Source of the DNA: a virus
Lineage: Duplodnaviria; Caudoviricetes
Length of the DNA stretch: 64,000 bases
IMG/VR virus record: IMGVR_UViG_3300024268_000035
Coordinates: 1 to 64,000 of that record
Strand: one strand, 5' to 3'
Part shown: positions 1-64,000 of the stretch, piece after piece
How positions within the stretch are numbered: position 1 is the first letter of the stretch
How the letters are laid out: every line of letters starts with the position of its first letter
The notes under the pieces: model-generated
What the model was told of the DNA's origin: nothing
Database searches by the model: none
The model's input: the letters and a program-made list of their open reading frames with translations, nothing else
Translations under genes and position numbers: made by a program

Positions 1-511
1 TATATCCGTCACGGACAGCCAAAGTGAAAACAGGGTGGATGATAGTATGGATGATTTCCATACTGTTGGGTTTGAATCCTTTTTTCATGATGAGGCTGTT
101 ATAAAACGCCTTGACATCGGAGTATTTGATGCTCGAAATCTTCTTTGTACCTAAGTCATTCTGAATATATTTCCGGTACATATAGAGGTAATTTGCGCGG
201 GTAGATTCTTTCAGCTCCGGTTTGTCTGCCATGTAAAGCTCGAACAGGTCGTTGAGAGTAGCTTTGTTTTCAACGGGAGCTTTGATTCCGTCTTCGAGGT
301 CGCGGATGATTTTGCGCTCTTTTTCTCTAAGGCACAAATCTTCTTTGCAGCCCGGAGGGAGCTTGTCGGTTGGAACAAGACGTTTGCTATAAACATCGTG
401 CCGATTGCCTTCTGCATCCGTGTAAGTAAAACGATATGTTCCGTCTGGTCTTTGGGTTTCACCGTCTTTGAGGATTCGTCCTCTATTGTCGGTGCGTTTG
501 GTACTTGCCAT
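1..511 (-). CDS. int: Tyrosine integrase, Tn916/Tn1545-like, N-terminal part (runs off the window)
   Basis: Manual translation from ATG at 511: MASTKRTDNRGRILKDGETQRPDGTYRFTYTD...LREKERKIIRDLEDGI...LKESTRANY..., typical arm-binding plus core-binding domains. Confidence 0.85.
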   Translation of the reverse strand, partial: MASTKRTDNRGRILKDGETQRPDGTYRFTYTDAEGNRHDVYSKRLVPTDKLPPGCKEDLCLREKERKIIRDLEDGIKAPVENKATLNDLFELYMADKPELKESTRANYLYMYRKYIQNDLGTKKISSIKYSDVKAFYNSLIMKKGFKPNSMEIIHTIIHPVFTLAVRDGY

Positions 512-581
512 ATGAGACTCCTTTCAAGTTTTCTGAAGTACAAAGAGCGTAGGTAGAAATCCCACGCTCTATTTATTCCTT

Positions 582-618
582 CTTTACAACTAACTGTTTT
601 TAAGGATGGAAATTAACC
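582..618 (-). promoter_or_regulatory. Bipartite repeated motif GGTTAATT-N15-AGTTAGTTGTAA upstream of the integrase
   Basis: One of 10 copies with an invariant 15-nt spacer, all upstream of minus-strand starts. Confidence 0.7.
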
Positions 619-635
619 GATTTTGAAAAATATTT

Positions 636-878
636 TTATTTTTTCGATTTTTGTATCAGTTGTCTCCACGCTATTGCTGCATTACGTTTAGCTTCATCAA
701 TAGGTATTTCCATTGCATAATGATATCCGCCCGTATTATGTGTTTGTAAACCGCAACGGGAGCATTCAATCCAACAATCTGTGTAATTAGAATCGGGAAT
801 GACTAACTTCGGTTCCGATCCACATATGCAATTTGGTATATCTATTGATTCGTTAATATTCCGAATGGTTATTCTCAT
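636..878 (-). CDS. Lar-like restriction-alleviation zinc-finger protein
   Basis: CxCG...IECSRCG...AAIAWR pattern. Confidence 0.6.
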   Translation of the reverse strand: MRITIRNINESIDIPNCICGSEPKLVIPDSNYTDCWIECSRCGLQTHNTGGYHYAMEIPIDEAKRNAAIAWRQLIQKSKK

Positions 879-888
879 AATATTCCTT

Positions 889-1779
889 TTATTTCAATAC
901 CATTCTGCCCATTGTAGTACCGCAGTTGGAGCAATAACGGGGAAGATGAGAACCGTAACGCATTCTGTTACAGATGCTGCATTTATACGCTTTTCCGGTT
1001 GCAAGATCTGAGGATGGAACCGGGATCCATTCGCCGGAGCAAAAAGTTCTGGGTGAAAGTTTTCTGATCCGTTCGATTGCTTCAGACGGAGTGTGACCAT
1101 CCCACTTGGGTGCGCGGTCAAGTTCTTTTACATTGAACATATCCCAATACGGATCAATGTCATAGTGGTAAGTAGCCTGTCCATAAGGTGTATCAACGCC
1201 AACGATGAACATCCCATCGAACATAGTTCCTGTATCATGAAGCTTGGATTTCCATGCTATATCCGGATTGGAATTGCAGATGACAGAGAACAGAATGGCT
1301 CTGTGGTGATACAGTTCGTTGAAAGTATGATACCCATCGGATGTTTCGCCAGTAATGTGTTCACAACGAATTTCGTCACGGATTTTCATAAGGATTTTTC
1401 CGAGACGGTTTTCTCCCTCTCCATTACATACACCCCAGACTTTATCACCCCATGTATTTCCTTCGATCAGTTCGGAATCGCCTGTATCAATAAGTAATTT
1501 TGTAAGTTCTGGATTCTGTGTGAATTTAGCTTTGCACACTTCATACATGATAGAGTCTTTTACGGTTTCCCAGTCCGTTCTGAGCTGAATGTGCCGACCA
1601 AGGTGTTTCGCTTCGGAAGGTGAGAGAGGACAGAATTCAGCCATTCTTGCAGGACATTTTGCAGAATGGAATGCTGCTTCGCTGTTTTGGAATGTATATC
1701 CCACATATGTAATCGGAGCGGGGAAGAAATTGCTCAGGAAGTAATACTCACCTGAAAATTCTGTAATTGTATTCATCAT
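889..1779 (-). CDS. NADAR (YbiA-like) domain protein fused to a phage domain and C-terminal zinc ribbon
   Basis: FLSNF..., SEAAFHSAK, KFTQNPEL...LIDTG, LIEGNTWGDKVWG, GENRLGKILMKIR; C-terminal CSIC/CSNC. Confidence 0.85.
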   Translation of the reverse strand: MMNTITEFSGEYYFLSNFFPAPITYVGYTFQNSEAAFHSAKCPARMAEFCPLSPSEAKHLGRHIQLRTDWETVKDSIMYEVCKAKFTQNPELTKLLIDTGDSELIEGNTWGDKVWGVCNGEGENRLGKILMKIRDEIRCEHITGETSDGYHTFNELYHHRAILFSVICNSNPDIAWKSKLHDTGTMFDGMFIVGVDTPYGQATYHYDIDPYWDMFNVKELDRAPKWDGHTPSEAIERIRKLSPRTFCSGEWIPVPSSDLATGKAYKCSICNRMRYGSHLPRYCSNCGTTMGRMVLK

Positions 1780-2279
1780 TTTTCTCCTTCGATTTTCATA
1801 ACGATTGGAAGTAATACTGTTGTGCGTTCGTGGAGCCACCGCTTGTCCGGCGGAGCATATTTTGTTCCATCCATGTCATATTCTGACAATAAAATAAAGT
1901 TTCCAACTTTGTAATGTATTGTGTCTCCATTTTTCGGAGCAGAATTTCGGATATCATAAGTAGATCCGCTAATTACAGTCATAGCGCATTTTTCTATACA
2001 CTCATGGACGAATAATAACGTCCCATCGTGAATTGAAGTTTTTGATGTGAAGTATGTGAAATCAGCTTCAGGATCGAATTCGATTTCGATATTTAATGAA
2101 ACAGTATTCTTCTGTTCATCTAAACCAGTTACCATGAGCCTTCTTGCTCCACGAAGAAAGCGGTCAAATATTGGTGCGGCAGTTATTTCTTGAGCATTAT
2201 CCCAACTACGATCTGCAAAAGATGACCGGGTTGGATCTGCAGCTATATGTTTGCAAAAATTAAATGAATTACTCATCAT
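1776..2279 (-). CDS. Hypothetical protein
   Basis: Long ORF tightly packed with neighbours; start chosen at MMSNSF. Confidence 0.5.
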   Translation of the reverse strand: MMSNSFNFCKHIAADPTRSSFADRSWDNAQEITAAPIFDRFLRGARRLMVTGLDEQKNTVSLNIEIEFDPEADFTYFTSKTSIHDGTLLFVHECIEKCAMTVISGSTYDIRNSAPKNGDTIHYKVGNFILLSEYDMDGTKYAPPDKRWLHERTTVLLPIVMKIEGEK

Positions 2280-2493
2280 CAGATCTCCTTGTTCGATGAA
2301 CTGTACTGCTTGCTGTACGACCTTTAACTTTCTTTTCGCCAAACGCTTTAAGGAAAGATCGATTTGGTTTACAGTTATTGCAGTTATTCTTTTGTTTGCA
2401 GAACCAACAGCCATCTTGCCCAAGCCAATACCAATATGGCATTGCCGGACGTGCTTTTCTCTTTGCTTTACCCATAATTATTCGTCCTTCCAA
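2269..2493 (-). CDS. Small basic Cys-rich protein
   Basis: CWFC..CNNC motif; fills the gap between genes. Confidence 0.5.
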   Translation of the reverse strand: MEGRIIMGKAKRKARPAMPYWYWLGQDGCWFCKQKNNCNNCKPNRSFLKAFGEKKVKGRTASSTVHRTRRSDDE

Positions 2494-3251
2494 TAGCAGT
2501 ACAAACAGTTGTGCGGACAGCGGCGTTTGTGTTCAAGTAGCTCAACTTTACCGGCATAACATAAGCAGTTTTTTCTCTGATAACCTACAGAATCATTCTC
2601 TGTATCATCTTCCAGTCCAAGAAGGTTCAGATCATAACTTGAAATACAACCGCACATGATTGGTTCTTTCAGTTTGGGTTCGGCACAGGATTCGATTCGC
2701 AGAGGATCACTTCCGTCAACACATCTCCAAAATATCTTTGCCTTATAAAGCATTTCATCCACAGAGCGCATTTGAGAATCATTTGCAGAAAAGCTATCAG
2801 GAGCATACGGAAGTTTAATATTGTGTTTTGCAAATCGTTCCCTTACATGGGGATACATATCCAACACGCTGATTCTGTATCTTGAGAATCCCATTTTCAT
2901 GTAGAGCTGCATTGTCTGATATGCGGTATGGATTCCTTTAGGAGTCGGTACTATTGGATCTATGCGAATGACGATTTTCTCCTGTGGGAAACCATCTTTG
3001 ATTAAAGACATGATTGCAATAAATTCATCGCGGGGCGTTGGCACATTCGGCTCTATGACGGTTCCTCCAAAGCCTGTGACTGTAGCATGAAGGATGATTT
3101 TGTCCTGATGTTTCAGGACTTCGGAGATGAAGTCTGGCATTATGTTTTTAGTAATAAGAACTGCGCCATCGACTGAATTAAGTTTATCTACCCAAGACAA
3201 GTCGATTCCTGCATCTCCGGCTTCAGTTATTCCAATTTTGTACTTTGGCAT
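2478..3251 (-). CDS. DUF1848/spore-photoproduct-lyase-like protein with C-terminal CxxxCxYC
   Basis: ITK, IRIDPI, ESCAE, CLC, CPHNCLYCYW. Confidence 0.65.
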   Translation of the reverse strand: MPKYKIGITEAGDAGIDLSWVDKLNSVDGAVLITKNIMPDFISEVLKHQDKIILHATVTGFGGTVIEPNVPTPRDEFIAIMSLIKDGFPQEKIVIRIDPIVPTPKGIHTAYQTMQLYMKMGFSRYRISVLDMYPHVRERFAKHNIKLPYAPDSFSANDSQMRSVDEMLYKAKIFWRCVDGSDPLRIESCAEPKLKEPIMCGCISSYDLNLLGLEDDTENDSVGYQRKNCLCYAGKVELLEHKRRCPHNCLYCYWKDE

Positions 3252-3274
3252 CAGTTTATACCTCTGAAATAATA

Positions 3275-3676
3275 TTATATATAGTTTATTTTGCCATCCA
3301 TAATTGAACCGCAAGATGGACAGTACGGCGAATCGATATAATAAAATCCCCAGTTATTTTTGGATACTCTTAACTGTCCAAAAGTCTTACAAATGCTGCA
3401 AATTCCACTTGCTTTGTCTTGATTTTGCGAGACAGAATGCCAATGTCCGTGCCTGAGGTTTCTCTTTTCTTCTAACTCATTCTCTTGTCTTATGATTCTT
3501 TTGCTCATATCTTCAATTGCATCCGCAGCAAGCAAATCCATTAAACAGGAGTCAAATTCATTGCAGTCTTTATCATATGGGCATCCGCCGCAATGCTCTT
3601 TATTTCTTAACTGTTTAATTAGTTTTTCGTGCATGGTTATCACCGTATATTTTGTGTAAATATGTGATAAGGGCAT
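3275..3676 (-). CDS. Phage zinc-finger protein
   Basis: CGGCPY, CSIC, YCPSCG motifs. Confidence 0.5.
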   Translation of the reverse strand: MPLSHIYTKYTVITMHEKLIKQLRNKEHCGGCPYDKDCNEFDSCLMDLLAADAIEDMSKRIIRQENELEEKRNLRHGHWHSVSQNQDKASGICSICKTFGQLRVSKNNWGFYYIDSPYCPSCGSIMDGKINYI

Positions 3677-4613
3677 TTCCGCAAGTTATCCGGTCATTAT
3701 CCTCTTCTTCGCTTGGAACAAACACAATTACATCCCATCCAGCTTCGACAAGTGGTTGTTCAAACTTTCGATATACATTGAAATCGGAATATTCTGTCGT
3801 AATATTAAAACCATTCTTTACAGCAGAGTTTGTTTTATGGATTGGTGTGATCTTAACAATAAACTTCTCTTTGTCAAATAAAGCAGAAAGCACATTTGCA
3901 TCGAGAATTGATTCCGCAGTAACCGCAAAATTTAACGTGTATTTCCTACCGATAGGTGGCGGAAGTTCTTCTGCGATTTTTGAAATCTCTTTAAGCGGAA
4001 GGCTTCGTCCGGCAAATTGTACAGATCTTTGTATGTCATCTGTTGAATTGATACTGAATTGCAAACCAGCTTCACCACCGTATACTTCATTTTTGATTTT
4101 ACACCATCTTTTAAGATAGTCTTCAAGTAACCAGTTATGAATTGGCAGCATTGTGGATACAACGGGGTGAATGGTGTCAGCTTTCATAAAACGGGATACA
4201 CAGTGTTTTAAGTCAAATTCAGTAAAATTAAGGACTTCAGTATTGAAGGTTGGTTCACCCATACGAGCGTAATGCACGTTGAAACGCTTGGTGTGTTTGA
4301 TCTGCTCATTGCTCAGAATGGTTTCTAACATATAAGCAAGTTCGTAACGACTTACATCGCCATGATAACCATATTTTGGACAATCACAGAATTGGCAGTG
4401 CATGGGACATCCTTTTTGGGTGCTGATGGTGGCAACCCATTTTTCTGTAAGATCAACACTGCGATGTTGTACACCATTTATTTCTTTGTGTAAACCAAGG
4501 AAATCGGCTTTAATATTGTTTTCTTTACCGTAATCACCTACGGTCAAAAATTCGAGTTTACGTTCGCGGTCTACATAAATTTTCCCGGTATGTGTATATA
4601 TTATATCAATCAT
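3615..4613 (-). CDS. Radical SAM enzyme, RlmN/Cfr-like
   Basis: STQKGCPMHCQFC, MGEP, QFSINST, C-terminal ITCG. Confidence 0.75.
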   Translation of the reverse strand: MIDIIYTHTGKIYVDRERKLEFLTVGDYGKENNIKADFLGLHKEINGVQHRSVDLTEKWVATISTQKGCPMHCQFCDCPKYGYHGDVSRYELAYMLETILSNEQIKHTKRFNVHYARMGEPTFNTEVLNFTEFDLKHCVSRFMKADTIHPVVSTMLPIHNWLLEDYLKRWCKIKNEVYGGEAGLQFSINSTDDIQRSVQFAGRSLPLKEISKIAEELPPPIGRKYTLNFAVTAESILDANVLSALFDKEKFIVKITPIHKTNSAVKNGFNITTEYSDFNVYRKFEQPLVEAGWDVIVFVPSEEEDNDRITCGNALITYLHKIYGDNHARKTN

Positions 4614-5121
4614 TATTTCCTCCAATATATGTATCAATTTGACTTTTCAACAGGAACATAAATGTATAGAATTGATAGTGGTTATTGACACCGGCAATAA
4701 ATGTACGATTATTGTCTGTGCTGTATGGGGTTTTGATGATGTACTCATCAGGAAATCCCTGATAAAAGAAGTTATCTGTATTGAGTAATTCAATCGGAAT
4801 ATTTACGGGAATATTGCCGATAACGGCAATTTCGTAATCATAAAAATTATATCGGAAGATTATCTTCACGCTATGATACTCAATTTTCAAAACAGGGTGT
4901 ACGATGCTTTTACTTGTGTGTTCGCCGACTATTTCTGTGTATGAGTCCATGCTTTTGCATTTATCTTCCCAAGATATATTCTTTGTATGGTCTAAGAAAA
5001 GCGGAATGATATGATCTCTCCAGAACACATATGTGTCCCAGAACCCTTTCTTATATAGCATTTCATCTTTAGGCTGATGATCGAGCAGCCAATATTGAAA
5101 AATTGTATCGTCCACACTCAT
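4606..5121 (-). CDS. Hypothetical protein
   Basis: ORF overlapping both neighbours in operon fashion. Confidence 0.5.
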   Translation of the reverse strand: MSVDDTIFQYWLLDHQPKDEMLYKKGFWDTYVFWRDHIIPLFLDHTKNISWEDKCKSMDSYTEIVGEHTSKSIVHPVLKIEYHSVKIIFRYNFYDYEIAVIGNIPVNIPIELLNTDNFFYQGFPDEYIIKTPYSTDNNRTFIAGVNNHYQFYTFMFLLKSQIDTYIGGNND

Positions 5122-5387
5122 TCTCCAACAACAATATAGACTTTCTTTTTGCCCCACTTGACCCATAAGCAATCCGGCTTATCCAGTGTTACTACAAGAT
5201 CTGGACGATTTCTACGAACCTCACTGATAGACGGGACAATCCCGGCATCTTTAAGGATTGCCGGGAGATATCTCGTTTCAGTGAACATGGTTTGCGTTTT
5301 TTCTACGGTCAGCCAATCTTCCATGTTATATGCCAGAAAATGTTCCGGACTCAGAAGCGGCTTTCCGATAACTACGTTCATTATCAT
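5118..5387 (-). CDS. Stand-alone S4-like RNA-binding domain (TyrRS C-terminus-like)
   Basis: LKDAGIVPSISEVRR...WGKKK. Confidence 0.5.
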   Translation of the reverse strand: MIMNVVIGKPLLSPEHFLAYNMEDWLTVEKTQTMFTETRYLPAILKDAGIVPSISEVRRNRPDLVVTLDKPDCLWVKWGKKKVYIVVGE

Positions 5388-5815
5388 AATGTTTACTCCC
5401 ACGAAGTTTCCCATTCCAGATACGCATATCCGAGATAACAGCGGAAACAAGGCATTTGCAGACATTCCTCGTAATCATGCTCTTTCCCGCAATACCGTTC
5501 ACAATGCCCGCACATTTCTTTGAGTATCTTCTGATCTTTAAGATATGGTTTTATATGATTGTAGGATTCTTCGATTTTTCTTTCAAATTTCTTTTCATCC
5601 ATTTCAGCTTCTGTTTTCTTCTTCTGCTTCATAATGCTTTACGATGAGCTTATAAGCTTTCCGCTGGGTATCCAGATCGTCCTGTGTCACATCATCGATC
5701 TGTGCAAGCTGCTTTTTGAGCAGACGATATTGACGGCAGAGCTGGATATGGTTTTGTGTAACACGAATTATCTGAGTTACTACCAGAACTGTTACCATAA
5801 TTGTAAGATAGATAT

Positions 5816-6163
5816 TCATTCGATTGTACCTTCAATCCTGCAGTATTTACCTGATTCATATACAGGCTTCATAGATTCTTTTGCCATATCTTCAAAAAAG
5901 AGTTGATTGGGGTTATGGATGACATATGCTAACCTATTTCCGAAGAAAACGCTATAAAAGCCTTCTTCATAATCTTCAACGATAGTAGTATACGCATTTG
6001 TTATTGCTTGTCCACCAATTCCTCTAAAACCAAGAGCTGTACTGCCCCAAGTTTGCATAAACATTTTCATGGTTGCATCGTGATATGTATACTCTTTGTT
6101 AATGGCACGAACAGCATTTATATGTCGTTCTTGAATGAGAGGTAAACATGGTAATTCTGCCAT
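5816..6163 (-). CDS. Hypothetical phage protein
   Basis: ORF with AAGGAG RBS; QTWGSTALGF..GGQAIT motif. Confidence 0.5.
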   Translation of the reverse strand: MAELPCLPLIQERHINAVRAINKEYTYHDATMKMFMQTWGSTALGFRGIGGQAITNAYTTIVEDYEEGFYSVFFGNRLAYVIHNPNQLFFEDMAKESMKPVYESGKYCRIEGTIE

Positions 6164-6184
6164 AAATGATCTCCTTGAGTATTA

Positions 6185-7295
6185 TTAGTTGTTATCGTCA
6201 AGCAAGTGTTTCCATCTAAATTTCTTGTCACCGGCTATTATTTTGCCATCATCTTCAGCTTGAAATCGTTTATCATAATCGTGTACGGTATGACCATCAG
6301 ATTTGAATGTGGTAGGACTGTCAAGATCCCACTTCAAGAGTATCTGCCAGAGTTCCGGATAATTCTTGCGGAGCAGTCGAAGCTGATCTACGCCTTGATT
6401 ATGACAAAACCAACATCCGCCTCTTGTTGCGGTTGTGTAAATGGGTGAAAGAAGGTCGTTTTCTTCGCACCACTGTCTGCAAAATGCTTCATCCCATCCG
6501 ATATCAACAAGTGGAAGAATTTTTCCGGGGATACTATGTCGTTTGATACGTTCAGGTTCGTCGGCTGCAATGCCAAGATACTGTACAATATTTATTTTTG
6601 CCCCTTGTACAATGGGGCTATTGGAAAACTCGCTGTTTGAGATGTGTACACCAATTCCCTCTCCCGACTGAGATTGGAAACCCGTAGACATCTTGCTTTG
6701 AGGTCGCTGTTGCACCAATTTCCCCTGATGATTGGGAATCCGAGGATCGAATTGGAGTGCTGGTCGTTTGAGTCCCGAATTGCACCACGGGACTCCTTGA
6801 ACTGGGAATCCATTCGGAGCGTTCTCGCTGAATCGCCCCCCCCCGCAATGGCTTTGCTCTTTCGTCTCTTGGGAATATGATAGAATATCTTTTCGTAAGT
6901 CAGCTTCTCGTAATAATTCTGACATTGCCCAGAGCTTGAGCTTTTTGCACCATGCTCCTTTGGTGAGAGGGAAGCCTTTGAGAGTTCCAATGAATCGTCC
7001 TCGTTCAAGTGGTTTATAGAAGAGTGATTCGTAGGATATCTTTGACTGCCCCCCCCCTCATGGCGCAAATATGTTCCACTTGAATTCCATAGCGTTCAAG
7101 TATGATCTTATCTGCTTTCTCCTTAAACTCTACCATGGGCGGCAAGTCTGCTGAAATTGTATCGGTTGCCCACACCTCAGCATGAACAATTCTGTCGAGA
7201 GGGTATCCAAGAAGTCGGATCGCTTCAAGACAGGCGAGACTATCCTTACCATACGAGAGTGAAAGAATATATTCGGTGTTGGGTTGTCTTTCCAT
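6185..7295 (-). CDS. PAPS-reductase/DndC-like protein, frame-broken at G9 tracts, with alternative internal cassettes
   Basis: N-terminal SLSYGKDS PP-loop; C-terminal YLGIAADE..R, PL, RGGCWFC; G9 tracts at 7049-7057 and 6836-6844. Confidence 0.8.
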
Positions 7296-7344
7296 TTTGT
7301 TTCTTCCTTTGGTATAAGTGTGGAAGACTGTCTCCCGCGTATAG

Positions 7345-7548
7345 TCAGTATGAGATCTGGTTAATGTATTCTTTTACCTTTTCTACGTTCCAAAGAACAC
7401 GTCTACCGATCTGTACACGAGCTTCCGCAGATTCCCCAATATGTATTGCGCTATCTCTGCCGCAACTAAGTAAGAATTGTAGTTCTTCTGTTGTAACCGC
7501 AATCTTGAATGGAATCTGAATATCGCTTGATTTTTTTGTTGTTTTCAT
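7345..7548 (-). CDS. Excisionase-like small HTH protein
   Basis: LSCGRDSA...ARVQIGRRVLWNVEKVKEY, a MerR/Xis-like pattern. Confidence 0.55.
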   Translation of the reverse strand: MKTTKKSSDIQIPFKIAVTTEELQFLLSCGRDSAIHIGESAEARVQIGRRVLWNVEKVKEYINQISY

Positions 7549-7572
7549 ACGGAAAACAGCCTCCTAAAATTT

Positions 7573-7890
7573 TTATGTACGATCCTCTGGACAGTTACCG
7601 TCAAATACCTGCAACGGAATCGGAGAGATTATCATAGGTGTAAGGACACACCTTCTGACTTCGTGCCACTTATCAATCCATGTTAAATCTTCCTGAACAG
7701 CAATGAAATGCGCTTTACGTCCTTTTACATTTTCGTGTAACCCTCTTACGCACAGGATCGTCATATAATCATTAGCATAAATTTTCTCATGTCGCAAATT
7801 TTTTAGCGGTTTTTCTGGTATGTCATAAAAGCGTTTAAGATATCTTTCAAGAGCGATTTCATCTTTGTAAAGTATCAAGATTTTGAACAC
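7573..7890 (-). CDS. Hypothetical protein
   Basis: GGAGG RBS before a GTG start. Confidence 0.5.
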   Translation of the reverse strand: MFKILILYKDEIALERYLKRFYDIPEKPLKNLRHEKIYANDYMTILCVRGLHENVKGRKAHFIAVQEDLTWIDKWHEVRRCVLTPMIISPIPLQVFDGNCPEDRT

Positions 7891-8048
7891 GTAATACCTC
7901 CTATGTGAATGAGTTGATTAGCTAAGTCCTATAAATTATTTACTGGATTCCAGTGAAAAATCCAAGAGAAATAGCATTTTATAGCGTTAGGTAAACAAGA
8001 ATACCTATAAGAATAACATCCGTGAAATTAGTGGAAATTCACTGTAAA

Positions 8049-8714
8049 TCAAACAGATTCATCTTCCTTAGCTTTTGGCTCGTAGAAACACTCGCTGCTG
8101 CCATCCTGCTGGATTACCAACGCACACAGATTTCCGTCATAAACACAAGCTGAGTCAATGCAGATATCACCTGTATTAACAATGTATGCACGTTTGTTTC
8201 TGCTGGGCGTATGTCCGAAAACAACTTGTTTTTCTCTGGGTTCTGTTTCAGTTGTTATCCAATTTCTTCCCCAGATAAGATCGTGATCTGTATTGTCTTT
8301 CAGCATTGGGTGGGAAAGACCGGCATGACAGAAAATAATTTGCGGTGTCTCATATACAAGCGGAAGGGATTTGAACCATGCGACAGCACTTGACATACTT
8401 GCGTCATTCTTTTCAAAACTGTATGATGTAGCCATCCCGCCATTGTAATACCACAAATTGTGATTTCCGCTTTCGTGTGCATCAATCGCCATTTGTTCGT
8501 GATTCCCACGCAGACAAATCACTTTATTTTCACCAGCCTGAGTGCGGAGTTTACGTAAAGTTGAAACCACTTCATAACTGTGAAAACCACGATCAATATA
8601 GTCTCCGACAAATACCAGTGTATCTGTTGCACTGGTATACGATATCCTGTTCATAAGATTCAACAGTGTGTGATAGCAGCCGTGGATATCGCCTATTGCA
8701 ATTACTCTTTCCAT
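8049..8714 (-). CDS. Calcineurin-like metallophosphoesterase (Ser/Thr phosphatase family)
   Basis: GDIHG, GDYIDRG, RGNHE, HAG, FGHTP. Confidence 0.92.
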   Translation of the reverse strand: MERVIAIGDIHGCYHTLLNLMNRISYTSATDTLVFVGDYIDRGFHSYEVVSTLRKLRTQAGENKVICLRGNHEQMAIDAHESGNHNLWYYNGGMATSYSFEKNDASMSSAVAWFKSLPLVYETPQIIFCHAGLSHPMLKDNTDHDLIWGRNWITTETEPREKQVVFGHTPSRNKRAYIVNTGDICIDSACVYDGNLCALVIQQDGSSECFYEPKAKEDESV

Positions 8715-8715
8715 A

Positions 8716-8991
8716 TTATGTAATTACCTCCTTTACCGTATTATCTGTGTTGAACACTATACGATCTGTATAGAAGAACTCGGTGTGGCTGCCTACATCA
8801 AACTTTGTCATTGGCTTATTATCCTGTTCTGTATTCCAGATGCGAATATAATATATCTTGAAGTTGCGTTCATTACAGAATCGATGAATATGCCGAATTG
8901 CTTCGGCTCTCGCTTTGGATGCTGTAAGATCATCGCTGATTTGCGCTATTTCACGCATAACGCCTTGACTATTTTTGAAATAAAGATTCAT
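8716..8991 (-). CDS. Hypothetical protein
   Basis: Operonic ORF with a DVGSHTEFF motif. Confidence 0.5.
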   Translation of the reverse strand: MNLYFKNSQGVMREIAQISDDLTASKARAEAIRHIHRFCNERNFKIYYIRIWNTEQDNKPMTKFDVGSHTEFFYTDRIVFNTDNTVKEVIT

Positions 8992-9470
8992 GTGATATTA
9001 CCACCGTGTTCCGGGAGTTTATATATTGTTACGTCCATGTGTCGGAAAGCCATTTCGATCATCTTATATACAAGATCCCAATTCCCATTTGCAAGCCCAC
9101 ATCCGAAATTATAGGGAAAAGCTAACGACTGACCCGGATGTTCATTACGAATTGTACTGAATGCTCTTGCGAGAGCTGGGTAATCCGTATATCGTTTGTT
9201 TTTGTTTCGTCCGTATTCGAGCTGACCGAATATGTTTGCTACACATTGATCTGGCTTGATTCTTACGATTTGCACTTTGCCAAGAAGTTTGTCCGGAGAA
9301 TCAAACTGGTTGCAGAACTTGTGGTATGAGCTTTTTACGATAGGGTATCTTGTGTAGATAGCCTTAGCGACTCCGGATCCCATTGCGTTTTGACAATTTA
9401 CCTGTTGGCAGATAATATCTTCTGTCGCGTGAAGAATATTGTCATTGATAATTTTAATCATATTGAACAC
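8988..9470 (-). CDS. Macrodomain protein (ADP-ribose hydrolase, DarG/TARG1-like)
   Basis: QQVNCQNAMGSGVAKAI, FPYNFGCGLANGNW. Confidence 0.88.
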   Translation of the reverse strand: MFNMIKIINDNILHATEDIICQQVNCQNAMGSGVAKAIYTRYPIVKSSYHKFCNQFDSPDKLLGKVQIVRIKPDQCVANIFGQLEYGRNKNKRYTDYPALARAFSTIRNEHPGQSLAFPYNFGCGLANGNWDLVYKMIEMAFRHMDVTIYKLPEHGGNIT

Positions 9471-9996
9471 CCTTTCGTTCTTCTGGAGGAATCAAAACGA
9501 CTGTGCCGTAATCAGCATGAAAACACGAAATCCGATGCTTTTGGTTCCACTGTTTTGCAAAATTCTCAAATTCCGTATACGCTTCTTTATCAAATGAGAC
9601 ATCTTCGCAATCAAGTTCTTCCTCAATATGAGCCAGAATTTCACTTGGATCAAGTTCCCCGTATTCAATTTGCGTACCATACACATATTCGGGAATCGGA
9701 AAATCGTTATATTCGTAATGTTCAACCAAATCGTCGATACCGTAGAAAAAGCGATCTCCATCATATAACATATGATCCGGGAATTTTTCCTCGTATTCTT
9801 TCAGTGTAAGTTTCTGCGCTTTTTCGTACTGCTCTTTATCTCTGCACGAATCACACTTCAAGATGTACTTTGGGGTTTCACATCCGCATACACTGCAATG
9901 ATATGGAGCGCAGCATTTGTCGGCGGCTTTTTCGTTCAGATATTTCTTACCGCATTTTTCACAGGTGAAAATATCGACTCTTTCTTTTATAGCCAT
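9454..9996 (-). CDS. Cys-rich hypothetical protein
   Basis: CEKC, CSVC, CDSC motifs. Confidence 0.5.
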   Translation of the reverse strand: MAIKERVDIFTCEKCGKKYLNEKAADKCCAPYHCSVCGCETPKYILKCDSCRDKEQYEKAQKLTLKEYEEKFPDHMLYDGDRFFYGIDDLVEHYEYNDFPIPEYVYGTQIEYGELDPSEILAHIEEELDCEDVSFDKEAYTEFENFAKQWNQKHRISCFHADYGTVVLIPPEERKGVQYD

Positions 9997-9998
9997 AT

Positions 9999-10443
9999 TT
10001 ATTTCTCCTTGTCTGGGCGAAAGATTACTACCATACTTGGGAACGGAGCAGAATTCTTTCCATCTCCGAACTTTAATCTTCCACGAATAAATCTAATTTC
10101 CACATTTGGTTTTTGATAGATATAGTCATGAAAATAACTTGTGTCTGTTCGTGCCGGGATCAGCATCACAACAGTTGTATTGGGTTTCTTGGATTCGTCC
10201 GAACACTTTTTCACCCAATCTTTTATCGCTTTACCGTATGGTGGATTACAGAATACGGTCTGCCCCCCCCCAGCACTGTGCAAGTCCATTATCATGTTCC
10301 GTGTAATATGTATCACACTTATGATTCTGGTCATCAGCGCAAGGATCAAGAGTGAAGTGAAATTCGTTATCCAGTGCATCAAAGAAATTCTGGGGTGTTG
10401 CCCAGTTCATTGATTTTGAGGAAAACATTATATCTAAGCTCAT
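9999..10443 (-). CDS. Phage DNA N6-adenine methyltransferase (Dam-like), frameshifted at a G9 tract
   Basis: WATPQ..F..LD.EF.FTLDPCA in one frame; VFCNPPY, MLIPARTDT, GRLKF, APFPS in the next; G8 at 10263-10271 would fuse them. Confidence 0.88.
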
Positions 10444-10649
10444 TTTTGCTCCTTATATGATTCGCGCCATGCGGCGCAATATGGTTCGATATGTCGTGGA
10501 AATTCTAATACTCGCTCACTGTCACGATAACCACACGTCACTTTTACAGTTTTTTTATCTTCTGCAATATGTACTTTATGCAAGCAATTATAACAAGACT
10601 GAGATTTGCTGATACCACACATTCTGCGGTATTTACTCTTATGAGCCAT
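10440..10649 (-). CDS. Small Cys-rich protein preceded by a G9 RBS
   Basis: CYNC...YCAAW; G9 at 10659-10667 lies in the SD position. Confidence 0.5.
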   Translation of the reverse strand: MAHKSKYRRMCGISKSQSCYNCLHKVHIAEDKKTVKVTCGYRDSERVLEFPRHIEPYCAAWRESYKEQK

Positions 10650-10668
10650 TTTAGAAAGCCCCCCCCCT

Positions 10669-11031
10669 CTATGTTATTTGATATCGTTTAATCCTTACAG
10701 CCAGTCCTTTACTTTGGGCTGTTTCGATCATATGTTTCGTTCCAACAGATTTTCCATCCCAAAATGCTACAAGAGCATCTGCATTTTCTGCCATTTTTAC
10801 ATTTCTGATGAATCCGGCTGCTTTACCGTCGATATCCCAGTCAGCAGGGAAGTAGCGGATCTTGTAACCATGTTCTTTTGCATACTGTTCTCCAAGACGG
10901 TCTGCTCCACGTGCCATACCGCAAATAACGACGATTTCATCATTTATGTTTTTCAGGAGATGGTCAAGACTGGCGGCAAGACCATTGTAATTGGTAAAGT
11001 CTCTACCTCCGGCTACGATTACGCGAAACAT
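10669..11031 (-). CDS. SLOG/YspA (DUF2493)-family protein
   Basis: VIVAGGRDF, GMARGAD, AGFIRN..M, AFWDGKSVGT. Confidence 0.85.
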   Translation of the reverse strand: MFRVIVAGGRDFTNYNGLAASLDHLLKNINDEIVVICGMARGADRLGEQYAKEHGYKIRYFPADWDIDGKAAGFIRNVKMAENADALVAFWDGKSVGTKHMIETAQSKGLAVRIKRYQIT

Positions 11032-11801
11032 ATTTCCTCCAATCTTTGTGTGGCGACATCTGCCCATGACATTCCGAAATATTTGCTTTTCTTGTTGTCG
11101 CAATATCCGTTATCCATACCGATATACTGCCTGTTTTCTATCTTTGCAGCAATCAGCGTAGAACCACTTCCGCAGCAGTTATCCAGAACAACAGCTCCGG
11201 GATCTGTGTATGTTCGGATTATGTATCTACATAACTCAATTGGCTTTTCGGTTGAACTGATTGCTACTGAAGGATGCGGTTTTTGGAAAGTCCAAATAGA
11301 AGCTGGATATTTCATTTCGCTTTGGTTATCCATAACTGTATAGGATCCGTAAATACGATTGTTAAGGATATCTTCTGCATTTTCACCTTTGGCTTTCCCT
11401 TTACTATGGCTTGGTAAACCCTTTACCATTTCAGGATGATATACCGGCTGCTTCTTATAGAAGACCATAATATCCTCATGTTCCCGCATCGGCATACGGT
11501 TTGCATTTAAGAATCCGCTTTTCAGCACCTTATTCCAGATGATGTTGTAACGATGGAGTTTTTCATTTGAGAGCATCATTCTGGCAGTGAATTTATCCTG
11601 ACCGAACAGAATAATCGCACCATTCGGTTTTATGATCCGTTCGTACTGTTCCCACAGCTTGTCCGGTGGAATTACCACATCCCATTTTGCTTTGAGTACC
11701 CCGTAGGGGAGGTCACAGAGAATTAGGTCGATAGATTCATCTGCAATCTCCCGCATACCGAGTAAACAATCAATGTTATAGACCTGATTTAATGATATCA
11801 T
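11019..11801 (-). CDS. N4-C/N6-A DNA methyltransferase (beta class)
   Basis: DLILCDLPYG, EKP, VLDNCCGSGST. Confidence 0.9.
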   Translation of the reverse strand: MISLNQVYNIDCLLGMREIADESIDLILCDLPYGVLKAKWDVVIPPDKLWEQYERIIKPNGAIILFGQDKFTARMMLSNEKLHRYNIIWNKVLKSGFLNANRMPMREHEDIMVFYKKQPVYHPEMVKGLPSHSKGKAKGENAEDILNNRIYGSYTVMDNQSEMKYPASIWTFQKPHPSVAISSTEKPIELCRYIIRTYTDPGAVVLDNCCGSGSTLIAAKIENRQYIGMDNGYCDNKKSKYFGMSWADVATQRLEEICFA

Positions 11802-12303
11802 TTATTTCATTTAATACCGATTGCATATCATGTATCAATGATTGTGCATGGTTTAATTCCTCGTAAATTTCTTTTTCAAGATCTTCCTGACTACGGATCT
11901 TACGGAAAAGATCTGTGTCAATAAATGCTGTATGTAAAATCACACTGCCAGCAGCAAGTCCAGTACGTGAACCGAAATATACATTTCCATCTGGAGTCCA
12001 ACACAGTTTCAAACATCCATTTGACAGTGAGCCATTTTGGTGGTCATCTGTGTCATGAACAAAAATTGCACCTGCTGGAACTATACCTTCAAGATCCTTC
12101 TGTAATTCATAATAGTCATAGCGAGCATCCGAAAATGCTCTAATTCCGTCAGACATTCTGCACCTCCGAAGGTAAGGTGTCCTGCCCCATTTCAATAACG
12201 CCCGGAACACTGGTAGATCCGAAACCACCGTTACGAATACCATCTGCGTCATCGTCATATGTAATACCAAAGGGAATGAAGATGCCCTGAACAAAACCGT
12301 CAC
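11776..12303 (-). CDS. Hypothetical protein (true start probably at MSDGIRA)
   Basis: ORF between dut and the methyltransferase. Confidence 0.4.
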   Translation of the reverse strand: MTVLFRASSFPLVLHMTMTQMVFVTVVSDLPVFRALLKWGRTPYLRRCRMSDGIRAFSDARYDYYELQKDLEGIVPAGAIFVHDTDDHQNGSLSNGCLKLCWTPDGNVYFGSRTGLAAGSVILHTAFIDTDLFRKIRSQEDLEKEIYEELNHAQSLIHDMQSVLNEINDIIKSGL

Positions 12304-12721
12304 CTGCCTTGATTGTTACGATCTTATCAGAGTTGGTATCGTTGGTTGCTTTCACGAAAATATGTCCTTCATTATCGGAACCGTAGTAATCGCTGTCGAT
12401 CACTCCCATTGTGTTGTCGAGCTGGAGTCTGTACTTGAATCCAAGACCGCTGCGTGGGAGACAACCGAGCCACCATCCGTTTACGATCTTTACACGAATA
12501 CCGGTAGGGATTTTGATAGAACAGCCGGGACGAAGTACAAAGGGGATTGGGGATTTGAAATCATAACCCGCTGAACCGGATGTGGCTCTTTTGGGAAGCT
12601 GGATATTGTCATAAATTTCACGTACAATACTTTCCGAAAGATCTTTGTATCCGTAAAAATCTTTCATCGCTTCATAAAACTGTTCAAAGCTTACCTTTGA
12701 GAATTCTGCAACTCTGTTCAT
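12149..12721 (-). CDS. dut: dUTPase
   Basis: SAGYD, PRSGLG, GVIDSDY, RNGGFGST. Confidence 0.95.
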   Translation of the reverse strand: MNRVAEFSKVSFEQFYEAMKDFYGYKDLSESIVREIYDNIQLPKRATSGSAGYDFKSPIPFVLRPGCSIKIPTGIRVKIVNGWWLGCLPRSGLGFKYRLQLDNTMGVIDSDYYGSDNEGHIFVKATNDTNSDKIVTIKAGDGFVQGIFIPFGITYDDDADGIRNGGFGSTSVPGVIEMGQDTLPSEVQNV

Positions 12722-13227
12722 GAATTTTCTCCTTCATAAAGAATGATTTTGTTATCAGTTATTGATTTTTGAACATCAATAATCCGTTGATTTTGACTGC
12801 CCTTATAAGCGAGTGTTATGTCGCGCTGTTCCAGCACAAACTCACCATCTACAAGCACATCACATTGTTTCAACAGTTCAGCCATTTCCTCATTTTGTTT
12901 GATTTCTTCATATAGAAATCCTGAGTATATCCAGACAGTAACGCCGACAACCTCAGAACGAAGTTTTTGCACAAACGGGATAAGTTCTTCAGCACTGTAC
13001 ATCGGATCGCCGCCGCTCAATGTCAAACCGGATATAAATGGTGTGTTTTTGATATAGGCAACAATCTTATCCTGTAAGTCCGAAGTGAATGGTTGCCCTG
13101 CTGTGAATGAGTGGGAGGCTGGGTTGTGGCAGCCTTTGCAGTTGTGGAGACAACCGCTTATGAAAACGACAACCCGCACTCCTTCACCATCTGCGATGGA
13201 CTCAAAGTTGATGCCGGATACATTCAA
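12718..13227 (-). CDS. nrdG: Anaerobic ribonucleotide reductase activase
   Basis: DGEGVR, GCLHNCKGCHN, GSQNQR. Confidence 0.95.
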   Translation of the reverse strand: MNVSGINFESIADGEGVRVVVFISGCLHNCKGCHNPASHSFTAGQPFTSDLQDKIVAYIKNTPFISGLTLSGGDPMYSAEELIPFVQKLRSEVVGVTVWIYSGFLYEEIKQNEEMAELLKQCDVLVDGEFVLEQRDITLAYKGSQNQRIIDVQKSITDNKIILYEGENS

Positions 13228-15530
13228 GACTTAATCTCTCCGGTATCGCTTAAAAGATTTGTGTAGTTGCTATGCTTGACACGATCCAAACACTCTTTGA
13301 TTTTTCCAGCATTGAAATTACGATAGTCAGTGGTAAGGTATCCAGTTACACGACGGAGACGCTGGATTTCCGTATTGCCGCACTTTGGACAGTTATAATT
13401 GATCTCACCCTGATATCCGCATTTCAGGCAGGAATCAATCGGGAAGTTGAATGCAAGATATGGGATGTCCAATGACATGGCGTAGTCGATAATATCTTCG
13501 ATTGCCTTTTCATTGTTCATCACAGAGCTTTCCAGTTCAATGTATGTAATGCAGCCACCGGTAGGATACTTACAGAACGGAGCTTCAAGCTCAAGCTTAC
13601 GGTAAATAGATACTTTCTGCCATACGGGAACATGGTGAGAGTTGGTGATATATTCACGGTCTGTTACACGGGGGATTTCGCCGAATTCCTTCTTCAAAGA
13701 CTGAGCAAATGTTTTGCAGAGGTTTTCAGCAGGGGTAGCGTAACAGGAGAAATTCAGGTTATGCTTTTCACTTGCGCTCTTGCAGTATTTATAGATATGT
13801 TCCACAACGCTCAGAGCGAATTTACACACCTCTTCATCTTCAGAGTGATCTTTTCCGAAGAGAGCCTGACACATTTCTGCGATACCGATATATCCAACGG
13901 CAAGAGTACCATGTTTCATTGCTTCATAAATTCCCTTAAAAGATGCTTTATCATAATCTGCTACAGTTCCGTTGCCATACATAAATTTAGCAGAAGCAAC
14001 TGACTGTTTGCAAACATGATAAAATCTATCCACAAGAGAAAGTTCAGTAAGGTAGAGAACTTCATCCAGCTCATCCCAGAATCCATCCAGATCAGGGGTG
14101 TCACGTTCTCCAAGACAGATACCATGTTTGATACCGATCTTGGGAAGATTTATTGTCGTAGGACAAACATTTCCGCGTCCGACTTTGGAATATCCAAGAC
14201 CGTTACGGTCATATCCCATCATGGTACGGCATCCCATTGTTGCCATTTCGGTATCAGGGTTTCCGGGTTCTTCGATGTTCTGAGAGAAGTCGCAGTTTAC
14301 AATATTCGGATAGATTCTCTTACACAGAGACTTGATTGCAAGTTTTTTGATGTCATAGTTGGGATCACCGGGATGTGCGTTCACTCCCTTTTTGTACTTG
14401 AAAATACTGATCGGGAAAATGGGTGTCAGATGATACTGACCGATACCATCAAGGCTTGCGGACATCAGCCAGCGAGATACCAAACGACCACAGGTAGATG
14501 TATCCGTACCAAAATTGATGGAGGTGAAGGGGATCTGTGAACCGGCGCGGCTTTCCAGAGTGTTCAGGTTGTGGTACAGGCTTTGTGCCGCCTGCTTGCC
14601 TTCACACATCATATCGAAATATGCGTGATTGTAGAGAATCTTGTCAAGATTTTCCTTATTATCAAGATGAATATCTTTTTCAGTCAATCCTGCCTTTTTC
14701 AGAACATCAGGTTTAACTCTGTCGATAAATTCATCAACTTCATCGTCCGACATTTCGGAGAAATCTGTATCTGCAAATTCCGGACTTGACTTAATCAATG
14801 CCATAACATATTTTTTGAAAAATGTTTTGGTAACGAACGGAGCAAGGTCATAGTCCAAATGGCAGGATGCAACACCACCATACTGCACTTGGCTCTGAAT
14901 CTGGAAAATAACTGCAATCAACTGACAAGCCGTTGAAAAGCTGTTTGCCGAGCGTACATCACCATTTCTGGTATGGAATCCATTATTCAGAAGCCGTGGA
15001 AGATCTGCAAACAAGCAGTTATGAGAGCCGATATCGTATTCTGAAAGATCATGCAGATAAAGACGGGATTCACGGTGCGCTCTTGCAACCTCAGGGCGAA
15101 TGAACACATTGAGTCCGATGCTTTTATGAATTACATTGGCACTTTCAAACTTTCTGCCGCCGAAGGAATGCTCATCCACATTCGCGTTCTGGTTCTGTAC
15201 ATTGTTACACAGCAGAATGTCTTCGATCTGTTTGTTCAGTATATTATTTCGTTCGCGCTCCTGATTTCTTGCATCACGGTATTTAATGTAGTCTTTTGCC
15301 GTCTTTTTGCAGCGGCTTCCCATCAGACCATCTTCTACCATATCCTGAATCTTCTCCACATCCACAGCTCCGGTAAGCTGGGGAGAGTTTGCAATTTTAC
15401 CTGCGATCCGAACCGCTACGTCTTCATCAACTTCGCCAGCCTGTACCATTGCCTTGGTAATCGCATGAACGATCTTTGCTGAGTCGAACGGTTCGATTCT
15501 ACCGTCACGTTTTCTTACTTCTGTAATCAT
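13224..15530 (-). CDS. nrdD: Anaerobic ribonucleoside-triphosphate reductase with ATP cone
   Basis: VRKRDG ATP cone, TPAENL, TNSHH, CxxC pairs, RRVTGYL. Confidence 0.96.
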   Translation of the reverse strand: MITEVRKRDGRIEPFDSAKIVHAITKAMVQAGEVDEDVAVRIAGKIANSPQLTGAVDVEKIQDMVEDGLMGSRCKKTAKDYIKYRDARNQERERNNILNKQIEDILLCNNVQNQNANVDEHSFGGRKFESANVIHKSIGLNVFIRPEVARAHRESRLYLHDLSEYDIGSHNCLFADLPRLLNNGFHTRNGDVRSANSFSTACQLIAVIFQIQSQVQYGGVASCHLDYDLAPFVTKTFFKKYVMALIKSSPEFADTDFSEMSDDEVDEFIDRVKPDVLKKAGLTEKDIHLDNKENLDKILYNHAYFDMMCEGKQAAQSLYHNLNTLESRAGSQIPFTSINFGTDTSTCGRLVSRWLMSASLDGIGQYHLTPIFPISIFKYKKGVNAHPGDPNYDIKKLAIKSLCKRIYPNIVNCDFSQNIEEPGNPDTEMATMGCRTMMGYDRNGLGYSKVGRGNVCPTTINLPKIGIKHGICLGERDTPDLDGFWDELDEVLYLTELSLVDRFYHVCKQSVASAKFMYGNGTVADYDKASFKGIYEAMKHGTLAVGYIGIAEMCQALFGKDHSEDEEVCKFALSVVEHIYKYCKSASEKHNLNFSCYATPAENLCKTFAQSLKKEFGEIPRVTDREYITNSHHVPVWQKVSIYRKLELEAPFCKYPTGGCITYIELESSVMNNEKAIEDIIDYAMSLDIPYLAFNFPIDSCLKCGYQGEINYNCPKCGNTEIQRLRRVTGYLTTDYRNFNAGKIKECLDRVKHSNYTNLLSDTGEIKS

Positions 15531-16087
15531 TCAATTCCTCCTGTCATTTTTGAGATAATATGATATATTTCGTTCCATGTATTTACACGAATCATTCCAT
15601 TTGATTCCGCATCATAGCTTTGATTGTGATAGCGACTAAACAGCAGCTTTGTACATGACGTTTTCTCAAGATTGTGTACGCCATCATCGATCATGACATC
15701 TCCTTTGATGAGTGACTTATCACTGGCGATAATTACATCTTTCCATTTCAAGAATGGATATGCCCATAACAACCAAGTAATTTTGGGGCTGACAGTATTG
15801 TAGTGAGAAGCAGTAACAATCCTTACTGTGTGACCATCTTCGATTAGGCGTTTTACGATCTTCTGAGCTTCAGGTGTAGGACGAAGTGATTTCCAGAAAT
15901 TTGGGTCATGCAGAGGACTATACACTTCGTTTTGTGTTAAAGCCGGAAAGAAATCTGCTATATTCCATGATGTTATATCTGAAGGAGAAACCGAAGTTGA
16001 ATAAATGCGGTTTAGTTCACTTATCCATGCTTCGGTCAGTTCCTCCAAAACATCATCCATATCAATCAGGATGGTTAGTTTCTTCAT
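15527..16087 (-). CDS. 5'(3')-deoxyribonucleotidase (HAD)
   Basis: IDMDDVL, MIDDGVHN. Confidence 0.88.
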   Translation of the reverse strand: MKKLTILIDMDDVLEELTEAWISELNRIYSTSVSPSDITSWNIADFFPALTQNEVYSPLHDPNFWKSLRPTPEAQKIVKRLIEDGHTVRIVTASHYNTVSPKITWLLWAYPFLKWKDVIIASDKSLIKGDVMIDDGVHNLEKTSCTKLLFSRYHNQSYDAESNGMIRVNTWNEIYHIISKMTGGIE

Positions 16088-16629
16088 ATTGTCCTTCCGC
16101 GTTTATGCCATTCATTGAGCAAGCTTTGAATCTGCTGTTTCAAATTGTTTACCGTACCATCGTTGAGAAGAAAGTGGTCTGGTTCAACAAAATCAAGTGC
16201 GGTTTCAGAAGGATGCTGCTGCTGTTCTTTTGTAAGAGGGCTGATGAAACCATCTCTGCGTACTCTCACATGAATTACATCCAACCCAGCGTCTTTCAGA
16301 TAGTCAATCTCGTTCGGAAATCTTGCATCCGGGATCAAGACGTAATCCCATTCATCATAGAAGAAACGGAGAATATCGGCGATAAATGCAACCCAATAGT
16401 TCGGCTGCTGATTTCGGATTATATCTGTTCCAACACGCTGGAGCAGTGTTCTTCCATATTCATCTTTTATGCCATCCCACCCAAAGAATGTACTGCACAC
16501 ATACTTCACGAGATCTCCGTAATGAGCTACCAGCACAGTTTTATGATTTGCTTCAAGCAGTTCCTTCAGGATTCCTGCTGTGGTATCCTTACCATGCTGT
16601 GCTTTACCAGATATACAGATGATTTTCAC
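16084..16629 (-). CDS. Deoxynucleoside monophosphate kinase
   Basis: GKAQHGKDT, RTLLQRVGT, PDARFPNE, HPSE. Confidence 0.85.
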   Translation of the reverse strand: MKIICISGKAQHGKDTTAGILKELLEANHKTVLVAHYGDLVKYVCSTFFGWDGIKDEYGRTLLQRVGTDIIRNQQPNYWVAFIADILRFFYDEWDYVLIPDARFPNEIDYLKDAGLDVIHVRVRRDGFISPLTKEQQQHPSETALDFVEPDHFLLNDGTVNNLKQQIQSLLNEWHKRGRTI

Positions 16630-16641
16630 GCTTATCTCCGA

Positions 16642-17301
16642 TCAATACTCGATGTCATCGAACAAAACGGGAATGGTTTTCTTGAATTCATCCAGCAGAG
16701 GAATCACAGCCTCTCTCATCTGCGGATGAGCTGCGGTAGCAGTACGGAGCTTGAAGAAATGTCGCCATTCACGCATATTCATGGTGATACAAATTTCGGA
16801 CTTTGTTGAGTTATTTAACACAGATCTTGCAATTTGTGGGGAAGCACCAAGTTCGAGCATTTTGAAATAGTGACGTTCTGCATCAAGGCAAGCATCAACC
16901 CATTCACGGTAGATTTCAGATGCGGTTTCAGCATCAAGTGCAGAAACTTTAGGGTCGAGTTCCATACCGCCCTTTAAGTCGATATAGGTAACTTCACCGC
17001 CGAACTTATCCTGAGCGTAATTGCAATAGCGTGTACTTTCCTGTGCATAGCTTGCAATTCTATGGCGGACAATTTCATGTGTAACGCCACGGTCAACAGT
17101 AAGTTTTACTGTAATATTAAAGTGTTCGATCACTGCTTCGTGACCACGTTTCACGATACCTGAAACGAAATTTACACACGAATCATCAGTGATTCTATCC
17201 TCGCTCTTATAGCACGTTCTTCCCACTTCTTCAATGAGTTTCAAAATATGCTCAGAATCGATAGGGGTAAGAATCTGATATGTAGGTTTCAAATGTATCA
17301 T
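16642..17301 (-). CDS. thyX: Flavin-dependent thymidylate synthase
   Basis: HEIVRHRIASYAQESTRY, AHPQMR. Confidence 0.95.
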   Translation of the reverse strand: MIHLKPTYQILTPIDSEHILKLIEEVGRTCYKSEDRITDDSCVNFVSGIVKRGHEAVIEHFNITVKLTVDRGVTHEIVRHRIASYAQESTRYCNYAQDKFGGEVTYIDLKGGMELDPKVSALDAETASEIYREWVDACLDAERHYFKMLELGASPQIARSVLNNSTKSEICITMNMREWRHFFKLRTATAAHPQMREAVIPLLDEFKKTIPVLFDDIEY

Positions 17302-17322
17302 TGTTCCTCCGGGAATGTTTAG

Positions 17323-17925
17323 TTAATTGCTAAGGTAACAAAAATAAGTGGTAGTATTCAAAATCTCATCGTAGTATTGGCAATGAATACCGGAACCGAG
17401 CTGGAAAGTTGCCTGAAACACCACATTAGCAGGAAGAAGACTTCCGTACTCCAAAAGCTTTTTCGCATTGGCAATAGTACGTTCATCCGGAATGTTATCG
17501 ATGGCACCATTCCATGTTGGAGAATACTGACCTTCCTGATAGATAACATCATATAAAGTATCCGGGAACAATTCATGAGCCATACGATTTAGAACTACGC
17601 TTCCGACATAAAGCTGAACTTCATCCGGAATCCATGCGGAGCCTGCTTCTGCAGTTATAAGACGAGCAAACAAATCAAGGTCTTCATCGGTATATGGAAT
17701 TGCCGGGATGTGTTCTTCTGCGATGATAGGTTGGGATTCACAAGTTTGGATTACGCAGGTTGTTTCTGGAATTCTTGCACATTCTGACGACGGAAAGTCT
17801 GGTGTCAATGTCTTAGAGTCAATCTGGGATTCTGCTGAGGATGCGATAACACAGTTTGTCATAAAGACCAGTGAAAATACAAGGATGAGTATGCACACAA
17901 CACTGTTTTTGTGAATGCACTTCAT
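17323..17925 (-). CDS. SleB-like cell-wall hydrolase with signal peptide
   Basis: ARLITAEAG, VVLNR, FPDTLYDVIYQ.GQY. Confidence 0.85.
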   Translation of the reverse strand: MKCIHKNSVVCILILVFSLVFMTNCVIASSAESQIDSKTLTPDFPSSECARIPETTCVIQTCESQPIIAEEHIPAIPYTDEDLDLFARLITAEAGSAWIPDEVQLYVGSVVLNRMAHELFPDTLYDVIYQEGQYSPTWNGAIDNIPDERTIANAKKLLEYGSLLPANVVFQATFQLGSGIHCQYYDEILNTTTYFCYLSN

Positions 17926-17946
17926 TTTTTTTGTTATCCTTTCGTT

Positions 17947-20900
17947 TTATCCGATTTTTTCATAGTCAAGCAGATACCAATATCCGCTTCTGTTTTTTTC
18001 AAGCTCTTTTGCCATTATGATGTCAAACCTGCGAATAGGGTTTTTATCGAACAGATTGGCACGGATTGTGAGACGAGCTGTTTTTCCGCTGCCGATGGAT
18101 CTGGTTTGAATTGCGTATCCCCACACCGTTCCTTTATCTTTGCTGTTCATAGGATACACGTCGCTTATCAGCAATTTCCGTCTGTCATCCGGATCGTTTG
18201 TTGTAAGGTCAATGTATCCCATTAGTTCAAGCTGAGACTGGATTTTACATTTCAAATCAAGGTCTGGCAGATTCAGAGCTTTAATTGTTGCTTCGCATTC
18301 AAGCAGCAATCCATCCATATCTGTGATGGTAAACGATTTGGCTTCAGAGCCATCCTTGTTTTTATCGGTTGAATACAGACTTACAAGATCATATATTAAA
18401 CCATCCAGCTTACTCTTCGGAATCTTTTTGGCGGTTCCATCCTTAAAGTAGTTGAACATAGCGATAATGCGGGAAAGTTCTGGGATGTTGCCGAAATCCA
18501 TAAAATAGTCAATCTTGACCAGAATATCACGCTGTCTGGTATCGAGACTGGTTTCAGCAGACATGAGTTTCAACAGTTCCATAAAGCTTTGCGGCTTATA
18601 GGTTTTTGATATACGGTAAAGTTCATTTGCCACATCTTTGTTCAGGTACTTGATGGATTCAATTCCTTTGGCAATAACTCCACGCTCCGCATCGTACACA
18701 TATTTATCCTTCGATAAACCGTAACGGGGAGGAACGATCTGAATACCATACAGTTCAGCGAGTGCGCTTCCATTTTTGATATCATCTTCGTTATTGGCGT
18801 TATTCAGATATGCGGTGATGAACTCAGCAGGGTAATAGTAGCGGAGATATGCACAGAGATAACCGATCATGCAGTACCCAATGGAATGGTTATAACCGAA
18901 CTGATAGTTCGAGCTGTCTTCAATGATCTGGATAAACTCTTTTGCCTCTTTCTCTGCGACATCTCGTGGTTGAGACGATTTAGAACAATATCCCTCTAAG
19001 ATTGATGGAAGGGCTTTGTCCAAACGATCTTTCTGTTTACGTCCGATAGCACGACGAACATTATCTGCTTCACTACCACTCAGACCGCAGATTTGCTGTA
19101 AGAATTTGATGGTGTCCTCCTGATAAATCAGGTATCCAAGATTATCTTTCAACAGATCATCAATGATGGGAGATGGATTTGTATGTGGCTTTCTTTGTAG
19201 TAGTTCGTCACGATATGATGCACCAGAAGGGCGGATGCAGGCAGTGACCAGAGACATATCATATATACTGTGTGTTTTGAATTTTCGTAAGCTATCGAAT
19301 GCGAACGCGGACTCAAACTGAAAGATTCCGATAGGAGAACGGAGCATATCTTTCCAGACAGCATCATCGTCCCAGTCAATTTCGTGTGACTTTGGATATG
19401 GTTTACCGATCAGAGCATATGTATCTTTGATGATTTCGATGTTTTTCAGCCCAAGGATATCGTATTTTACAAGCCCAGCTTCATGGACACAATCCATATC
19501 GATCTGAAGGATTTCTTTTCCTTCAGAAATAAAGGTTCCGTAATTGTTACGAAGTGTCAGCGGACTTGCAACGATTCCGGCGGGGTGCATAGACTGAGAG
19601 ATTGCAACATCAAGCAGACCTTCAAAGTAGTAGAAGACATCGGGATATTTTGCAGCCAGTGCTTTATATCCATCGTGATTCAGAAGGAAATCACGATACT
19701 TCTGTGTGCCGGGATTTCCGGCTTCCTTTGCCTGTTCTGCAATGGGACTCAGTTCGTCTTTGATGGTAACAGCGATCTTTCCGACCCACGGATTCTTGGC
19801 AAAAATCGCTTCATTCTCAGCCTTGATACGGTCATATTCGTCTGAGAGACGCTTAATAAGTTCTGCGCGTGGCGATCCACTCATTGAAGATGGAAAGAGC
19901 AGCTTATTGGTTTTCTTATCCCAATAGTATGTAGCGCAGTTATCTCGTGCGTCCCCATAAGTGACTTCAACATCCAATTCTTTCAGAGCTTTCAAGATTT
20001 CTTTCAAGTCTTTCAGATCGTGTTGATGTTCTTTGTTCCAACGTACACCAAGCGCACGACATATTTCATCGATACAGCCTTTGGATTTGATCGTACCAAT
20101 TGCAAGGATAAACGCTGTATTCTCCTGACCGAAACGGTTGATAATGTATTCATACACTTTATCTCGGTCAGAGGGGGAAACGTCGATATCAATATCACCG
20201 ATTTCCTTACGGTCTTCGTTGCAGAATCGGCTGAATACTGTATGCCATGTTTCTGGATTCAGGTCGGTGGTGTTTGTAACATATGCTACACGAGAGCCGC
20301 CGCAAGATCCACGGTTGAATCCAATAGGAATTCCATTGGATTTGCACCATGTTACAAGCTCTGACATAAAGAGCATAAAACCGGACATTTCGATCTTATC
20401 GAATACACGACACTCTTCCTGAATTGCCGATGCAAAATTGGGAATCTGATCCTGTGTTATTGCCCCATCATTGATTTTGGCAAGGAGGTTATTCTTGATC
20501 GTTTCTTCAAAAACTTCCTTATCCCTTGCACCATACAACTTTGGGTATTTGAAACTCATATCAAGCTTGAAATCTTCCACCGAATCAGCCATGCGATTAG
20601 TGTTTTCAATAGCTTCCAGATAAATTTTCGACGGCAGCGCACCCTGTTTCTCGAACATCTGAACAAGCTCTTCGTATGATTTATAAGTCAAATCAAAGCT
20701 GTCTTCATCCTCGAATTCGATATGCTTTGCAAGCTGCATTACGCTTCTGCATTCTGCCTTATAGCCATCCAAGCTATGTGTATCTGTTCCGGCAATCAGC
20801 GGGATTCCATATTTCTGTGACATTTCTGCTAAATGGCAGTTGTACGAAATTTGTTCAGCATGGAAATGGGGCTGGATTTCAAGGTAGTCGTAGTGCGTCA

Positions 20901-21387
20901 TCAGACGCTCATACAGCGGGTGTGAAATTTTCAGTTTGTTCAAAGGTGAAGCAAGACACGCACTGATCTTGATTACATTACTTGAAATTTTGAAAAACTC
21001 ACTGAATGAAATACGGGGTTTGTAATAGAAATGGTCATCTCTTGATGAAACACTGACAAGATCGTTCAGTTCCTGTAAACCGGCTTGATTCTTGGCAATC
21101 AGAATGGTGTGGTAGTTATCTCTCAGGCGACTTTCTTCACCAGTACGAGGATCTTTCCAGACAAATTGTTCCGTAAGGTAACACTCAACACCATGCAGAT
21201 ATTTAATGCCAGCCTTATCACAGCAGAGTTTTTTTGCAACCCACTGATAAACATTTCCATGTTCGGTAAAAGCAATTGCTTTCTGTCCGAGTTCGACTGC
21301 GCGATTTACATAGTCTTCAAATTTTGTTGTACTGTCAAGCAGGGATAATTCCGTATGCACATGGTATGCAGTATAGTTCTTATCCAC
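17947..21387 (-). CDS. dnaE: DNA polymerase III alpha subunit (family C)
   Basis: PHP HVH/TEHG, RGSCGGS, GDIDID, HPAG, KYDILGL, YQE, FGYNHS; GTG start after GGAGG. Confidence 0.95.
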   Translation of the reverse strand: MDKNYTAYHVHTELSLLDSTTKFEDYVNRAVELGQKAIAFTEHGNVYQWVAKKLCCDKAGIKYLHGVECYLTEQFVWKDPRTGEESRLRDNYHTILIAKNQAGLQELNDLVSVSSRDDHFYYKPRISFSEFFKISSNVIKISACLASPLNKLKISHPLYERLMTHYDYLEIQPHFHAEQISYNCHLAEMSQKYGIPLIAGTDTHSLDGYKAECRSVMQLAKHIEFEDEDSFDLTYKSYEELVQMFEKQGALPSKIYLEAIENTNRMADSVEDFKLDMSFKYPKLYGARDKEVFEETIKNNLLAKINDGAITQDQIPNFASAIQEECRVFDKIEMSGFMLFMSELVTWCKSNGIPIGFNRGSCGGSRVAYVTNTTDLNPETWHTVFSRFCNEDRKEIGDIDIDVSPSDRDKVYEYIINRFGQENTAFILAIGTIKSKGCIDEICRALGVRWNKEHQHDLKDLKEILKALKELDVEVTYGDARDNCATYYWDKKTNKLLFPSSMSGSPRAELIKRLSDEYDRIKAENEAIFAKNPWVGKIAVTIKDELSPIAEQAKEAGNPGTQKYRDFLLNHDGYKALAAKYPDVFYYFEGLLDVAISQSMHPAGIVASPLTLRNNYGTFISEGKEILQIDMDCVHEAGLVKYDILGLKNIEIIKDTYALIGKPYPKSHEIDWDDDAVWKDMLRSPIGIFQFESAFAFDSLRKFKTHSIYDMSLVTACIRPSGASYRDELLQRKPHTNPSPIIDDLLKDNLGYLIYQEDTIKFLQQICGLSGSEADNVRRAIGRKQKDRLDKALPSILEGYCSKSSQPRDVAEKEAKEFIQIIEDSSNYQFGYNHSIGYCMIGYLCAYLRYYYPAEFITAYLNNANNEDDIKNGSALAELYGIQIVPPRYGLSKDKYVYDAERGVIAKGIESIKYLNKDVANELYRISKTYKPQSFMELLKLMSAETSLDTRQRDILVKIDYFMDFGNIPELSRIIAMFNYFKDGTAKKIPKSKLDGLIYDLVSLYSTDKNKDGSEAKSFTITDMDGLLLECEATIKALNLPDLDLKCKIQSQLELMGYIDLTTNDPDDRRKLLISDVYPMNSKDKGTVWGYAIQTRSIGSGKTARLTIRANLFDKNPIRRFDIIMAKELEKNRSGYWYLLDYEKIG

Positions 21388-23356
21388 TGTGTCCACCTCC
21401 GTTTTGAATCTGACCAAAGATTTCGTCTTCTTCATTATTTAACTGCTTAGGAGGATATGGCAACCCTCCCGTGTGTTGATGCTTGTCCCACGAATATCTT
21501 CTGTCAAGGTCAAATTCATTGGTGAAGAATCTGCGGGAAGGCTGATCGTAGAACACACCTACGCTTCGTCCTTCAAAACCCATCATTCTGTCTTTCAGAA
21601 TATCGATCAGCACATCTTCCTTAATGGGTTTAGTAACCCATCCGGATCCGTTCAATTTCGGAACACCCTGTTTATCAGTTTCCGAAACACGATAGAGGCT
21701 GATGATACGATGAGCAAGGTCAATAATCGCTGAAATACCTTGTACATCCATCTTATTCAGACGGCGCATTGTGTCAATCTTATGCGGATGAACAACCAAG
21801 AGAATAATCACATTAAACTTGACTGCAAACGAGATAAGCTGCATGATAAGTTCGCTCTGCTTACTGTATTTATTGTCATCACTGCATTCAAGATTGATTG
21901 CGGTAAGGTTATCAAGAATCAGGAGCTTTGTTCCATACTTTCGTACAGAATCTTCCATTGTTGTCAGAAGATCCGTCATACGATTGGAACGTCCATCTTC
22001 GTATATGTAAAGCCTGCCACGATAAAAGTCTTCGATTTCTTTTTTCGCTTCGGGACGAACCTTATAATAGGTAGAGTCTTCGTAGTGCTTTTCTTCGATA
22101 TTTCGCTGACCTGCGAGTACCGAATTCAGCCAGTTTTTTGTCTGGAAGTTGGGAAGCTCTCCTGAGAACAGGAATACGTTTTTATCCTGTTCAAGTGATT
22201 GACAGATGATCTGATTGATGAAGGAACTCTTGCCTGCACCGTTAATACCGGTGATGATATTAAGCGTTCCCTGAAACAGCTTCATTAGATATCTGTCAAG
22301 AGGTTTTATACCGGTTGTTACACCGTCAATCTGATCCAAGTCAACATCCTGAATATCCGAGAAGTCAATTACTCCCGGAACGGGACTGTCTTTGGCGTTC
22401 AGAATAATTTCAAGAACTGTCTCTTTACCGAAATAGTAAAGCACTTCGTTAAGGTCGTTGACAGGAATTGTTTTACCGTCTGGTTTTTGATAGAACTTTG
22501 GAACATCAACCACTTTGGTTCGCCAGCTTCCAAGACGGTAAACAACTTCCTTTTGCATCTTTATTCCGGCTTCGTCATTATCCGAACACACGATTATGCT
22601 GTCAAACTGTTCAAGCCAATCCCAGTTTTCTTCGATCCAATGATAATTTGAACTTCCGAGAGGGACGGATACAACATTACTGAATCCGGATTCTATGGCT
22701 GACAAACAGTCCGGTTCTCCTTCGCAGATCAATAAGGGAGAAGTAACATTGATACGGTTCATATTGAATAACAGATTGCTTGTATCTGCATTTTTCTGAC
22801 ACCAGCACTTGTTTTCACCCTTACGAACTTTACGCGCGGGACGGTATTTCACCATTGTCAGCACATCGTTTGTGTCGTAGTAGTTCCAAGCGATATTACC
22901 ATCTTCGTCCTGTCTTACGTCGGCATAATCCAGTGTTTGAGGACTGATACACCGTGCTTTGAAGTATGAATAGATTTTGGATTTATCGCCTAATGGTACT
23001 TCTTTGGGGTATCTGTATTGATGCTTTGTTTTCACGCCAAGCTCACCAAAGCTGTATTTGATTCCAGCTAAATCAAACAACTTTTGGCAAGCCTGCAAAT
23101 AAGTCATGCCCTTATATATGAATACATCCAAAATGTCGTAGTTCTTCGCACACGCGCCAAAGCAGTGGAATGAATACGTCTTTTTGTTGTAGATAAATGA
23201 TGCGTGGTCTTCTTGATGGAAGGGGCAACAGCATCTAAGATTCTGTTCATCAAAGTCATGAATGTCCAATTCCTGAGCAATGATAAGCGCGTTTTCGTCG
23301 CCAAGCTTTTCTTTTGCTTCAAGAATAATATCACGATCAATTTGCAGTTTACTCAC
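21380..23356 (-). CDS. Primase-helicase (zinc finger + TOPRIM + SF4 helicase)
   Basis: CPFH...HCFGAC, EGEPD, DNDEAG, GINGAGKS, ILDNL. Confidence 0.9.
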   Translation of the reverse strand: MSKLQIDRDIILEAKEKLGDENALIIAQELDIHDFDEQNLRCCCPFHQEDHASFIYNKKTYSFHCFGACAKNYDILDVFIYKGMTYLQACQKLFDLAGIKYSFGELGVKTKHQYRYPKEVPLGDKSKIYSYFKARCISPQTLDYADVRQDEDGNIAWNYYDTNDVLTMVKYRPARKVRKGENKCWCQKNADTSNLLFNMNRINVTSPLLICEGEPDCLSAIESGFSNVVSVPLGSSNYHWIEENWDWLEQFDSIIVCSDNDEAGIKMQKEVVYRLGSWRTKVVDVPKFYQKPDGKTIPVNDLNEVLYYFGKETVLEIILNAKDSPVPGVIDFSDIQDVDLDQIDGVTTGIKPLDRYLMKLFQGTLNIITGINGAGKSSFINQIICQSLEQDKNVFLFSGELPNFQTKNWLNSVLAGQRNIEEKHYEDSTYYKVRPEAKKEIEDFYRGRLYIYEDGRSNRMTDLLTTMEDSVRKYGTKLLILDNLTAINLECSDDNKYSKQSELIMQLISFAVKFNVIILLVVHPHKIDTMRRLNKMDVQGISAIIDLAHRIISLYRVSETDKQGVPKLNGSGWVTKPIKEDVLIDILKDRMMGFEGRSVGVFYDQPSRRFFTNEFDLDRRYSWDKHQHTGGLPYPPKQLNNEEDEIFGQIQNGGGHSG

Positions 23357-23361
23357 CCCTT

Positions 23362-24132
23362 TCAGAACATTTTACTGAACTCGCACTCCTTACACATATC
23401 ACATAGATAGCTGCACCGCCAATACTCTGGTTTCGGTTCCCAAGTGTCATTGCGGGTTATCAATTCAATTTCATTTCCTGCCCACTGTTCTACTTCCTGA
23501 AACCTTTTCAAATTGAATGGCTCCTGAATCATAGTTTGTGATCGGAAACAGTTGAATTCCAGCACATCCGGAAAGCGGTCAAATTTCTGTTTTACTGCTG
23601 CGGAATATACATAGAGTTGTCTGAGATAATCGTCAAGTTCCGCATCTGACTTTGTTTTCTTTGATCTGTTGGAACGGGGTTTAAGTGTTCTGGACTTATG
23701 GTCAGTAATAACAAGCTGGCTATCATCACTGATAACGTCAATAAACCCCATCCACGGTTTTCCTGCGAACATGAATTCTACACTTTCTTCAACTCCAATT
23801 ATCTTGCGATTTGGAAAATTGATTTTGTCCAGATAGTAGAATCCCTGCTTGAAATAGTTGGTATATATCTTATGATTCGGAGCTTTTGAGCGAACATTTT
23901 CTGCGAAGTGAGAAACATAATACGTAGAAAGTTCGCTCTTTTTTAATACGCCGGAAAGGTACATCTGCATGATGAGATGTATGTAGCTTCCGTACTCAGC
24001 GAAGAAACCGCTATGTTTAGGAAGCCGTCTTCCGTTTTTATCACGATATAAATATGTAAGAAACCATTTATACGGACATTCTGAAAATGAAGTCAGGCGC
24101 GAATAACTCCAAGTCATATCGTTAATGGTCAA
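23362..24132 (-). CDS. PD-(D/E)xK / Cas4-like nuclease
   Basis: SYSRL..F..CPY, GFID, DHKS, QL..Y, C-terminal Cys cluster. Confidence 0.85.
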   Translation of the reverse strand: MTINDMTWSYSRLTSFSECPYKWFLTYLYRDKNGRRLPKHSGFFAEYGSYIHLIMQMYLSGVLKKSELSTYYVSHFAENVRSKAPNHKIYTNYFKQGFYYLDKINFPNRKIIGVEESVEFMFAGKPWMGFIDVISDDSQLVITDHKSRTLKPRSNRSKKTKSDAELDDYLRQLYVYSAAVKQKFDRFPDVLEFNCFRSQTMIQEPFNLKRFQEVEQWAGNEIELITRNDTWEPKPEYWRCSYLCDMCKECEFSKMF

Positions 24133-24167
24133 GTCATAACGAATAGCGCATCACCGCCGATGCTTGA

Positions 24168-24623
24168 TTAGAAGGGGCAGTCTTCTTCGTCTTCATCTTC
24201 CTCATCGTCATCATCAGCGAGAGGCGGGGGAGCCGCTTTGTTTTTCTTTGCGGTATTGTTCGATTTCTTATTATCGGACTTGCGCTGTCCGGTTGTTTCT
24301 CCGGTTGAATTCCCGGAACCATCCAGAGGCTCAAAGTCGAACAGTGTAAAGTTGACATATTCGCGCTCCGCTTCTTTATCATAACGATTGGTTACATCAC
24401 AAGAGCCGAGCTTGATTCTGCACTTGCCGTTGTTAAGCATACGCTGAATGATATTCAGCTTCTTATGTGCCTCACCGATCAGACTTACAAAGCCGCTGAA
24501 ATCAGAGATATATTCACCCGAATCCTTATCCTTACGGCTTGTGCCGATTCGCACTTTTGAATAGTTATCGCCCTGATTGGTTACTTCCCAAACAGTAGCG
24601 AATGCACCTTCATGAAATCCCAT
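24168..24623 (-). CDS. Single-stranded DNA-binding protein
   Basis: OB-fold-like N-terminus and acidic tail ending DCPF. Confidence 0.8.
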   Translation of the reverse strand: MGFHEGAFATVWEVTNQGDNYSKVRIGTSRKDKDSGEYISDFSGFVSLIGEAHKKLNIIQRMLNNGKCRIKLGSCDVTNRYDKEAEREYVNFTLFDFEPLDGSGNSTGETTGQRKSDNKKSNNTAKKNKAAPPPLADDDDEEDEDEEDCPF

Positions 24624-24636
24624 ATGTTTTCCTCCT

Positions 24637-25362
24637 TTATTCGATAGGACACTGGGCTGTCAGTTCTTCGAGAAGTTTTGCAGCCACAGTATGATCTGTG
24701 AGATAGTTCGTATAATCTGTTGACGGCTTACTGCCATTGCGGACGTGCTTCTTGATGATGTCAGTGAGTTTCTTTCTCGCTTCATCACTGTTGTCTTTCA
24801 GATCCAGATACGCATGAACATGATCGTCAATCTTGGATACGAGTTCTCTTGTGATAGCCGCATCAGCTTCTGCTTCTGCGTCTTCCTTCTTATTACGCCA
24901 GCTATCAGGATCATCATCCGGCGTAGCGATCTGGAAGAATTTCAGCATGAAATAACGATTAGCATATGTAAGCGCACTGCCGAGTGCCTGCGCTGCGTCT
25001 GCCTGCTGACCAACGAGAACCCAAGGGACATCCATTGTATCGGTTTCGTTGTCGCAGTTGATCCATGTAAATGTAAGCTCCGCATTTACAATCGTTTCAT
25101 AGACCTCCTCTGTGATGAGGTTTCCGGCTTTATCTTTCTTGTTTTTGGTATAATGAACGGGTGTGAGAGAAAGTGTTGCCGGTGTGATACTTGGTTTCAG
25201 AGATACGCCGTATCTTTTCATACCAGCCGCTACACGAGCCAGAATTTCATCTTCTGTAACGTACTTGTAGTTAAAGCCGGATTTATTCTTACGCAGAACC
25301 TCGGTCATTTCGCGGATCTTGGCGAGTTTCTGCACTAAGGTCATAGTTGTTTCTTCTGCCAT
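24637..25362 (-). CDS. ERF-family single-strand annealing protein
   Basis: YKY, QALGSALTYANRY, DDPD. Confidence 0.9.
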   Translation of the reverse strand: MAEETTMTLVQKLAKIREMTEVLRKNKSGFNYKYVTEDEILARVAAGMKRYGVSLKPSITPATLSLTPVHYTKNKKDKAGNLITEEVYETIVNAELTFTWINCDNETDTMDVPWVLVGQQADAAQALGSALTYANRYFMLKFFQIATPDDDPDSWRNKKEDAEAEADAAITRELVSKIDDHVHAYLDLKDNSDEARKKLTDIIKKHVRNGSKPSTDYTNYLTDHTVAAKLLEELTAQCPIE

Positions 25363-25363
25363 A

Positions 25364-25954
25364 TTATTCCTTTCGTTCTTCGATCAGGTAACTTGCAGCC
25401 ATATCAGCAAGATGCAGTGCAACAGCAAGAGGGCAAACCTCATAAACCTTACTGCATCCATAATCTCCGCCTTTGACTGCACTATCAAAACCTCCCATAT
25501 GCCAACGAATTGCGTAGATTTCGTCGTCTGTAAGTTTGATATGCTTCAACAGGAGTATAACTGATTTTTCACCATGACCGACAGGGTATTGATCTTCTGT
25601 TTTATAGTAAGGCTCTTTACTCCACATCCCGGTTTCTTCGTTTTTGACATTTCGGGTAGATATGGTATAGTAATTTGCCTTACACAAATCGTGGAACAGA
25701 GCTGCAATTGCAATGGATTCATCGCTAAATCCACTTAGATTGAATTGATTAGCTAAACGCAAAGTGGATTTATAAACATTCAGAGAATGTTCAAGCAAAC
25801 CATATTGGTGATTCCCATGAAATCTTGTGCTTGCCGGAGCTGTGAAGAAATCGCTTTCATTTTCCATCCAGTCAAGCAGTGAATCTAAACCTTCGCGGCG
25901 AATCTTTTCACGGCAAAGAGTCAGAAATTCATTTTTTAGTGTTTCGTTTTGCAT
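25364..25954 (-). CDS. HD-domain hydrolase
   Basis: APAS.RFH, EHS, HDLCK, GHGEKS, RWHMG, LHLAD. Confidence 0.88.
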   Translation of the reverse strand: MQNETLKNEFLTLCREKIRREGLDSLLDWMENESDFFTAPASTRFHGNHQYGLLEHSLNVYKSTLRLANQFNLSGFSDESIAIAALFHDLCKANYYTISTRNVKNEETGMWSKEPYYKTEDQYPVGHGEKSVILLLKHIKLTDDEIYAIRWHMGGFDSAVKGGDYGCSKVYEVCPLAVALHLADMAASYLIEERKE

Positions 25955-25969
25955 ATTCAGATCCTTTGT

Positions 25970-26245
25970 TTATTTCAGATCGTCAGATATGTTACGAAGT
26001 ATGTAACAACTATCACAGTAGTTTTTACCGTCATCGGTTAATACATATTCGCCGATTATCTCATTACCACACACTTCGCATATTCGTGCATGAACGTATG
26101 TCCCGCCACATCTCGGACAACCTGTGTATAGTTCGTATGGTGGGGTATCGAGGTTGTGTGTTTCTATATATTTTCGTGGGGTGTCGAACACACACCCACA
26201 TTCCACACACACGAACTTATTATTCGTCTTTGGTATGGAATGCAA
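25970..26245 (-). CDS. Zinc-finger protein (start uncertain)
   Basis: CVEC, CPRC, CEVC, CDSC. Confidence 0.5.
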   Translation of the reverse strand: MHSIPKTNNKFVCVECGCVFDTPRKYIETHNLDTPPYELYTGCPRCGGTYVHARICEVCGNEIIGEYVLTDDGKNYCDSCYILRNISDDLK

Positions 26246-26789
26246 TTCCGACTGCGATACTGTCATCTCCTGCAAGTTCTTTGAGCAGCTTATCCAGAGA
26301 GGGAGCTTGACTGCCGCCCTTCTTGACCGGACGAACTGTAGTATCTGCCATCTTAACAGTAGTATCAGCAGATGCAGTCTTCTTGGACTTGCCGGTTTCT
26401 TTCTTTTCCTGAGGGCGATATGCGTCCTTGAGCAATGCCTTGAAGTTTGCACGAGTACCATAGATCTTTCTCATACAAGCCATCGCGTAACCGAACTCTT
26501 CAGAAAAGGCATCGTTATCGCAGCGTACAACGGTCTTGTCACCATCATCCCAGTAAACAATGGTTGCCGGAGGGTTGAAAATGATCTGCTTCGGAGTAAG
26601 ACATACGGCACGAACTTCTGGCATAGAGGTGGGTGCAACAGGGGCGATAGTATCCATTGTGGAGCTGCATCCGTTATCAACAGGATTCACAGTCTTTCTG
26701 GATATGCCGAGGATTTCATTCAGGCTGTCTGCATTGTGAGAGTTGAACATTGTAAATCTCCTTTGATAAAATTGATTAGTTAAAAGCAA
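26220..26789 (-). CDS. Conserved phage hypothetical protein
   Basis: IFNPPATIVYWDDGDKTVVRC motif. Confidence 0.55.
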   Translation of the reverse strand: MLLTNQFYQRRFTMFNSHNADSLNEILGISRKTVNPVDNGCSSTMDTIAPVAPTSMPEVRAVCLTPKQIIFNPPATIVYWDDGDKTVVRCDNDAFSEEFGYAMACMRKIYGTRANFKALLKDAYRPQEKKETGKSKKTASADTTVKMADTTVRPVKKGGSQAPSLDKLLKELAGDDSIAVGIAFHTKDE

Positions 26790-26858
26790 ACGGAATTATT
26801 GAAATCTTATCCTTGTTTTTGCGAATAAGATTGTTTGGTTAATTCCTAATATAGTATA

Positions 26859-27554
26859 TCAGATTTCTTCTGATTTGTCAAGGGGTTTGGATGAAATTTT
26901 TGAAATTTCTGTAACTCGTAATGGATCTTTATAATCTCGTGCGGCAAGTGTCGGCGTGATGCCAGATGTGTAGCATCGCGGCGCACCTTCTCTACCCATT
27001 TGCTTCACATCAAGGATTACAGGGGGGGGCAGCATATACCAACCGGTCTTAGCTCCACCACCGCCAGCTTCAGCTTTCAAAGCACGGGAGACGGTACTGC
27101 CATCATAAATACGATTGGCATCTCCATTATAACCGTTAATATACCCAACTTGCGTCAGCTCCAGATCCTTAATAGCGTCATTACTTTCCGGACGGGAATC
27201 TGGATCCAGTCTGGTTAAGGCTTTTTCAAAAGCTCCAATTCCGCTGAAGAAAGAACCGATCTCCATATCATCAAACAGGTAGGGCATAGCATCATATAGA
27301 TTTTCCATGATATGTACAAGGACATCAACAACGATACTGTTACCGGCTTGCTTATAAAGCTGCGTATTGGAAATACGTTCGATTCTTTCTTCTGATGAAA
27401 ATTCACGTTTTCCTTTGTGTTTAGGGTGTTCTGTCAAAAATGTCATACTCTCTTCGATTGAATAGTATTTGGCGTTTTCAAAATCAATATCATCAAACCC
27501 CATGAGCCGCCAACATTCTTTAGGGGTGAGTTTTCTTACTCGTACTTTTTCCAT
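26859..27554 (-). CDS. C5-cytosine methyltransferase subunit: motifs IX-X, then motif I, then two TRD-like modules
   Basis: RKLTPKECWRLMGF, QLYKQAGNSI, FFSGIGAFE, SRALKAEAGGGG, TPTLAARDYK; C8 tract at 27022-27029. Confidence 0.8.
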   Translation of the reverse strand: MEKVRVRKLTPKECWRLMGFDDIDFENAKYYSIEESMTFLTEHPKHKGKREFSSEERIERISNTQLYKQAGNSIVVDVLVHIMENLYDAMPYLFDDMEIGSFFSGIGAFEKALTRLDPDSRPESNDAIKDLELTQVGYINGYNGDANRIYDGSTVSRALKAEAGGGGAKTGWYMLPPPVILDVKQMGREGAPRCYTSGITPTLAARDYKDPLRVTEISKISSKPLDKSEEI

Positions 27555-27567
27555 AATCCTTACCCTC

Positions 27568-27768
27568 TTATGCTTTATGATCTTCTTTTGATAATTCCAA
27601 CACGCCTGTCATTTGCTGATTACCGAAACCTTTATAATCTCGTGCCAGTAATGTCAGTGCAATATCGCTATATCCATCAAGATGGTTGCCCTGATTGCTC
27701 AGACGAACACCTTTCTTTACAGATGAGCAAGTCCCATGTGTGTCGTCCATCAACGGAACCTCTGCCAC
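27568..27768 (-). CDS. TRD-like module reachable by tract slippage
   Basis: IALTLLARDYKGFGNQ; joins the upstream ORF if the C8 at 27801-27808 becomes C9. Confidence 0.6.
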   Translation of the reverse strand: MAEVPLMDDTHGTCSSVKKGVRLSNQGNHLDGYSDIALTLLARDYKGFGNQQMTGVLELSKEDHKA

Positions 27769-27782
27769 CCGTTCTGATGGTA

Positions 27783-28470
27783 TTACTGATGTTCCGTTGT
27801 GGGGGGGGCGATCATTTCAGCTACTTTTTCATCGCTGAGATAATAATGCTCTTCAACATTGTCTTCCAACATATCACTCAGGGACGCTTTCAGAGGGATA
27901 GGATCCGGGAATTTGAACCTTCCATTATCCAGATCCTTACGGATTATGATACAGTATACGCGCTCTCTGTTTTGTGGAATTCCGTAGTGCTTGGCATTCA
28001 ACACCTGCCAATACACATTATAACCGTATTCTTCCAGTTCAGCGACAAATTTATCGAAGGTTTCCTTAAAACGGCTGCCTACGATATTTTTGACGTTTTC
28101 GTAAATGGCGAATCTGGGTTTCTTTTCACGGAGAAACCGCAGCCACTCAACCAAGAGGGAAGAACGGGTTTTATCAATTTCTGCTGATCCGCATTTCGGA
28201 CAATACGAGCGTGTGGTATAGTGGGTTTCGAGAGGGTTATATGTGTGGCTGCAAGTTTTACATCTCCACGCTGCCCCCCCCCTGTTTACCTGCTATTGAA
28301 AAGTCCTGACATGGACTTCCGCCGAACATGACGTTAAAATCAGGAACTGTCTTTTCATCTGCTTTTGTAATATCACCGATGTTAAGAGACGGATCAACGC
28401 CATGTACTGCACAATAGCTTTCTGCGGCGTACTTATCGAACTCGCAGAACAAGGCAGTTTTGTAATTCAT
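27783..28470 (-). CDS. C5-cytosine methyltransferase catalytic subunit (motifs II-VIII), frameshifted at a G9 tract
   Basis: EFD, GDI, GGSPCQDFS, then ENVK, LNA.HYGIPQNRERVY; G8 at 28274-28282 restores the frame. Confidence 0.85.
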
Positions 28471-28476
28471 TTTATT

Positions 28477-29412
28477 TCATTCTCCTTTTGTTTCAAAAAC
28501 AACATCCTTGGCATGAATATCTGCCAGATGCAGTTTCAGGATGTCAGTATACAATTCTTCGCCGACAAGTTTACGAAACTTAGAAACGGCTTTATCTGAT
28601 TCTGTGCGCTCCAACTCATACGGACGCATATGCCACTGAATCACTGCAGCGATATACACTCTGTCAAGTTCCGGATTTGCATAGAATAAGCTATCGTAAG
28701 CAGAAACGTGCTGGTGGTCATAATAATGAGCGACCTCTGTGGTTTCGCCCTTGGAGTTTACAAAAGATTTTGTAAATGGCTTCCCAATGTCGTGAAGAAC
28801 CGCTGCTTCCTGAAGAGTATCAGACTCATTATTGAGTAAATTGCGAGCTGCAAGACAATGATAACCTACTGTATGGATGTGATGTGGATTGTCATGACTG
28901 ATATATTTCAGACCAGAAATTCCGTCGAACAATTCGTTTGCATCTCTGGTTTTGAACCCTTCCGGATAAATCAGATCGACGTAATCCCACCCTTCGTATG
29001 TATTGGGAATCCATATGTTTCGGTACATTCGTTCCAGAACATCATAAGGAACTACACGCTTACGGTGCTTACTACGTTCTACGCACATATCAAACGGAGT
29101 TGCCATGAAAACACATACTTTTACGCATTCAATTTTGCGAAGACGCTGCAAGGTGTCCATCCGGCGTTTATAATTGATATTTGTTGCATCATAGACAACA
29201 TTTTTTCCGTTTATCAGATCGGAAATGATCCGTTCATGAAGTGTGTCAAACACCAGTGTATTGTTGCTCTGGTTTTCCATGTCGCCGAGAAGTTCAGCAC
29301 GAATATTATCACTGGAATGAATAACAGCATCGTAGGCTTCTTGGAGTTTTTCTGCCTGAAAAGACTTTCCGCTGTATGGTAAGCCTACAAGCATGAAAAA
29401 TATTGGTTTCAT
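28477..29412 (-). CDS. Polynucleotide kinase (P-loop) fused to an HD domain
   Basis: GLPYSGKS, DATN...RR, HDNPHH, LHDIGKP, HLAD. Confidence 0.85.
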   Translation of the reverse strand: MKPIFFMLVGLPYSGKSFQAEKLQEAYDAVIHSSDNIRAELLGDMENQSNNTLVFDTLHERIISDLINGKNVVYDATNINYKRRMDTLQRLRKIECVKVCVFMATPFDMCVERSKHRKRVVPYDVLERMYRNIWIPNTYEGWDYVDLIYPEGFKTRDANELFDGISGLKYISHDNPHHIHTVGYHCLAARNLLNNESDTLQEAAVLHDIGKPFTKSFVNSKGETTEVAHYYDHQHVSAYDSLFYANPELDRVYIAAVIQWHMRPYELERTESDKAVSKFRKLVGEELYTDILKLHLADIHAKDVVFETKGE

Positions 29413-29426
29413 TTTTTTCTTTCTCC

Positions 29427-30233
29427 TTATATACTGCTTTTGAAATTAAACTTGAACAGATCTACAAGAACCTGATTAAGAATAGGGTCTACATCCGGAT
29501 TGATCGAGACAGGCACTTCTGTCATATACTTGTCTTTTCTTGCTTTCATACCGACAACTGTACTGTTTGCAATTTCCACTGCTTCCGATAACGTGTGGCA
29601 TTCACCGCGTTTTACGGATATCAGGTATGTATGAAGTTTTGAAACGAGACAATCTTCATACGGTTCACCCGACAGCCAACGTATCATGAATTCCTCACAG
29701 CGGATAATATGATGGAGCTGTTTGGGATCGTAGCCGTATTTTTCGATCTTGTCACGAATCGTAGGGTATGGGTGACACATTGCTTTCTGTTTTTCCAGAG
29801 CTGTACCAACAAAACAATTTACAGAATTGTAGTTATGGTATCTTCCAATCAACTCACGGGCTTCCAATACCGGTGTGAACAGTGCTTCGTATTTAGGATT
29901 CAGGATACGGTATTTGGTGAACAGAATTTCAACAAAGTTGATATTTTGTTTCCGGAAACACTCAAACATCTGCCGGATATCCTTAACATCAACGTGTTCG
30001 TTGTTCTCCATAATGTGTGTATAACTGTAAGGCTTATTGTTCAGCACAAAATCTTCAAAAGAAGGGAGGACAATCAATTTAGAATCTATGTCGCTCCCTT
30101 CATAATCAAGATTATAGTTCTGAGAGCCTTGCAGAAAGATACCAACCCATTCCGGGTGTGCATCTTTTACTGCATCAAGATGTTCGGAAAGCCGACGCAT
30201 GATTTTTGCGTCACGCTCAGTTAAGTTCGTCAT
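29427..30233 (-). CDS. Pol-beta-superfamily nucleotidyltransferase
   Basis: QGSQNYNL..EGSDID, KQN.NFVE. Confidence 0.8.
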   Translation of the reverse strand: MTNLTERDAKIMRRLSEHLDAVKDAHPEWVGIFLQGSQNYNLDYEGSDIDSKLIVLPSFEDFVLNNKPYSYTHIMENNEHVDVKDIRQMFECFRKQNINFVEILFTKYRILNPKYEALFTPVLEARELIGRYHNYNSVNCFVGTALEKQKAMCHPYPTIRDKIEKYGYDPKQLHHIIRCEEFMIRWLSGEPYEDCLVSKLHTYLISVKRGECHTLSEAVEIANSTVVGMKARKDKYMTEVPVSINPDVDPILNQVLVDLFKFNFKSSI

Positions 30234-30543
30234 CTTTATATCTCTCTTTCATAATGCAATCTCTTACGATATGACTGTAATGCAGGGAATCCACAGATTC
30301 GTAAGATTCCCAACATAACAGCTTTTCGTTATTTATGTATTTATCTGTGACTTCGCCGCGCACATCATAAAATGCGTCGCCGATTTTCTGGATGAAATGC
30401 CCTTCTACTGGCTCATACAATGTTATTCCGCCGAATCTGGCTGTGAGTATATAACAAAACCAGTAACAGCATCCATTCAGAAAGGTGAACTCTGCATCTT
30501 TGAAATGTCGGATGAAGTCGAGAATAGTTTTCTTATCAGCCAA
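30217..30543 (-). CDS. Hypothetical protein
   Basis: NGCCYWF, GHF, YDVRG motifs. Confidence 0.5.
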   Translation of the reverse strand: MADKKTILDFIRHFKDAEFTFLNGCCYWFCYILTARFGGITLYEPVEGHFIQKIGDAFYDVRGEVTDKYINNEKLLCWESYESVDSLHYSHIVRDCIMKERYKDDELN

Positions 30544-30700
30544 AGAATCCGCCCCATTTAAGCAGAAGCATTTCGATGGTACAACTGATGAGTGTTATGA
30601 AGAAATTGTATCTGCCAATATGTCTTTCACCATGTTTGGCAAGATGTAGACCAAGAGACAGCGCATATAATGCGATCAGGATAATTTGTGGTGCGCCCAT
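30536..30700 (-). CDS. Small membrane protein
   Basis: Manual translation MGAPQIILIALYALSLGLHLAKHG...LLKWGGFFG, two hydrophobic segments. Confidence 0.5.
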   Translation of the reverse strand: MGAPQIILIALYALSLGLHLAKHGERHIGRYNFFITLISCTIEMLLLKWGGFFG

Positions 30701-32065
30701 TTACACAACCTCCTGAGCTTCTTCCAAATCAGGGCTGACAGCAGTATCTTTAACGATACCTTCCAGAACCTTGAATGAGAAGTTTTTGTGCTTATACGCT
30801 GTGAACTTAGGACGATTTACAATTCTGACTACAACACCTTCGCGTACATGATCCTTACCTACCGGATCTGCGCCGTCGTAATACTGTTCTGCAATGTTCT
30901 TCACACATTCTCCGACAGAACATTCTTTCGCTGTGCAGGTATCCGCATATGGACAATCCTCACCGCCGATATACCCCTTCCAGAATACGGGTACGGTTTT
31001 TACGCCCATCTGTTCGCAGCGATAGCGCATGAAATCAGGAGTGTATTCAACAACGTCGCCATCTTCGTTCGTCATTGTCATGCGATAAACATAGATATCG
31101 GACTGTGGATGTGTAGGCGCATAACAGTCCTCTGTGAAACCTGCGGGTTCACATCCATAACTGAATACTGTGGTTTGCCCATACTGCTTGATAAAGTCCT
31201 TGTTGTTTACCTTCTTATTATCACAGGAGGACATAATAGGAGTACCGTCCTGTGTGAACCCTACGACTTCATAATAGACAGTCTCGCCCTTATGAAGTTT
31301 TCCTTCAAAGAACTTGCTGTGTTGTTCACGGAATTCGTTACTTCCATAAAAACCGCCGTCGTAATTGTCCAGAACAACACGACGGGTTCCTGTTACATAA
31401 CCCCAGTTATATATCGGTGTACCGTGACGTTTTAAGAGCTTGTCCATGAGAGTTCTCTTGTACCCAGAGAGTGTGGGGAGATAACCTGTTCTCTGAGATG
31501 TTCCGTGCATTTTGAGAGTGATTTCAACCTGATCTCCGTTATGGAATGCGGAAAGATTGTAGGAAAGCTGTTCTGTATCAGCGTGTTCCATAAAGAGTGG
31601 AGCGACTGGATCTTTACGCTTACGAGTGCGATTACCAGACGGATACCCCCCCCTACTATCGCTACGCGGAATATACTTTTCACAGATTGTAATTCCGTTC
31701 AGAACCGTGATTGTGTCTCCTTCGCGGAGCGTAGAAATATCGGTGAAATCTTCCAATGATGACAGCGGCATAAACAAGCCGTCACTCTTTTCGCCACGAA
31801 GCGTCAGAGCTTTGATATTACGCTTTTCGGGATCCAAATATCCTCCGGCTGGCTTACCATTTTCATCCTTACGGCGGAGCAGGTCATGTTTCTGTGCAAA
31901 TTCAAGACCGAGTTTACCATCCACCGGGAAATACACACCAAGTTCGTCAGGCTTTGTGTTAAGCCCAACGATTACGGTGTTACCAAAGCATTCGCCGCAC
32001 AACAGTCTGTCAGCGTTGGAATGTTTTCTTACATTTTTAATTCTTGTGATAAAAGCTGAATACAA
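30701..32065 (-). CDS. ATP-dependent RNA ligase (DRB0094/Rnl-like) with N-terminal OB domain
   Basis: HSNADRL, LRGEKS.G, motif I TLKMHGTS, YYE, EGVV, KHK; in-frame G8 tract at 31646-31653. Confidence 0.85.
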   Translation of the reverse strand: MYSAFITRIKNVRKHSNADRLLCGECFGNTVIVGLNTKPDELGVYFPVDGKLGLEFAQKHDLLRRKDENGKPAGGYLDPEKRNIKALTLRGEKSDGLFMPLSSLEDFTDISTLREGDTITVLNGITICEKYIPRSDSRGGYPSGNRTRKRKDPVAPLFMEHADTEQLSYNLSAFHNGDQVEITLKMHGTSQRTGYLPTLSGYKRTLMDKLLKRHGTPIYNWGYVTGTRRVVLDNYDGGFYGSNEFREQHSKFFEGKLHKGETVYYEVVGFTQDGTPIMSSCDNKKVNNKDFIKQYGQTTVFSYGCEPAGFTEDCYAPTHPQSDIYVYRMTMTNEDGDVVEYTPDFMRYRCEQMGVKTVPVFWKGYIGGEDCPYADTCTAKECSVGECVKNIAEQYYDGADPVGKDHVREGVVVRIVNRPKFTAYKHKNFSFKVLEGIVKDTAVSPDLEEAQEVV

Positions 32066-32076
32066 TATACTACCTC

Positions 32077-32111
32077 TTATAACTTACTATATTCCGTCAG
32101 AGAAATTAACT
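32077..32111 (-). promoter_or_regulatory. Degenerate copy of the bipartite motif upstream of the RNA ligase
   Basis: AGTTAATT-N15-AGTAAGTTATAA. Confidence 0.6.
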
Positions 32112-32130
32112 TGTTTAGCTAATTTCTTTT

Positions 32131-32568
32131 TTAATCATGATAGATGATTTCAATTCCAAGATTACTGTCTGATAACGTGCGAATCGTATTGGAAATGGCA
32201 TCATCTGCATACGCAATGTTTTTGAATAAAACTCTTTTACCACTACTTATGGCTTGCAGAGCTTTATCGTAAATATCTTTAAGGTTGGAATCTTTTTCAA
32301 GGATTTCATCCAATTCATTGTCTTCGTCGTCCGCGTCGTAGCAAAACAACTCTCGGATGCAATATTCCAAGCAATCCTGAGTATCAACGAGATCGCCCAC
32401 TTCGGTATATTCTGATTTCCAGAACAGAACCATATGAACTAAATCATTCAAAATGGCGAGAGCTGGATATTTTGAAAGTGCTTCCGGATCGAGCACAATC
32501 GGATTGCTATATGCAATAACGTAACTGGAGCTACTGCTATTGGTTACAAAGTCATTTCTTATTTTCAT
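32131..32568 (-). CDS. TNSSSSS-leader protein 7
   Basis: MKIRNDFVTNSSSSSYVI. Confidence 0.85.
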   Translation of the reverse strand: MKIRNDFVTNSSSSSYVIAYSNPIVLDPEALSKYPALAILNDLVHMVLFWKSEYTEVGDLVDTQDCLEYCIRELFCYDADDEDNELDEILEKDSNLKDIYDKALQAISSGKRVLFKNIAYADDAISNTIRTLSDSNLGIEIIYHD

Positions 32569-32924
32569 CCTCTGCTGATTTCTCCGTAATCGAATGAAAT
32601 ATCGTTATCGGTAAGATCCAAACCATACGATTCTTTCAAGACCTCTTTCAGTTGTTCTCTGAGTTGGGTTAATGTATACTGGAAAAGATCTTTTGTCATC
32701 AAAGTCCATCCAATATAACAGATATAATCCTCGCCAAAGACAGCCTGCATTCGTTCGCCCTGCAGATCCATTTTATCTGCCCACTCTTCACTTGCCCATT
32801 CTACAGCTTTTGCTTCGGTCGTTCCGTTCGCACTGAGAATCTTTTCGTGGTAAGAGGGGTCGATTTTCAGACACATGAAAGAACTACTGCTGGAGTTTGT
32901 AACAAAATCGGTACGAATTTTCAT
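32565..32924 (-). CDS. TNSSSSS-leader protein 6
   Basis: MKIRTDFVTNSSSSSFMC. Confidence 0.85.
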   Translation of the reverse strand: MKIRTDFVTNSSSSSFMCLKIDPSYHEKILSANGTTEAKAVEWASEEWADKMDLQGERMQAVFGEDYICYIGWTLMTKDLFQYTLTQLREQLKEVLKESYGLDLTDNDISFDYGEISRG

Positions 32925-32926
32925 AG

Positions 32927-33493
32927 TTAGGACTCCTTGTCATTCAGATAATCCATAAACTTTTTGTATGTACCGAACTCTTTCTTCCATCCGGCAACAA
33001 TTTCCGTAGGATTCAGGTTAAAACGGCTGCATACTTCTGTTATATATTCACTGTCGTAAAGTTTCTTGCGCCGCTTGTTGAACTGCTTTACTTTGGCGAA
33101 AACTTCTTCACGACTTACGCCGTATTTCTTTCCCAAGTAACGTGCAAGATCATTGTCTGCGTATTCAATAAACTGACAGATAGGGCAGAAACATTCGGGC
33201 ATATTGTAACGAATTTCATTTTCATGATCGTTTATCATACTGTAAAACAGATCCTCATCTGATTCATCCTTGAGAGAATCCGGATCTGCATCATAGTCGT
33301 TTACCATCATTGCGATCAGGTCATCTCTGGGGATGGAAAGTGTTTCATTTTCGCATATCACATGACCATTTACGCATTCTACCATTTCACAGTCGTACAG
33401 TGAAAAATCCATGCCGCTTACTGTTTCACCACAGATAGCGCAGATATAACATGAACTACTGGAATTGGTCACAAAGTCTTTTCTATACTTCAT
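32927..33493 (-). CDS. TNSSSSS-leader protein 5 (Cys-rich, Zn-binding)
   Basis: MKYRKDFVTNSSSSCYICAICG; CVNGH, CPIC. Confidence 0.85.
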   Translation of the reverse strand: MKYRKDFVTNSSSSCYICAICGETVSGMDFSLYDCEMVECVNGHVICENETLSIPRDDLIAMMVNDYDADPDSLKDESDEDLFYSMINDHENEIRYNMPECFCPICQFIEYADNDLARYLGKKYGVSREEVFAKVKQFNKRRKKLYDSEYITEVCSRFNLNPTEIVAGWKKEFGTYKKFMDYLNDKES

Positions 33494-33502
33494 TAAACCT
33501 CC

Positions 33503-34018
33503 TTAGTGGTGGCTGAATCTGCGAACGGTAAATTCGCAATCGGGAAGAATGGTATGTTCGAGTTCACAACCGATAATGGAATGATCTTCATATTCTACTT
33601 CCACAAGATAATGGCGTTCTCCAATTTCCGCAAGGATTTCTTGGAATAATCTTTCCATGACCCGTTTCTTCTCAGCCTTATATTCATCCGAATCGTAGAA
33701 ATCCATATGAGATGCGTCCGGGTGAGCATCGTACCATCTTTTCTGGAAAGTATCCTTATCGCTGCTATACCAGTTTCCTTTACCGTAACAGATTTCCATA
33801 TAAGCATCTGATTCCAGATCGCTTTCAACCATCTGATAAAGTGCATCATACGGAATCTGTTCTGCCTTATCGAATTCCTTCAGCAAATCGGCAATACAAT
33901 CGCTGTTGTAACGGGAAGTCATAGCAGCGATCTTCTTGAGTCCGTCCTGCTTATTCTTAAAGGCAAGAAGAAAACTGCTTGAAGAACTGTTTGTAACGAA
34001 ATCTGTTCTTACTTTCAT
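33503..34018 (-). CDS. TNSSSSS-leader protein 4
   Basis: MKVRTDFVTNSSSSSFLL. Confidence 0.85.
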   Translation of the reverse strand: MKVRTDFVTNSSSSSFLLAFKNKQDGLKKIAAMTSRYNSDCIADLLKEFDKAEQIPYDALYQMVESDLESDAYMEICYGKGNWYSSDKDTFQKRWYDAHPDASHMDFYDSDEYKAEKKRVMERLFQEILAEIGERHYLVEVEYEDHSIIGCELEHTILPDCEFTVRRFSHH

Positions 34019-34308
34019 GAGAGTCTCCTGTTAATCTTATAGCCAAGTTCCCTTGCTTTTCTGAGAGCAAGTTTGGCTTCATACAGTGAAAGTCCGATGG
34101 AGTTATTTAAGCCGGATTTGTTCAGCTCTTTTTCGTAAGAGTGGATCAGGTGTTTTCCACTTGATTTATGGGTGATTGCAAGCACCTGTGTATACCCATA
34201 TTTTGCATGATATTTTTCGTAGTAGGCTCCATATTGGTCTTCGCTTACTTTTACAAAGCTGAGTTCTTTCAGCTTTTCATCTGTACTTTTCCACAACATC
34301 TTTATCAC
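34015..34308 (-). CDS. Hypothetical protein within the cluster, lacking the leader
   Basis: Operonic ORF. Confidence 0.55.
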   Translation of the reverse strand: MIKMLWKSTDEKLKELSFVKVSEDQYGAYYEKYHAKYGYTQVLAITHKSSGKHLIHSYEKELNKSGLNNSIGLSLYEAKLALRKARELGYKINRRLS

Positions 34309-34314
34309 CTCAGA

Positions 34315-34734
34315 TCAGCCATTACGTCCTGCGCCACATTCACAGTAGGTTTCGGCAAAACCGTTTTCCTCTGTGATTTTGTCGATGATTGCGGATTCAT
34401 CGAAATCATCATAATACACACTGTAATCCGGATATCCATCGCCATCTTCATAGATTTCAAATCCACCTCTGATAACGATAAAGGAATCATCCATGTGTTT
34501 TTCGATATAGCTTCTTTCAGGCGTACAGTTTACACCAGCCCAGTAATATTCAAGCCAATCAGACCATTTACTGTCGCCGAGTGCCTCCAGAACTTCTCTG
34601 GCGGTATAGATTTCGATATCGTTCTTATGTTCATCAAGGATCGGCTGTGCTTTTTCGCGGTTTGCAATCCGGGCAAAACAGCAGATGAAGCTGCTTGATG
34701 AACTATTCGTAACAAAGTCTGTACGTATCTTCAT
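34315..34734 (-). CDS. TNSSSSS-leader protein 3
   Basis: MKIRTDFVTNSSSSSFIC. Confidence 0.85.
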   Translation of the reverse strand: MKIRTDFVTNSSSSSFICCFARIANREKAQPILDEHKNDIEIYTAREVLEALGDSKWSDWLEYYWAGVNCTPERSYIEKHMDDSFIVIRGGFEIYEDGDGYPDYSVYYDDFDESAIIDKITEENGFAETYCECGAGRNG

Positions 34735-34736
34735 GG

Positions 34737-35162
34737 TTATTCTCCGTCGTCGATAATGATAAAGTTTTCGTTTTTACTGCTTGCAATACGGATAAAATTA
34801 CGGAGTGACTGGTCGCAGTAGTCAATCCTTTTCTGAACAATGGAGTACCCTTTGTCCAAATATTCGAGAATCGTGTTATATTTGCTGAGATATCCATCGG
34901 ATTCGATGCTTTTTCTCATTTCTTCCACATTGCTGTAGCAGAAGTAGTCTGCAAACCATTTTTCAAAGTCTTCCTTTGTGTCAAACGCTTTCGCTTGGTT
35001 GGTTTCATCAGCACCTTCGCACAACATAAATGCGGCAAGCATTTTGTTAAAAGACTCCACAAAGGAACTAAGCGGATTGTCTGGGTCTGTTTTTACTGCT
35101 CTCGCAGCAATTACATAGCTCGAAGACGAGCTGTTGGTAACAAAATCCTGTCTGATTTTCAC
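34737..35162 (-). CDS. TNSSSSS-leader protein 2
   Basis: MKIRQDFVTNSSSSSYVI. Confidence 0.85.
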   Translation of the reverse strand: MKIRQDFVTNSSSSSYVIAARAVKTDPDNPLSSFVESFNKMLAAFMLCEGADETNQAKAFDTKEDFEKWFADYFCYSNVEEMRKSIESDGYLSKYNTILEYLDKGYSIVQKRIDYCDQSLRNFIRIASSKNENFIIIDDGE

Positions 35163-35519
35163 TTAATTTCCTCCGTCATAAATTTCTGTCATATATTCCT
35201 CTGGAATATTTCGATAAAGGAATGCGTCGTCGCCTTCTGTATCTCCGTCGTTTGTCCATGCGATAAACGAAGCAGTCAGGTAATATGTGTCATCTTCCAG
35301 TTCTTCCATAAACTCTTCATCAAGTTCGTTCGTAATCTGATGATATTCAGCGTTCTTAATTTCTGCGCCGGTTTCAAGCATTTCATTAAGAAGACGTTCG
35401 CCGAATCTTCCGAATTCCTCTTTCATGTATGTACGAAGCTCATCTGTAAGGTTTATCTTTGCAACACAGATATAACTGCTGGATGAGCTGTTCGTAACAA
35501 AGTCCTGTCTAATTTTCAT
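35163..35519 (-). CDS. TNSSSSS-leader protein 1
   Basis: MKIRQDFVTNSSSSSYIC. Confidence 0.85.
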   Translation of the reverse strand: MKIRQDFVTNSSSSSYICVAKINLTDELRTYMKEEFGRFGERLLNEMLETGAEIKNAEYHQITNELDEEFMEELEDDTYYLTASFIAWTNDGDTEGDDAFLYRNIPEEYMTEIYDGGN

Positions 35520-35529
35520 CCATTACGCC

Positions 35530-35790
35530 TCAATTCTTAATCAAAGCAATGTTGGATGAATGAACAAGGTAGGTCTTTCCGTCGATTACGACCTGAATCT
35601 GATCTCCGTCTTCAAAGTCTGTCCAAGATGAAACAGAACCATTGACAACCGATCCGTCCGGCAGTGAAATGATTGCAGTGTCGAAAGTGTATGTAAGATC
35701 GAATAACTGCTTGTTGCCCCATCCTAATAAAGAACACAGGATGAGAAATACCATTGCGGCTGCCAGAGCCAATGTGATGTACCTCTTCAT
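35530..35790 (-). CDS. Small exported phage protein
   Basis: Signal-like N-terminus; GNKQLFDLTYTF...DGDQIQV...YLVHSSN. Confidence 0.6.
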   Translation of the reverse strand: MKRYITLALAAAMVFLILCSLLGWGNKQLFDLTYTFDTAIISLPDGSVVNGSVSSWTDFEDGDQIQVVIDGKTYLVHSSNIALIKN

Positions 35791-35993
35791 TTCTTTTCCT
35801 CCATTTGATTCTGAAATGTGTTTTGGAAACGCTTTAACATTTCCTCATCTTCAATATAAAACGGGTCTTTCCCCATCTTATCGAATACGATAGTTATAAG
35901 CTGCCCAAACCGAAGATCGGGACAGCATTCCCAGATTTCTGCAAGTCGATTGCAAAACTTCCGGATTCTTTTAGGATCACGCATTACATCCAC
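35787..35993 (-). CDS. DUF1040-like small protein
   Basis: MRDPKRI...W...PDLRFGQL...DPFYIED. Confidence 0.6.
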   Translation of the reverse strand: MDVMRDPKRIRKFCNRLAEIWECCPDLRFGQLITIVFDKMGKDPFYIEDEEMLKRFQNTFQNQMEEKK

Positions 35994-36253
35994 CCCGGAA
36001 TTACATCGCCTTCGCCGATACCAATGTAAGCATTTAATACAGCTATAGCTTCTGGATTATAAATATACTTGGTTTTATCCAACAGCAAATCCCGTATCTG
36101 AGAGATTGTAAAATCGGGATGCTCTTCATGAATGATAACAAGGAAGTCATTTGTTGCTGTTGTAGAACCGGCGACCTTCCTGATTTTCTTTCCTTTGGGT
36201 CTTATATGCGGATAATAACTTATATCTGTGTGACCTTTAGGATATTTCGGCAT
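35984..36253 (-). CDS. Hypothetical protein
   Basis: Operonic ORF. Confidence 0.5.
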   Translation of the reverse strand: MPKYPKGHTDISYYPHIRPKGKKIRKVAGSTTATNDFLVIIHEEHPDFTISQIRDLLLDKTKYIYNPEAIAVLNAYIGIGEGDVIPGWM

Positions 36254-37329
36254 TACACAGTTTTCTCCGTACTGTCACAAATTACAATTTGAGGACGAAT
36301 CGGACATCCGCCCATACACGAAAGACGTTTACTACATCCGGGACAAGCTGTATGGAAGTGGTTGCGGAAGTCTTCAAACTGTTCGCTGTTCCATGCGTTC
36401 TGAATAGTATCATTGGAAATGTCGTATGCCCAGCGAAGTTCCTGATTGTCGAAGGAGCAGGGGAGAGCTTTCATATCGCTTGTGATATACATACTCCATC
36501 TGCCGACCTCACAGGTATCTACACTGTCGTTGTCGATATTTTCTGTGAAATTCAATACAGCCGGAATAGAGCAGGAGTCAAAGCCGATTTTGAAATTGAA
36601 CTGCTGTGTATCAACAATACTGAAAAACTCTTTTACTCTGGGATCATTGACCTTCAGCACGTTGGATTCGCTTCCAAGTCCAACCGGCTTGTGTAAAAGG
36701 AAGATAACAGCATTGATTCCTGTTGGGAAATCATTCGTTTTCAGACGGCGAATGGCTTCATCAATAGAATTGTCACCGAGAACATAGTGAACATTGGTTT
36801 TTACCCCGGCATCCAGAAGCATTTGAATAGCGCGGATGGTATGTTCCTGACGATACCACGAAATTGCAACGGCTCCGCAATATCTTTTACAGAGCTGCAC
36901 AATCTGGTCAGTGAAACCAAGACCGGAACTGGTAAAGTTGGGCACGATGTCGTTTTCGCGGCAGTATGCGAGGATTTCTTCAAAGTTTTCATGCTGATCC
37001 ACGTCGCCGCGTCCACCAAGAGCAAGCTGGAAGGTTTTGCCCTTGCATTCATCCACGATACGCTTGAAGTTTTCAAGTGTCATGTTAGGATGTTTTGTTT
37101 TTAAGCCGTTTTGGTAGCACTGAACACCGGATTTAATACAAAGTCCACTGGATCCGTGGACGCAGTGTCCCATAACACCTACGTCAATCAACTCCGGATA
37201 AGAAGTCATAAATGGATCTACACCGGTATCTTTGCCATCTTCATCGAGAATGCCGCTTCTTGCATAGAAACCAGTCTTCGGATTAAACATGGATACGAAG
37301 TGATTTCTGCGGTCAATTTTTGTAATCAT
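36253..37329 (-). CDS. Radical SAM enzyme with SPASM domain and non-canonical Cys spacing
   Basis: CVHGSSGLCIKSGVQCYQ (CX7CX6C), ALGGRGD, TCEVG...PCSF, CPGC...CMGGCP. Confidence 0.85.
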   Translation of the reverse strand: MITKIDRRNHFVSMFNPKTGFYARSGILDEDGKDTGVDPFMTSYPELIDVGVMGHCVHGSSGLCIKSGVQCYQNGLKTKHPNMTLENFKRIVDECKGKTFQLALGGRGDVDQHENFEEILAYCRENDIVPNFTSSGLGFTDQIVQLCKRYCGAVAISWYRQEHTIRAIQMLLDAGVKTNVHYVLGDNSIDEAIRRLKTNDFPTGINAVIFLLHKPVGLGSESNVLKVNDPRVKEFFSIVDTQQFNFKIGFDSCSIPAVLNFTENIDNDSVDTCEVGRWSMYITSDMKALPCSFDNQELRWAYDISNDTIQNAWNSEQFEDFRNHFHTACPGCSKRLSCMGGCPIRPQIVICDSTEKTV

Positions 37330-37359
37330 TCAGATATACTCCTTTTTACTTTAAGGCTG

Positions 37360-37866
37360 TTATTCAGCCGAATTTTCAGTGTATTCCAGTGAATTATTTA
37401 TGTTGGACTGCCTGTCTTTTGCTTTTTGTACTTGCAGCTTATCCGCTAAGTCATAGAATTTGTGTGGGAGAGGGAGAATTGTTATCAGACGGTTATCACG
37501 AAACAAATAGACATAGCGGTGATATATCCGCATATTGTTTGCGTTACCGTTTGAAAGATACAGTCCATCCAGATACCGTTTAAGACCCGCTTTGCATTCT
37601 GCATGAGTAATACCGAATTCCAATGCTTTTTGAGCATTTTTGTCTGCAATCTTTTTACTTAGCCCAACACGGTCTTTGGTACGTTTGATACTATGGTTTG
37701 TCATAATTACATCACTCATCGTATCCATCATTATCTTCCTCGCAAACACATCTGTAATCCGGAAATTGCTTCTTCCATTGAACGAATGCGCCCCCGAAGC
37801 GAATCGATTGTTTCTTGGATTTCTGTTACATCCTGAGCGATATAGTATCCCTTTGCATTGGAGCAA
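37360..37866 (-). CDS. Hypothetical protein (true start probably at MMDTM)
   Basis: TNHS.KR..DR pattern. Confidence 0.45.
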   Translation of the reverse strand: MLQCKGILYRSGCNRNPRNNRFASGAHSFNGRSNFRITDVFARKIMMDTMSDVIMTNHSIKRTKDRVGLSKKIADKNAQKALEFGITHAECKAGLKRYLDGLYLSNGNANNMRIYHRYVYLFRDNRLITILPLPHKFYDLADKLQVQKAKDRQSNINNSLEYTENSAE

Positions 37867-38066
37867 ATGGGATCGCCATTGTTTCTGGCATGATTGATGA
37901 GTTTTCTGACTTCTACCCCTGAGACACCAAGTCCCGCTGCGATAGCAGAGCCGCAGATTGGATTATGTCTGCCGTCAGAATGAGTCATGATATACTTTGT
38001 AATGGGATCCATAAGCACCTTCCATGTGCAAAAATATAGCGGCGGAACCGAAATCCCGCCGCACAA
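37731..38066 (-). CDS. Winged-HTH protein
   Basis: IAAGLGVSGVEVRKLINHAR..G.PICS...GYY. Confidence 0.65.
   Translation of the reverse strand: MCGGISVPPLYFCTWKVLMDPITKYIMTHSDGRHNPICGSAIAAGLGVSGVEVRKLINHARNNGDPICSNAKGYYIAQDVTEIQETIDSLRGRIRSMEEAISGLQMCLRGR
38039..38062 (-). terminator. Putative intrinsic terminator after the TROVE-like gene
   Basis: GCGGCGG/CCGCCGC hairpin followed by TATATTTTT on the minus strand. Confidence 0.55.
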
Positions 38067-38071
38067 AATGT

Positions 38072-39622
38072 TTAGATATTCTTCAGAACCTCACCAATGG
38101 GAGCATAACGATCAGTGTTCAGAGTTTCCAGCAGACATTCATAAGGATCAGTTTTTCCACTCATAACAAGTTTTACGATGTTTGTGCTGAATCCGCTGAC
38201 AAGAGCAACGCCCATATCATTTTCAATAACAGGGATTGTTGCTGTACGACTATTTACATTCCAGAATACAAGGCGGGGGAGCTTGTAACCGGCATTTTCA
38301 TAACGCTGAGAAATAATCTCGAACAGACGAGCGTTGGGACGATTACGATTCCATCTGTCAGAGGATCTGCCGCAAGTAGCACAGCTATCAAATTCCATGT
38401 CGGAGATGATAAGGATATTCTGAGGAATATCTTCCTGTGCCATGTTGTTATGGACGGCTGTATCCAAAATCAGATCGAATACCGCTTCGATATTGGTGTT
38501 TGCAACTTCATTGTGTGCGAGAGCAATCTGAAGTTTGTCACGAAGGTTCTTGCCTCTGCTCAGATCTACCAATTTCGGAGATTCCGAGAAGGTAATGTAG
38601 TTGTTTTTGAACTGACCAGAAGATCTTTCGGCGAAATAGATTGCAAGTGCGTTGGCTACACTCAATGCGCTAACGCTGGATCCGCCAACGGTACTTGTCA
38701 TACTTCCACTTCCATCAGCGACAACGATAGTATTTCCGCAGCCTGCTACAGTATCGGGAAGGGAATCCCACATTGCTTCCAGTGCAGAATCAACGATACC
38801 CTTCACATTGTAGCTGTTCGACATATACTTATGTACAATATCGTGCGGATACAGTGTTCCGGCGTTGATTTTTGTTTCACCCTTTTCCAGTCTGGAAAGG
38901 TAATTGCGGCGACGTTCTTCATCGTTGCGAAGGAAGGCTGAATTGTAGATCAAGTTTGCACGGGAAGGAACAGTTTCATAAATGATTTCGTTCCAATGCT
39001 TTGCGGACATCTTCTTTTCCACCACATTCAGCTTGGTACGCAGTCTGGAAAGAGCTTTGCGATAGTCGCGTTCTGTAACCCCCATATGCTTATAAATAAG
39101 CTTTGCATAACGCTTGGTTTCCTTAGAAGAGGCGTTTACAGAAGGAAGCCACTTTGCCAGAAGGGAAATGCTGCCATTCTTTTTAAGATTCTGAATATCC
39201 TGTGTAAGCTGAACGGAAACAAGGTCAAGTACGTTTATCTGAAGGTTGGTATCCAGCAGACACCACAGATCATCATAACGTCCATATTCAGGAATCAGGT
39301 TCAGAAGGGGGATGATGTATTCCGGATTGTGTTCAGCCATATTGGAAAGGATGATTCTGAACAAACGACGTTCACCAAGACCACCACGGATATCTCTTGC
39401 GAAAAACAGCCACTTCATTGCTGTCACCTTGTCTTCAAAGAAAGCCTTAGTGAATCGTTTGGCAATATCGTCCGGGGATGCGGAACGAAGAGATGCAACG
39501 GCGAAGTTCAGATCCAACAGTTCTTTACCAGTGGTACGATATCCCATAGCACCATTTTCGGTCATAGAGTAATTGTTATCTGCGAGCATGGTTTTCTTCA
39601 TGTTTGAAACAAAGTTACTCAT
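38072..39622 (-). CDS. TROVE/Ro60-like helical protein with C-terminal vWA domain (DUF2828-like)
   Basis: TENGA, ARDIRGGLGER, YGRYDDL, AKWLPS, MIDAS DGSGS, ISDMEFD, VFWNV, VSGFS. Confidence 0.85.
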   Translation of the reverse strand: MSNFVSNMKKTMLADNNYSMTENGAMGYRTTGKELLDLNFAVASLRSASPDDIAKRFTKAFFEDKVTAMKWLFFARDIRGGLGERRLFRIILSNMAEHNPEYIIPLLNLIPEYGRYDDLWCLLDTNLQINVLDLVSVQLTQDIQNLKKNGSISLLAKWLPSVNASSKETKRYAKLIYKHMGVTERDYRKALSRLRTKLNVVEKKMSAKHWNEIIYETVPSRANLIYNSAFLRNDEERRRNYLSRLEKGETKINAGTLYPHDIVHKYMSNSYNVKGIVDSALEAMWDSLPDTVAGCGNTIVVADGSGSMTSTVGGSSVSALSVANALAIYFAERSSGQFKNNYITFSESPKLVDLSRGKNLRDKLQIALAHNEVANTNIEAVFDLILDTAVHNNMAQEDIPQNILIISDMEFDSCATCGRSSDRWNRNRPNARLFEIISQRYENAGYKLPRLVFWNVNSRTATIPVIENDMGVALVSGFSTNIVKLVMSGKTDPYECLLETLNTDRYAPIGEVLKNI

Positions 39623-39677
39623 TGTTTAATTCCTCCTTGGTTTGTTTAGTTAATTTCTAAAGTGTTTGTTTATCCTC

Positions 39678-39791
39678 AAGACACACAAAGAACGCGCAGA
39701 AGTGTGGAGTCGAACCATCATCACTGTTTTCAGTTGTCCTAAACCAATTAGACGAACCTCTGCTACTATGTAACATTGCTGATCGTGTCTT
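39678..39791 (-). ncRNA. Y-RNA-like element: terminal stem + TCAGCAAT enclosing a tRNA-like domain
   Basis: AAGACAC/GTGTCTT outer stem; inner GCAGAGG/CTTCTGC stem, TAATTGG D-like loop, GGTTCGACTCC T-loop. Confidence 0.65.
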
Positions 39792-39802
39792 TAAGGAGGG
39801 AA

Positions 39803-39915
39803 ACGGTGGGCAGGAATCGAACCTGCGCTTGCAGCTTGGATTTTTACATTGCTGTCAGTGAACCTTACGGATCACACGAAGGGGAGCCGCCGTCTTCCCG
39901 CTTGACTACCACCGT
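39803..39915 (-). ncRNA. tRNA-like RNA with the anticodon loop replaced by hairpin+ACAGCAAT
   Basis: ACGGTGG/CCACCGT acceptor, D-arm, GCGGCT/AGCTGC stem, GCAGG-TTCGATT-CCTGC. Confidence 0.7.
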
Positions 39916-39920
39916 ATGTG

Positions 39921-40037
39921 CGTCAGGGGTGGGACTCGAACCCACGACCTCGGGTTTAACAGACCTTGAATAAATTTGCTGTAAATGTCTCACACAAGAC
40001 ATATTATACGCGCTCTATCCAACTGAGCTACCCTGAC
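39921..40037 (-). ncRNA. tRNA-Asn(GTT)-like RNA interrupted by a 43-nt insert
   Basis: Removing 39966-40008 gives a complete cloverleaf with CGGGT-CTGTTAA-ACCCG. Confidence 0.75.
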
Positions 40038-40044
40038 ATTTGAC

Positions 40045-40115
40045 TCGTGCAACCGGAATCGAACCGATATTTACCAATCGCATCCACAGTGTACTTTTGC
40101 AGGTGTTACGCACGA
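40045..40115 (-). ncRNA. Degenerate tRNA-like element (acceptor + T arm) with a CCTGCAA variant motif
   Basis: TCGTGCG/TGCACGA, ATCGG-TTCGATT-CCGGT. Confidence 0.45.
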
Positions 40116-40238
40116 ATATTGAATCGGATTCATCGGTTTTTCCGAAATGCTGAAATCTGGCAAGTGAATTTCAAGCACGACCCTTATCCGATATGGGTCA
40201 GCAGAAAGGAGTTATATGAAGCGTATTATGTACGCTGA

Positions 40239-40357
40239 AGCGGAAGGAAGGAATCGAACCTTCGACACGTGAACCCATTTCAAAGAACATTGCTGTTAAT
40301 GTCAGCATACGCGACACCATATCTTTTTCATTGCTCTGCCGACTGAGCTACTTCCGC
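40239..40357 (-). ncRNA. tRNA-like RNA with an expanded anticodon loop carrying hairpin+ACAGCAAT
   Basis: GCGGAAG/CTTCCGC, GCTC-AGTCGGCA-GAGC, GAAGG-TTCGATT-CCTTC. Confidence 0.7.
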
Positions 40358-40374
40358 ATAATGACGGCTGATTG

Positions 40375-40488
40375 TGGGAACTGTGGAATCGAACCACAAG
40401 CATAAGATGTACCAGATCTCAAAGGTAAATTTGCTGTTAGTGTACGCCGTCCGTTACACTTTATAACGCTGCCTCCCAGACGTTCCCA
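40375..40488 (-). ncRNA. tRNA-like RNA (GGT anticodon arm) with hairpin+ACAGCAAAT inserted 5' of the anticodon arm
   Basis: TGGGAAC/GTTCCCA, GAGAT-CTGGTAC-ATCTT, TGTGG-TTCGATT-CCACA. Confidence 0.6.
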
Positions 40489-40495
40489 GAATAAA

Positions 40496-40578
40496 TGCCG
40501 GAGAAGGGACTTGAACCCATACGCGCTACGCGCATCAGGGCTTAAACCTGATGTGTCTGCCAATTACACCACACCGGC
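40496..40578 (-). tRNA. tRNA-Leu(TAA)
   Basis: Cloverleaf, TCAGG-TTTAAGC-CCTGA, long variable arm. Confidence 0.88.
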
Positions 40579-40583
40579 ATATC

Positions 40584-40725
40584 AAGCAAGGTATGGGCTA
40601 TTCTCCCATACAATAGATGGTCTATTTTGTATCTTACGACAAACAGGCAGGAGGGAGGTTGAAAAGAGAAGGGAGGTTCAGTTATTGTTTGTCGTTTGAT
40701 AGGCTTTCTCTTTGCCTACTTGCTT
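40584..40725 (-). ncRNA. Multi-stem candidate sRNA with two CCTCC anti-SD motifs
   Basis: Outer AAGCAAG/CTTGCTT stem, four internal helices, AACCTCCC twice. Confidence 0.45.
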
Positions 40726-40749
40726 TTAAGTTTCCAAAGGAATACTTGA

Positions 40750-40837
40750 CGGAGCAGACAGGACTCGAACCTGCACATCCTTACGAATTACTGACGGTTT
40801 AGCAAACCGCTGCCTTACCAATTAGGCTTACTGCTCC
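40750..40837 (-). tRNA. tRNA-Ser(GCT)
   Basis: Cloverleaf, GCGGT-TTGCTAA-ACCGT, long variable arm. Confidence 0.9.
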
Positions 40838-40861
40838 ACATGAGAAGCAAAGCTTCTCTGT

Positions 40862-40920
40862 AAAACGCTTTCGATAATCAGTCGATGAATGGCGATTAGT
40901 GATATTGCTGTAAGCGTCTT
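40862..40920 (-). ncRNA. Minimal stem+ACAGCAAT unit
   Basis: AAGACGC-TT-ACAGCAAT...GCGTTTT. Confidence 0.6.
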
Positions 40921-40931
40921 TATTTTTTGTC

Positions 40932-40989
40932 ACGGCACATATACATTCATAACCCCAAATTATGCGTATCAAATTGCTGTAAGTGCCGT
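40932..40989 (-). ncRNA. Minimal stem+ACAGCAAT unit
   Basis: ACGGCAC-TT-ACAGCAAT...GTGCCGT. Confidence 0.6.
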
Positions 40990-41012
40990 TGTGTTGTTCA
41001 GAGTTTTAAGCT

Positions 41013-42596
41013 TTAACCTTCCACAGTCTTAAAGAACACATCTGTACGGCGGTTCTTTTCACTGTCTTGTGCGGAAGGGTCTACGATCATTTTTGTATTG
41101 CCGTTACCAACAACGATAATACGATTTACATCAATGCCATTCGCCACGAAGAAATTCTTTACGGTCTTGGCACGTTCTTCGGAGAGCTTACGTCCGGCAT
41201 CAGTATCATCATAAGAATTGATGTTACCTTCGATCTGAATTACAGTGCCGTCCAGAGTTTTTGCGATTTCCACGAATTCACTGAGAGTTGCATTTGCTTC
41301 TGCATTGTCAAGGAACTTTGCGGTATTGATGACAAAGTTTACGGTTGCAGACTTGGAAAGCAGTGCCTGTGCATTCTTAATGGATTCCTTCTGTTCTTCT
41401 GTGATCTCAAAGGCTTCCTTCTCTGTGATAGAAGAATAATTATCGGAAAGCGTCTTGATATAGGAAGTATCGAACAGGGTTGCTCCAAGGGTTCTGTCTA
41501 CAGTTTCACCGATGCTTTCCCAGATGGTACACATATCAGCATAAACAGTGGGGCAGTCATTTTCCAGAGCGGAGAGATTTTCTGAATATCCCATCAGACC
41601 GGCATCGCCGCACATGGAGAGGATTTCTTCATCAGAAGAGTCAGCGAACATGGGCATAACCTTACGGATGTATTCAAACTCAGTGGTGTACATATCTTCG
41701 GCTTGGAAGATACCATCAATAAACTTGGACACTACATCCGGATGTGCCGATGCGAAATCGGAACGGAAGAGGATACCGTCCATGATGAGTTTGTTGGAAG
41801 CGGTAGTGTCAAACAAAATGTGAGAATTGGTACTGTTTTCGGCGTTGGAAAGATACGGCTGCCATGTTGCTGCAACATCAAGGCTTCCGGCAAAGAACGC
41901 CTGACCAGTTTGTTCTGCGTCTTCCAGCAGAATAAGGTTGTCGATGATCTTCTGCTTATCTGCGTCGGGGAGGTCTGATTTATTGACAAACCAGATAACA
42001 AGAGACTGGGCTTCACTGAATTTGGGAACACCAATCTTGGCATCTACGAGACTTTCGATGGATTTGAACTTGCTGAGTGCGATGATGCCATCACCACCGT
42101 CAGAGAAGTTAGTGTACACAGGAATTACTACATCCAAACCGGCATCGGTGAACTTTCCGGAAAGGAATGCTGTACGGTTGAGAGTATATCCGGCTGCGTT
42201 AAGATCACCCTTAATCAGCGCATTACTGGATGCTTCTGCATCGTTGATAATATTGATATTGACGGTGATTCCAAGTTTATCAAAAATGGAACCGGGCTGA
42301 GTGGTCAAACCACCATTTGCGTCGATGATCGGCTTCCAACCAATCCATTCATCCAGTGAAAGATTGATAGTCGGATCTGCGGTATCCGTCTTGTTTACTG
42401 CGGGAGTGTTTGAAGTCTTATTGTCAGTATCGGATGTGCCGATAATGGAGTCCAATGTATCGCTTCCGAAACTGGGGATAAGATCGGGCTTATGTTCTTC
42501 AATGTAGCGATAGCCGAAGAATCCGGCGACACAGAGAATAGCGATGATGATTACGAACAGGACGACGCGACCAGCGGTGGTCAACTTGAGTTTCAT
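41013..42596 (-). CDS. Membrane-anchored ABC substrate-binding protein (NMT1/SsuA-like) with C-terminal OmpA-like domain
   Basis: TM helix, SDGGDGI, ATWQPY, LSEERAKTV, NRRTD. Confidence 0.85.
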   Translation of the reverse strand: MKLKLTTAGRVVLFVIIIAILCVAGFFGYRYIEEHKPDLIPSFGSDTLDSIIGTSDTDNKTSNTPAVNKTDTADPTINLSLDEWIGWKPIIDANGGLTTQPGSIFDKLGITVNINIINDAEASSNALIKGDLNAAGYTLNRTAFLSGKFTDAGLDVVIPVYTNFSDGGDGIIALSKFKSIESLVDAKIGVPKFSEAQSLVIWFVNKSDLPDADKQKIIDNLILLEDAEQTGQAFFAGSLDVAATWQPYLSNAENSTNSHILFDTTASNKLIMDGILFRSDFASAHPDVVSKFIDGIFQAEDMYTTEFEYIRKVMPMFADSSDEEILSMCGDAGLMGYSENLSALENDCPTVYADMCTIWESIGETVDRTLGATLFDTSYIKTLSDNYSSITEKEAFEITEEQKESIKNAQALLSKSATVNFVINTAKFLDNAEANATLSEFVEIAKTLDGTVIQIEGNINSYDDTDAGRKLSEERAKTVKNFFVANGIDVNRIIVVGNGNTKMIVDPSAQDSEKNRRTDVFFKTVEG

Positions 42597-43342
42597 TACT
42601 TAGATCCTCCATATTTCTTTTTGAGATTTTCAAGATATTCGTCATTGGCGAGTTTGGCTGCTTGCTGTTCGGCGCGTTCCACCTTGGTGGAGGTACGGTT
42701 TTCATGAACAATCCGTGCGCCGTCCACTTCCTTCTTCAAGTCACTGGAACCTTCCATGACGGAATCCAGAAGTTTCTTGGTGGCTGTATCCTTTTTGAGT
42801 TCATCCAGATCTCCGAGGATGTCTTTGAGCTGGTCGTTCATACGCATTCCGTTGACGGTTTCTTTCTTGAGACGCTGAGTTTCACGAAGTTTCTTGCCGA
42901 GTGTGTCGTATATCTGCGTAGCATCAGCTACCATCGGCTTCAGACGAGCGATACACTCCCTCTTTTGTGCGAGTTCCGTCATGAGTTCTGAACGGCTTTC
43001 AGCATAGATTTCAGCTTCCTTCATCTTGCCGTTCCTTACAAGGTTTTCACAAGCGGCTTCCGCTTCCTTGATTTTGTTTTCAAGAATTTTGGCGGCATCT
43101 TCCGCGTGTTTCAATTCTCCTGAAAGTTTGTTTAATGTATCGGAAGCGCGGTTGTATTTTGCGCGAATTTCTTCGATTGCTTCACTAAAGATTGCCGCCG
43201 CGCCTTCAGGAGTTTTGGCGGCATCTTCAACGAAAACATTCAGAAATCCGCTGACAAGTACCTTTAACTTCTTGCGGACTTCCGGGAAGAGAATAAGAGC
43301 GAGAAGGATAATAGCAAGGATAATTCCGAGAATGATTTTCAC
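42596..43342 (-). CDS. PspA/IM30-like coiled-coil protein with N-terminal TM segment
   Basis: Hydrophobic N-terminus, long heptad region. Confidence 0.65.
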   Translation of the reverse strand: MKIILGIILAIILLALILFPEVRKKLKVLVSGFLNVFVEDAAKTPEGAAAIFSEAIEEIRAKYNRASDTLNKLSGELKHAEDAAKILENKIKEAEAACENLVRNGKMKEAEIYAESRSELMTELAQKRECIARLKPMVADATQIYDTLGKKLRETQRLKKETVNGMRMNDQLKDILGDLDELKKDTATKKLLDSVMEGSSDLKKEVDGARIVHENRTSTKVERAEQQAAKLANDEYLENLKKKYGGSK

Positions 43343-43932
43343 TTGGATTCCTCCATTCCTTTACAGAATTCTATGAGATTTGTGATGGACTTTACCTCAT
43401 CTGTAATAGAGGACTGAGCGGCAGAAATGATATCTTCTGCTTCCTTGATCTTGATGTTGGCAGATTCGATTGCCTGTTTCAGTGCTTCAATATCCATCTT
43501 GGCGATTTCGATTTCTGCTGTACGTTCTCTGGTAATCTTAGATTCTGCAGCTTTCAGCATCGACATTCTGGTATCACCATCAGAAAGCAGTGTTTCTACC
43601 TTGATACCAGACACCGCCAGAATTCCGGCGATAGTAGCCTGTTTTGTTGCCGTAGGCATTTCCGGCGGGAGCGTTGCGATAAGAGCCTGTACGGTAAAGA
43701 TAGAATTTGTCTTATCTGACAGGTCATTTTGATCGTAGATTTCGTCGATAATATTTGCAGGAGACTCGATATCCGCATCAACTGCAATCGGGACTTCTTC
43801 TGTCGGTTCTTCCTGTACGGGAACAGGTACGGTAGTCTCCGCTTTATCGTCTTCAAATACGATAAGCTTCTTTAATAATCCCATTTTCTTTCCTTTCCTT
43901 TCCTTTATGAGAGCTTGATTATATGTTCGCAC
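43339..43932 (-). CDS. Coiled-coil hypothetical protein
   Basis: Operonic ORF, likely start at MGLLKK. Confidence 0.55.
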   Translation of the reverse strand: MRTYNQALIKERKGKKMGLLKKLIVFEDDKAETTVPVPVQEEPTEEVPIAVDADIESPANIIDEIYDQNDLSDKTNSIFTVQALIATLPPEMPTATKQATIAGILAVSGIKVETLLSDGDTRMSMLKAAESKITRERTAEIEIAKMDIEALKQAIESANIKIKEAEDIISAAQSSITDEVKSITNLIEFCKGMEESK

Positions 43933-44492
43933 ATCCTCACAGCTTCCTCTTCGCTGTGTGTTACCATGAGGATTGTGTTTGCGGTTTCATGATGGACTTC
44001 CATGATAAGGTTCTGCATCTTTGTTCTGGTTACATCATCCAGTGCGGAAAGCGGTTCGTCCATCAGCAGGTATGTAGGCTTGACAAACAGGACTCTGGCA
44101 AGAGCCAATCTTTGCTGCATACCGCCGGAGAGTTCCGTTGGATATCGATCAAGATAATCACCAAGACCAACTTCTTGCAGGATTCGCTCTGCTGTTGGAA
44201 CAAGTGACTTGCGTTTGCTGCGAGTTCTTTCAGCAATCAGGATGTTGTCTCTGCAGGAAAGCCAATCGAAATTGGTGTATCTCTGGTGCATCATATAGAT
44301 AAGCTGTCTGTCTTTTCTGATGATTTCGCCTGAGAGTGGTTTATGCAGTCCAGCAATGGTTTTCAGCAATGTGCTTTTTCCACAGCCAGATTTTCCGAGT
44401 ATTCCGTAAATCTTCCCATTCTCAAATGTGAAATTCAACGGATCGGTGAGAGGGTGATCGTACCCAACCGATAGATTATTCAATGTTATCAT
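43905..44492 (-). CDS. ABC transporter ATPase (TauB/SsuB-like)
   Basis: GKSGCGKST, LSGGMQQR, LLMDEP, VTH. Confidence 0.93.
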   Translation of the reverse strand: MITLNNLSVGYDHPLTDPLNFTFENGKIYGILGKSGCGKSTLLKTIAGLHKPLSGEIIRKDRQLIYMMHQRYTNFDWLSCRDNILIAERTRSKRKSLVPTAERILQEVGLGDYLDRYPTELSGGMQQRLALARVLFVKPTYLLMDEPLSALDDVTRTKMQNLIMEVHHETANTILMVTHSEEEAVRMCEHIIKLS

Positions 44493-45249
44493 CTTTGTAT
44501 CTCCACTGAAATGTTTTCCGGATCAGCATCTTTCCGATACGATCAAACAGATAACTGAACACCACAATCGTGAGGATTGCTGCAAACACAATGGCGGTTT
44601 TACCTCTGGCGGCTCCTACATTGATGATGAAGCCAAGACCTTTTATGGCGTTCACTTCTTCCACAACAGCAACATACGTCCATCCGATTCCATACATCAT
44701 CAGGAACGAATTCATAATAGAGGGCAGTGCGGCTGGCAAAAGAATTTCTGCAATAATTTCATGTGGTCGCATTCCGATTGACTTCCCGGTATCAATCAGA
44801 TCCTGCGGCACATCTTCCATGCACAGTATGGTTGATGGGAGAAGATACACAAAGGTTGCAAGGAACAGAAACGAAATTTTCATAGTCTCATCTATTCCAA
44901 ACCACAGGATCAGAAGGGGCGAAAATGCTGTAACTGGAATGTACCTCATTGCAGATACGATTGGTGTGATCGCATCTTTAACAGGTTTTACTGCACAAAT
45001 CAGTAATGCAAGGGGAATTGCTACTGCCATCGACAGAATGGCGGACACAGATATACGAGCGAAAGAGTAAAGCAAACCGGGAAGTAGTTGATTGGTTTTA
45101 ATAAGTCCAACCAATGCAGATACAACGGATAACGGGGAGGGGATAAAGAGCGGCGTTGTCATGGCGGATCCAATCTGCCATATTATCAGAAGAATAATAA
45201 CTCCCATTGTTTTCTTCAAGATATTGCAGCCGCTTTTACCGCCGAGCAT
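44476..45249 (-). CDS. ABC transporter permease (TauC/SsuC-like)
   Basis: Multiple TM helices, RYIP, LWFGIDE, GWTYVAVVE. Confidence 0.9.
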   Translation of the reverse strand: MLGGKSGCNILKKTMGVIILLIIWQIGSAMTTPLFIPSPLSVVSALVGLIKTNQLLPGLLYSFARISVSAILSMAVAIPLALLICAVKPVKDAITPIVSAMRYIPVTAFSPLLILWFGIDETMKISFLFLATFVYLLPSTILCMEDVPQDLIDTGKSIGMRPHEIIAEILLPAALPSIMNSFLMMYGIGWTYVAVVEEVNAIKGLGFIINVGAARGKTAIVFAAILTIVVFSYLFDRIGKMLIRKTFQWRYKDDNIE

Positions 45250-45518
45250 TAGGACTCCTTTTTCTGTTCCTTCTGCTCCGCCTGTTCTTTCTTGTATGTA
45301 CAGTCGGCAGGTTTCAGGACAGCTACATAGTTGTCTGCGTTTACATAGGTGGACAATGGCTTAACTTTGCCCTGAGGCTGATTTCTGCGGCAGCCGCGTT
45401 TGTGGAAATTCAGAAACTTACAGCCGTTACAGGTAATGGACTTGTCCACCCAGTAACTACCCGTTTCTGTTTTTGCCTCGATTTTGGGTTCATTCTTGAT
45501 CTTTTCAGTCTTTTCCAT
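45249..45518 (-). CDS. Small Cys-containing protein
   Basis: CNGCKF motif, GGAG RBS. Confidence 0.45.
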   Translation of the reverse strand: MEKTEKIKNEPKIEAKTETGSYWVDKSITCNGCKFLNFHKRGCRRNQPQGKVKPLSTYVNADNYVAVLKPADCTYKKEQAEQKEQKKES

Positions 45519-45971
45519 GATTGTTTACTCCTTGTTCAGAGATTATGATGTTACTTCTTTGAGTTTTCCTATTCGGAAAAAGTACGGCAAGGATGTTGAC
45601 CCTACCCCCCCATTATCAGGCGGACTCGGTAGCGGCTTTCCGCACATTGGGCAGTATTTGAACTGAATATGATTACCAGCAGTATCAGAGAAAACATTGG
45701 TTCCAAGGCGAATAAACGCTTTTTTAGGAGCATTTACTGACACAGACGATTCTACCCAAAAGCCTCTCTGCCATTGGCAATATCCGCATCCAATCAAATC
45801 GCATCACCTCCCATTCATAGAATTAACATAGCAAGTTTTCTGCATTTGTTATCCGTTCGGGAGTTAAACCCGCTCTCCGTTAAGGCGTTCCACCGGGAAC
45901 TGTGCGGACAAATAGGGTTGATTAGTTAATTCCATAGGTGTACTTAAAAGGCTTGCGCCTTTGTAAGTATG

Positions 45972-46922
45972 TTATCTTGTCGGGAAGAAGTAATCCACAA
46001 ACTTTCGATAAGACTGTAAGCGTTTATTTGCCACAGAAACATTGATGTATTTTTCGTTAAAAACCTTGCTGATAGTTTCCATATCACCTTGACGGATTGT
46101 TCCGTTTGCACATTCATACAGATACGCTCTGTGATATATCCCAGACCAATATACCTTATCATAATGGAATAGGTTAGCGTCCTGATCCGGGTCGCTTTTA
46201 CCGAAATTCCTTATAAAGATTCGCATGACCTTAGGTTCTTCTATTCTTGCGGATCTTACGGTTCGTAAAAGATAACTGGATTCGACATATTTCAGAGTGA
46301 TTATTCCTCTGGCAGAAGATCTATATTCGGTGGCATCCTTATACTCAGTCAAAAAACTCATGATTTTCTGGTTTGGGTATATGTTTTTGTTTCCAACAAC
46401 AATATGATCGTCCTTGACATCCGATTTCAACATGGCGATAGCATCTTCTAATTGAACTCCACACCATGCCATATAGATAGCGGCAATTTGTGTAGCAAAA
46501 ATAGCATCATCTATTCTATCTGCTGCGTCCAAAGTTGCATCAATGGCATTCTGCAATTCCTGAAAGTTCTTGAAAAAGTTTGCTTCGTAGACCTGACTTG
46601 TATCAATATCGTCATATTTTATAGATACGAGCAGTTCAATGTTGTCTTCGTTTACGATACCGTATTTCAAAAGGAACTCAAGGTATTTTTTGATACGGCT
46701 TTTGTCTGCAAGGAAACCTTGAATATTGCTTGTGTTCAGATCGGAGATCAGACGAATGAACTCATCTTTGGTATAGCCTTGTTCCAAGGTTTTTTGGTAT
46801 TTTTGTTCAAAGCGATGCAGGCGCATCCAGAAATTTTGAACCGTTCGTGCAGATGCTTCGGAATGTGCATTTCCGTTCAGAAGCTTTTCGATATAAAGGT
46901 CACGGTAACTACTGTTATCCAC
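45972..46922 (-). CDS. Tyrosine-recombinase-fold repressor, SPbeta MrpR/YopR-like
   Basis: AIYMAWCGV...AMLKSDV and VYWSGI motifs, no catalytic Arg; GTG start after GGAGG. Confidence 0.6.
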   Translation of the reverse strand: MDNSSYRDLYIEKLLNGNAHSEASARTVQNFWMRLHRFEQKYQKTLEQGYTKDEFIRLISDLNTSNIQGFLADKSRIKKYLEFLLKYGIVNEDNIELLVSIKYDDIDTSQVYEANFFKNFQELQNAIDATLDAADRIDDAIFATQIAAIYMAWCGVQLEDAIAMLKSDVKDDHIVVGNKNIYPNQKIMSFLTEYKDATEYRSSARGIITLKYVESSYLLRTVRSARIEEPKVMRIFIRNFGKSDPDQDANLFHYDKVYWSGIYHRAYLYECANGTIRQGDMETISKVFNEKYINVSVANKRLQSYRKFVDYFFPTR

Positions 46923-46974
46923 GTTCACCCCTCCATGCCTATGAAGTTGTTTAGTTTGCTCCTCGGATGATGTT

Positions 46975-47003
46975 ATTATACCACACAGAAAACGATTTGT
47001 CAA
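46975..47003 (-). promoter_or_regulatory. Consensus sigma-A promoter for the MrpR-like gene
   Basis: TTGACA-N17-TATAAT exact match. Confidence 0.85.
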
Positions 47004-47023
47004 TAGGAGTTAGCAAAATAATT

Positions 47024-47500
47024 TTAATTTTTTTCGTATTTTTTCCAAGTAAGATACATGGAGATGAAATACTCTGCAAACTCCGGAGATACACCATGAC
47101 AATTGTTGGCAATAACATGATCGAGAATGTTAGCTATTTCTTCATTCTTTGCACTTACAGGGAAACGCTTGCTTACAGATTCACCGGATACTGTTGTAAC
47201 AAATAAATCTGCATAGGGGCGGACATACTTTTTTTGGATATGAAATCCAATATGTAATTCGGCATCAGAGACTATTTCTTCGTACACGTCGGTATAGATG
47301 TTCGGTACGGTTCCGCTGGCAAGAGCCAACTGTACTGCTTCATACAGTACATCATCCCAGAGTTTTTTATGACATTTGAATACGAATCGCTTGGGATTAA
47401 CGCTGATCGTATCCAAGTCAACCGCTGAGATCGGTTCGTCCCTCATACCATTATTGATTATCATGGTTCTGCCTCCAATTTCATTATTATGTCTTGACAA
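47024..47500 (-). CDS. Hypothetical protein (likely start MIINNG)
   Basis: First gene after the leftward promoter; GGAGG RBS. Confidence 0.55.
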   Translation of the reverse strand: MSRHNNEIGGRTMIINNGMRDEPISAVDLDTISVNPKRFVFKCHKKLWDDVLYEAVQLALASGTVPNIYTDVYEEIVSDAELHIGFHIQKKYVRPYADLFVTTVSGESVSKRFPVSAKNEEIANILDHVIANNCHGVSPEFAEYFISMYLTWKKYEKN

Positions 47501-47522
47501 AAGAGAAAATATGAGTTATAAT
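47494..47522 (+). promoter_or_regulatory. Consensus sigma-A promoter for the XRE/ImmA operon
   Basis: TTGACA-N17-TATAAT exact match. Confidence 0.85.
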
Positions 47523-47558
47523 ATATCCGAAAAAGATAATATATTCTCGGTTGCTCTT

Positions 47559-47587
47559 ATTATAGCACACAAAAGTGTTGCTGTCAA
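47559..47587 (-). promoter_or_regulatory. Consensus sigma-A leftward promoter
   Basis: TTGACA-N17-TATAAT exact match on the minus strand. Confidence 0.85.
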
Positions 47588-47629
47588 TAGGAAAACGATA
47601 AAATATTATCGCAAATTGCGGAGGTTTTT

Positions 47630-48007
47630 ATGGATTCAATTTTATTTCAGAGAATACGAAAATTATGTAAGGATAGAAATATCACAATCAAGAAAATGTC
47701 AGAAGATCTTGATATTGGCACGTCTCTGATCCGAAAATGGAAGACTACAACATCTCCATCCATTGATAAAATAAAAACTATTGCTGAATACTTTGATGTT
47801 TCGATTGACTATTTGATTGGACGTACCGATATCGAACAGCCGCTTGAAAAATTCATTGGCGATAAAGATATCATATCTATCCAAAGAGCAAGGAACAGAA
47901 TGTCTGATGAAGATCGTAGCCGTATGATGAATAGTTTACGTGCTACATTTGATAAAGCGTTCAGTGAAGAAAGTGAAGAATCAAGCGGAGACGACGAAGA
48001 AGAATAG
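47630..48007 (+). CDS. XRE-family HTH repressor (ImmR-like)
   Basis: IRKLC...SPSIDKIKTIAEYFDVSIDYLIGRT. Confidence 0.9.
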   Translation: MDSILFQRIRKLCKDRNITIKKMSEDLDIGTSLIRKWKTTTSPSIDKIKTIAEYFDVSIDYLIGRTDIEQPLEKFIGDKDIISIQRARNRMSDEDRSRMMNSLRATFDKAFSEESEESSGDDEEE

Positions 48008-48037
48008 TATATTGTATTTATCCAAGAGATATTTAAG

Positions 48038-48712
48038 GTGCGAATAATGATTAGATATCAGTATATTTATAATCAGGTGCTACAGATTTATAAGCAAATG
48101 GAAAACATTGAGTTTCCGATTGAACCATCCGACATTATTGCACGACTTCCGAACTGCAAGTTAATGACATATGCGAAATTTGCAAAACTGAATAATTGTT
48201 CCGTTGAAGATGTTGCGGCGTTATGCGAAAGCAGTTCTGGATGTACACATTACGATATTGCCAACGACAGATATTTGATTCTGTGGAATAATGATCGATC
48301 TGATAACAATGTCTCTGGAAGACGACGCTGGACAAAGGCACATGAACTTGGTCATGTAGTCCTCCGACATCTTCCTCTTATGACAGAACCTAAGATCGCA
48401 GAAGAAGATGAAGATTTCTTTTGGGATGAACGTCCAACAGAAAACTTAAATCATATTTCTACCGCTGCTTTTGAGCAGGAGGCAAATGTATTTGCAGCAA
48501 CGCTCCTGTGTCCGATGCCATTTTTTGAAATGATGGAAATTGAATCGCCGGATGATATTCGCAGTGTGTTCGGTTTGTCCGTATCTGCGTCAGAAAACCG
48601 GTGGAACGAATATCAGAAATGGAAACGCTCTCATGTAAAAACTGCATGGGAAAGTAATATGCGTAAAATTCTCACACAAAAGGATCCGCTGTTCCATATG
48701 TACAAATCGTGA
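48038..48712 (+). CDS. ImmA/IrrE-family metallopeptidase (anti-repressor)
   Basis: RRRWTKAHELGH, EQEANVFAATLLCP. Confidence 0.9.
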   Translation: MRIMIRYQYIYNQVLQIYKQMENIEFPIEPSDIIARLPNCKLMTYAKFAKLNNCSVEDVAALCESSSGCTHYDIANDRYLILWNNDRSDNNVSGRRRWTKAHELGHVVLRHLPLMTEPKIAEEDEDFFWDERPTENLNHISTAAFEQEANVFAATLLCPMPFFEMMEIESPDDIRSVFGLSVSASENRWNEYQKWKRSHVKTAWESNMRKILTQKDPLFHMYKS

Positions 48713-48724
48713 GCCTACAAATCT

Positions 48725-48751
48725 GCTCCCCATTTAAGGGGAGCTTTCTTT
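48725..48751 (+). terminator. Intrinsic terminator
   Basis: GCTCCCC-ATTTAA-GGGGAGC followed by TTTCTTT. Confidence 0.7.
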
Positions 48752-48944
48752 GTTTGCGGGAATGGGTTTAAGCGTTACGGATCCGTCCTTGGTATTGAAT
48801 TCTACGATGATATGGTCACGGCTGGCAAGTTCGCGCAGCTTTTTTAAGATTCTGTATGTTTTAGAATCCCACCGACCATCTTTCCGGCGTTTTCCGATGA
48901 TACCGCATCCATCAAGACACAGTTCGTCGTAGATAAGTAAAATT

Positions 48945-49283
48945 TCATTCTCCATCTGTATTACCACTCTGAGAAATGATATTACCGTATTTGTCGATAG
49001 TCACAACGTCAACCCCTTTACAGAACATACCCCATCCATTATTTGTCCATTTATAAATATAGACGATAGTTGTGCCGTAGGCTTTATTATATTCGGAGCG
49101 TTGGATCAGACGATCTCCATCATATATTTCTGTAACATATCCATTGGTTGTTGAGAGAGACGAGGCGGTATTACTATCCACTGCGTTTTCTGATGTATAG
49201 TTATTGACAGAAACATTATTCTGTGATCCGCAACTGCTGAAAGCAAACAGTGCAATCAGCAGGCAGATAAGTATTCTTTTCAT
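48945..49283 (-). CDS. Lipoprotein
   Basis: MKRILICLLIALFAFSSC lipobox-like signal. Confidence 0.7.
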   Translation of the reverse strand: MKRILICLLIALFAFSSCGSQNNVSVNNYTSENAVDSNTASSLSTTNGYVTEIYDGDRLIQRSEYNKAYGTTIVYIYKWTNNGWGMFCKGVDVVTIDKYGNIISQSGNTDGE

Positions 49284-49294
49284 GTTGTGTCTCC

Positions 49295-52200
49295 TTATGA
49301 AATATCCTGATTGCCCCAGCGGATGTGGAAGTTGCCGTTTTCATCCGCTTCACGGGACATGAGTACGGAAAGAAGATCGTAGTCAACACCAAACTTGTCG
49401 TAGATTTCATCCAAATCTGCGTCCTGACCACGCATGAACAGATTCAGTTTTTCCTTTGCGAGAACCATTTGCATCTGGTTGGACTCGATACTTCCAAGAT
49501 AGGTAACAAAGTAGATATGCTTCTCGTTTGTGGAATTGTATCGGATAAAACGGTGATAAAACTGGCTCATCCGGGAATTGTTGTAGTGCAGTTCGGGGAT
49601 GATTACGTTATCCACAAATTCAAAGTTTACACTGGACGGAAGGCTTTGCTGCGTACAGAGAAGAATTCCGTTCTTGCTTTCTTTCAGGGTTTTACGGAGC
49701 GCACGTCTCTTTGCAAGTGTGGTGGTAGAACCAGTGACGATAAACAGAGGGCGATCCGGCATAGTTTCCTTGATTGCCTGTGCATAGGCATCCACCACAT
49801 TTTTATGACGCACACCGATTGCTACGATCTGAGTGTCCATAGACTGACAAAGTTCCAGTACGGTTTTTATTTTCTCTGGTGTTCCTCCTTGGTATTCCAT
49901 AACGGTATTAGGAGCTGCACTGATTCTGAGAAGCAATGTAATCTGCTGAATCAAACGCATCATGGAATCCTTACGGGAGTTTCCGGTGGAAGCGAAGTAA
50001 TGACTACGCATCGCATGGAATTCGTTGATCGCTTTCTGATATACAGCGCGTTCCGCATCCGCAAATCGAACGGGAATCTGATGAATCTGCTTGATATTCT
50101 TGCCGGATACTTCTTCAAAAGTTCGAGTGATTACGAAACGTCCGAGAATCTGCTGAAGTTCTTCAGCGTTATAGATATCCTGTGTTTTCTGACCTACGCC
50201 GAATACAGTGATCCGTTCCGGCAAATGACTTGCTGAGAACAGGGCATATCCTGCCTTGTATGCGGGGATCGGTCTGCCGTAATGGGGATTGCCTTTACAG
50301 GACAGTCCGGCTTCCGGATTATCCTTGGTGGCGCGTTCATAATGGTAAATGGTATCGCACCATGAAATCATATTCGCAGAGTTGTTATATGCAAGCTCCA
50401 ACTGCGGCGCAAATTCTCCGATGTTGTTTCTTGTGCTGGTTCCAGTCATAAGCAGTTTATACTTACATCTTCTGAAAGCGTTCAAAACTGCCTTAGCACG
50501 AACACTGGAAGGGTTGGACATTTCATCACTTTCATCGAAGCACAGAGCGATTTTCTGTCCATGCTGTCTGACCCAGTTCTTGATCTGTTTGTGGTATGCG
50601 GACAGTTTATTCAGGGTAATAAGAACGAAGTCGCCCTGTTTGATTCTGTTCAGGTCATCCACTTTATCAATGACAACATAAGAAAGATCGTAGTTAGGCA
50701 GTACCACATCCCAGTTGTTCTTGATGGAAATAGCAGGGGAGACAACCCATGTACAAAAAGCGTTCTGCTTCTCCATCCGATACAGACCGGCGGCAATCCC
50801 GGCAAGTGTTTTACCGGAACCCTGTTCCCACTGCAAAAGCATATAGCGTTTCTGCAGTACAAGATTCAGGTCGTGTTTCTGGATGTCATTCAAACGAATT
50901 TCTTCTTCATTTTCCTTATCGTAAAGGGTGAATTTATCCAGCCATGCAGAGAGCTTGGGATCCTGTTCCATATCAAGAAGCTGCATCTGTTCAATCTGGT
51001 ATTCTCTTTGACGGCGACGGATCATTCTGGCATAATTCCCGAACGCAGAGGAATCCATTTCTTCGGAAACGATCTGATAGAAAGGTTTGATTTCTTTCAT
51101 TTCATCTGTGAGCTGACGGGCTGCCTTGGGGCTGTATGCCTTATATCCGATGGAATCGTCGTGCTTTACCATCCGAATTATATCTTCGTACTTCTGCGGA
51201 TGCTGTTTGCGGATTGTATTGCGGAGATATGCAAGCACCTTGGCTTCAGTAATGCGGACTCTGCACCATTCCTCATCGGACATATCATCCGGCTGTTTCT
51301 GGGTATAGAAACGATTTAGATATTCACAGCATTTGACATACTTTTCACGCAGGAGAGGGTGGGACTGGATGTGGTACAGATATTTCTTTACTTTATATGT
51401 AAAGTCATCGGCTGCGTTCTCGCTTCTTGCTATTTCCAACAGGATGTGCGAATGATTTTTGCGGAACTGTTCCTGTGCGGTATCCAGAAAGTTAGAACGA
51501 ACAAACTGTCTGCCGGATTCATCCAAACTAACAGTATCGTAGGTCTGAACGGAATAGTGGTTTGCATTCCATCCGTCCATTTCGCTGTTTTTCTGCCAGA
51601 ACTGAACCTTGGTAGTATAACCTGTCACGCCGAGAGAGGCGAACGTATTTTTGTCCAGTGAGAACTGACCGAGGAAACTGAAGTGCTTTTCCATTTCCTT
51701 AATCAGTCCGCCGTCAGAGAAGTCATCCGCAAGGAACGACTGGGGAACAACAAGAGCCATAATTCCCATAGGTTTCAAAAGCTCTGCCGCTTTCTGGCAG
51801 TAGTAAAGCTGGGACAGAATCTGTGCGCCATCCACCCACCAATACAGATTGAACGGAGGATTGCCAACAACGTAATCCAGCTTAATACCCGGAGTGTATG
51901 TACGGATGTCTCCACAGGTAAGGTTTGCTTTCGGATACAGATACTTCGCAACTTTATAGGCTTTTACATCCAACTCACAGCCGTACACATTGCTTTCCAA
52001 AGGAGCAAAGTTAAAGAATGTACCCATTCCGCAGGTCAGGTCAGCCACGATTTCCGTGTTGTTCAGGGCAAGGCAATCCATGATAAATTCGCAGACTTTA
52101 TGAGGGGTGAAAAACTGTCCGTTTTCGATCTCCTTCTTGGCTTCCGAATATGCGTGGTAGCTGTCGAAGTCACTGAACTTCAGACCGTGTAATCCGCCGT

Positions 52201-52342
52201 CACCGGTGTACGCATTGTAAATATCTTCACAGGTGATCCCGGAAGATTCCGCCAAATCGTTGTCAATCAGGTACAGTATTTTATCGTTCAATCCCTGACG
52301 GCTTTCCTGCGGTATCGTTTGCTGTAAGTTTTTGTATTTCAT
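49295..52342 (-). CDS. N6-adenine methyltransferase-SNF2-like helicase fusion (DarB-like)
   Basis: GQFFTP, DLTCGMG, GNPPF, QGSGKT, DESD, TGT, RFIR. Confidence 0.85.
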   Translation of the reverse strand: MKYKNLQQTIPQESRQGLNDKILYLIDNDLAESSGITCEDIYNAYTGDGGLHGLKFSDFDSYHAYSEAKKEIENGQFFTPHKVCEFIMDCLALNNTEIVADLTCGMGTFFNFAPLESNVYGCELDVKAYKVAKYLYPKANLTCGDIRTYTPGIKLDYVVGNPPFNLYWWVDGAQILSQLYYCQKAAELLKPMGIMALVVPQSFLADDFSDGGLIKEMEKHFSFLGQFSLDKNTFASLGVTGYTTKVQFWQKNSEMDGWNANHYSVQTYDTVSLDESGRQFVRSNFLDTAQEQFRKNHSHILLEIARSENAADDFTYKVKKYLYHIQSHPLLREKYVKCCEYLNRFYTQKQPDDMSDEEWCRVRITEAKVLAYLRNTIRKQHPQKYEDIIRMVKHDDSIGYKAYSPKAARQLTDEMKEIKPFYQIVSEEMDSSAFGNYARMIRRRQREYQIEQMQLLDMEQDPKLSAWLDKFTLYDKENEEEIRLNDIQKHDLNLVLQKRYMLLQWEQGSGKTLAGIAAGLYRMEKQNAFCTWVVSPAISIKNNWDVVLPNYDLSYVVIDKVDDLNRIKQGDFVLITLNKLSAYHKQIKNWVRQHGQKIALCFDESDEMSNPSSVRAKAVLNAFRRCKYKLLMTGTSTRNNIGEFAPQLELAYNNSANMISWCDTIYHYERATKDNPEAGLSCKGNPHYGRPIPAYKAGYALFSASHLPERITVFGVGQKTQDIYNAEELQQILGRFVITRTFEEVSGKNIKQIHQIPVRFADAERAVYQKAINEFHAMRSHYFASTGNSRKDSMMRLIQQITLLLRISAAPNTVMEYQGGTPEKIKTVLELCQSMDTQIVAIGVRHKNVVDAYAQAIKETMPDRPLFIVTGSTTTLAKRRALRKTLKESKNGILLCTQQSLPSSVNFEFVDNVIIPELHYNNSRMSQFYHRFIRYNSTNEKHIYFVTYLGSIESNQMQMVLAKEKLNLFMRGQDADLDEIYDKFGVDYDLLSVLMSREADENGNFHIRWGNQDIS

Positions 52343-52587
52343 GTTTCATCCATCCTGCTTTATGATCTCATTAGTATCCGGTATATGCTTCATGAAATGG
52401 AACAGCTCACCGCCGTAATGCTGAACTGCCCATTTCACTCCGGTTATAAAGGCTTTGGCTTCGTCTTGCGTTTTGAATTCAATCGGATAATCGGCGATCC
52501 GACTGCTGCATATATGAACGACGTTCCCCATCTGGTATAACTCCATGATGGGGAAGCCGTCTACTTTCAGTATATCGGTCAGAACTT

Positions 52588-53076
52588 TCATACGGCTTTT
52601 GCTTCCAGAGCTTCCACAGCTTCTTTGTAGTATCCGATCTTAGCACGGATGTTGTTCAGTTCTTCTTCCGTGACACCGGAGCGGGAAGCTGTCTTTTCAA
52701 GGCTTCTGGTGTGTTTTTCGATCTGTTTCTTCATGTATTCGACGGATGCCTTATCTGCCTTACCTTCCGGATTTGCTTTAATAACATCCGGTTTTTTGTA
52801 TACCGAGAGATAATAGACAGCCTCATATTCTTCTTTTGAAATTTCTGTGAAATTGTTTTCATCAACCATTGAGCAAGTCATCCTTGTGATTTCTACAATG
52901 GCGTTACCCAGTGTAAGATAACAATATTCAACTAAAAATTCCTTATCCTTAAAGTCAAGGATCTTTATAGCAACATGATCGCACTCAGTTTTTGTAATTC
53001 TTTTGAAATACTTTCCAACATACTGGAGATAGTATTCATCACTCTTATAAAGATATTCCATTTTTTTATCCTCCAT
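52588..53076 (-). CDS. Hypothetical protein
   Basis: Operonic ORF. Confidence 0.45.
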   Translation of the reverse strand: MEDKKMEYLYKSDEYYLQYVGKYFKRITKTECDHVAIKILDFKDKEFLVEYCYLTLGNAIVEITRMTCSMVDENNFTEISKEEYEAVYYLSVYKKPDVIKANPEGKADKASVEYMKKQIEKHTRSLEKTASRSGVTEEELNNIRAKIGYYKEAVEALEAKAV

Positions 53077-53093
53077 TGTTATATAGATTTTAT

Positions 53094-54014
53094 TTATACT
53101 GCATCTCCCAGATATTCTTCGGCAAACTGACGGGCGTAGGCTTCACTGGTAAAACGGACATCCACACGTCCGTTCTTGAAACACTTGATACTCTTGAGCT
53201 TATCCAGATGGAAGGGTATTTCGGTTTCTTCCGTTATCCAACGATAACTAAGCAGTACGGAAAATTTGTACGGGAAATCGCTCATGATACCGAGATCGAA
53301 ATGAGCAAGCGCACGGATGACCGCTTTCATACTGTCGGTCAGTTCGATCTGATGTTCACCCTTATGGTATTCCTCATACCATCCATCGAAATGGCAGGCG
53401 TAACCGGGGAAGGAGAGAACTGCTTTCTTTTGTTCGTATGCTTTCTTGCCATTGTAGCTGTTCCATCCAGCTTTGTGTGCTGCGTCTTTGAGTTCCTGAA
53501 CTGCCTTATCCTTGAAGGTGAATCCGCCAAGCTGAATGAACACCTGATCCAGAATGTCGCTGTACTTCAATGCCAGATTGTTCAGGGATTCATTGTAGGC
53601 TTTTGTAGCTTCGGTAAGAGCCTGAATTTCTTCCTTTGTGTAAGCTCTGGAGCCATCAGGTTTTTTCGGAAGCAGCACTTCCTTAGCATCACTTTCCGAA
53701 ATTGTAACCTTGTAGGTCTGGCGGAAGTAAGAGAAAATTCTGCCGATGAACAGGCTGTGGGAGTTTTGCAGGTCATCGACAAATCTGTTCGGCTTGAAAT
53801 CGCCGAGATAGGTAGAGTAAACTTCCTGTTCGCTTTGATTAAGCAAGCGAGTCTGTTCATCCAAATCTGCCTTACTACGTTCAGCCATCACTTTCAAAAC
53901 ACCTCTTGCATGGTCGTATGCTTCCTGCTGTGTCTGGCAGTACACACGATCCTCTTCGGAAATTCTGGTGTCGGCTGCAATTTCGACTGCGTTGAATTTA
54001 TTGAGAAGATTCAT
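53094..54014 (-). CDS. DUF4942-like protein (often associated with methyltransferases)
   Basis: C-terminal IKCFKNGRVDVRF. Confidence 0.55.
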   Translation of the reverse strand: MNLLNKFNAVEIAADTRISEEDRVYCQTQQEAYDHARGVLKVMAERSKADLDEQTRLLNQSEQEVYSTYLGDFKPNRFVDDLQNSHSLFIGRIFSYFRQTYKVTISESDAKEVLLPKKPDGSRAYTKEEIQALTEATKAYNESLNNLALKYSDILDQVFIQLGGFTFKDKAVQELKDAAHKAGWNSYNGKKAYEQKKAVLSFPGYACHFDGWYEEYHKGEHQIELTDSMKAVIRALAHFDLGIMSDFPYKFSVLLSYRWITEETEIPFHLDKLKSIKCFKNGRVDVRFTSEAYARQFAEEYLGDAV

Positions 54015-54181
54015 TTTCTGTTCTCCTTGTGATTATTCATGTGTTTTCTGTATTCGATATAGGGATTGTAGGATGCGGCGGCTACCTGTGCGAAAAATGA
54101 TGTTACCCCATCATAAATGAGCTTGCCAATCAAAATGGCGGCAAGGATCATGGTCATGCAGATTCGTCCTCCTGTTTTTAT

Positions 54182-54886
54182 TCAGGCTTCCATCTTCCAA
54201 CTGATCCGAAGGATGTCCGTATCAGTCAGGCGATACCCTTTGGTTCTGGCGTATTTTTTCATGAAGAATACACCATTTGCGGTCTGGACGATCTTACCTT
54301 CCATTCTGCCATAAGTACACCTTTTGCCAAGAAGACCGGGAAGGACGGCTTTTGCATCTTCTGTGAGCTTTTGTTCATCCGTTGTCGTTGTGTACTGGAC
54401 AGTGACGCACAGGTGAATCATATCGGAGAAGTTTTCTGTCAGGAACGCAAGGACGCGATCCCGGATTTCCATCCTTTGCTGGGTGGTCATACGCTCATTG
54501 AAAGAGAGGGTGAAGTAGGAAAAGTCTCTGCCGGATTCTTTGCCGTCCGTCTTATTGTAGAGATCACCGCACCAGAAATACAGCTCCCAGTCGGTACTGC
54601 GGTATGGGATGGGACAATCCGGTTCGTACTGATAACAGACAAACTTTTCCGCAATCGCTTCCATAACGGGCTGGATTTCATTACTTCTCTCGATACCCCA
54701 CTTGATACATTCAGTTGTCCATTCATCCTGTGAATGTTGATCTGCGTACTCTTTGTTGGCTTTCATTTCGTCTTCTGTGTAGCGGAACTCGATCCGAAAG
54801 GAATGCAGGTCTTCTACTGCGTATCCACGTTCCAGAAGGAGCATTTCGGAATCTGTGATATATGTTTTATCATGGTTGATTGTCAT
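54182..54886 (-). CDS. Hypothetical protein
   Basis: First gene after motif copy 54910; GGAGG RBS. Confidence 0.6.
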   Translation of the reverse strand: MTINHDKTYITDSEMLLLERGYAVEDLHSFRIEFRYTEDEMKANKEYADQHSQDEWTTECIKWGIERSNEIQPVMEAIAEKFVCYQYEPDCPIPYRSTDWELYFWCGDLYNKTDGKESGRDFSYFTLSFNERMTTQQRMEIRDRVLAFLTENFSDMIHLCVTVQYTTTTDEQKLTEDAKAVLPGLLGKRCTYGRMEGKIVQTANGVFFMKKYARTKGYRLTDTDILRISWKMEA

Positions 54887-55205
54887 AAATGACCTCCGTG
54901 TTTTTCTCTTATTACAACTAACTATTTTGCGGAAGGGAAATTAACCGAATTTCTGAAATTTCTGCAAAAAAAAAGAACGCCGGGTTCATCCAGCGTCTTT
55001 ACTCATTCGTATATAAAATTTTCTCTGCCGACATATTCGCCATCGACATAATCTTCATCGTTTACTCCGGAATACCATGTCAGTTCTCCATGCTTTTCCT
55101 GCTTGGCAATCAGCTTCATCATGCAGTCTTCTTCATCGAAGCCGCCTACTGTGATTTCTTCATCGTCTGCATATCTTCCGACCATCATCCACGGGAAGCA
55201 TAATT

Positions 55206-55712
55206 TTACTTTTCCCATACGCCCTCCAGACCGAAGGTAAAACGGATTGCGGAATCCTTGATACCGGACATGAAGACGGAATCTGCAAGAATGTTCATGG
55301 CAGAAAATACCCGCAGTTCCTTACCACGAAGGGAAGCCAGACGGCGGATTTCGATGGTGATAACGGCATTGGGACGGTTCTTTGACAGCGGTTCGATTTC
55401 GATACCGGTGACTTCCATGCTGTTTGCTTCCAACCACTGTGCTGCCTGCTTGACCTTGTTATATCTCTGCATAACGGAGAGGTTGGCTACCTTGCCGCTG
55501 AAATAATCGTCGGAGAGAATCCGATCCAGTTCTTCCGGGGTGAAGAAGTCACGAACGTCTACGTCCGCTTCGCGGGATTTATTGATTTTGTCGTTGTAGT
55601 CTGCTTCTGCTTTCTGTTTGGCGGCTTCGATCCGCTGACCCATGTTCATGTTGTTCTTAGAAAAATCCACTGCAAGCACCTTGCCTCTGTTCATATTCAT
55701 TCGCAACTCCAT
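55206..55712 (-). CDS. Hypothetical protein
   Basis: Long ORF in the early region. Confidence 0.55.
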   Translation of the reverse strand: MELRMNMNRGKVLAVDFSKNNMNMGQRIEAAKQKAEADYNDKINKSREADVDVRDFFTPEELDRILSDDYFSGKVANLSVMQRYNKVKQAAQWLEANSMEVTGIEIEPLSKNRPNAVITIEIRRLASLRGKELRVFSAMNILADSVFMSGIKDSAIRFTFGLEGVWEK

Positions 55713-55988
55713 TATATCATAAATTTAATTTGATTTCAATGTTTTGTCTGCATTCTCTGTTTCCGGAATGCTTCTCTGCGGTTGGCTTCCGCTTCGATTT
55801 CGTACAGTTTTCTTTCGATAACAGCAACGGAGCCATATCGCTCCAGACTGTTATTTCTCCACCAATTCTGAAAATCCTTCTGGAATACTTTACACGTTTT
55901 TCCATCCGTAAAGACAGCGACCTGACACGGTGTATTATACATGGTCGGTATCCGAATCTGATATATCTTATGTAGTTTCATGATTCCC

Positions 55989-56426
55989 TCACAGTCTGTA
56001 TGGAGCTACTGCCTGCAAAACTTTTGCTCTGGGGTTATTCTTGACTGGCGTATAAACCGCTTCGCCATTGCTGAATACAGCACTGCAGAATACTTCTTCA
56101 AAACCGTACTGGTCAGCCATCCGACTCAGAATTCGATTGATCTTGTTTGTCTCACTGGTATGACGGCGGATTGCAACGCTGCGAAACATATCGAAGTAGT
56201 ACCGGCAATCATCGTTATCCAGTTCATCCAGATCGTAGTTTTCTTCTACATAAAACTGGATACCATAATAATGACCACTCTCTACCGAAATCTTGTGAAA
56301 GAGAAAAGAGTGATTCAGTTCTTCCAGAGCTTCCTCTATATCGCGGACAAGGAAATAGTCTTCCTCATCGTAATCACGAATGAACAGATTGAAATTGTCC
56401 ATCTTTTTGAAATTTGCACATGACAT
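55989..56426 (-). CDS. Hypothetical protein
   Basis: First gene after motif copy 56440; FSNGEAVY motif. Confidence 0.6.
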   Translation of the reverse strand: MSCANFKKMDNFNLFIRDYDEEDYFLVRDIEEALEELNHSFLFHKISVESGHYYGIQFYVEENYDLDELDNDDCRYYFDMFRSVAIRRHTSETNKINRILSRMADQYGFEEVFCSAVFSNGEAVYTPVKNNPRAKVLQAVAPYRL

Positions 56427-57169
56427 AATATCACCTCTCTATTACAACTAACTATATTTCTGCGGAACAATTAACCTGTCCGGAAGAATATTTTCTTACC
56501 CGCGATGGAGTTCAGAGGAATCAAAATAGACGATGATTCCATCGTCTGCTTCCATTTTTGCGGTAGTATGAGAAACGCTGCGGATGATCCCGGTGATGAA
56601 TTTTCTGCGTCCCAGAATCATCATTGCCTTTTCACGGGAAATAGGTTCGCCGTGCAGTTTATAGGTTGTCTGTCTTTGGTGTAAAGCGTCCTCCATAGGA
56701 TGTTGGCTGATTTGTTCTTCACTTACCATACCTGCTTCCAGCCTTTCTGCTTTACAGTTTTGTTCAGTTCTTCTTCACGCTTGTCTGCGGCTTCCTGTTC
56801 GCTATCGTCCGGATAATCGGAAACATCCAGATCGACAACATCTACTTCGATTTCACAATCGGCATACACAGCCTGTACCATGCCGCCTTCCACCTTGATA
56901 ATAATTTTCATTTTGCACCCTCCTGATTTTGCTTTTTATATAATTCGATATACAGTGGCGAATCTTCACCAGCACAGTTGAGTTCAAGTTCGTCAAATAC
57001 CTCTCCGTCAATTATGCCTACAACATCCATATCTCCGTTATAAGACATCGTTTCTTTTAGGATTTCGATCAACTTGCTTAATTTCATAATTATAACTCCT
57101 TTGGATTGACAGATAACAGAATACCGCCCATCGTAGATTCCGACAGGCGGCGTTCTGTTTTACTTCTGT

Positions 57170-58096
57170 TTACTTTACTCCGACCAGTTCAGCGGTACGA
57201 TCCAGCAGTTTGTGACCGTCCATGATCCGGTTCCAGTTGTTTGCGCGGTAGTCCTGCGTCTTGCGGAGCGGTTCGGAGTGTGTTACCATATCACTCATGG
57301 CATTGACAACACCCCATGCAGTGTTCAGGTACATAGCGATGTCAGGACGAAGGTAGCATACCATAAATTCTTCTTTTGCTTTCTGGGCAGTAGTCTTCCT
57401 GCGTTCGGTATCGTTTTCATCAACCGGGAACATTTCATCCAGAATTTTGTTCAGCTCATCGTCGGTGACTCTCTTGTTAGCGAGTTTCTCTGCGTATTCG
57501 GAAAGCTCATCCATATAGGTATCTGCCAGTTCCAGACAGATTCTTGCTTCCTGCATCTTCTGGTTGATGTCGCCGACGTGTTTGGTAGACCACTGACGAC
57601 GGGCGGTATTCAAGGCAAGATTCAGGGTATTATTGCATACCACTCTGATGGGTGTCATACAGACGCGGATCGCACCGGAACCGTCGTGCGTATTGGAGAA
57701 ACAGAGGTAAGGTTCCACTTCATCGTCGATCACCTTGCGGGTAGGCATCTTGGCAAGGAGCCAGATTTTTCTGCCGTCCTGTAGGCTGCCTGCGGTTTCG
57801 TATCGAACGTCTCCGCCGACAAGTTCATCAGTGAAGCTGAAGGCTTCGGTATTCTGGACGATCTGGTATCTGTCGCTGACCACGCCCAGCACCTTGCCAT
57901 CCGTGCTGCGGACGTTTGCCTTGAAGTTTTCGATCTTTGCGCCACCGCACACCTGAATGCTGCGCTGCTTTACTTCCCAGTCCAGACCGGCAAGACGGAG
58001 AGCGTCTGCGCTGGTGGGAGCTTCCTGCACCATCGTGCCAAGACCGTGCCACGGAACCTCACGAACATAGAACATAGATTCAACATTTGCTGCCAT
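57170..58096 (-). CDS. DUF932/DUF945-family phage/plasmid protein
   Basis: PWHGLG, ETAGSL, NTHDGSG, TPIRVVCNNTL. Confidence 0.88.
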   Translation of the reverse strand: MAANVESMFYVREVPWHGLGTMVQEAPTSADALRLAGLDWEVKQRSIQVCGGAKIENFKANVRSTDGKVLGVVSDRYQIVQNTEAFSFTDELVGGDVRYETAGSLQDGRKIWLLAKMPTRKVIDDEVEPYLCFSNTHDGSGAIRVCMTPIRVVCNNTLNLALNTARRQWSTKHVGDINQKMQEARICLELADTYMDELSEYAEKLANKRVTDDELNKILDEMFPVDENDTERRKTTAQKAKEEFMVCYLRPDIAMYLNTAWGVVNAMSDMVTHSEPLRKTQDYRANNWNRIMDGHKLLDRTAELVGVK

Positions 58097-58340
58097 AATT
58101 TTATCCTCTCAATTCTGCTTTTTTTGATTTGGGATTCGATCCCCTATTACAACTAACTGTTGTCATACGGTTTAATTAACCGGATTTTGAGATTTTTTGA
58201 AATTTATTTTGCCAGCCAGAAATTCTCACCCAGCTTTACAAGGTTGTACTTTTTCTGCATCTGACGGAATTTCTTTTCAGTCGTACAGATGTACGGGTTG
58301 CTTCCGTCTGCGAATTTGATATGCTGCCAGTTAAAAGGTT

Positions 58341-58829
58341 TCATCCGAAGTCCACATCCTCCTCACACAGAATCATGGAGTAGCTGATAGATGTGATGTA
58401 CTTGATGTCTGCCATTTTCATGAATTTCAGCATCATGTCATTGGCATCGACAGCGGAGATCATGTAACCGCGATTGGTTCCGTTCTGAAGGGTAGCGATT
58501 ACTGCGAATTTTTCCAGACGGGGTACTCCTAACTCTGCCAGTTTTTCCGTCAGCTCATCTTCGGAGCATCCAGAAAATATATCGCCTTTACAATACGGGC
58601 AAGTGCAAAAGGTATGATATGCTGTGACTTTCTTATTGCAGAGCTTATCATTGGTGAAATAGTTGCCGCAGGCTTCACACTGGACAATCTTACCTTTTTC
58701 AATGGCGTCATCACAGCACGACTTACACAGTATGTATTTATCTTCCATACCGGGATTGATTTCGCAGTAACATTCAAAGTTTGCGTCCCTGATGATTCTG
58801 CGACAGGTCTTACAAATAAGATGGTTCAT
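58341..58829 (-). CDS. Cys-rich zinc-finger protein
   Basis: Several CxxC pairs. Confidence 0.55.
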   Translation of the reverse strand: MNHLICKTCRRIIRDANFECYCEINPGMEDKYILCKSCCDDAIEKGKIVQCEACGNYFTNDKLCNKKVTAYHTFCTCPYCKGDIFSGCSEDELTEKLAELGVPRLEKFAVIATLQNGTNRGYMISAVDANDMMLKFMKMADIKYITSISYSMILCEEDVDFG

Positions 58830-59416
58830 CTTTTACCTCGCTTATTTTTCATAAAGGTAATTGCCTTTTGCGTCTTCGACGATGATGATTTCGCCTTCGA
58901 TGTTTTCCGCTTCACCAAAGTCTGCGCTGTCCCATTCTTCTTCGGCTTTTTCCTTTGCTTCTTCAAGGTCTTCGGCTTCAACCTCAGCCACATATCTGGC
59001 TTCGATTTTATAGGTAACATAGAATTTCTTTTTCATGATGATTTCCTTTCTGGTTTTGTTTCTATTATAACTAACCGCTGAACGATCCGATAATTAACCG
59101 GAATCTGAAATTATTTTTCTTTGATTTCGATATGGAGAACGCCGTCCTTGACGGAAAGTTCCGATACCTTACGGTGGTCAAGTCCGGTATAATCCAGAAG
59201 CTCCATTGCCGTACCTTCAAACATGATACGGCGGGATTTCTTGTTGATAAGTACGACTTTCTGATCCGGGTTCCCAAGGATCATTGTCAGATCATAAAGT
59301 TTCATAGGGCAACCTCCATTTGTAGTTGTATTTATGGGGTAGGGTTTTTGATAACGGAAGCCCTCCAAAACCGCAATAGCTGCATCTCTGGCACCTCCCA
59401 TCAGGATTTGATGTTG

Positions 59417-59722
59417 TCAGGCAAATATCATCTTGTCACCGCGCTCCGTGATTTCACCACGGAAGCAGTTGCCGCAGTACATCCACACACCGGGAGCGAT
59501 CCGGGTGAAGGTCAGATAGGTATTGCGGTAGTTGCCTGTGTCCGGGTCTTTCCGCATAGAATAGGGTTCGCCGAGCTGGGAACATCTGCTGCTCATACAG
59601 GCAGGCGGCATACAATCCATGAAGTCATCCACCACAGCCTGCGAAACATAGTCGCCGATTTTTGCGGTACTGGTATCAAATTCGCCCTCCTGAATAACGG
59701 GCTTATTGTTGTAGGTAGTCAT
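59417..59722 (-). CDS. Hypothetical protein
   Basis: First gene after motif copy 59752; QLGEPYS, TYLTF. Confidence 0.6.
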   Translation of the reverse strand: MTTYNNKPVIQEGEFDTSTAKIGDYVSQAVVDDFMDCMPPACMSSRCSQLGEPYSMRKDPDTGNYRNTYLTFTRIAPGVWMYCGNCFRGEITERGDKMIFA

Positions 59723-60233
59723 TGTAAATCCTCCTTGATGTGTTGTCCACCTATTACAACTAACTGCCGATCATGGCGGAAATTAACCTTGATGAACGAA
59801 ATTTTTGAAGTTTTCTTCTGCGCGAATAGATTGGATAAATGCCTTATAGCTGTCAATTTCTTTGGTACTTTCATCCATCTGCATTCGCAGGTCATTTACT
59901 TCTCGTATGGATTCATCACGAAAAGTCGTTCGCAGGGAATGAAGTATGGTGTTTACCGGTTCGATCCAGCTTTCGCGGATGACTTCGCCATCCAGAACGA
60001 CCTGCTCAAACAGCTTCACATCGTTGATACAGTCAGGATCGTTCGTGCTGCACATCCGGAAAAACATAACCAGATAGAAAGAAAGAGCTTCATCCAGTGA
60101 AGGGAAGCTCTTAATTCTTTCTTCTTCTCGTTCAGTGTATTCTACCTGATACCGGGTTTCGATCTTTACGCTTTCTTTCTGGTATGAAATCATGGGTATC
60201 TCCTTATGTATAAATATACAGTATTTATGTATA

Positions 60234-60917
60234 TCAGGTATTTTCGGTGGTTTTGGGGCGGAAATTGCGGTTAAAGGTATTGCTATAGGCGCATACGCCA
60301 TTCCAGTCGTTGTAGGTAACTTTTTCCGTCTGGTCGCCGTTCTGAAAAATCAGATTTGCTCTGGGCGGGTTTCCGTCATCCGTTCGTCTTCTGGTTCCGC
60401 AGATAAGCCACTTTGCAAAGTCTTCACGACGGGAGACTTCACGCAGATAATAGTTTTCGGATTCGGTTCCGCGATATACTTCCCGTCCGGTTCCGCATTC
60501 GATTTCAACAAACTCCACGGGGATGATCTTTTCGGGATTTCTGGTCAGATCGTTGTGATAGTCGTTCTGGGGGATTTCTACGAAATAGGTATTTAATCTG
60601 CGAATGAGTACAGCATGATCCTTGATATACTCTACGCCCAGCATCTCAAATTCCTTTTTGGGAAGAAAAACATAGTCCTGAACATCTCTGCAGGAGCATA
60701 TCACCTTGATCCAGTCATCCATATTGATGTTGAACTCGCTGTACTCGCGGCGGTCTTCTTCGGTAGGTTCAGTGAATGTGGTTACAAACTCCGCAGCTTC
60801 GATGGAATAGAAATCTTCGTCGCAGTCGAAGCACTGATAGGTATATTCCGGATTGTCAGACTTTGCAAGCACTTTACCGCATTTCGGGCAGCGGTAGGAT
60901 ATGTGTTTTTCGTTCAT
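60234..60917 (-). CDS. Hypothetical protein with N-terminal zinc ribbon
   Basis: CPKCG...CFDCDEDF. Confidence 0.55.
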   Translation of the reverse strand: MNEKHISYRCPKCGKVLAKSDNPEYTYQCFDCDEDFYSIEAAEFVTTFTEPTEEDRREYSEFNINMDDWIKVICSCRDVQDYVFLPKKEFEMLGVEYIKDHAVLIRRLNTYFVEIPQNDYHNDLTRNPEKIIPVEFVEIECGTGREVYRGTESENYYLREVSRREDFAKWLICGTRRRTDDGNPPRANLIFQNGDQTEKVTYNDWNGVCAYSNTFNRNFRPKTTENT

Positions 60918-61439
60918 GATTTTTCACTCCATTCTTGAGCTTTCAGCTCATCATTGACTTGTTTGTAATTTTTGTTTCGCCAGTCGTTGATGTGCTTACA
61001 TATCCAACGACCTTTTCTCCATTTATGCACGGTCATTCCGTAGGTTCCGAAAACAATGTAACCGCCCGGAATATCCCAGTCGAAACTTTCTTCTCGCTGA
61101 CCGATCTGACGGAGTTCTTCCCATTCAGTTTTCGTGAACATTTTTGTTTTCCTTTTTCAGAAATTCTTTGGCACAGTCAGGGCATCGGATAAGATCACTT
61201 TCCTGCATGATCTTCCGGTATCCATCCTCTCCCACGGCATCTTTCAGGCATTTGGAACAGAATATACTTCCGCAGACCTCGCAGCCCCACATTTCACCGT
61301 GGATTTCATCGGTTTTGTCCCATTCGATTTCCGTCTCACAGAAATCACATGAGTAAAGGTTTTCGTTGATATACGGCATCCAGTATCACCTCCTATTATA
61401 ACTAACTGCCGTCAATACAGATAATTAACCAGAAAACAA

Positions 61440-61468
61440 AAAAGCGGGAAAGATTTTGCCTTCCCGCT
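61440..61468 (-). terminator. Intrinsic terminator
   Basis: AGCGGGAA/TTCCCGCT hairpin with a T-run on the minus strand. Confidence 0.6.
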
Positions 61469-61703
61469 ATTCTTAATCTGTGATGATATAAAGAACCAGA
61501 GAATCCATACCGGATTTCTGATCGTAGCTTGATGTGATACGGTCAATCCTGTATTCTCCGTATTCATTTACAGCATACTCAATAGAACATCCGCTGTCCA
61601 ATGTTCTTTGCTTTGTTTGATCCCAGACAATAGCCCACTGAAGATTGCCGGTTACACTGCGAAGGATCGGCTTCAGGTCTTTGAGCTTCATATATACCTC
61701 CTG

Positions 61704-62102
61704 TTATACAGCGTAAATCAGTTTTACGCCGTCGCGTTCTGCGTGGAATGCTTCTGCCACAGGGCAGTCATAGCACAGTGCGGTGTTGCATTTTCTGGGG
61801 CTTCGGCAGGCTCGTCCATCCACTCCGCAAATCACAGGCACTTCTTTCTTTGCATGGAGGACGATCCGGCATCCGGTCAGCTTTTCGGAAATCAGGGTTT
61901 TCAGATAATTCAAGGCATATTCATCCTTATCAAAATACTGGCTTTCGATCTTCCAACGCCAGATGCTTCCTTTATCATCCTTCGGAAGCTCCGTAATCTT
62001 GATTTCTTTGCCGTTTGTCAAGTGGATGATGTATCTGTTATCGCTGACCTGCTCTGCATTCAGATACAGGCTGTCAGTGATGTACATTTTCATTTTACTC
62101 AT
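61704..62102 (-). CDS. Hypothetical protein
   Basis: GGAGG RBS; Cys cluster. Confidence 0.5.
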   Translation of the reverse strand: MSKMKMYITDSLYLNAEQVSDNRYIIHLTNGKEIKITELPKDDKGSIWRWKIESQYFDKDEYALNYLKTLISEKLTGCRIVLHAKKEVPVICGVDGRACRSPRKCNTALCYDCPVAEAFHAERDGVKLIYAV

Positions 62103-62442
62103 GTGTTTCCTCCTATAATACGCCCAGCTCTTTCAGGGCGGTTCTGCCGAGAGTGTAGATATGAGAATCTCCGCAGTTATACTTTCTGTACCATTCGCAG
62201 ATGGTATTTGTACCGATAAATGCTCTCAGGCATTCCCATGTCAGACGCTCATCGTAATTGATGTATTCATGACTCTTTTTCAGGCGAGGTGCGTACTCCT
62301 TGATTTTTGCAAGGTTCTTTGAAAAAGCGGATTTCACTTCGGGAAATTCATCCGCCAGTTTCATTCTGGGCATTTGTTTTGCTCCTTTGTTGTGTTTGAG
62401 TTCCTATTATAACTAACTGTCCGGAAACGTGAAAATTAACCG

Positions 62443-62856
62443 TTAGCCGTAAATTACTTCATTAAAAACGGCAAACTGGAGAATCTGATCTGCGGCTTCT
62501 CCGTCCATATCATCAATGCCGGTACGTCCATCCGACGCAACGAGCTTCATATAGTCACGGAAGCCATTCAGAAGGGAAGACAGGGGGAGATCATAGTCTT
62601 CGTCGTCCTCTCTGTCGTAGACTTTCAGAATTCCGCCGTGTTCCAGAATTTCGGCGCATACATCTTCATAGCAGATGTCTTCTGGATTCTTCTTTTCTTT
62701 GGTCATCCGATCCACAAGGCGCAGTCTGGCAGCTTCATAATCATTTTCATCCCAGCAGATTTCCGCCCAGTAATCAAATCCGCCGCCCTCCATTGCAAGC
62801 AGGTTTACGATGTCGTCCGTAGTGATAACAGTTTCGATAATGATTTTATGTTCCAT
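62443..62856 (-). CDS. Conserved phage hypothetical protein
   Basis: EGG..YWA...ADQILQFAVFNEVIYG pattern. Confidence 0.6.
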   Translation of the reverse strand: MEHKIIIETVITTDDIVNLLAMEGGGFDYWAEICWDENDYEAARLRLVDRMTKEKKNPEDICYEDVCAEILEHGGILKVYDREDDEDYDLPLSSLLNGFRDYMKLVASDGRTGIDDMDGEAADQILQFAVFNEVIYG

Positions 62857-63079
62857 TTTTTATTCCTCCGATATGCTATTTATCGCTGTTAAACCGAACA
62901 AACTGCCATCTGATTCAAGTGATCCGACAAATTTGATCCAGTTTAGATATATCCTTTTCCATTTTTCGATCTCTTCTGGGCTATTTGATTTTGCGGCACT
63001 TTTTACTTTTTCTACCAGCAAATTTGTTATCTCAGAAGATGTTTCTCCATAAAGAATTACTCTTTCCATTGGTTTTCAC

Positions 63080-63361
63080 CTACACTTCCGATTCATCCAT
63101 TTCGCTGGATTCTTTTTCGTGCTTTTCGATGATCCGCTTATACTTTTCCGGCATTTTATGATACATCCGGATTTTATGTGCGCTGCTATACATATCCAGA
63201 TAAACCTCCGTCACGACGGTAGTTTTCAGTCCGTCGCCATACATCAGGATGTCGCCGCATCCGAGAACGGGATCACGCATCTGGATGATCTCGCCGCCTT
63301 TTTCGATGTACTCATTCATGAGCTTATCCACGGCGGAGCTGGTATATAATGATTGGGTCAT
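63080..63361 (-). CDS. Hypothetical protein
   Basis: First gene after motif copy 63398. Confidence 0.55.
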   Translation of the reverse strand: MTQSLYTSSAVDKLMNEYIEKGGEIIQMRDPVLGCGDILMYGDGLKTTVVTEVYLDMYSSAHKIRMYHKMPEKYKRIIEKHEKESSEMDESEV

Positions 63362-63469
63362 GGTGTGTCCTCCGTTTTGTTCGTTTTGTTTTCCCTCTAT
63401 TACAACTTACTGCGTAGAACGGGATAAATTAACCGGTAAAATAAAAAAATGCAGAAAAATCTGCATTGG

Positions 63470-63499
63470 TTGACTTTGGTTGGTATTGTGTGGTATAAT
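63470..63499 (+). promoter_or_regulatory. Sigma-A-like promoter with extended -10
   Basis: TTGACT-N18-TATAAT with TG upstream of the -10. Confidence 0.6.
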
Positions 63500-63548
63500 G
63501 TGAATGGTTCGGTATATTCAAAATTCTACATAAAAGGAAGTATAATAT

Positions 63549-63947
63549 ATGGCACTCATAAAATGTCCGGATTGCGGAAAGGAAGTCAGCGACAGAGCGA
63601 AAGCCTGCATCCACTGCGGCTGTCCTTTGGATGAAATTGTAACAAGCGGAGTTGTACGCATTAAGATTCCGAACAATATTGTCACCGGATGGGCAGGGCT
63701 GTTCTCATCCCGCAGAGCAGTGATAACCTCCGATGGTGGTGAAACAGTTTGGGAAGGCAGCCACGGAGACAATGCCAGCTTTACGATTGATAAACCGATG
63801 AACATCCAGATTGATCTTGGCGGCTGGGCAAATCCGGTTATGGGAACCGTAGAGCCTAAAAAGAAATATTCCTGTGTTCAGGATATGGGCGTTCATATGC
63901 TTGCAACATATCGACTGACGGAAGTTGATGTGATTGATGCAGACTGA
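63549..63947 (+). CDS. Zinc-ribbon domain protein (moron-like, own promoter)
   Basis: MALIKCPDCGKEVSDRAKACIHCGCP. Confidence 0.8.
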   Translation: MALIKCPDCGKEVSDRAKACIHCGCPLDEIVTSGVVRIKIPNNIVTGWAGLFSSRRAVITSDGGETVWEGSHGDNASFTIDKPMNIQIDLGGWANPVMGTVEPKKKYSCVQDMGVHMLATYRLTEVDVIDAD

Positions 63948-64000
63948 AGGTGATAGAGGTGTTTGACAGAAAAGCAATACTTGAAATGGCAAAAGAAAAT

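Follow-up and report, generated by a model that had tools for sequence, protein, structure and literature searches.

The gene at 6185-7295 (minus strand) of the window, by which we mean the whole 64,000-nt stretch of phage DNA analysed, appears on balance to be a heritable, repeat-driven selector of enzyme isoforms whose reading frames are rejoined by a recoding "funnel". The comparisons of sequences described below strongly supported a frame-multiplexed switch among loop cassettes, and not just an on/off control. Comparison with relatives showed a hypermutable repeat just before the GFP..WC..LK loop, changes of its length in the DNA, and alternative loops in different frames.

The repeat sits in a linker just upstream of the GFP..WC..LK loop of the enzyme. 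Two to four versions of this loop lie in different frames of a single stop-free stretch. The length of the repeat therefore sets which version, if any, continues the frame of the N-terminal PP-loop domain.

The PP-loop gene and its cassettes

The gene contained an N-domain, a cassette array, a putative recoding signal and a C-domain, and its assignment as a PP-loop (PAPS-reductase/SspD-like) gene came from phrog_424, SspD and Foldseek matches. The PHROG family phrog_424 ("PAPS reductase") covered the N part (profile positions 158-219) and the C part (271-392). The N-domain ORF as sequenced (7014-7295, minus strand) was 93 aa long and carried the PP-loop motif SxGxDS as SLSYGKDS, which was invariant in alignments A2 and A3. 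It ended at a stop just past the first repeat tract, and this is the OFF state. The C-domain (6185-6594, minus strand; frame f0) ran from NIVQYLGIAADE through GGCWFC to its stop, and was identified by phrog_28782, phrog_424 and alignment A3.

The original prediction had labeled the gene DndC-like. This label was not upheld: a PADLOC scan at E up to 1 gave SspD alone and no DndC model, and no Pfam family, PAPS_reduct (PF01507) included, was matched at E up to 10 by pieces of the window or by full-length relatives. NCBIfam gave just one sub-threshold match of 30 residues. The SspD profile (PDLC02782) matched residues 3-213 of a canonical relative with positions 2-200 of its 277, at an E value of 2.9e-10 and a modest score of 38 bits. 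A profile search against PDB sequences gave only ribosomal-protein matches, which were judged to be chance.

An AF2 model of the canonical single-cassette relative L075 had a pLDDT of 84.8. With this model Foldseek retrieved MnmA, CysH, Mtb APS reductase and TtuA at probabilities of 0.97-1.0, with TM-scores of only 0.35-0.52. By profile and by modeled fold, the product is a phage PP-loop enzyme whose closest defence model is SspD. Less firmly, its substrate may be nucleic acid and its activity that of an SspD/NinC-like ATP-pyrophosphatase.

The gene was situated in a nin-like early region, next to a NinI-like phosphatase and DNA methyltransferases. Among the neighbours at 5816-11801, PHROG matches included a phosphatase, a member of the phrog_335 'phosphatase' family, a member of a 'GTP-binding domain' family and methyltransferases. 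No PHROG match was obtained for four ORFs in this interval, and by PHROG annotation none of the ORFs scanned there matched a family named SspA/B/C or DndA/D/E. The neighbourhood and the fold suggest that the enzyme may modify DNA, with a specificity that may depend on the cassette. A Dam-like methyltransferase of the same phage was likewise interrupted by a G9 tract.

All cassettes and tracts were on the minus strand. Unit 1 carried the helix motif KISYESLFY (7016-7042) in the C-domain frame (f0). Cassette 1, GFPLTKGAWCKKLK (6935-6976, f0), was of a type that recurred in relatives. Unit 2 carried the helix motif KLTYEKIFY (6880-6906, f1), whose homolog in relatives of the L035 type immediately precedes their single repeat. 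This motif was followed by cassette 2, GFPVQGVPWCNSGLK (6767-6811, f0), cassette 3, GFPIIRGNWCNSDLK (6697-6741, f1, the +1 frame), and cassette 4, GFPISVGRGNWCTHLK (6636-6683, f2, the N-domain frame as sequenced), after which came KQRVF.

The cassette 2 motif GFPVQ[QR]VPWCNSGLK was kept at the same place and in the same frame in L001, L007 and L081. To reach the C-domain, cassette 3 would need a -1 shift, and cassette 4, which occupies the ancestral position, a shift of -2 or +1. In the canonical relative, LKQSVLAKLP..VQYVGIAADE followed the cassette.

All four cassettes were of the GFP..WC..LK type and were spread over three reading frames. Tandem Repeats Finder detected no DNA-level tandem repeat at 6400-7200; what the cassettes share is their protein sequence and not their DNA. 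In the off-frame cassettes the Gly, Pro, Phe, Cys, Leu and Lys codons varied synonymously, like those of in-frame cassettes. Of the cassette codons that differed, 44-59% were synonymous in the cassette's own frame versus 6-9% in the other frames, figures that are biased by the motif-based selection of cassettes.

Tract 1 (7049-7057) and tract 2 (6836-6844) were both exactly G9. This, the four cassettes and both helix motifs agreed with the original prediction, and its table of frames proved correct when the frames were read again. Tract 1 at G9 led to a stop after 93 aa, at G8 brought cassette 1 into frame, and at G7 or G10 bypassed cassette 1 and reached KLTYEKIFY. From the KLTYEKIFY frame, tract 2 chose among the remaining cassettes: cassette 2 at G7 or G10, cassette 3 at G9 and cassette 4 at G8. 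With tract 1 at G8, two cassettes were in frame together, and similar states were found in L055 and L017; this was weighed against the selector of isoforms. The window copy was OFF as sequenced, because tract 1 at G9 runs into the stop.

Between tract 2 and a downstream T-run, 207 nt contained no stop trinucleotide in any sense frame. This upheld the claim that three frames stay open for more than 200 nt. About 9.7 stop trinucleotides were expected from the rate in the rest of the gene, and zero was reached in 0 of 200,000 shuffles. The G/C homopolymers of this phage were bimodal in length (nine tracts of 7-9 nt, one 6-run and few 5-runs in 101.5 kb).

Repeat length among relatives and samples

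About 80 relatives in viral contigs and gut Clostridia MAGs shared the architecture, which was present in at least 55 of 80 viral loci and in at least 21 of the 76 Clostridia loci (MAGs and genomes). In these relatives a simple repeat preceded two to four cassettes in differing frames, and such multi-frame arrays recurred in dozens of independent loci. Deposited phage records gave only 10 distant matches, none of them multi-cassette. Phage nd4 had a gene that was split at another position.

The type of repeat at the same position varied among relatives (G6-G13, C8-C10 or (AG)n), and many lineages had (AG)n or short G5-G6 tracts there. Among near-identical loci, repeat length was the only indel, a change in the 3' A-run of L035/L039 aside. 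L001, L002 and L004 differed by 2-3 mismatches in 1280 nt. L017, L018 and L023 had no mismatches and were one (AG) unit apart. L035 and L039 differed by 8 mismatches, by G9 versus G7, and by 1 nt in the 3' A-run, and L040 had a 2-nt insertion at the tract. The N-domain was in frame with cassette A in L039, with B in L035 and with C in L040.

Sequencing runs were examined as assembled contigs, not raw reads. Tract 2 was G10 in contigs of run X7, G6 in those of run X8 and G9 elsewhere. Tract length differed both among homologs and among samples. An in-frame tract that varies between otherwise identical genomes places the gene, as judged by comparison, among the simple-repeat contingency loci. 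The contigs of run X7 broke at both tracts, which is no more than suggestive of heterogeneity within the population. An RNA-library contig (X13) carried G9/G9; this contig does not show expression.

These differences also bear on slippage at the RNA level, in which RNA polymerase would stutter on G9 and produce all isoforms in each infection, and DNA length would matter little. Transcriptional slippage is known to occur on long homopolymers, as in dnaX and IS elements, and this mechanism would account for the tolerance of OFF genotypes. However, the (AG)n and short G5-G6 tracts of many lineages are poor substrates for stuttering, and differences in DNA length were seen directly between near-identical contigs and between samples. 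We consider RNA slippage quite unlikely as the main mechanism; it could add to the DNA switch.

The frame states of 67 distinct loci were compared. The N-domain frame would require a -1 shift to enter the C-domain in 17 loci and a -2/+1 shift in 8, was already in frame in 16, and was OFF in 26, the window included. With 26 loci OFF, the gene is evidently dispensable at times, a point that counted against the selector.

The abundance of OFF states would fit plain ON/OFF phase variation, in which enzyme is made only from the fully in-frame state and the remaining frames yield nothing. Cassettes outside that frame would then be a recombination reservoir or recent duplicates, and any downstream RNA structure would serve mRNA stability or a truncated isoform. 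On the other hand, states that require a shift (25) outnumbered those already in frame (16). The off-frame cassette motifs were kept by synonymous change across lineages in which C-domain identity was just 55-87%. Cassette-bearing frames had no stop between the repeat and the T-run, and the third frame of two-cassette loci had 3-8; openness was thus confined to frames with a cassette, and only as far as the T-run. With the structural evidence given below, we regard plain ON/OFF variation as improbable, though it is the most credible of the alternatives to a selector of isoforms.

The T-run and the downstream pseudoknot

The choice among loops that the frame switch was predicted to make was strongly supported by these results. 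The prediction had left unexplained by what route two of the three frames get into the C-domain. Only f0 led into the C-domain. The frames of cassettes 3 and 4 met stops at 6592-6594 and 6618-6620, and a further frame change is needed for them to enter it.

The proposed slip site is a run of four T (U4 in the mRNA) at 6625-6628 on the minus strand, with its first T in the f0 phase. A U4 run in this phase was found in nearly all loci. A Phe codon lay at the run in all three frames (TTT in f0 and f1, TTC in f2). At every locus where f1 or f2 held a cassette, the stops of that frame occurred only downstream of the run. Their positions were not conserved and ranged from 4 to 238 nt after it. In some loci the stop came directly after the Phe codon (TTT TAG in L044; TTC TGA in L026 and L029), and any shift must therefore take place at the run itself.

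The canonical heptamer G_GGT_TTT, in phase for a shift from f1 to f0, included the run in 22 of 57 rows. In the window the context was A_GTT_TTC, preceded by GAG. This is not a canonical X_XXY_YYZ heptamer, which counts against frameshifting here and in favour of ON/OFF variation. Because GAG precedes the run, only the Phe tRNA could re-pair in the window.

Downstream of the run lay an H-type pseudoknot (6582-6618, minus strand) that was supported by covariation. Stem S1 paired 6614-6618 with 6600-6604 (GCCCC/GGGGC), and stem S2 paired 6605-6611 with 6582-6588 (TGTACAA/TTGTACA). The spacer between the T-run and the pseudoknot was 6 nt in the window (6619-6624) and 4-7 nt in general. In the covariation analysis 98.4% of the cells were paired, compensatory changes were found at 5 of the 12 pairs, and the observed score was reached in 0 of 500 shuffles. 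For 59 distinct sequences a per-sequence script gave a mean of 7.1 bp for S2 with its own partner, compared with 3.8 bp on cross-pairing. The MAFFT alignment of the diverged MAG pseudoknots (A4) misregisters several rows, and pair counts were not taken from it.

Among MAG loci the pseudoknot was present in 21 of 22 multi-frame arrays and absent from 51 of 53 single-frame genes. In the two apparent exceptions among the latter it sat behind a C-run. This association with multi-frame arrays argued further against ON/OFF variation. No Rfam family matched the region. In RNA folding of the slip-site region, the S1 hairpin was the minimum at -9.9 kcal/mol, with an unremarkable z of -1.2; thermodynamics alone gave no evidence. 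A spacer of about 5-9 nt before a structure supported by covariation is expected of a frameshift signal, and both were found. We interpreted the T-run and pseudoknot as probably forming a -1/-2 ribosomal frameshift funnel that rejoins the frames. A -2 shift is rare in bacteria, which was counted against the -2 step.

A pseudogene in decay, or an artefact of sequencing through homopolymers, was effectively refuted by the covariation together with the repeat-length indels, the open frames and the shuffle test. In favour of this explanation, the sequenced gene is interrupted, and some chemistries are error-prone on homopolymers. Nevertheless, the architecture was common to independent assemblies from many studies, the stop-free stretch in three frames was far beyond chance, and selection was apparent in each frame. 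Decay or artefact is thus hardly credible.

Three other explanations of the junction were tried and rejected. Translational bypassing between the CAA codons that flank the TAG at 6618-6620 was dismissed because the stop and the codon pair were not conserved in relatives. An internal start for the C-domain lacked a conserved start codon, and an intrinsic terminator did not fit a T-run located 5' of the hairpin.

A split enzyme was also considered, in which the N-domain and cassette terminate, the C-domain is made by reinitiation, and the pieces assemble. The f1 and f2 stops lie close to where the C-domain starts, many loci have an SD-like AAGGAG or AAGGGG in the S1 3' arm, and PHROG 28782 proteins match the C-domain alone. 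However, there was no conserved start codon: the Val codon after the SD-like motif reads GTA in the window and GTT in L007 and L033. Where this purine run was changed to GGCG or GGTG, the opposite arm of the stem had always changed with it, and the scattered positions of the stops were a further point against a split enzyme. A split enzyme appears slightly less likely still than RNA slippage.

In the favoured mechanism, ribosomes in the two frames other than that of the C-domain would return to it at the U-run. From one frame this would take a -1 shift, and from the other a -2 shift, or a +1 shift at longer runs. Because a base other than U stands 5' of the run, ribosomes that travel in the C-domain frame should be unable to slip back. 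Cassettes that are read out of frame would form a disordered linker. For the product of L039, AF2 modeled both domains as folded, with a pLDDT below 50 in the out-of-frame linker (residues 136-182). The loop flanks an invariant cysteine, and its variants may, more speculatively, alter substrate, partner or recognition properties. The phage population might thereby hedge against different host defences.

Meaning and relation to known systems

If this interpretation is correct, the gene represents a new route of protein diversification that requires no more than a repeat tract, overlapping coding and a recoding signal. It would join invertible segments, silent-cassette conversion and diversity-generating retroelements. 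The arrangement would resemble mutually exclusive exon choice, in a phage and without splicing or recombination. It would also provide natural -2 frameshifting in a bacterial system, and a recoding signal that converges frames instead of splitting them. Rejoining frames may be a possible role of frameshift signals. The broader proposition, that the reading frame serves as an address for up to three or four overlapping modules, with the repeat choosing among them and a -1/-2 funnel merging the frames, seems to us evenly balanced between holding and failing.

Gene callers break such genes into "hypothetical" fragments, and PHROG 28782 appears to be made of orphaned C-domains. Repeat-bearing "pseudogenes" in phage and MAG data may be switches. 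The mechanism would point to phase-variable, multi-state modification of nucleic acid by phages of gut Clostridia. That the Dam-like methyltransferase of the same phage is also interrupted by G9 suggests population-level bet-hedging against restriction, Ssp/Dnd-type or BREX-type defences.

A literature search found no paper on such an architecture. Phase-variable Type III mod genes constitute phasevarions, and in Neisseria the poly-G tract of NgoAV hsdS changes specificity by truncation. The phage gene shares with contingency loci and phasevarions a hypermutable coding repeat, a heritable and presumably reversible change of frame, an association with DNA-modification genes, and a probable role in bet-hedging. 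Reviews of the subject include PMC11868660 and PMC13076061. Those systems give on/off expression or a truncated subunit, whereas the phage gene would hold a module in each frame and rejoin the frames downstream.

Repeat tracts that vary within phage populations are reported as poly-G tracts in Campylobacter phages (Sorensen et al. 2021) and in the preprint 'Phages use contingency loci as a bet-hedging strategy' (10.1101/2025.10.21.683753). These concern gene inactivation or receptor-binding proteins, unlike the present enzyme gene, and the text of the preprint mentions neither PAPS reductase, methyltransferases nor isoforms. SspD, DndC and BrxP are PAPS-reductase-like ATP pyrophosphatases of DNA phosphorothioation (PMC12914056). 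With these and lambda NinC the phage gene has in common the PP-loop fold, the SspD profile match and the nin-like neighbourhood. It differs from SspD/DndC systems in having no DndC or PF01507 match and no PHROG annotation of SspA/B/C or DndA/D/E at 5816-11801.

The futC gene of Helicobacter pylori reportedly combines a poly-C tract with a dnaX-like -1 frameshift cassette. It is alike in having a phase-variable homopolymer and a programmed -1 ribosomal frameshift signal within one gene. Its frameshift is reported only to leak expression from off-frame alleles, and alternative modules, three-frame coding or convergence of two frames are not known from it.

Programmed -1 signals are known from dnaX, IS elements and the phage tail chaperone G/GT, and arteriviruses have a -2/-1 site, G_GUU_UUU. 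The putative slippery run, the spacer of 4-7 nt and the H-type pseudoknot are alike, relatives of the phage gene carry G_GGU_UUU, and the site in the f2 frame, G_GUU_UUC, comes close to the -2 heptamer of arteriviruses. Whereas a classical signal makes two products from one frame, the phage signal would merge two frames into a third, and its use would hinge on an upstream DNA switch.

Cassettes are chosen in shufflons, invertible hsdS genes, the G segment of phage Mu, pilS/vls silent-cassette conversion and diversity-generating retroelements. There too, stored alternatives of a segment that determines specificity, as the phage loop may do, are exchanged and the protein is diversified. In the phage gene, by contrast, no recombinase, inverted repeats or reverse transcriptase is involved. 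The expressed gene itself carries the alternatives in its other frames, and the choice among them would be made by frame.

Cassettes, repeats and relatives

The PP-loop enzyme gene (6185-7295, minus strand) lies on a 101.5-kb phage genome assembled as a single contig, the first 64 kb of which make up the window. It matched PHROG 424 ("PAPS reductase") in two parts. The N part, with SLSYGKDS, aligned with profile positions 158-219, and the C part, with GIAADE and GGCWFC, with positions 271-392. These parts are about 160 residues apart in the gene, versus about 52 positions in the profile. The extra stretch contained the helix motif K[IL][ST]YE.[IL]FY twice, the G9 tracts 1 (7049-7057, minus strand) and 2 (6836-6844, minus strand), and four GFP..WC..LK cassettes (6935-6976, 6767-6811, 6697-6741 and 6636-6683) over three frames. 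The original prediction had described two tracts and four cassettes in different frames, and both were found again in the minus-strand sequence; its table of the cassette selected by each tract length was correct when all frames were re-read.

The C part also matched PHROG 28782, a family of proteins of about 150-154 aa of unknown function, equivalent to the C-domain alone. These are probably gene-caller fragments of frame-switched genes like this one.

As sequenced, the N-domain ran into a stop after 93 aa, and the gene copy in the window is therefore OFF. From tract 2 to position 6629 (207 nt), all sense frames were free of stop trinucleotides. The rest of the gene predicts about 9.7 over that length, and zero was reached in none of 200,000 shuffles. 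Further on, the C-domain was reached by one frame only (f0). The frame of cassette 3 (f1) stopped at 6592-6594 and that of cassette 4 (f2) at 6618-6620. Without a way back to f0, these two cassettes would be limited to a truncated protein.

A C-domain scan of viral contigs found 143 relatives, and a scan of bacterial genomes 88; 80 were kept from each. The bacterial matches were mainly gut Clostridia MAGs (Oscillospiraceae, Ruminococcus, Faecalibacterium and Christensenellales). The canonical form of the gene, such as L075, encodes about 255-265 aa with a single cassette in a single frame and no repeat. The multi-cassette form carries two to four of them, distributed over different frames, immediately downstream of a simple repeat. 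Its cassettes are often spaced by 58 or 61 nt, which places each at +1 relative to the preceding one. Cassettes 2, 3 and 4 of the window had counterparts at the same offsets and in the same frames in L001, L007 and L081, and the types ..WCKKLK, ..WCTSDLK, ..RGNWCT.LK and VQ.VPWCNSGLK recurred between lineages. Depending on the lineage, the repeat was G6-G13, C8-C10 or (AG)5-17, at a constant position. This constancy across sequence types argues that the switch itself is under selection. The nearest deposited phage relative (Phage nd4, OR777945.1, 28812-29780) is annotated as two hypothetical proteins, split inside the C-domain and not at a cassette array.

Near-identical loci differed in essentially nothing besides repeat length. 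L001, L002 and L004 had 2-3 mismatches per 1280 nt and an indel of one G in one or both tracts. L035 and L039 had 8 per 1280 nt, with G9 versus G7 and 1 nt in a 3' A-run. One AG unit distinguished L017, L018 and L023 (0 mismatches per 1280 nt), as it did L025 and L027 (0 over 839 aligned nt). The N-domain was in frame with cassette A (f0) in L039, B (f1) in L035 and C (f2) in L040. In contigs from other samples carrying the window's own sequence, tract 2 was G10 (X7) or G6 (X8), and the X7 contigs broke at both tracts, this being a contig-level comparison between samples.

Reading frames and the pseudoknot

Where a locus had cassettes in three frames, none of the three contained a stop between the repeat and a fixed point, a T-run. 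Where only f0 and f1 had cassettes, the same interval in f2 contained 3-8 stops. In the f1 and f2 cassettes, the conserved residues (Gly, Phe, Pro, Cys, Leu and Lys) were encoded by the full range of synonymous codons, like those of the f0 cassettes. Among similar cassettes, 44-59% of differing codons were synonymous in their own frame versus 6-9% in the other two; choosing cassettes by motif inflates the own-frame figure, but not the equality of the figures for f0, f1 and f2. These patterns support translation of the cassettes in their own frames. With the recurrence in relatives, they upheld the proposal of a frame-multiplexed loop-cassette switch.

The GCWFC codons are 210-213 nt downstream of the T-run (6625-6628, minus strand, in the window). 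In nearly all loci an f0 codon starts with the first T of the run, which provides a Phe codon in each frame (TTT in f0 and f1, TTC in f2). Stops in f1 and f2 occurred only past the run, and immediately so in L044 (TTT TAG), L026 and L029 (TTC TGA). Since stops sometimes abut the Phe codon, any return to f0 must occur at that codon.

A 5-bp GC stem, GCNCC/GGNGC, followed 4-7 nt downstream of the T-run, and all four Watson-Crick pairs occurred at its middle position. The hairpin loop (..TGCACAA) was complementary to the I-V-Q codons of the C-domain (TTGTGCA), predicting an H-type pseudoknot. In the window, on the minus strand, the spacer is 6619-6624, the first stem (S1) pairs 6614-6618 with 6600-6604, and the second (S2) pairs 6605-6611 with 6582-6588. 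No Rfam family matched the pseudoknot.

In an alignment of 37 distinct sequences, 98.4% of cells were paired, versus 31-58% when the partners were slid. Compensatory double changes affected 5 of the 12 pairs (37 cells), and the covariation score was reached by none of 500 shuffles. S2 read TGTACAA/TTGTACA in the window, TGAACAA/TTGTTCA in L007, GAACAG/CTGTTC in L033, GCACGA/TCGTGC in L043 and CACTA/TAGTG in L092. The loop changes were non-synonymous (Ala, Val, Glu) and their compensating partners exchanged synonymous Val codons, which indicated that the RNA structure is what is conserved. Over 59 distinct pseudoknot sequences, S2 averaged 7.1 bp with its own partner versus 3.8 bp for loops and strands paired across lineages.

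The MAG loci played no part in defining the pseudoknot. It was found in 21 of them with cassettes in two or three frames and not in 2; among those with cassettes in one frame, it was found in 1 and not in 51. The two apparent exceptions with multi-frame cassettes, the diverged MAG loci L139 and L156, do have the knot, but it follows a C-run (CCCC or CCCCCC, some 205 nt upstream of the GCWFC codons) where other loci have a T-run. This suggests that the device also exists in a variant that slips on Pro codons. Comparison between loci gives good support to both the switch architecture and the pseudoknot.

A proposed return to the C-domain frame

Signals for programmed -1 frameshifting typically consist of a slippery run and, after a short spacer, a pseudoknot. 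Among 57 rows, 22 had the T-run within G_GGT_TTT, a canonical heptamer in the f1-to-f0 phase, where f1 ribosomes would slip by -1 into f0. For f2 ribosomes the site is G_GTT_TTC, and a -2 slip would move the Phe tRNA to the f0 TTT, the same arrangement as at the arterivirus -2 site G_GUU_UUU. In T5-T6 runs, a +1 slip from f2 could replace the -2 slip. Ribosomes in f0 would stay put, because the base before the T-run is not T and a backward slip could not re-pair. The net effect would be to funnel f1 and f2 into f0, which we consider the best explanation of these sequences. A census of 67 distinct loci fits this funnel: 16 were in frame without a shift, 17 needed -1, 8 needed -2 or +1, and 26 were OFF.

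With a slip on the T-run, the product through the window's cassette 4 would be ..WCTHLKQRVF-SNSPIVQGAKINIVQYLGIAADE. This is colinear with the sequence of the canonical form, ..WCNSRLKQSVLAKLPKNSVQYVGIAADE, save for a knot-encoding stretch about 8 residues longer. Upstream cassettes would continue into the later ones, read out of frame as a linker. AF2 modeling of the L039 product gave two folded domains and a linker (residues 136-182) with pLDDT < 50, compatible with a disordered loop.

Enzyme, other tracts and precedents

The gene had been called DndC-like. This was not supported: PADLOC gave SspD (E 2.9e-10, residues 3-213) and no DndC match, and Pfam matched nothing. The model of the canonical L075 protein (pLDDT 84.8) matched MnmA, CysH, Mtb APS reductase, TtuA, LarE and TilS with high probability and TM-scores of only 0.35-0.52. 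From the profile and fold matches, the enzyme is a remote PP-loop ATP pyrophosphatase. Its fold-level relatives mostly modify sulfur or nucleic acid. In the model, the cassette (residues 101-115) spans a loop and the first part of a helix that begins at W109, and it contains an invariant Cys; further invariant cysteines occur in CR.WC and CWFC. By analogy with APS reductase, we infer that they may form a shared metal or Fe-S site. Neighboring genes encode a NinI-like phosphatase, a phrog_335 'phosphatase' family protein and two DNA methyltransferases, and relatives adjoin DNA polymerase and C5 methyltransferase genes. A predicted role in nucleic-acid modification, and a predicted effect of the cassette on specificity, are plausible.

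G/C homopolymers in the 101.5-kb genome were bimodal: nine of 7-9 nt, one run of 6 and few of 5, so the nine long tracts look selected. Exactly at one of them (G9, 10263-10271), a Dam-like DNA methyltransferase gene (phrog_111, 9999-10443, minus strand) is interrupted, leaving one ORF on either side (profile 59-113 and 115-206). This methylase is probably switched on and off by phase variation. Its N-terminal piece also matched phrog_33262 ('PAPS reductase', profile 306-353 of 495), suggesting that other phages encode PAPS-reductase-methyltransferase fusions. Further tracts of 7-9 nt were at 10659-10667, 27022-27029, 27801-27808, 28274-28282, 31646-31653 and 45605-45611, three of these six inside a C5 methyltransferase. 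In L009, L011, L012, L015, L016, L022, L026, L031-L045 and L078, a G8 tract 5 nt before the GCWFC codons encodes the Gly-Gly preceding CWFC and could act as a further on/off switch; the window has no such tract and reads GGC GGA there.

A preprint on phage contingency loci (10.1101/2025.10.21.683753) mentions neither this gene family nor isoform choice. Full-text literature on PAPS reductase, frameshifting and phase variation in phages, repeats with pseudoknots, SspD in phages, and phage contingency loci gave no account of this architecture. The closest known published precedent is futC of H. pylori, which joins a repeat (a poly-C tract) to a -1 frameshift cassette. However, futC has one module only, whereas the gene described here has alternative cassettes.

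Follow-up and report, generated by a model that had tools for sequence, protein, structure and literature searches.

A split, circularly permuted C5-methyltransferase of a gut phage, with G/C tracts that probably act as heritable switches

Background

Three long runs of G or C lie inside a phage gene for a putative C5-cytosine DNA methyltransferase. The question that they raise is whether such runs are switches, by which one-base changes in DNA would heritably determine whether the enzyme is made and which recognition modules it carries. The DNA analysed here (the window) is a stretch of 64,000 nucleotides and represents the first 64 kb of a 101.5-kb IMG/VR record (IMGVR_UViG_3300024268_000035), which is linear and estimated to be 76% complete. 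DNA identical or nearly identical to the window was found in animal faeces and gut metagenomes, bovine ones included, from 14 studies. No close cultured relative was found among the GenBank phages, where the best DNA match was 53 bp long and protein searches returned distant canonical enzymes only.

Results and discussion

Composition of the methyltransferase locus

The locus lies on the minus strand and starts with an ATG at 28470, with an in-frame stop two codons upstream; the neighbouring gene ends at 28477 (Table 1). Pfam family PF00145 matches three pieces of the locus, with E values from 3e-33 to 2e-8. The C5 motifs I (FxGxG), IV, VI, VIII (QxRxR), IX and X were all located, and the best PDB and fold match is M.HhaI. 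Judged by these matches, the core is a real C5-cytosine DNA methyltransferase. It is distributed over two open reading frames, alpha and beta, and alpha has no motif I, there being no FxGxG ahead of motif II. Each tract encodes Gly-Gly or Pro-Pro at a module boundary. No restriction endonuclease gene adjoins the methyltransferase, the neighbours being a kinase-HD protein and an RNA ligase.

Table 1. Coordinates of the methyltransferase locus, its neighbours and a second putative methyltransferase gene in the window
Feature	Position	Strand	Remarks
RNA ligase with OB domain	30701-32065	minus	RNA-repair-like pair with the kinase-HD protein, flanking the methyltransferase; in-frame G8 tract at 31646-31653
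Kinase (AAA_33) and HD protein	28477-29412	minus	Other member of the RNA-repair-like pair
Alpha, first part	28261-28470	minus	ATG 28470; PF00145 profile positions 22-82, E 3e-15
Motif II	28449-28426	minus	Alpha, first part
Motif IV (PCQ)	28320-28297	minus	Alpha, first part
Tract 1, G9 (coding strand)	28274-28282	minus	Catalytic loop, directly after motif IV
Alpha, second part	27786-28273	minus, +1 frame	PF00145 profile positions 82-212, E 3e-33
CxxC...CxxC insert	about 28262-28191	minus	Zinc-ribbon families of Pfam match below their cut-offs
Motif VI (ENV)	28106-28086	minus	Alpha, second part
Motif VIII (QNRER)	27977-27957	minus	Alpha, second part
Tract 2, C8 (coding strand)	27801-27808	minus	Three-state selector at the end of alpha
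Module a, recognition-like	27680-27800 (core 27790-27725)	minus	Followed by stop 27677-27679
Open spacer and module b (ARDYKG type)	27571-27799 (module b core 27666-27601)	minus	Spacer overlaps module a in another frame; stop 27568-27570
Beta (231 aa)	26859-27554	minus	Intact as sequenced; own ATG 27554; PF00145 profile positions 272-294
Motif IX	27536-27495	minus	Beta
Motif X	27356-27321	minus	Beta
Motif I (FFSGIG)	27251-27216	minus	Beta, after motif X
Module e, M.HhaI-like	27116-27036	minus	Beta, after motif I
Tract 3, C8 (coding strand)	27022-27029	minus	Gate for the C-terminal module g of beta
Module g	26978-26922	minus	Beta, beyond tract 3
Dam-like N6-adenine methyltransferase (PF05869)	10002-10452	minus	G9 (coding strand) at 10263-10271 splits the gene at profile position 62

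Reading frames selected by the tracts

The products of the different frames were obtained by rebuilding the gene in silico with other tract lengths. With tract 1 at G9, the product is 70 amino acids long and ends just past PCQ (stop 28258-28260); G8 or G11 reads on into the part with the zinc-ribbon insert, ENV and QNRER (ON), and G7, G9 and G10 are OFF. Behind tract 2, C8 leads to a stop five codons on (27783-27785), C7 or C10 to module a and then a stop, and C9 to the open spacer followed by module b. Tract 3 keeps module g on at C8 or C11; at other lengths translation ends within one to three codons, after one codon at C7 and after three at C9. As in contingency loci, a homopolymer inside the coding sequence sets the frame. 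The positions of the three tracts and every frame consequence listed in a preliminary description of the gene were confirmed, and the three-switch logic proposed there (ON/OFF, three-way choice of module, module on or off) is what the frames give. Because the window carries G9/C8/C8, alpha is truncated at 70 amino acids and the enzyme is OFF, with beta intact; no active enzyme is expected from the window as sequenced.

A split and circularly permuted enzyme

The gene had been described as one reading frame with three hinges, and this part of the description has to be given up. The stop at 27568-27570 closes a first polypeptide and a second open reading frame opens at the ATG at 27554, giving an enzyme that is split into two polypeptides and circularly permuted. 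The same stop-and-restart junction follows module b in each relative examined (L002, L014, L022 and L033). Motifs II to VIII are on alpha and motifs IX, X and I, in that order, on beta, in place of the canonical single-chain order from I to X.

Intact single-chain relatives without tracts are abundant. One of them (L043:3770-5311) is a chain of 514 amino acids in the order motifs II to VIII, four modules, IX, X and I. A search of solved structures aligned M.HhaI residues 39-92, 91-212 and 270-318 in order with this chain, and residues 12-30, which contain motif I, aligned last, at 481-499 of the chain. Among the 150 best representatives from a library of 1.8 billion proteins, the permuted order occurs in at least 18 distinct clusters at 50% identity and the canonical order in 49. 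A structure prediction for one permuted member (P0148), based on an alignment of 60 sequences, reached a pLDDT of 88 and a pTM of 0.87, with the C-terminal strand and helix predicted confidently and a match to M.HhaI with probability 1.0; AlphaFold2 applied to the 514-amino-acid relative with a 13-sequence alignment gave an unusable model (pLDDT 33).

A survey published in 2018 reported that all natural permuted C5 enzymes then found have their break in the variable region, with motifs IX-X before I-VIII, and that engineered permutants with a new N-terminus between motifs I and II (cp35 of M.MpeI and cp33 of M.SssI) are active (PMC5944983). The single-chain relatives are broken between motifs I and II, not in the variable region as the M.BssHII class is; the clade is therefore a natural type of permutation absent from that survey, and the enzyme a natural case of one formerly made only in the laboratory. 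The locus resembles M.AquI and the M.BssHII class, in which the C5 fold withstands splitting within the variable region as well as circular permutation; it differs from the M.BssHII class in the place of the break, to which the window adds a variable-region split. Two neighbouring genes annotated as methyltransferases in phages of the Bacillus cereus group (among them Deep Blue, BCP01 and PK16; hits H6-H16) are spanned by a single alignment of the IX-X-I part of the window, and an origin of the permutation from a tandem gene pair would fit this alignment. Two relatives of the permuted methyltransferase from the protein library carry putative inteins inside or beside the catalytic PCQ: in P0122 the C and the Q are separated by some 330 additional residues, and P0142 also bears an HNH/AP2-like tail after motif I.

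As a result of the permutation, the recognition-like module gated by tract 3 comes after motif I. The preliminary description had taken module e as a fixed module and module g as its switchable successor. The gating by tract 3 stands, but both modules follow motif I and so lie outside the canonical variable region, which runs from motif VIII to motif IX. In M.HhaI, strand 2 is normally reached from the end of the helix that follows motif I, on the face of the fold that points away from the cleft, and we know of no recognition domain that works after motif I, so that tract 3 may not affect specificity. These recognition-like modules are placed where current structural understanding gives no explanation for them. 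P0140, a permuted C5 protein of 383 amino acids in which only about 58 residues separate motifs VIII and IX, has its single recognition-like module behind motif I, a hint that modules can function in this place.

Tracts and modules in relatives

A search of viral contigs with the middle part of alpha as query returned 48 loci. Tract 1 is present at the same codon in 43 of these and in the window (G7 in five, G8 in 23 and G9 in 16), and tract 2 in 42 and the window (C7 in two, C8 in 18, C9 in 19 and C10 in four). Over the related viral contigs and six Oscillospiraceae genomes, tract lengths range from 6 to 11. Relatives have two to five further tracts at later module boundaries, up to seven tracts per locus. 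The equivalent of tract 3 in L002 and L003 chooses between module g and further modules, and the window copy has lost downstream modules that relatives keep. Four more distant loci (L041-L044) are without tracts 1 and 2 and have ordinary codons at those sites; L043 and L044 contain no long G/C run, and L041 and L042 have G runs elsewhere. Tract 1 is ON in 28 of 48 tract-bearing loci, and tract 2 reads module b in 24 of the 48, a stop in 20 and module a in four. Module b is in frame in 17 of the 28 loci with tract 1 ON and in seven of the 20 with tract 1 OFF, a weak trend among loci that are not independent.

The three-frame layout behind tract 2 is kept in all 43 loci compared. One frame meets a stop within two to five codons (42 of 43 loci), the second encodes module a in 31-40 codons and then stops, and the third is open across the module a region and continues into module b. 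Diversity in the module a region is 0.20, 0.09 and 0.41 at the first, second and third codon positions of the module a frame, amino acid identity there being 81% in this frame and 54% in the overlapping module b frame; the latter is free of stops across the region in all 16 distinct sequences. In the core of module b the diversities are 0.15, 0.05 and 0.51, and amino acid identity is 85%. For the modules after motif I, the corresponding own-frame values are 0.17, 0.11 and 0.56 (d), 0.24, 0.20 and 0.59 (f) and 0.34, 0.28 and 0.59 (e); module g has the same signature in its own frame, from few sequences. In each of modules a to g, variation is thus concentrated at the third codon positions of the module's own frame, and modules a, d, e, f and g retain 60-88% amino acid identity between loci that differ at about one quarter of their bases (nucleotide identity of 0.76 in the a/b region). 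By these codon-position patterns, every module is under purifying selection in its own frame. Decay as a pseudogene is contradicted by the same signatures. Lack of conservation of the alternative-frame peptides had been named beforehand as one of the observations that would speak against a switch; in the comparison of homologs they are conserved in 43 loci, with the signature of purifying selection in their own frames, so that this objection falls away.

Tract-length variation among near-identical genomes

Sixteen pairs of loci are at least 98.5% identical and differ by 766 substitutions in 131,635 aligned nucleotides. The small indels in these pairs number 55, of which 49 fall in 103 comparisons of G/C tracts and six elsewhere. 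Runs of six or more A or T show no indel in 79 comparisons, although these runs are mostly only six long and not length-matched to the G/C tracts. L002 and L003, which come from different samples, differ at two tracts but show no substitution over 7,080 nucleotides, and L015 and L018 have one substitution and four tract differences. Length polymorphism among near-identical genomes is far above background, as is characteristic of contingency loci. The heritable switch envisaged in the preliminary description fits these differences.

Contigs of four public runs, all of them consensus contigs, were compared with 20 kb of the window. Four indels were found, three of them in G/C tracts: the tract at 10659 in all three assemblies of the source samples, the same tract in run X7, and one additional base at tract 3 in X7, whose strain differs from the window at about 1-2% of bases. 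At all three methyltransferase tracts the three source-sample assemblies have the lengths of the window. A contig of X7 ends exactly at tract 2, which is only a hint of heterogeneity within that sample.

The whole 101.5-kb genome contains eight G/C runs of at least eight bases, against 0.50 expected from first-order Markov simulations (maximum of three in 60 simulations), and a single G/C run of exactly six bases against 8.3 expected. Since runs of exactly six are depleted and those of eight or more in excess, the distribution is bimodal: short-to-medium G/C runs are avoided and long ones retained. The three methyltransferase tracts are not due to chance.

Bacterial copies of the locus

Clostridiales bacterium CCNA10 carries the locus with the same tracts in its complete chromosome, and so do two isolates, Dysosmobacter segnis BX15 and Hominicoprocola fusiformis CLA-AA-H269. 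Further copies are in genome assemblies of Oscillospiraceae and Clostridia, a set that includes metagenome-assembled and possibly isolate genomes. The hosts are probably Oscillospiraceae, and the presence of the locus in bacterial genomes suggests that the phage family is probably temperate on them. Tract 1 is G8 (ON) in all six bacterial copies (L050-L055), and module b is read in five of the six. The ON state is found in 22 of 44 viral contigs versus these six of six, for which the one-sided probability is about 0.024, although the data are few and related.

Proposed mechanism and alternatives

We propose, with a probability of about 0.7, that the locus encodes an orphan phage C5 enzyme of two polypeptides, in which three hypermutable tracts heritably switch the enzyme ON or OFF and its modules in or out. 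Alpha would contribute motifs II, IV, the zinc-ribbon-like insert, VI and VIII and an optional C-terminal recognition module; beta would contribute motifs IX and X, the relocated motif I and C-terminal recognition-like modules. The two would assemble into one enzyme by analogy with the split M.AquI and as the single-chain relative implies. Slipped-strand mispairing in replication would shift tract lengths one base at a time, heritably. Tract 1 would bring the catalytic half in or out of frame and so turn the whole enzyme ON or OFF, tract 2 would leave alpha without a further module or add module a or module b, which are read from two overlapping frames, and tract 3 would add module g to the end of beta or remove it. 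By such switching the phage population would become a mixture of genotypes methylating different sets of sites, or none, and the mixture could hedge against varied host restriction systems, methylation-dependent ones included. We infer that the modules set specificity, and likewise the rate of switching and its benefit. The finding of module a in frame in only four of 48 assemblies counts against the proposal, as do the unchanged tract lengths in the three source-sample assemblies, the placement of modules e and g behind motif I and the OFF state of the window copy.

A related idea, which we regard as tentative and rather less probable than otherwise, is that the recognition modules are exchangeable specificity parts that may act outside the VIII-IX region (behind motif I at the C-terminus, or on small separate open reading frames in relatives), each with its own tract, as a C5 counterpart of the separable HsdS. 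One phage genotype family would then reach dozens of methylomes by one-base slips.

The most serious alternative, although an unlikely one, is that slippage of RNA polymerase, or frameshifting by ribosomes, at the G/C runs lets every genome express a mixture of frames, so that the tracts would serve programmed recoding and not heritable phase variation. Runs of 8-10 identical bases can cause slippage, a selected product in several frames behind one tract recalls viral genes with polymerase stuttering, and about half of the assemblies are OFF or stopped in their DNA while all modules are under selection. The frequent differences in DNA length between near-identical genomes, however, indicate that the DNA itself switches, and the two mechanisms are compatible. 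Somewhat less probable still is the view that tract 1 alone matters, as an ON/OFF switch, the out-of-frame modules and those after motif I being disused remnants of shuffling. It would account for the rarity of module a in frame, for the loss from the window copy of downstream modules kept in relatives, and for modules after motif I that have no known way of acting as recognition domains. Remnants would hardly be expected to show the variation biased to third positions and the amino acid identity described above for modules a, d, e, f and g, nor passage frames kept free of stops, and in P0140 the sole recognition-like module follows motif I. That the tracts reflect homopolymer errors of sequencing or assembly in a gene with one fixed in-frame state is very improbable, even though homopolymers of 8-10 bases are error-prone and the IMG/VR and Logan assemblies of the same samples disagree at the 10659 tract. 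Modules a and b occupy separate frames, and in 42 of 43 loci the remaining frame meets a stop within two to five codons, so that no single set of lengths reads all selected modules and pure error fails as an explanation. In addition, A/T runs in the same pairs are without indels, isolate and complete genomes contain the tracts, the lengths that the window has at the three methyltransferase tracts recur in three independent assemblies, and the bimodal run-length distribution needs selection.

Comparison with known systems

The Bacillus phage multispecific C5 enzymes (SPR, phi3T, rho11s and H2) are single chains in canonical order that lack switches and have every module in frame, placed between VIII and IX. 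The locus shares with them an orphan state, one core with several short modules marked by a T-L/I dipeptide, and a presumed protection against multiple restriction systems, and the phage H2 gene was among the protein matches. Unlike those enzymes, that of the window is split, permuted and tract-gated, with some modules after motif I, and sequence identity over motifs IX-X is only about 37%. The likeness to tandem recognition domains of Bacillus phages drawn in the preliminary description holds for the T-L/I modules and only partly for their arrangement: several recognition-like modules of this kind are present, but in the window alpha ends in either a or b, or in neither, and modules e and g come after motif I.

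Switching of a specificity part by a polyG tract is known from the hsdS1 gene of the NgoAV Type I system of N. gonorrhoeae (PMC9577141). There, as proposed here, a length change of a coding homopolymer causes a frameshift that turns off or alters a specificity part, and isolates differ in length. NgoAV is, however, a cellular Type I system, whereas the present locus belongs to an orphan C5 enzyme of a phage, with at least three tracts per locus and two modules in overlapping frames behind one tract. PolyG tracts also act in receptor-binding genes of Campylobacter phages, and contingency loci are found in T2/T4 (10.1101/2025.10.21.683753). In those phages too, homopolymer slippage within a gene yields heritable phenotypic mixtures that serve as a bet hedge; the outcome is simple ON/OFF of receptor binding or of glucosylation (agt), in contrast to the predicted switching of methylation specificity by several tracts in combination. 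Our literature searches turned up no account of a phage C5 enzyme whose recognition modules are gated by tracts.

On the favoured reading, the locus would unite the phase-variable methyltransferases of bacteria, known as switches of defence and gene regulation, with the multispecific anti-restriction methyltransferases of phages. The phage appears to randomise both the sites that it methylates and whether it methylates at all, and not methylating would help against methylation-dependent restriction. The coding is economical, with alternative modules in overlapping frames behind one slippery run. Since the locus is widespread in gut Oscillospiraceae phages, it may shape the host range of gut phages, and its presence in cultured isolates makes the proposal testable.

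Other G/C tracts in the phage genome

Together with the Dam-like gene and a PAPS-reductase-like gene (6185-7295), the C5 enzyme brings to three the number of DNA-modification genes with tracts in the window phage. The Dam-like gene is out of frame as sequenced. At 10659-10667, a run of nine separates the stop of the upstream gene (10669) from a small Cys-rich open reading frame, possibly within the ribosome-binding region of the latter; it is eight bases long in the Logan assemblies of the three source-sample runs, the sole difference from the window over about 10 kb. A C7 run (plus strand) at 45605-45611 is located inside another small Cys-rich open reading frame, at 45543-45797 on the minus strand.

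Follow-up and report, generated by a model that had tools for sequence, protein, structure and literature searches.

In a gut phage, the gene for a radical SAM enzyme precedes genes for seven small acidic proteins, which begin alike and then differ. The question raised by this locus is why unrelated proteins should carry one N-terminal segment, and what the adjacent enzyme has to do with it. The DNA analysed, termed the window, is a 64,000-nt stretch of a 101.5-kb virus record (IMGVR_UViG_3300024268_000035).

Tagged genes and their shared N-terminus

Seven tagged genes are present on the minus strand, spanning 35519 to 32131, and are located 3' of the enzyme gene at 37329–36253 (Table 1). An earlier note on this DNA had listed seven reading frames with a common N-terminus, and each is found where the note had placed it. 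The 16-residue consensus in the window is MK[IVY]RxDFVTNSSSS[S/C][Y/F], termed here the tag. Residues M1, K2, R4, D6, F7, V8, T9, N10 and S11–S14 are invariant across the seven window tags. No further copies are present in the window or in the remainder of the virus record.

The tag is conserved as protein, as the earlier note had proposed. Its serine codons are a mixture of TCN and AGY, only 44% of pairs of codons for the same residue agree in the third base, and the first 48 nt of the tagged genes show a mean nucleotide identity of 0.64. These low values of third-base agreement and nucleotide identity reveal selection at the protein level and not a DNA repeat. All seven proteins are also acidic, in agreement with the note, with pI values of 4.06–4.90 and an Asp plus Glu content of 17–24%.

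Table 1. Positions of the enzyme gene, the tagged genes and the untagged ORFs in the window
Feature	Coordinates	Strand	Length (aa)	Remarks
Radical SAM/SPASM enzyme	36253..37329	(-)	358	Pfam SPASM, 29.3 bits
Untagged ORF	35984..36253	(-)	89	Directly 3' of enzyme; no Pfam match
Untagged ORF	35787..35993	(-)	68	Kept in related phages only; no Pfam match
Untagged ORF	35530..35790	(-)	86	Hydrophobic N-terminus
Tagged protein 1	35163..35519	(-)	118	pI 4.06; body family ends ...GDDAxLYxxIPxEY
Tagged protein 2	34737..35162	(-)	141	GTG start; commonest body family; paralogue of protein 7
Tagged protein 3	34315..34734	(-)	139	pI 4.30; body family ends ...YGAGRNG
Untagged ORF	34015..34308	(-)	97	Interrupts tagged array; no Pfam match
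Tagged protein 4	33503..34018	(-)	171	Conserved EYEDH...ELEH...SHH near C-terminus of body family
Tagged protein 5	32927..33493	(-)	188	10 Cys; Cys at tag position 15
Tagged protein 6	32565..32924	(-)	119	Stop overlaps protein 7 start
Tagged protein 7	32131..32568	(-)	145	Commonest body family

The seven proteins had been described as dissimilar. This is correct for six body families, which have no detectable sequence relationship, but not for proteins 2 and 7: a body-only comparison of these two by hhalign gives a probability of 100% (E 8.8e-46), with all other pairs below 15%. Body-only relatives of protein 1 are P0040, P0095, P0108 and P0133; protein 4 has 30 homologues (alignment A2), protein 5 has 15 body-only relatives among the representatives, and protein 6 has a single body relative, P0102. 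The body of protein 5 displays paired-Cys motifs that look zinc-ribbon-like in sequence. Pfam, NCBIfam and PADLOC offer no meaningful family for any tagged protein, and the phrog_7397 profile gives weak matches (E 0.0013–0.0041) to proteins 1, 3 and 4 only. No match to the region was obtained among GenBank phages by megablast, and a literature search on the tag motif and phage SPASM systems brought up no relevant work.

The enzyme and tagged protein 1 are separated by three small untagged ORFs. Among 172 loci, the 89-aa and 86-aa ORFs are present only in the window and in locus L019 and are not conserved parts of the system. The 68-aa ORF has BLASTP matches in 24 of the 172 loci, the window included, and the other loci are mostly phages with close relatives of the window enzyme. 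The 97-aa ORF has no homologue among these loci and is unique to the window. An obligate third gene was rejected, as neither these small ORFs nor a helicase gene downstream of the pair in locus L149 are conserved with the pair. Counts from a promoter and terminator scan were not above shuffled expectation.

The radical SAM/SPASM enzyme

The earlier note had described the upstream gene as a SPASM radical SAM gene with an unusual CX7CX6C spacing, and both features are present. The Pfam SPASM score (PF13186) of 29.3 bits exceeds the cut-off of 21.5, and the cluster loop reads C56-x7-C64-x6-C71, which is not the canonical CX3CX2C. The score against Pfam PF04055 (Radical_SAM) is 19.2 bits, below the cut-off of 29.5; a homologue, L142:10399–11427, scores 57.8 bits. 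The enzyme also matches phrog_7293 (E 4.8e-24). Cluster loops of relatives are CxCx3Cx3C or have other spacings, and the middle loop Cys is found in only 77% of homologues (Cys conservation examined in 60). A sister clade of 16 loci has CX3CX2C at the same place, thus the enzyme family is radical SAM by descent. With a non-canonical loop and a middle Cys in 77% of homologues, SAM cleavage is not assured in the clade of the window enzyme.

A glycine-rich SAM-binding motif is present as GGxGD at positions 105–109, where A103, G105, G106 and G108 do not vary among 48 diverse homologues. Two relatives carry inteins, inserted exactly before this motif. Towards the C-terminus, C253, C273, C291, C329, C332, C338, C342 and C351 are invariant or nearly so. 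They include the SPASM seven-Cys motif for two auxiliary clusters, with C253 additional, and these eight conserved Cys outside the SAM cluster are enough to ligate two auxiliary clusters fully. The enzyme anSME likewise has eight such Cys and two fully ligated auxiliary clusters. The nearest solved structures by sequence are SkfB (6efn, E 7.5e-7), SuiB (5v1q) and PqqE (6c8v). No RRE or PqqD-like leader-binding domain was matched in the enzyme by Pfam or NCBIfam.

Pairing of tag and enzyme across genomes

The tag family is very large and unnamed (8,847 representatives at 50% identity), and the enzyme–tag pair is found in hundreds of phages, bacteria and archaea. When viral loci were fetched by the enzyme, 16 of 17 had one to six tagged genes downstream on the same strand; the seventeenth, with no tagged gene, is itself an incomplete locus. 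Viral loci fetched by the tag have the enzyme within 10 kb in 56 of 75 cases and elsewhere on the record in 10 more, i.e., on the same record in 66 of 75. L079, a nearly complete 332-kb phage record, has a tagged protein and no enzyme match. In bacterial and archaeal tag loci the enzyme is adjacent in 73 of 80 and elsewhere in the genome in 2 more. An unselected sample of 400 Bacillota species genomes, with the centre genome left out, contains both genes in 9, the enzyme only in 1, the tag only in none and neither in 390 (Fisher p 1.5e-17), and in all nine genomes with both, the two genes are within about 450 bp of each other. The earlier note had named frequent occurrence of the tag without the enzyme as grounds for giving up the link; tag-only genomes number 0 of 400.

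The note had also regarded the tagged proteins as a phage family, which is too narrow. A cassette of a single tag gene and the enzyme is common in bacteria and archaea, far from virion genes, and is partly located beside Avs2-type STAND proteins. The median length of tagged clients is 134 aa, within a range of 90 to >1,000 aa; the tag also heads LRR_5 proteins of 325 and 1,062 aa. These contexts bear on a proposal that sets enzyme chemistry aside and sees in the tag a signal for sorting or assembly, either for capsid targeting or as a strand from which hetero-oligomers form. The T4 internal-protein loci, whose products share a capsid-targeting sequence, do offer a parallel to divergent acidic phage proteins encoded in tandem with a short conserved N-terminus. 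But a signal of this kind is very improbable here, as bacterial and archaeal chromosomes commonly carry the tag on single genes beside the enzyme, and a virion signal leaves both the near-obligate pairing and the co-variation described below unexplained.

Tag variation and enzyme type

Among 429 tags, the constant residues are K2 (427), R4 (418), D or G at position 6, F7 (411), V8 (419) and T9 (428). The variable tag position pairs with the enzyme cluster loop, in a co-variation with few independent events behind it (two clades of the enzyme, one G6 clade of phages): canonical CX3CX2C enzymes, at 16 loci, accompany NSSS[V/T/A]S tags in 22 of 22, and expanded-loop enzymes, at 121 loci, accompany NSSSSS tags, with S at position 14 in 362 of 370. 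Position 6 is uniform within a genome across unrelated bodies, D and G being mixed in 4 of 96 loci vs. 39.7 expected from shuffles (minimum 29). In radical SAM enzymes the cluster loop lines the active site. The two-way co-occurrence, together with tag variants that follow the enzyme clade, strongly supports the earlier view of the N-terminus as a tag functionally tied to the enzyme. The link between enzyme and tag is strong, and pairing and co-variation point to a protein-tagging or protein-modification system.

Structure models

AlphaFold models of proteins 4 and 7 have pLDDT values of 90.7 and 88.5. Tag residues 1–11 are unstructured in both, with pLDDT below about 50 (residues 1–11 below 50 in protein 4; a mean of 52 for residues 1–10 in protein 7), and so may be free to enter another protein. 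In both models the first core strand (positions 13–20) begins with S13–F16; the other strands modeled in protein 7 are at 59–61, 112–119 and 139–144. Because S13 onward is in this strand, the tag remains partly joined to the fold, and part of the motif conservation may be structural. A prediction of the complex of the enzyme and protein 4 with SAM and three 4Fe-4S clusters (alignments A3 and A2, respectively) gave a score of 0.02, where the mark to reach is 0.32, and is weighed neither way.

Alternatively, the motif would belong intrinsically to the structure or active site of a single ancient superfamily of small alpha/beta proteins, with the enzyme linked in some other manner, e.g., by making a cofactor or small molecule that the tagged proteins bind. 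The two models share strand 13–20, a helical insert, a strand, a helix and a C-terminal strand. An Asp after the penultimate strand is kept in both families (D145 in A2; D122, at least 90%, in A4) and aligns in all seven tagged proteins, and profile A1 covers most relatives over their whole length. A common superfamily is nevertheless decidedly unlikely. The body-only profile comparison displays no homology between five of the six families, an aligned Asp is weak evidence in proteins so rich in Asp and Glu, and the most conserved part of the motif, residues 1–11, is the part that is unpacked. Fold searches produce generic ferredoxin-like matches only: for the protein 4 model, Foldseek gives no PDB match with an E of 0.001 or lower, and the best VIA Z is 5.5, on helical segments only, with no clear PDB fold, and the protein 7 model has generic, weak ferredoxin-like VIA matches (Z at most 5.7) and no match in BFVD. 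ESM Atlas neighbours of protein 7 are unnamed viral clusters only.

Relation to known systems

Avap1, a radical SAM protein, and Avap2, a small protein, are accessory proteins of KpAvs2 in Klebsiella pneumoniae (PMC11564622; Bechon et al. 2024, Nat Commun 15:9860). The likeness is that of a radical SAM enzyme paired with a protein of ~130 aa; the difference is that the window has seven clients rather than one. In that publication the role of the pair is unexplained, Avap2 has an HHpred match to DUF6375, and a shared N-terminal motif is unmentioned in the available text (PMC11564622). PF19902 (DUF6375) has no HMMER match at the tagged genes of 10 genomes or records, where the publication used the farther-reaching HHpred, and it was not found in 401 Bacteroidota genomes. 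Bechon et al. is the sole paper on Avap2 that our literature search found. The order tagged protein, enzyme homologue, Avs2-like protein is present at eight cellular loci of the canonical-motif clade, where the L142 protein matches PADLOC Avs2 with an E of 1.7e-45. The window and viral loci have no Avs2 homologue, and the window has no other STAND gene. The Agrobacterium cassette had no match in E. coli genomes when these were searched for distant DNA similarity. The Avap-like location of the tag–enzyme pair beside Avs2-type immune ATPases points to a role in phage–host conflict.

Co-occurrence and co-variation fit equally well a tag that is a docking peptide and not a substrate, one that anchors interchangeable adaptors to the enzyme so that each body (acidic, zinc-ribbon or LRR) brings a different host or phage target for modification. 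The bodies are indeed diverse and include classic binding modules (LRR_5), and in the KpAvs2 operon Avap2 binds Avs2, and Avap1 is needed against some phages only (PMC11564622). Docking is a possible reading, if a rather unlikely one. The most invariant run, N-S-S-S, is small and hydroxyl in character and resembles an active-site insert more than a hydrophobic anchor, and the tag position that varies does so in step with the cluster loop at the active site.

A second likeness is to anSME and AtsB, SPASM radical SAM enzymes where one enzyme acts on several whole folded proteins and modifies one Ser or Cys, within a short motif close to the sulfatase N-terminus. Here, however, the client motif KxRxDFVTNSSS is without (C/S)xPxR, the clients are not sulfatases, and the cluster loop of the window enzyme is non-canonical. 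There is no anSME model or structure among the NCBIfam or structure matches of the enzyme. By sequence, the closest solved structures belong to the SkfB, SuiB/StrB and PqqE RiPP systems. RiPP and prochlorosin systems share with the present one a conserved recognition segment, a hypervariable remainder, and one enzyme with several tandem substrates. In contrast, the present substrates are folded proteins, 90 to >1,000 aa long, rather than short peptides, the site of action probably lies within the conserved segment, and RRE domain, protease and exporter are not associated. KP15-like cultured phages were considered as a model and are unusable, since their enzyme is only 27% identical and its neighbours are without tagged genes.

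Proposed mechanism

On balance, the evidence leans towards the tag as the segment that the enzyme recognises and probably modifies. SkfB, SuiB and PqqE, the nearest solved enzymes, all modify peptides, and the tag is portable, heading six unrelated bodies as well as LRR_5 proteins. The lack of a detectable RRE or PqqD-like domain in the enzyme counts against the tag as substrate, as do the doubt over SAM cleavage in the clade of the window enzyme, the small number of independent co-variation events, the strand that takes in S13–F16, and record L079 with its tagged protein and no enzyme match. We infer direct binding, modification, the residue modified and a biological role as follows. The enzyme most likely binds the exposed strand K2–N10 via the invariant charged face of K2, R4 and D6, which would place the invariant N10-S11-S12-S13 beside the SAM-binding iron-sulfur cluster. 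One residue of the N10–S13 stretch would then be modified by radical chemistry, most obviously by oxidation of a serine or by formation of a cross-link. One enzyme may in this manner mature a variable set of folded clients, seven in the window with six unrelated body families. The presence of the tag–enzyme pair in defence islands, beside Avs2-type STAND ATPases and in a phage accessory region suggests that the clients are probably effectors or adaptors in phage–host conflict. It is doubtful, but conceivable, that the phage genes form a counter-immunity kit, where the enzyme, by modifying the N-terminal tag, arms a changeable set of small acidic proteins that mimic the tagged, Avap2-like partner of bacterial NLR-like STAND sensors, bind various immune receptors of the host and disarm or mis-trigger them.

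Significance

If the enzyme modifies the tag, this would be a new post-translational modification system acting on whole folded proteins. The tag–enzyme pair is widespread: it is present in about 2% of sampled Bacillota species, in Bacteroidota and archaea, on proteobacterial plasmids and in hundreds of large phages. The expanded loops, CX7CX6C and others, broaden the known range of radical SAM motifs, and a 16-residue tag with a dedicated enzyme could serve as a protein-engineering handle. The proposal, if true, would provide a testable function for thousands of unnamed phage proteins and would bear on Avap1 and Avap2, the accessory pair whose role in an NLR-like antiviral system is unexplained. 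Should the phage genes represent a counter-immunity kit, bacterial NLR immunity and phage evasion would have the radical SAM modification of tagged proteins in common.

Tagged gene array in the window

The tag is a 16-residue N-terminus shared by the products of seven minus-strand genes, numbered here as tagged proteins 1 to 7 in order of their starts. All seven open reading frames described in the earlier note were found with this N-terminus. No other copy is present in the window or in the remainder of the 101.5-kb IMG/VR virus record. The seven products are acidic, with pI values of 4.06–4.90. The third base is identical in only 44% of the codon pairs that encode the same tag residue in the seven genes, and the serine codons alternate between TCN and AGY. 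This shows that the peptide is the target of selection and not a DNA repeat, as had been proposed.

The window represents a phage accessory region. The genes downstream of the array, also on the minus strand, resemble an RNA-repair module; the RNA ligase has matches to RNA_ligase and to the PHA02142 OB-fold that are weak and under the Pfam cut-off. The transcription unit of the enzyme and tagged genes may begin at a strong terminator-like hairpin.

Features of the array and its surroundings, and of cellular loci (L-numbers) with a tag-enzyme pair
Feature	Position	Strand	Description
DUF2828/vWA (Ro60-like) protein and tRNA genes			upstream of array
Hairpin	38039-38062	-	10 pairs, 7 G-C, T-run; directly 3' of DUF2828/vWA gene
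Radical SAM/SPASM enzyme, 358 aa	37329-36253	-	three small untagged ORFs next, then tagged genes
Seven tagged genes	starts 35519, 35162, 34734, 34018, 33493, 32924, 32568	-	products begin MK[IVY]RxDFVTNSSSS[S/C][Y/F]
Tagged protein 4	33503-34018	-	
Untagged 97-aa ORF	34308-34015	-	interrupts array
Genes after array	28477-32065	-	RNA ligase, YunG-like protein, 268-aa ORF (nucleotidyltransferase-like), AAA_33 kinase-HD fusion
L149 pair			flanked by restriction-modification system with Schlafen-type helicase, and RecD-like helicase
L168 pair			flanked by trypsin-STAND protein and PRTase-CE protein
L142 pair			within conjugative element, immediately ahead of Avs2-like protein
L174, Agrobacterium tumefaciens Ach5 plasmid pAt	2553-7005		SMEK-domain protein (889 aa), 122-aa protein, tagged 132-aa protein, canonical-motif radical SAM
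L146, Methanobacteriaceae MAG	6018-14676		pair flanked by molybdopterin oxidoreductase with poly-ferredoxin, and molybdate-type ABC transporter

Conservation of the tag

A profile of the seven proteins matches 8,847 cluster representatives (50% identity) at E ≤0.001. Nearly all matches begin at residue 1, and the lengths are mostly 118–195 aa. No family for the tagged proteins was found in Pfam, NCBIfam or PADLOC, their ESM Atlas neighbours are viral clusters without names, and a literature search turned up no publication that describes the motif, or the tag-enzyme pair as a tag system. Among 429 tags from 161 loci, the most conserved positions include K2 (427), R4 (418), F7 (411), V8 (419) and T9 (428), and at the distal end S14 (387), S15 (413) and F/Y16 (427). 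Position 6 is D in 378 and G in 50.

Two BspA-type leucine-rich-repeat (LRR_5) proteins on bacterial contigs, of 1,062 aa (L156:10001-13186) and 325 aa (L163:10001-10975), also start with the tag. The first gene lies immediately after the enzyme gene; for the second, the enzyme is on a different contig of the same genome.

Pairing of the tag and the enzyme

In 16 of 17 viral loci fetched by the enzyme, between one and six tagged genes lie downstream of it on its own strand, and the 17th locus is incomplete. Conversely, the enzyme is within 10 kb of the tag in 56 of the 75 viral loci fetched by the tag, almost invariably upstream and in the same orientation, and 10 more have it elsewhere on the record. 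Those with no enzyme on the record are mostly fragments; a 332-kb viral record (L079, estimated 92% complete) encodes a tagged protein and gave no match to the enzyme. The enzyme is adjacent in 73 of 80 bacterial and archaeal loci, and is elsewhere in the genome for two of the seven exceptions. The median number of tagged genes per locus is three in phages and one in cells.

An unselected comparison, in which both profiles were run against the same 400 Bacillota species genomes, gave both in 9, the enzyme only in 1, the tag only in none and neither in 390 (Fisher p 1.5e-17). The two genes are always within about 450 bp in the nine genomes. The tie between tag and enzyme suggested in the earlier note is thus upheld, and the tag is not commonly found without the enzyme.

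The enzyme and its co-variation with the tag

The enzyme has eight invariant cysteines, the SPASM set and one upstream Cys, which are sufficient to fully ligate two auxiliary clusters. GGxGD is present at the place expected for GGE, and no RRE domain was detected in the enzyme. The nearest solved structures, with weak E-values, are SkfB, SuiB and PqqE, all three of which are peptide modifiers.

Two clades make up the enzyme family. The canonical CX3CX2C clade consists of 16 cellular loci with 22 tags, all of which have V, T or A directly after NSSS. In the expanded-loop clade (121 loci), 362 of 370 tags have S at position 14. The CX7CX6C spacing noticed in the gene upstream of the array is common to 100 of these 121 loci. 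Its middle Cys is kept in only 77% of homologues, so cluster ligation is uncertain in this clade. Position 6 is uniform per genome, both between unrelated bodies (the parts of the proteins beyond the tag) and between loci of a single phage separated by tens of kilobases; 4 of 96 loci are mixed, versus 39.7 expected by shuffling. The cluster loop of radical SAM enzymes lines the active site. The independent events behind the co-variation are few, yet the variable tag position changes in step with the loop. Given this pairing and co-variation, a sorting signal is very unlikely. We favour, by a modest degree of confidence, a tag that is the recognition handle of the enzyme for its clients, the tagged proteins, and probably also a site of radical modification within N10-S13.

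Several radical SAM genes have homing endonucleases. L062:7130-9496 and L024:2448-4793 (both viral) have an intein with a LAGLIDADG endonuclease inserted directly ahead of the conserved ALGGxGD motif (junction HN|C). A GIY-YIG/NUMOD3 ORF in L020:1428-3314 continues in frame into the radical SAM gene (stop-to-stop frame 629 aa). Klebsiella phage KP15 (L173, NC_014036.1 90116-91318) and approximately 165 related cultured T4-like phages encode a SPASM radical SAM with about 27% identity to the window enzyme. None of 12 neighbouring gene products read begins with the tag, and this looks like a separate phage enzyme clade.

Cellular contexts and likeness to Avs2 accessory proteins

Cellular pairs are found in mobile or defence contexts (L149, L168, L142, L174). 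The tag in L174 is MKLKMDFVSNSSSTSF, and this cassette shows that the pair occurs in an aerobe. The context in L146 is non-defence.

In eight loci a tagged gene, the enzyme gene and an Avs2-like gene stand in that order. The Avs2-type STAND ATPase KpAvs2 of Klebsiella pneumoniae depends on the small protein Avap2, a partner that binds it and is tied to DUF6375 via HHpred, and the radical SAM protein Avap1 is required against some phages (Bechon et al. 2024, PMC11564622). No match between Pfam DUF6375 and the tagged proteins was found by HMMER in the 10 genomes or records searched. The main rival to the handle reading is a docking element, by which the bodies become target-recruiting adaptors. 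We consider it possible, at clearly lower probability than a handle for the enzyme.

Bodies of the tagged proteins

The bodies were compared profile versus profile (hhalign) after the first 20 residues were cut off. The description of the proteins as dissimilar is correct except for proteins 2 and 7, which are related (probability 100%); the remaining pairs are all <15%. With relatives elsewhere found separately for each body, the seven proteins amount to six body families that share the tag.

AlphaFold models of proteins 4 and 7 (pLDDT 90.7 and 88.5) are confident except for residues 1–11. The first strand extends from S13 to residue 20 and is followed in both by a helical insert, a strand, a helix and a C-terminal strand. 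Structure searches with the two models gave at best generic ferredoxin-like matches (Z ≤5.7). From the common strand and helix order, a minimal core shared by the bodies may exist. The motif could accordingly be part of a common structure or active site, its link to the enzyme being indirect. The first strand does include the end of the motif, but its most conserved part is free of the fold in the models, and this explanation is doubtful, less likely than docking.

The protein 4 family conserves acidic residues and histidines (EYEDH, ELEH and a C-terminal SHH) in a cluster that looks like a metal site, and certain tagged bodies may therefore be enzymes.

What the first reader, a model, noticed from the sequence alone, without database searches (positions are those of the whole stretch)
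38072..40989. TROVE/Ro60-like protein preceded by an array of tRNA-chimeric RNAs sharing a helix+ACAGCAA element: candidate phage Y-RNA-like system
Seen: the 1.4-kb non-coding stretch upstream of the TROVE/vWA-like gene has seven clear copies of a minus-strand motif, a helix ending in NNC(A/G)(C/T) followed by 2 nt and (A/T)CAGCAA. The copies are AAGACAC-GA-TCAGCAAT, TTCAC-TG-ACAGCAAT, AGACAT-TT-ACAGCAAAT, GACAT-TA-ACAGCAAT, TACAC-TA-ACAGCAAAT, AAGACGC-TT-ACAGCAAT and ACGGCAC-TT-ACAGCAAT. Helix sequences differ but pairing is kept. Three topologies occur: free-standing stems (40862, 40932), grafted into the anticodon region of tRNA bodies (39803, 39921, 40239, 40375), and enclosing a tRNA-like domain (39678). 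Known: Ro60/Rsr (TROVE+vWA) binds a conserved stem in Y RNAs; bacterial YrlA RNAs join that stem to a tRNA-mimic domain and often neighbour RNA-repair genes. Inference: the motif is the binding site for this protein. The RNAs may tether it to tRNA-handling enzymes, or act as decoys against host anticodon nucleases. The copy nearest the gene may also autoregulate it.
Basis: partly seen in the sequence, partly recalled or inferred. Interest (0 to 1): 0.92.

Follow-up and report, generated by a model that had tools for sequence, protein, structure and literature searches.

The report
Phage Ro60-like protein with tRNA-mimic RNAs
A gut phage encodes a ring-shaped protein that folds like the RNA-binding autoantigen Ro60, preceded by seven small RNAs that share one "handle" (a 7-bp helix plus ACAGCAA) joined to tRNA bodies or anticodon-arm look-alikes. 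The same pairing recurs in very different phages and appears undescribed, so it is probably a second kind of Ro60/Y-RNA particle.

Summary
Seven (A/T)CAGCAA copies lie on the minus strand within 1.2 kb upstream of a DUF2828/vWA gene, where about 0.2 are expected. Each follows a helix by 2 nt.

The helix covaries. It is either closed by the RNA's own ends (cargo inside) or capped by a loop (a tRNA body outside), so the two forms are circular permutations of one local structure.

All 18 related viral loci carry the same array on the gene strand. So do Listeria, Escherichia coli, Mycobacterium and Bacillus phages whose proteins are only 34-41% identical.

Starting from the RNA pattern alone, 26 of the 27 helix-bearing matches tested lie on a contig with the gene. 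Helix-less matches almost never do.

The protein model (pLDDT 93.7) matches Ro60 structures at ranks 1-13, but it does not match Pfam TROVE. The RNAs do not match Rfam YrlA. A canonical TROVE phage (ET08) has no such handle.

The best reading is a second, undescribed Ro60/Y-RNA-type particle that displays tRNA mimics. Binding and function are inferred, not shown. Earlier agents of this scan reported the same system on other DNA (310 notes, at least 223 genomes). I found no paper or Rfam family describing it.

The parts
38072..39622 (-). Gene for a 516-aa Ro60-like ring protein (DUF2828 N-terminal helical part plus DUF7788, a vWA domain with a full MIDAS motif)
   Evidence: Pfam DUF7788 1e-45 and DUF2828 2.5e-36; PHROG 850 'RNA-binding protein' 2.6e-140. 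AF2 pLDDT 93.7, pTM 0.93. Foldseek ranks 1-13 are all Ro60/TROVE structures, TM 0.60-0.61 to Xenopus Ro60. D303, S305, S307, T376 and D408 are invariant in 116 homologs.
38039..38062 (-). Intrinsic terminator directly after the gene's stop codon (10-bp stem with 7 GC pairs, then a T-rich tail). It probably ends the RNA-array-plus-gene transcription unit.
   Evidence: sequence.
40932..40989 (-). RNA1: the handle (ACGGCAC/GUGCCGU + UU + ACAGCAA) encloses a 5-bp hairpin with the 7-nt loop UUUGGGG, which resembles an anticodon arm
   Evidence: Model R1 37.8 bits, E 1.9e-07. Orthologs in L003 and L004 keep the hairpin and a UUUGGGU loop. MFE fold.
40862..40920 (-). RNA2: the handle (AAGACGC/GCGUUUU + UU + ACAGCAA) encloses a small hairpin (UCGA/UCGA stem, loop CUGAUUA)
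   Evidence: Model R1 35.6 bits, E 7.5e-07. Orthologs carry a 7-nt-loop hairpin (CUUGAAA) at the same place.
40748..40838 (-). Ordinary tRNA-Ser(GCU) inside the array
   Evidence: ARAGORN; Rfam tRNA 56.1 bits. Kept at this place in the related loci.
40495..40579 (-). Ordinary tRNA-Leu(UAA) inside the array
   Evidence: ARAGORN; Rfam tRNA 51.2 bits. Kept at this place in the related loci.
40363..40488 (-). RNA3: a tRNA-like RNA with a 7-bp acceptor stem (UGGGAAC/GUUCCCA), an anticodon-like arm (loop CUGGUAC) and a T arm. The capped handle hairpin (GUGUA/UACAC + UA + ACAGCAA) sits between the D region and the anticodon arm. The hairpin loop (GACGGC) pairs with the 3' tail (GCCGUC), forming a pseudoknot.
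   Evidence: Alignment of 8 orthologs. The loop-tail pairing is present in 8 of 8, with compensatory changes (AUCGGC/GCCGAU, GGUGGC/GCCACC, CACGGC/GCCGUG, GAUGGC/GCCAUC).
40239..40357 (-). RNA4: a tRNA body (acceptor, D and T arms plus a 5-bp anticodon stem) whose anticodon loop is replaced by an A-rich linker, the capped handle hairpin (GUGUCG/UGACAU), UA, ACAGCAA and about 16 nt
   Evidence: Rfam tRNA 46.9 bits with a 53-nt insert. RNAalifold on 7 orthologs: 13 of 21 pairs show compensatory changes. Hairpin shown.
39921..40037 (-). RNA5: a complete tRNA-Asn(GUU) with a 43-nt handle module (UAUAAU + hairpin AUGUCUU/GAGACAU + UU + ACAGCAA + AUUUAUUCAA) inserted between nt 28 and 29 of the anticodon stem. 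The 7-nt anticodon loop CUGUUAA is intact.
   Evidence: Rfam tRNA 45.3 bits. Parsing of 8 orthologs: same insertion point, same body, anticodon GUU/UUU/UGU. RNAalifold: handle hairpin and 3-bp lower stem both covary.
39802..39915 (-). RNA6: a tRNA body (acceptor ACGGUGG/CCACCGU, 3-bp D stem, 5-bp anticodon stem GCGGC/GCUGC, T arm) whose anticodon loop is replaced by the capped handle hairpin (GUGA/UCAC core) + UG + ACAGCAA + a tail ending UCCAA
   Evidence: RNAalifold on 6 orthologs recovers all stems and the 7-bp handle hairpin; 12 of 29 pairs are compensatory.
39678..39791 (-). RNA7: the handle (AAGACAC/GUGUCUU + GA + UCAGCAA) encloses a tRNA-like domain (acceptor-like stem GCAGAGG/CUUCUGC, D-like arm, short CUG-AAAA-CAG hairpin, T arm). 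It ends 55 nt before the gene's start codon.
   Evidence: Model R1 17.3 bits, E 0.068 (the long cargo is penalised). The MFE fold pairs both ends. 7/7 helix.

Best explanation
The 516-aa protein is a Ro60-type ring (a helical-repeat toroid plus a vWA/MIDAS domain) from a separate sequence family, DUF2828/DUF7788. The seven upstream RNAs are most likely its own RNA partners.

Each RNA carries one recognition module, the handle. It is a 7-bp helix of free sequence. One strand runs on through 2 nt into the invariant single-stranded ACAGCAA, which is usually followed by U-rich sequence. An A-rich AAAU stretch precedes the opposite strand.

The far end of the helix can be open, formed by the RNA's 5' and 3' ends. 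It can also be capped by a loop. Either way the cargo hangs on the ACAGCAA side. The cargo is an anticodon-arm-like hairpin, a tRNA-like domain, or a whole tRNA joined through its anticodon stem.

Inferred mechanism: array and gene are transcribed together, and transcription ends at the terminator behind the gene. The tRNA-shaped units are cut out by host tRNA-processing enzymes. The ring binds helix plus ACAGCAA, as Ro60 binds the conserved Y-RNA helix. The resulting particle then presents tRNA or anticodon mimics to tRNA-recognising proteins during infection. The most likely setting is the phage-host conflict over tRNAs, with the RNAs acting as bait, sponge or tether for anticodon nucleases, modification enzymes or synthetases.

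What is shown: the module, its covariation, its genome-wide co-occurrence with the gene, and the protein's predicted Ro60-like fold. What is inferred: binding, processing, and the role in tRNA conflict.
For: 1. Clustering. There are 7 motif copies on one strand in 1.2 kb, against about 0.2 expected.

2. Helix. 55 of 97 unselected ACAGCAA sites have a 7/7 helix, against 11.4% at random positions (p = 4e-27). The strand split is 97 to 8. All 6 modelled pairs covary: 100% of cells are paired in 33 sequences and 99.5% in 79 further model hits. CAGCA is invariant in 79 of 79 hits.

3. Gene to RNA. All 18 related viral loci (53-79% protein identity) carry arrays on the gene strand, and 49 of 49 model hits are on the gene strand. 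In the whole records of Listeria LP-048, Escherichia coli phage wV8, Mycobacterium phage Kingsolomon and Bacillus phage MrDarsey (34-41% identity), every hit at E<=0.01 lies within about 3 kb of the gene on its strand. None lies elsewhere in those 70-165 kb genomes.

4. RNA to gene. A 14-base pattern scan of viral contigs gave 80 loci.
- 37 of the matches have a 7/7 helix. In 17 of these the gene lies inside the fetched piece, always on the same strand.
- 10 more helix-bearing matches were checked over the whole contig, and 9 have the gene elsewhere on it.
- Among helix-less matches, 2 of 43 have the gene in the piece, and 0 of 5 checked contigs have it.
- Contigs without the gene have no model hits, 0 of 5.

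5. No protein-coding neighbour is conserved beyond close relatives. The RNAs are the only constant neighbours of the gene.

6. Fold. pLDDT 93.7. PDB ranks 1-13 are all Ro60/TROVE, including Ro60-RNA complexes and the phage phiLo Ro60. A profile search of PDB returns only Ro60/TROVE chains. The MIDAS residues are invariant.

7. Precedent. Ro60 orthologs have tRNA-mimicking Y RNAs encoded within 4 kb on the same strand (PMC4201824). The phage phiLo Ro60 binds two upstream Y-like RNAs in EMSA (PMC12135203).

8. Specificity. The canonical TROVE phage ET08 has a YrlA-like hit beside its Ro60 gene but no handle hit anywhere in its genome.

9. A terminator sits directly after the gene, and all parts share one orientation.
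Against: - No experiment or structure shows the protein touching the RNA. Co-occurrence would also fit a shared pathway without direct contact.
- Handles can lie 20-45 kb from the gene. G000 has three in its distal tRNA array, and G001, G002 and G004 show similar distances. One 80%-complete contig (G006) has six handles and no detectable gene.
- Expression as discrete RNAs is not shown.
- The anticodon-mimic reading of the small cargos is only partly borne out. 76 of 103 have a 7-nt-loop hairpin, and only 50% of those have U at the position of U33.
- RtcB is absent from this phage and from four other handle-bearing phages, so an obligatory link to RtcB-type RNA repair is not supported.
- The model hits used for the motif logo were seeded with ACAGCAA-containing sequences, so part of the motif's invariance is by construction.
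Confidence: 0.75

Rival explanations
1. The helix plus ACAGCAA is a processing or stability signal of phage tRNA operons. It would be read by a host factor such as an RNase or a chaperone, not by the DUF2828 protein. The protein would simply be another tRNA-related gene that tends to sit in the same region.
For: The elements lie in or next to tRNA arrays, here and in wV8, MrDarsey, LP-048 and the distal array of G000. Several are far from the gene.
Against: A host factor common to Firmicutes, Actinobacteria and Proteobacteria would have to read an invariant heptamer. Yet the element occurs only where the phage gene occurs: 26 of 27 helix-bearing matches tested, against 0 of 5 contigs without the gene. 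Phage ET08 has a 155-kb genome (annotated with 31 tRNA genes in its close relative McGee, PMC9583779) and has no handle. The element is also built into tRNA bodies in place of, or beside, the anticodon arm. That is not where a spacer processing signal would be.
Confidence: 0.08
2. The handle module is a small intron or mobile insertion in tRNA genes. It would be excised to give working tRNAs, with the DUF2828 protein acting as a splicing cofactor or maturase.
For: Removing the 43-nt insert of RNA5 exactly restores a canonical tRNA-Asn(GUU) with a perfect 5-bp anticodon stem. The insertion point (nt 28/29) and the start of the insert (UA) are the same in 8 orthologs. The discriminator base tracks the anticodon: G with GUU in 3 of 4 cases, A with UUU and with UGU.
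Against: Only the RNA5 type behaves this way. RNA4 and RNA6 types have no anticodon loop left to restore. RNA1, RNA2 and RNA7 are free-standing, with cargo inside the helix. The phage already has canonical tRNA-Asn, Thr, Lys, Gly and Pro in its distal array. No RtcB ligase is encoded. No group I or other intron family matches. Metatranscriptome contigs carry the unspliced form only, which is weak evidence because DNA may be present in those libraries.
Confidence: 0.07
3. This is simply a diverged member of the already described Ro60/Rsr-YrlA system, in which case nothing here is new.
For: The architecture is the same in outline: a Ro60-fold ring gene, adjacent same-strand RNAs with T and D arms, and a phage context (PMC4201824, PMC12135203). 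Pfam vWA_Ro60 gives a weak hit (E 0.011).
Against: The protein does not hit Pfam TROVE even at E<=10. It has about 12-16% identity to solved Ro60s. The RNAs score 16-18 bits against the YrlA gathering score of 69. The YrlA motif GNCGAAN0-1G occurs once, at a spot that is not conserved. The canonical system in ET08 lacks the ACAGCAA handle.
Confidence: 0.04
4. The repeats are recent local duplications with no shared function.
For: The copies are clustered and share a short identical core.
Against: Outside the 7-mer the copies are unrelated in sequence. Their helices differ but stay paired, and each copy has its own ortholog in related phages. The same module occurs in phages of three bacterial phyla.
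Confidence: 0.01

Closest known systems
Bacterial and mycobacteriophage Ro60 (Rsr) with YrlA-type Y RNAs (Rfam RF02553; Chen et al. 2014, PMC4201824)
   Same: A ring protein with a vWA domain. Partner RNAs are encoded within a few kb on the same strand. The RNAs join a protein-binding stem to a tRNA-like domain with T and D arms. Several RNAs occur per locus.
   Different: The protein belongs to another sequence family (DUF2828/DUF7788, no TROVE hit). The recognition element is helix + NN + ACAGCAA, not GNCGAAN0-1G. The cargo is modular: anticodon-arm hairpins, tRNA-like domains, or complete tRNAs. The helix can be capped, so that the RNA ends are those of a normal tRNA. There are up to 12 copies per locus plus distant copies. 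ET08, which has the canonical system, lacks the handle.
Ro60 of Thermus phage phiLo with Yrl1/Yrl2 (PMC12135203; PDB 9l5y, 9kop)
   Same: A phage-encoded Ro60-fold ring with upstream non-coding RNAs, for which binding was shown by EMSA. 9l5y and 9kop are among the top fold matches of the model.
   Different: phiLo Ro60 is a canonical TROVE protein. Its RNAs were picked by a CGAA motif in a stem-bulge-stem and carry no tRNA bodies. It forms a complex with host PNPase, which was not examined here.
Metazoan Ro60 with Y RNAs (PDB 1yvp, 1yvr, 2i91)
   Same: These are the best structural matches (TM 0.60-0.61 over the full length). They share a conserved helix flanked by a bulge or loop as the protein site, and a MIDAS-bearing vWA domain.
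   Different: Sequence identity is 12-13%. Y RNAs have no tRNA body, and the conserved element lies inside the helix (GGUCCGA) rather than being a single-stranded heptamer beside it.
Phage-encoded tRNAs that evade or compensate for host anticodon nucleases (for example T5 tRNA-Lys versus PARIS AriB, PMC11455837; van den Berg et al. 2023, cited there)
   Same: The genomic setting in phage tRNA arrays. The displayed anticodon loops include Lys-UUU, Asn-GUU and Thr-UGU. Orthologs switch anticodon on a constant body.
   Different: Those are ordinary tRNAs that work in translation. Here the tRNA or anticodon arm is fused to a protein-recognition handle, and several carry no anticodon loop at all.

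Membership tests
Ro60/TROVE proteins (Pfam PF05731 TROVE + PF25045 vWA_Ro60) | Sequence match to the TROVE domain model | tested here: not met
   No TROVE hit even at E<=10. vWA_Ro60 scores only 16.1 bits (cut-off 27.7, E 0.011). phmmer against PDB finds no Ro60. The family profile reaches Ro60 chains only at E 0.016, over the start of the vWA domain.
Ro60/TROVE proteins | Fold: a helical-repeat ring followed by a vWA domain | tested here: met
   AF2 pLDDT 93.7, pTM 0.93. Foldseek PDB ranks 1-13 are all Ro60/TROVE, with full-length TM 0.60-0.61.
Ro60/TROVE proteins | MIDAS metal site in the vWA domain (DxSxS...T...D) | tested here: met
   D303, S305, S307, T376 and D408 are invariant in 116 homologs.
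Ro60/TROVE proteins | Binds a partner non-coding RNA on the outer ring surface | not testable with these tools
   Only co-occurrence is available. The complex predictor takes no RNA.
YrlA / Y RNA-like (Rfam RF02553) | Covariance-model score at or above the gathering score (69 bits) | tested here: not met
   The best hits in the array score 16.0-17.8 bits. The best hit in the whole genome scores 23.4 bits and lies in the distal tRNA array.
YrlA / Y RNA-like | GNCGAAN0-1G motif near the 5' end (PMC4201824) | tested here: not met
   There is one match in 1.39 kb, at the variable-loop/T-stem junction of RNA4. It is not kept in orthologs.
YrlA / Y RNA-like | tRNA-like domain with T and D arms | tested here: met
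   RNA3-RNA7 have T arms. RNA4-RNA6 have full acceptor, D and T arms that covary in orthologs.
YrlA / Y RNA-like | Encoded within about 4 kb of the ring-protein gene on the same strand | tested here: met
   All seven RNAs lie 56-1367 nt upstream on the gene strand. The same holds in 4 distant phages.
DUF2828/DUF7788 proteins (Pfam PF11443 + PF25043; PHROG 850) | Matches above the curated cut-offs | tested here: met
   DUF2828 125.9 bits (cut-off 29), DUF7788 156.1 bits (cut-off 27.1), PHROG 850 469 bits. 7079 clusters at 50% identity match at E<=0.001.
tRNA (Rfam RF00005) | Cloverleaf with a canonical anticodon arm (5-bp stem, 7-nt loop) | tested here: not met
   RNA4 and RNA5 pass the gathering score only with 53-56-nt inserts. 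ARAGORN calls none of the seven. RNA5 becomes canonical only if 43 nt are removed in silico.
Known bacterial tRNA introns (group I) | Match to a group I intron model; intron in the anticodon loop; about 200 nt or more | tested here: not met
   No intron family matches at E<=10. The inserts are 42-56 nt. In the RNA5 type the insert lies in the stem, at nt 28/29.

The most novel reading that the evidence does not exclude
DUF2828 proteins with ACAGCAA-handle RNAs may be a second, widespread class of Ro/Y-type particles built as a modular display system. Any tRNA, tRNA-like domain or anticodon arm can be tagged with the handle, in either circular permutation, and so loaded on the ring.

In the RNA5 type, orthologs re-aim the displayed anticodon (Asn, Lys, Thr) together with the discriminator base. 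This suggests that the particle works as programmable bait or sponge for host tRNA-targeting defences or for aminoacyl-tRNA synthetases, making it an RNA-based anti-defence hub.

DUF2828 is also annotated in plant and other eukaryotic genomes, according to the papers listed. Unknown partner RNAs might therefore exist there too.
Probability: 0.3. Interest if true: 0.92.

Novelty: new variant of a known kind. Interest (0 to 1): 0.85.

Why it matters
Ro60 and its Y RNAs are a classic RNA-surveillance particle and a human autoantigen. The purpose of the tRNA-like domain of bacterial Y RNAs is still unknown.

This locus shows a parallel system with a different protein family and a different, very simple RNA tag. 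The family has more than 7000 protein clusters at 50% identity and is found in 701 of about 50,700 phage records. Those records include well-studied Listeria, Staphylococcus, Salmonella/E. coli (Felix O1-like), Campylobacter, Bacillus and Mycobacterium phages.

The tag is fused to whole tRNAs and to anticodon arms. This ties Ro-type rings directly to tRNA biology and makes the question testable in easily handled phage-host pairs.

It also means that many small RNAs, and many "odd tRNAs" that tRNA finders miss or miscall in phage genomes, can now be annotated. A 16-nt handle could also serve as a portable tag for loading RNAs on a defined protein.

Tried and rejected
- RNA evidence. One metatranscriptomic run's contigs cover 37420-41198 almost evenly. 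A raw-read RNA run had no reads on the stretch. Neither shows transcript ends, processing or splicing, so I draw no conclusion. The two short "joints" in those contigs are unrelated tRNAs that share T and D arm sequence.

- RtcB link. RtcB lies beside the gene in Listeria phage LP-048. It is absent from this phage and from four other handle-bearing phages, each at least 95% complete. I therefore dropped an obligatory repair-ligase partnership.

- Inner helix between the U-rich stretch after ACAGCAA and the AAAU before the 3' strand. Pairing is at most 56% at any offset, so it is not supported.

- Brute-force deletion plus ARAGORN, to find "spliceable" tRNAs. ARAGORN is too permissive and called many different tRNAs for each sequence, so the result was not used. 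It was replaced by explicit parsing.

- Anticodon-mimic statistics for the small cargos. The enrichment is only partial. I kept this as a qualified statement.

- Sigma-70 promoter scan. No minus-strand candidates were found in the array. The promoter remains unknown.

- Conserved protein neighbours. There are none beyond close relatives.

- An R1 hit at 46034-46081(-), E 0.027, lies inside a 343-aa ORF. I judged it to be chance.

- Column counts on the MAFFT alignment of RNA3 orthologs. The 3' tail was misaligned, so the pseudoknot was checked sequence by sequence instead.

- Literature. Searches for DUF2828, YrlA with phage, Ro-like RNA-binding protein, Ro60 with tRNA-like and bacteriophage, TROVE with RNA repair, and anticodon decoy found no description of the ACAGCAA RNAs. 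The ACAGCAA text search returned only primers.

Full report
**What is in the window**

The window is part of a 101.5-kb viral contig, estimated 76% complete. The sequence is held nearly complete in animal gut and faeces metagenome runs from several studies.

On the minus strand, the ORF 38072-39622 encodes a 516-aa protein that matches Pfam DUF2828 and DUF7788 and PHROG 850 "RNA-binding protein". It has a strong ribosome-binding site. A 10-bp intrinsic terminator follows directly after its stop codon.

The 1.39 kb upstream has no convincing ORF. It holds seven (A/T)CAGCAA copies, all on the minus strand, where about 0.2 would be expected. It also holds two ordinary tRNAs, Ser-GCU and Leu-UAA.

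The Rfam tRNA model also matches two stretches of 117 and 119 nt that carry 53-56-nt inserts in the anticodon region. No other Rfam family comes close. YrlA scores 16-18 bits against a gathering score of 69.

**Anatomy of the shared module**

In every copy, the 7 nt that end 2 nt before ACAGCAA form one strand of a helix.

- In RNA1, RNA2 and RNA7 the partner strand lies 35, 36 and 91 nt downstream. The helix is therefore made by the two ends of the RNA, and the cargo sits inside.
- In RNA3-RNA6 the partner lies just upstream. The helix is a capped hairpin, and the rest of the RNA, a tRNA body, is attached on the ACAGCAA side.

Locally the two arrangements are the same structure. An A-rich AAAU stretch precedes the GYG strand. 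The CRC strand continues into NN-ACAGCAA and then a U-rich stretch. The two forms are circular permutations of each other.

I use the word "handle" for this module, as earlier notes of this scan do.

**The seven RNAs**

- **RNA1 (40932-40989) and RNA2 (40862-40920)** are 58-59 nt. Each is a handle plus a small hairpin with a 7-nt loop.
- **RNA3 (40363-40488)** is tRNA-like, with a 7-bp acceptor stem, an anticodon-like arm and a T arm. Its handle hairpin sits between the D region and the anticodon arm. Six loop bases pair with the 3' tail in 8 of 8 orthologs, with compensatory changes, which makes a pseudoknot.
- **RNA4 (40239-40357) and RNA6 (39802-39915)** are full tRNA bodies in which the handle hairpin replaces the anticodon loop. 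All stems covary in orthologs.
- **RNA5 (39921-40037)** is a complete tRNA-Asn(GUU) with a 43-nt handle module inserted between nt 28 and 29. Removing the insert in silico gives a perfect cloverleaf.
  - Eight orthologs share the insertion point and the tRNA body, but show anticodons GUU, UUU or UGU.
  - The discriminator is G in 3 of 4 GUU cases and A in all 4 UUU and UGU cases.
  - That pattern matches known identity rules for Asn, Lys and Thr tRNAs (from my own knowledge). However, it rests on only three or four independent lineages.
- **RNA7 (39678-39791)** is a handle enclosing a tRNA-like domain with a truncated anticodon arm.

**Is the helix real?**

I counted without selecting instances. 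Of 97 distinct ACAGCAA sites on the gene strand of 15 loci, 55 have a perfect 7/7 helix. The rate at random positions is 11.4% (p = 4e-27). The opposite strand has only 8 ACAGCAA.

In an alignment of 33 enclosing-type RNAs, all 6 modelled pairs covary and 100% of cells are paired. These 33 instances had been chosen for pairing. In 79 further hits of the resulting model R1, 99.5% of cells are paired and CAGCA is invariant. That invariance is partly by construction, because the model was seeded with ACAGCAA.

**Co-occurrence, from gene to RNA**

All 18 related viral loci (53-79% protein identity) carry 1 to 12 motif copies upstream on the gene strand. All 49 model hits in 15 loci lie on the gene strand.

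Four distant phages were searched over their whole records:

| Phage | Protein identity to the window's protein |
|---|---|
| Listeria LP-048 | 37% |
| E. coli wV8 | 35% |
| Mycobacterium Kingsolomon | 34% |
| Bacillus MrDarsey | 41% |

In all four, every hit at E<=0.01 lies within about 3 kb of the DUF2828 gene on its strand, and none lies elsewhere in these 70-165 kb genomes. In three of them the gene sits at the edge of the tRNA array. No protein-coding neighbour is conserved beyond close relatives.

**Co-occurrence, from RNA to gene**

An exact 14-base pattern (AGACACNNACAGCAAT) scanned over 2.9 million viral contigs returned 80 loci.

- 37 of the matches have a 7/7 helix. In 17 of these, a DUF2828 gene lies inside the fetched piece, always on the same strand.
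- Of the 43 matches without a helix, 2 have the gene in the piece.
- Ten further helix-bearing matches were checked over the whole contig. Nine have the gene elsewhere on it. The exception is an 80%-complete fragment.
- Zero of five helix-less contigs have the gene.

Those five gene-less contigs also have no model hits. Gene-bearing contigs have 3-5 hits each, sometimes 20-30 kb from the gene.

In this phage, three more handle RNAs lie 45 kb away, outside the window. They are interleaved with 17 canonical tRNAs, a tmRNA and a ROOL RNA.

**The protein**

A model built from 116 homologs is confident (pLDDT 93.7, pTM 0.93). Its 13 best PDB matches are all Ro60/TROVE structures:

- Xenopus Ro60 with and without RNA (TM 0.60-0.61);
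- human Ro60;
- Deinococcus Rsr;
- the Ro60 of Thermus phage phiLo.

The vWA domain has an invariant MIDAS motif.

At the sequence level the relationship is barely visible. There is no TROVE hit, vWA_Ro60 is below its cut-off, and the family profile reaches Ro60 chains only at E 0.016. The family is very large: 7079 clusters at 50% identity and 701 phage records.

**How it probably works**

Shown:
- a conserved RNA module with a covarying helix;
- its strict genome-level association with a gene whose predicted product has the Ro60 fold;
- its fusion to tRNA-shaped cargo.

Inferred:
- The ring binds helix plus ACAGCAA. The precedents are Ro60 binding to Y RNA (PMC4201824) and the phiLo Ro60 binding to Yrl1/2 (PMC12135203).
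- The array is co-transcribed with the gene and cut into units by tRNA-processing enzymes.
- The particle presents tRNA or anticodon mimics to tRNA-recognising proteins.

A role in the conflict over tRNAs is plausible. It fits the tRNA-array setting, the anticodon switching in RNA5 orthologs, and what is known about anticodon nucleases and phage tRNAs (PMC11455837). It is untested.

The anticodon-arm reading of the small cargos is only partly supported. RtcB is not a constant partner.

**Rivals**

- A host-read processing signal. This does not explain the strict dependence on the phage gene across three host phyla.
- An intron. This fits only the RNA5 type. It does not fit the free-standing or loop-replacing types, and the phage has canonical copies of the same tRNAs.
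- Plain membership in the known Ro60/YrlA system. This fails the sequence and model tests for both protein and RNA. The canonical TROVE phage ET08 has a YrlA-like hit beside its Ro60 gene but no handle anywhere.

**Novelty**

The kind of system, a Ro60-fold ring with tRNA-mimicking partner RNAs, is known. The protein family, the RNA tag, its two permuted topologies and its grafting onto complete tRNAs are not described in Rfam 15 or in any paper that I could find.

A review of jumbo phages notes ROT/TROVE proteins with "a tRNA-like partner" only in general terms (PMC7824862).

Earlier agents of this scan reported the same pairing on other DNA: 310 notes in at least 223 genomes. I reached the reading before opening those notes, and I tested it independently here.

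**Limits**

- No binding, expression or phenotype data exist.
- The host is unknown.
- The contig is incomplete.
- The model search favours short cargos, so long-cargo and capped handles are under-counted.

Noticed in passing
L025:1434-2026 (+) = G000:83433-84025, outside the window: A ROOL RNA (Rfam RF03087, 384.6 bits). It is followed by a tmRNA (L025:3060-3471) and 17 canonical tRNAs (L025:1340-6439), with three more handle RNAs interleaved (G000:85555-85614, 86216-86280, 87548-87605).
   Followed up: partly
window 40038-40115 (-): A tRNA-like piece between RNA4 and RNA5. It has a 7-bp acceptor-type stem (UCGUGCG/UGCACGA) and a T arm (AUCGG-UUCGAUU-CCGGU). It has no ACAGCAA, and neither ARAGORN nor Rfam calls it a tRNA.
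   Followed up: partly
window 40580-40747 (-): A 168-nt spacer between tRNA-Ser and tRNA-Leu. It contains an 8-bp stem (GACAAACA/UGUUUGUC) around a C/U-rich loop. Its function is unknown.
   Followed up: no
L011:3404-3521 and L014:444-561: Two tRNA chimeras whose insert carries ACUGCAA instead of ACAGCAA behind the hairpin (GGUUUA/UAAACC in L011). This may be a variant handle.
   Followed up: partly
window 39802-39915 (-) and its orthologs (L009:3799-3919, L008:3730-3847, L019:3529-3651, L004:3657-3771): RNA6-type chimeras keep a conserved (U/G)CCAA just before the 3' strand of the anticodon stem. It looks like the 3' half of a Gly (UCC/GCC) anticodon loop, but no U33 precedes it.
   Followed up: partly
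window 41013-45249 (-): A transporter-like gene set in a phage: a substrate-binding/OmpA-domain fusion (527 aa, phrog_25518), two proteins of unknown function, an ABC ATPase (195 aa) and a permease (257 aa). It is shared with relatives L003 and L019.
   Followed up: partly
window 36253-37329 (-): A radical SAM/SPASM protein (358 aa) lies about 0.7 kb downstream of the Ro60-like gene. It is conserved in L003 and L004 only.
   Followed up: partly
L021:6852-8063 (Listeria phage LP-048): An RtcB-like ligase, an HD phosphohydrolase and a DUF1768 gene lie 1-3 kb downstream of the DUF2828 gene in this phage. RtcB is absent from the window's phage and from four other handle-bearing phages.
   Followed up: yes
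G006 (contig of L065), 20331-23869 (+): Six handle RNAs on a 105.8-kb contig (80% complete) in which no DUF2828 gene was found. Either the gene lies in the missing part, or handles can exist without it.
   Followed up: partly
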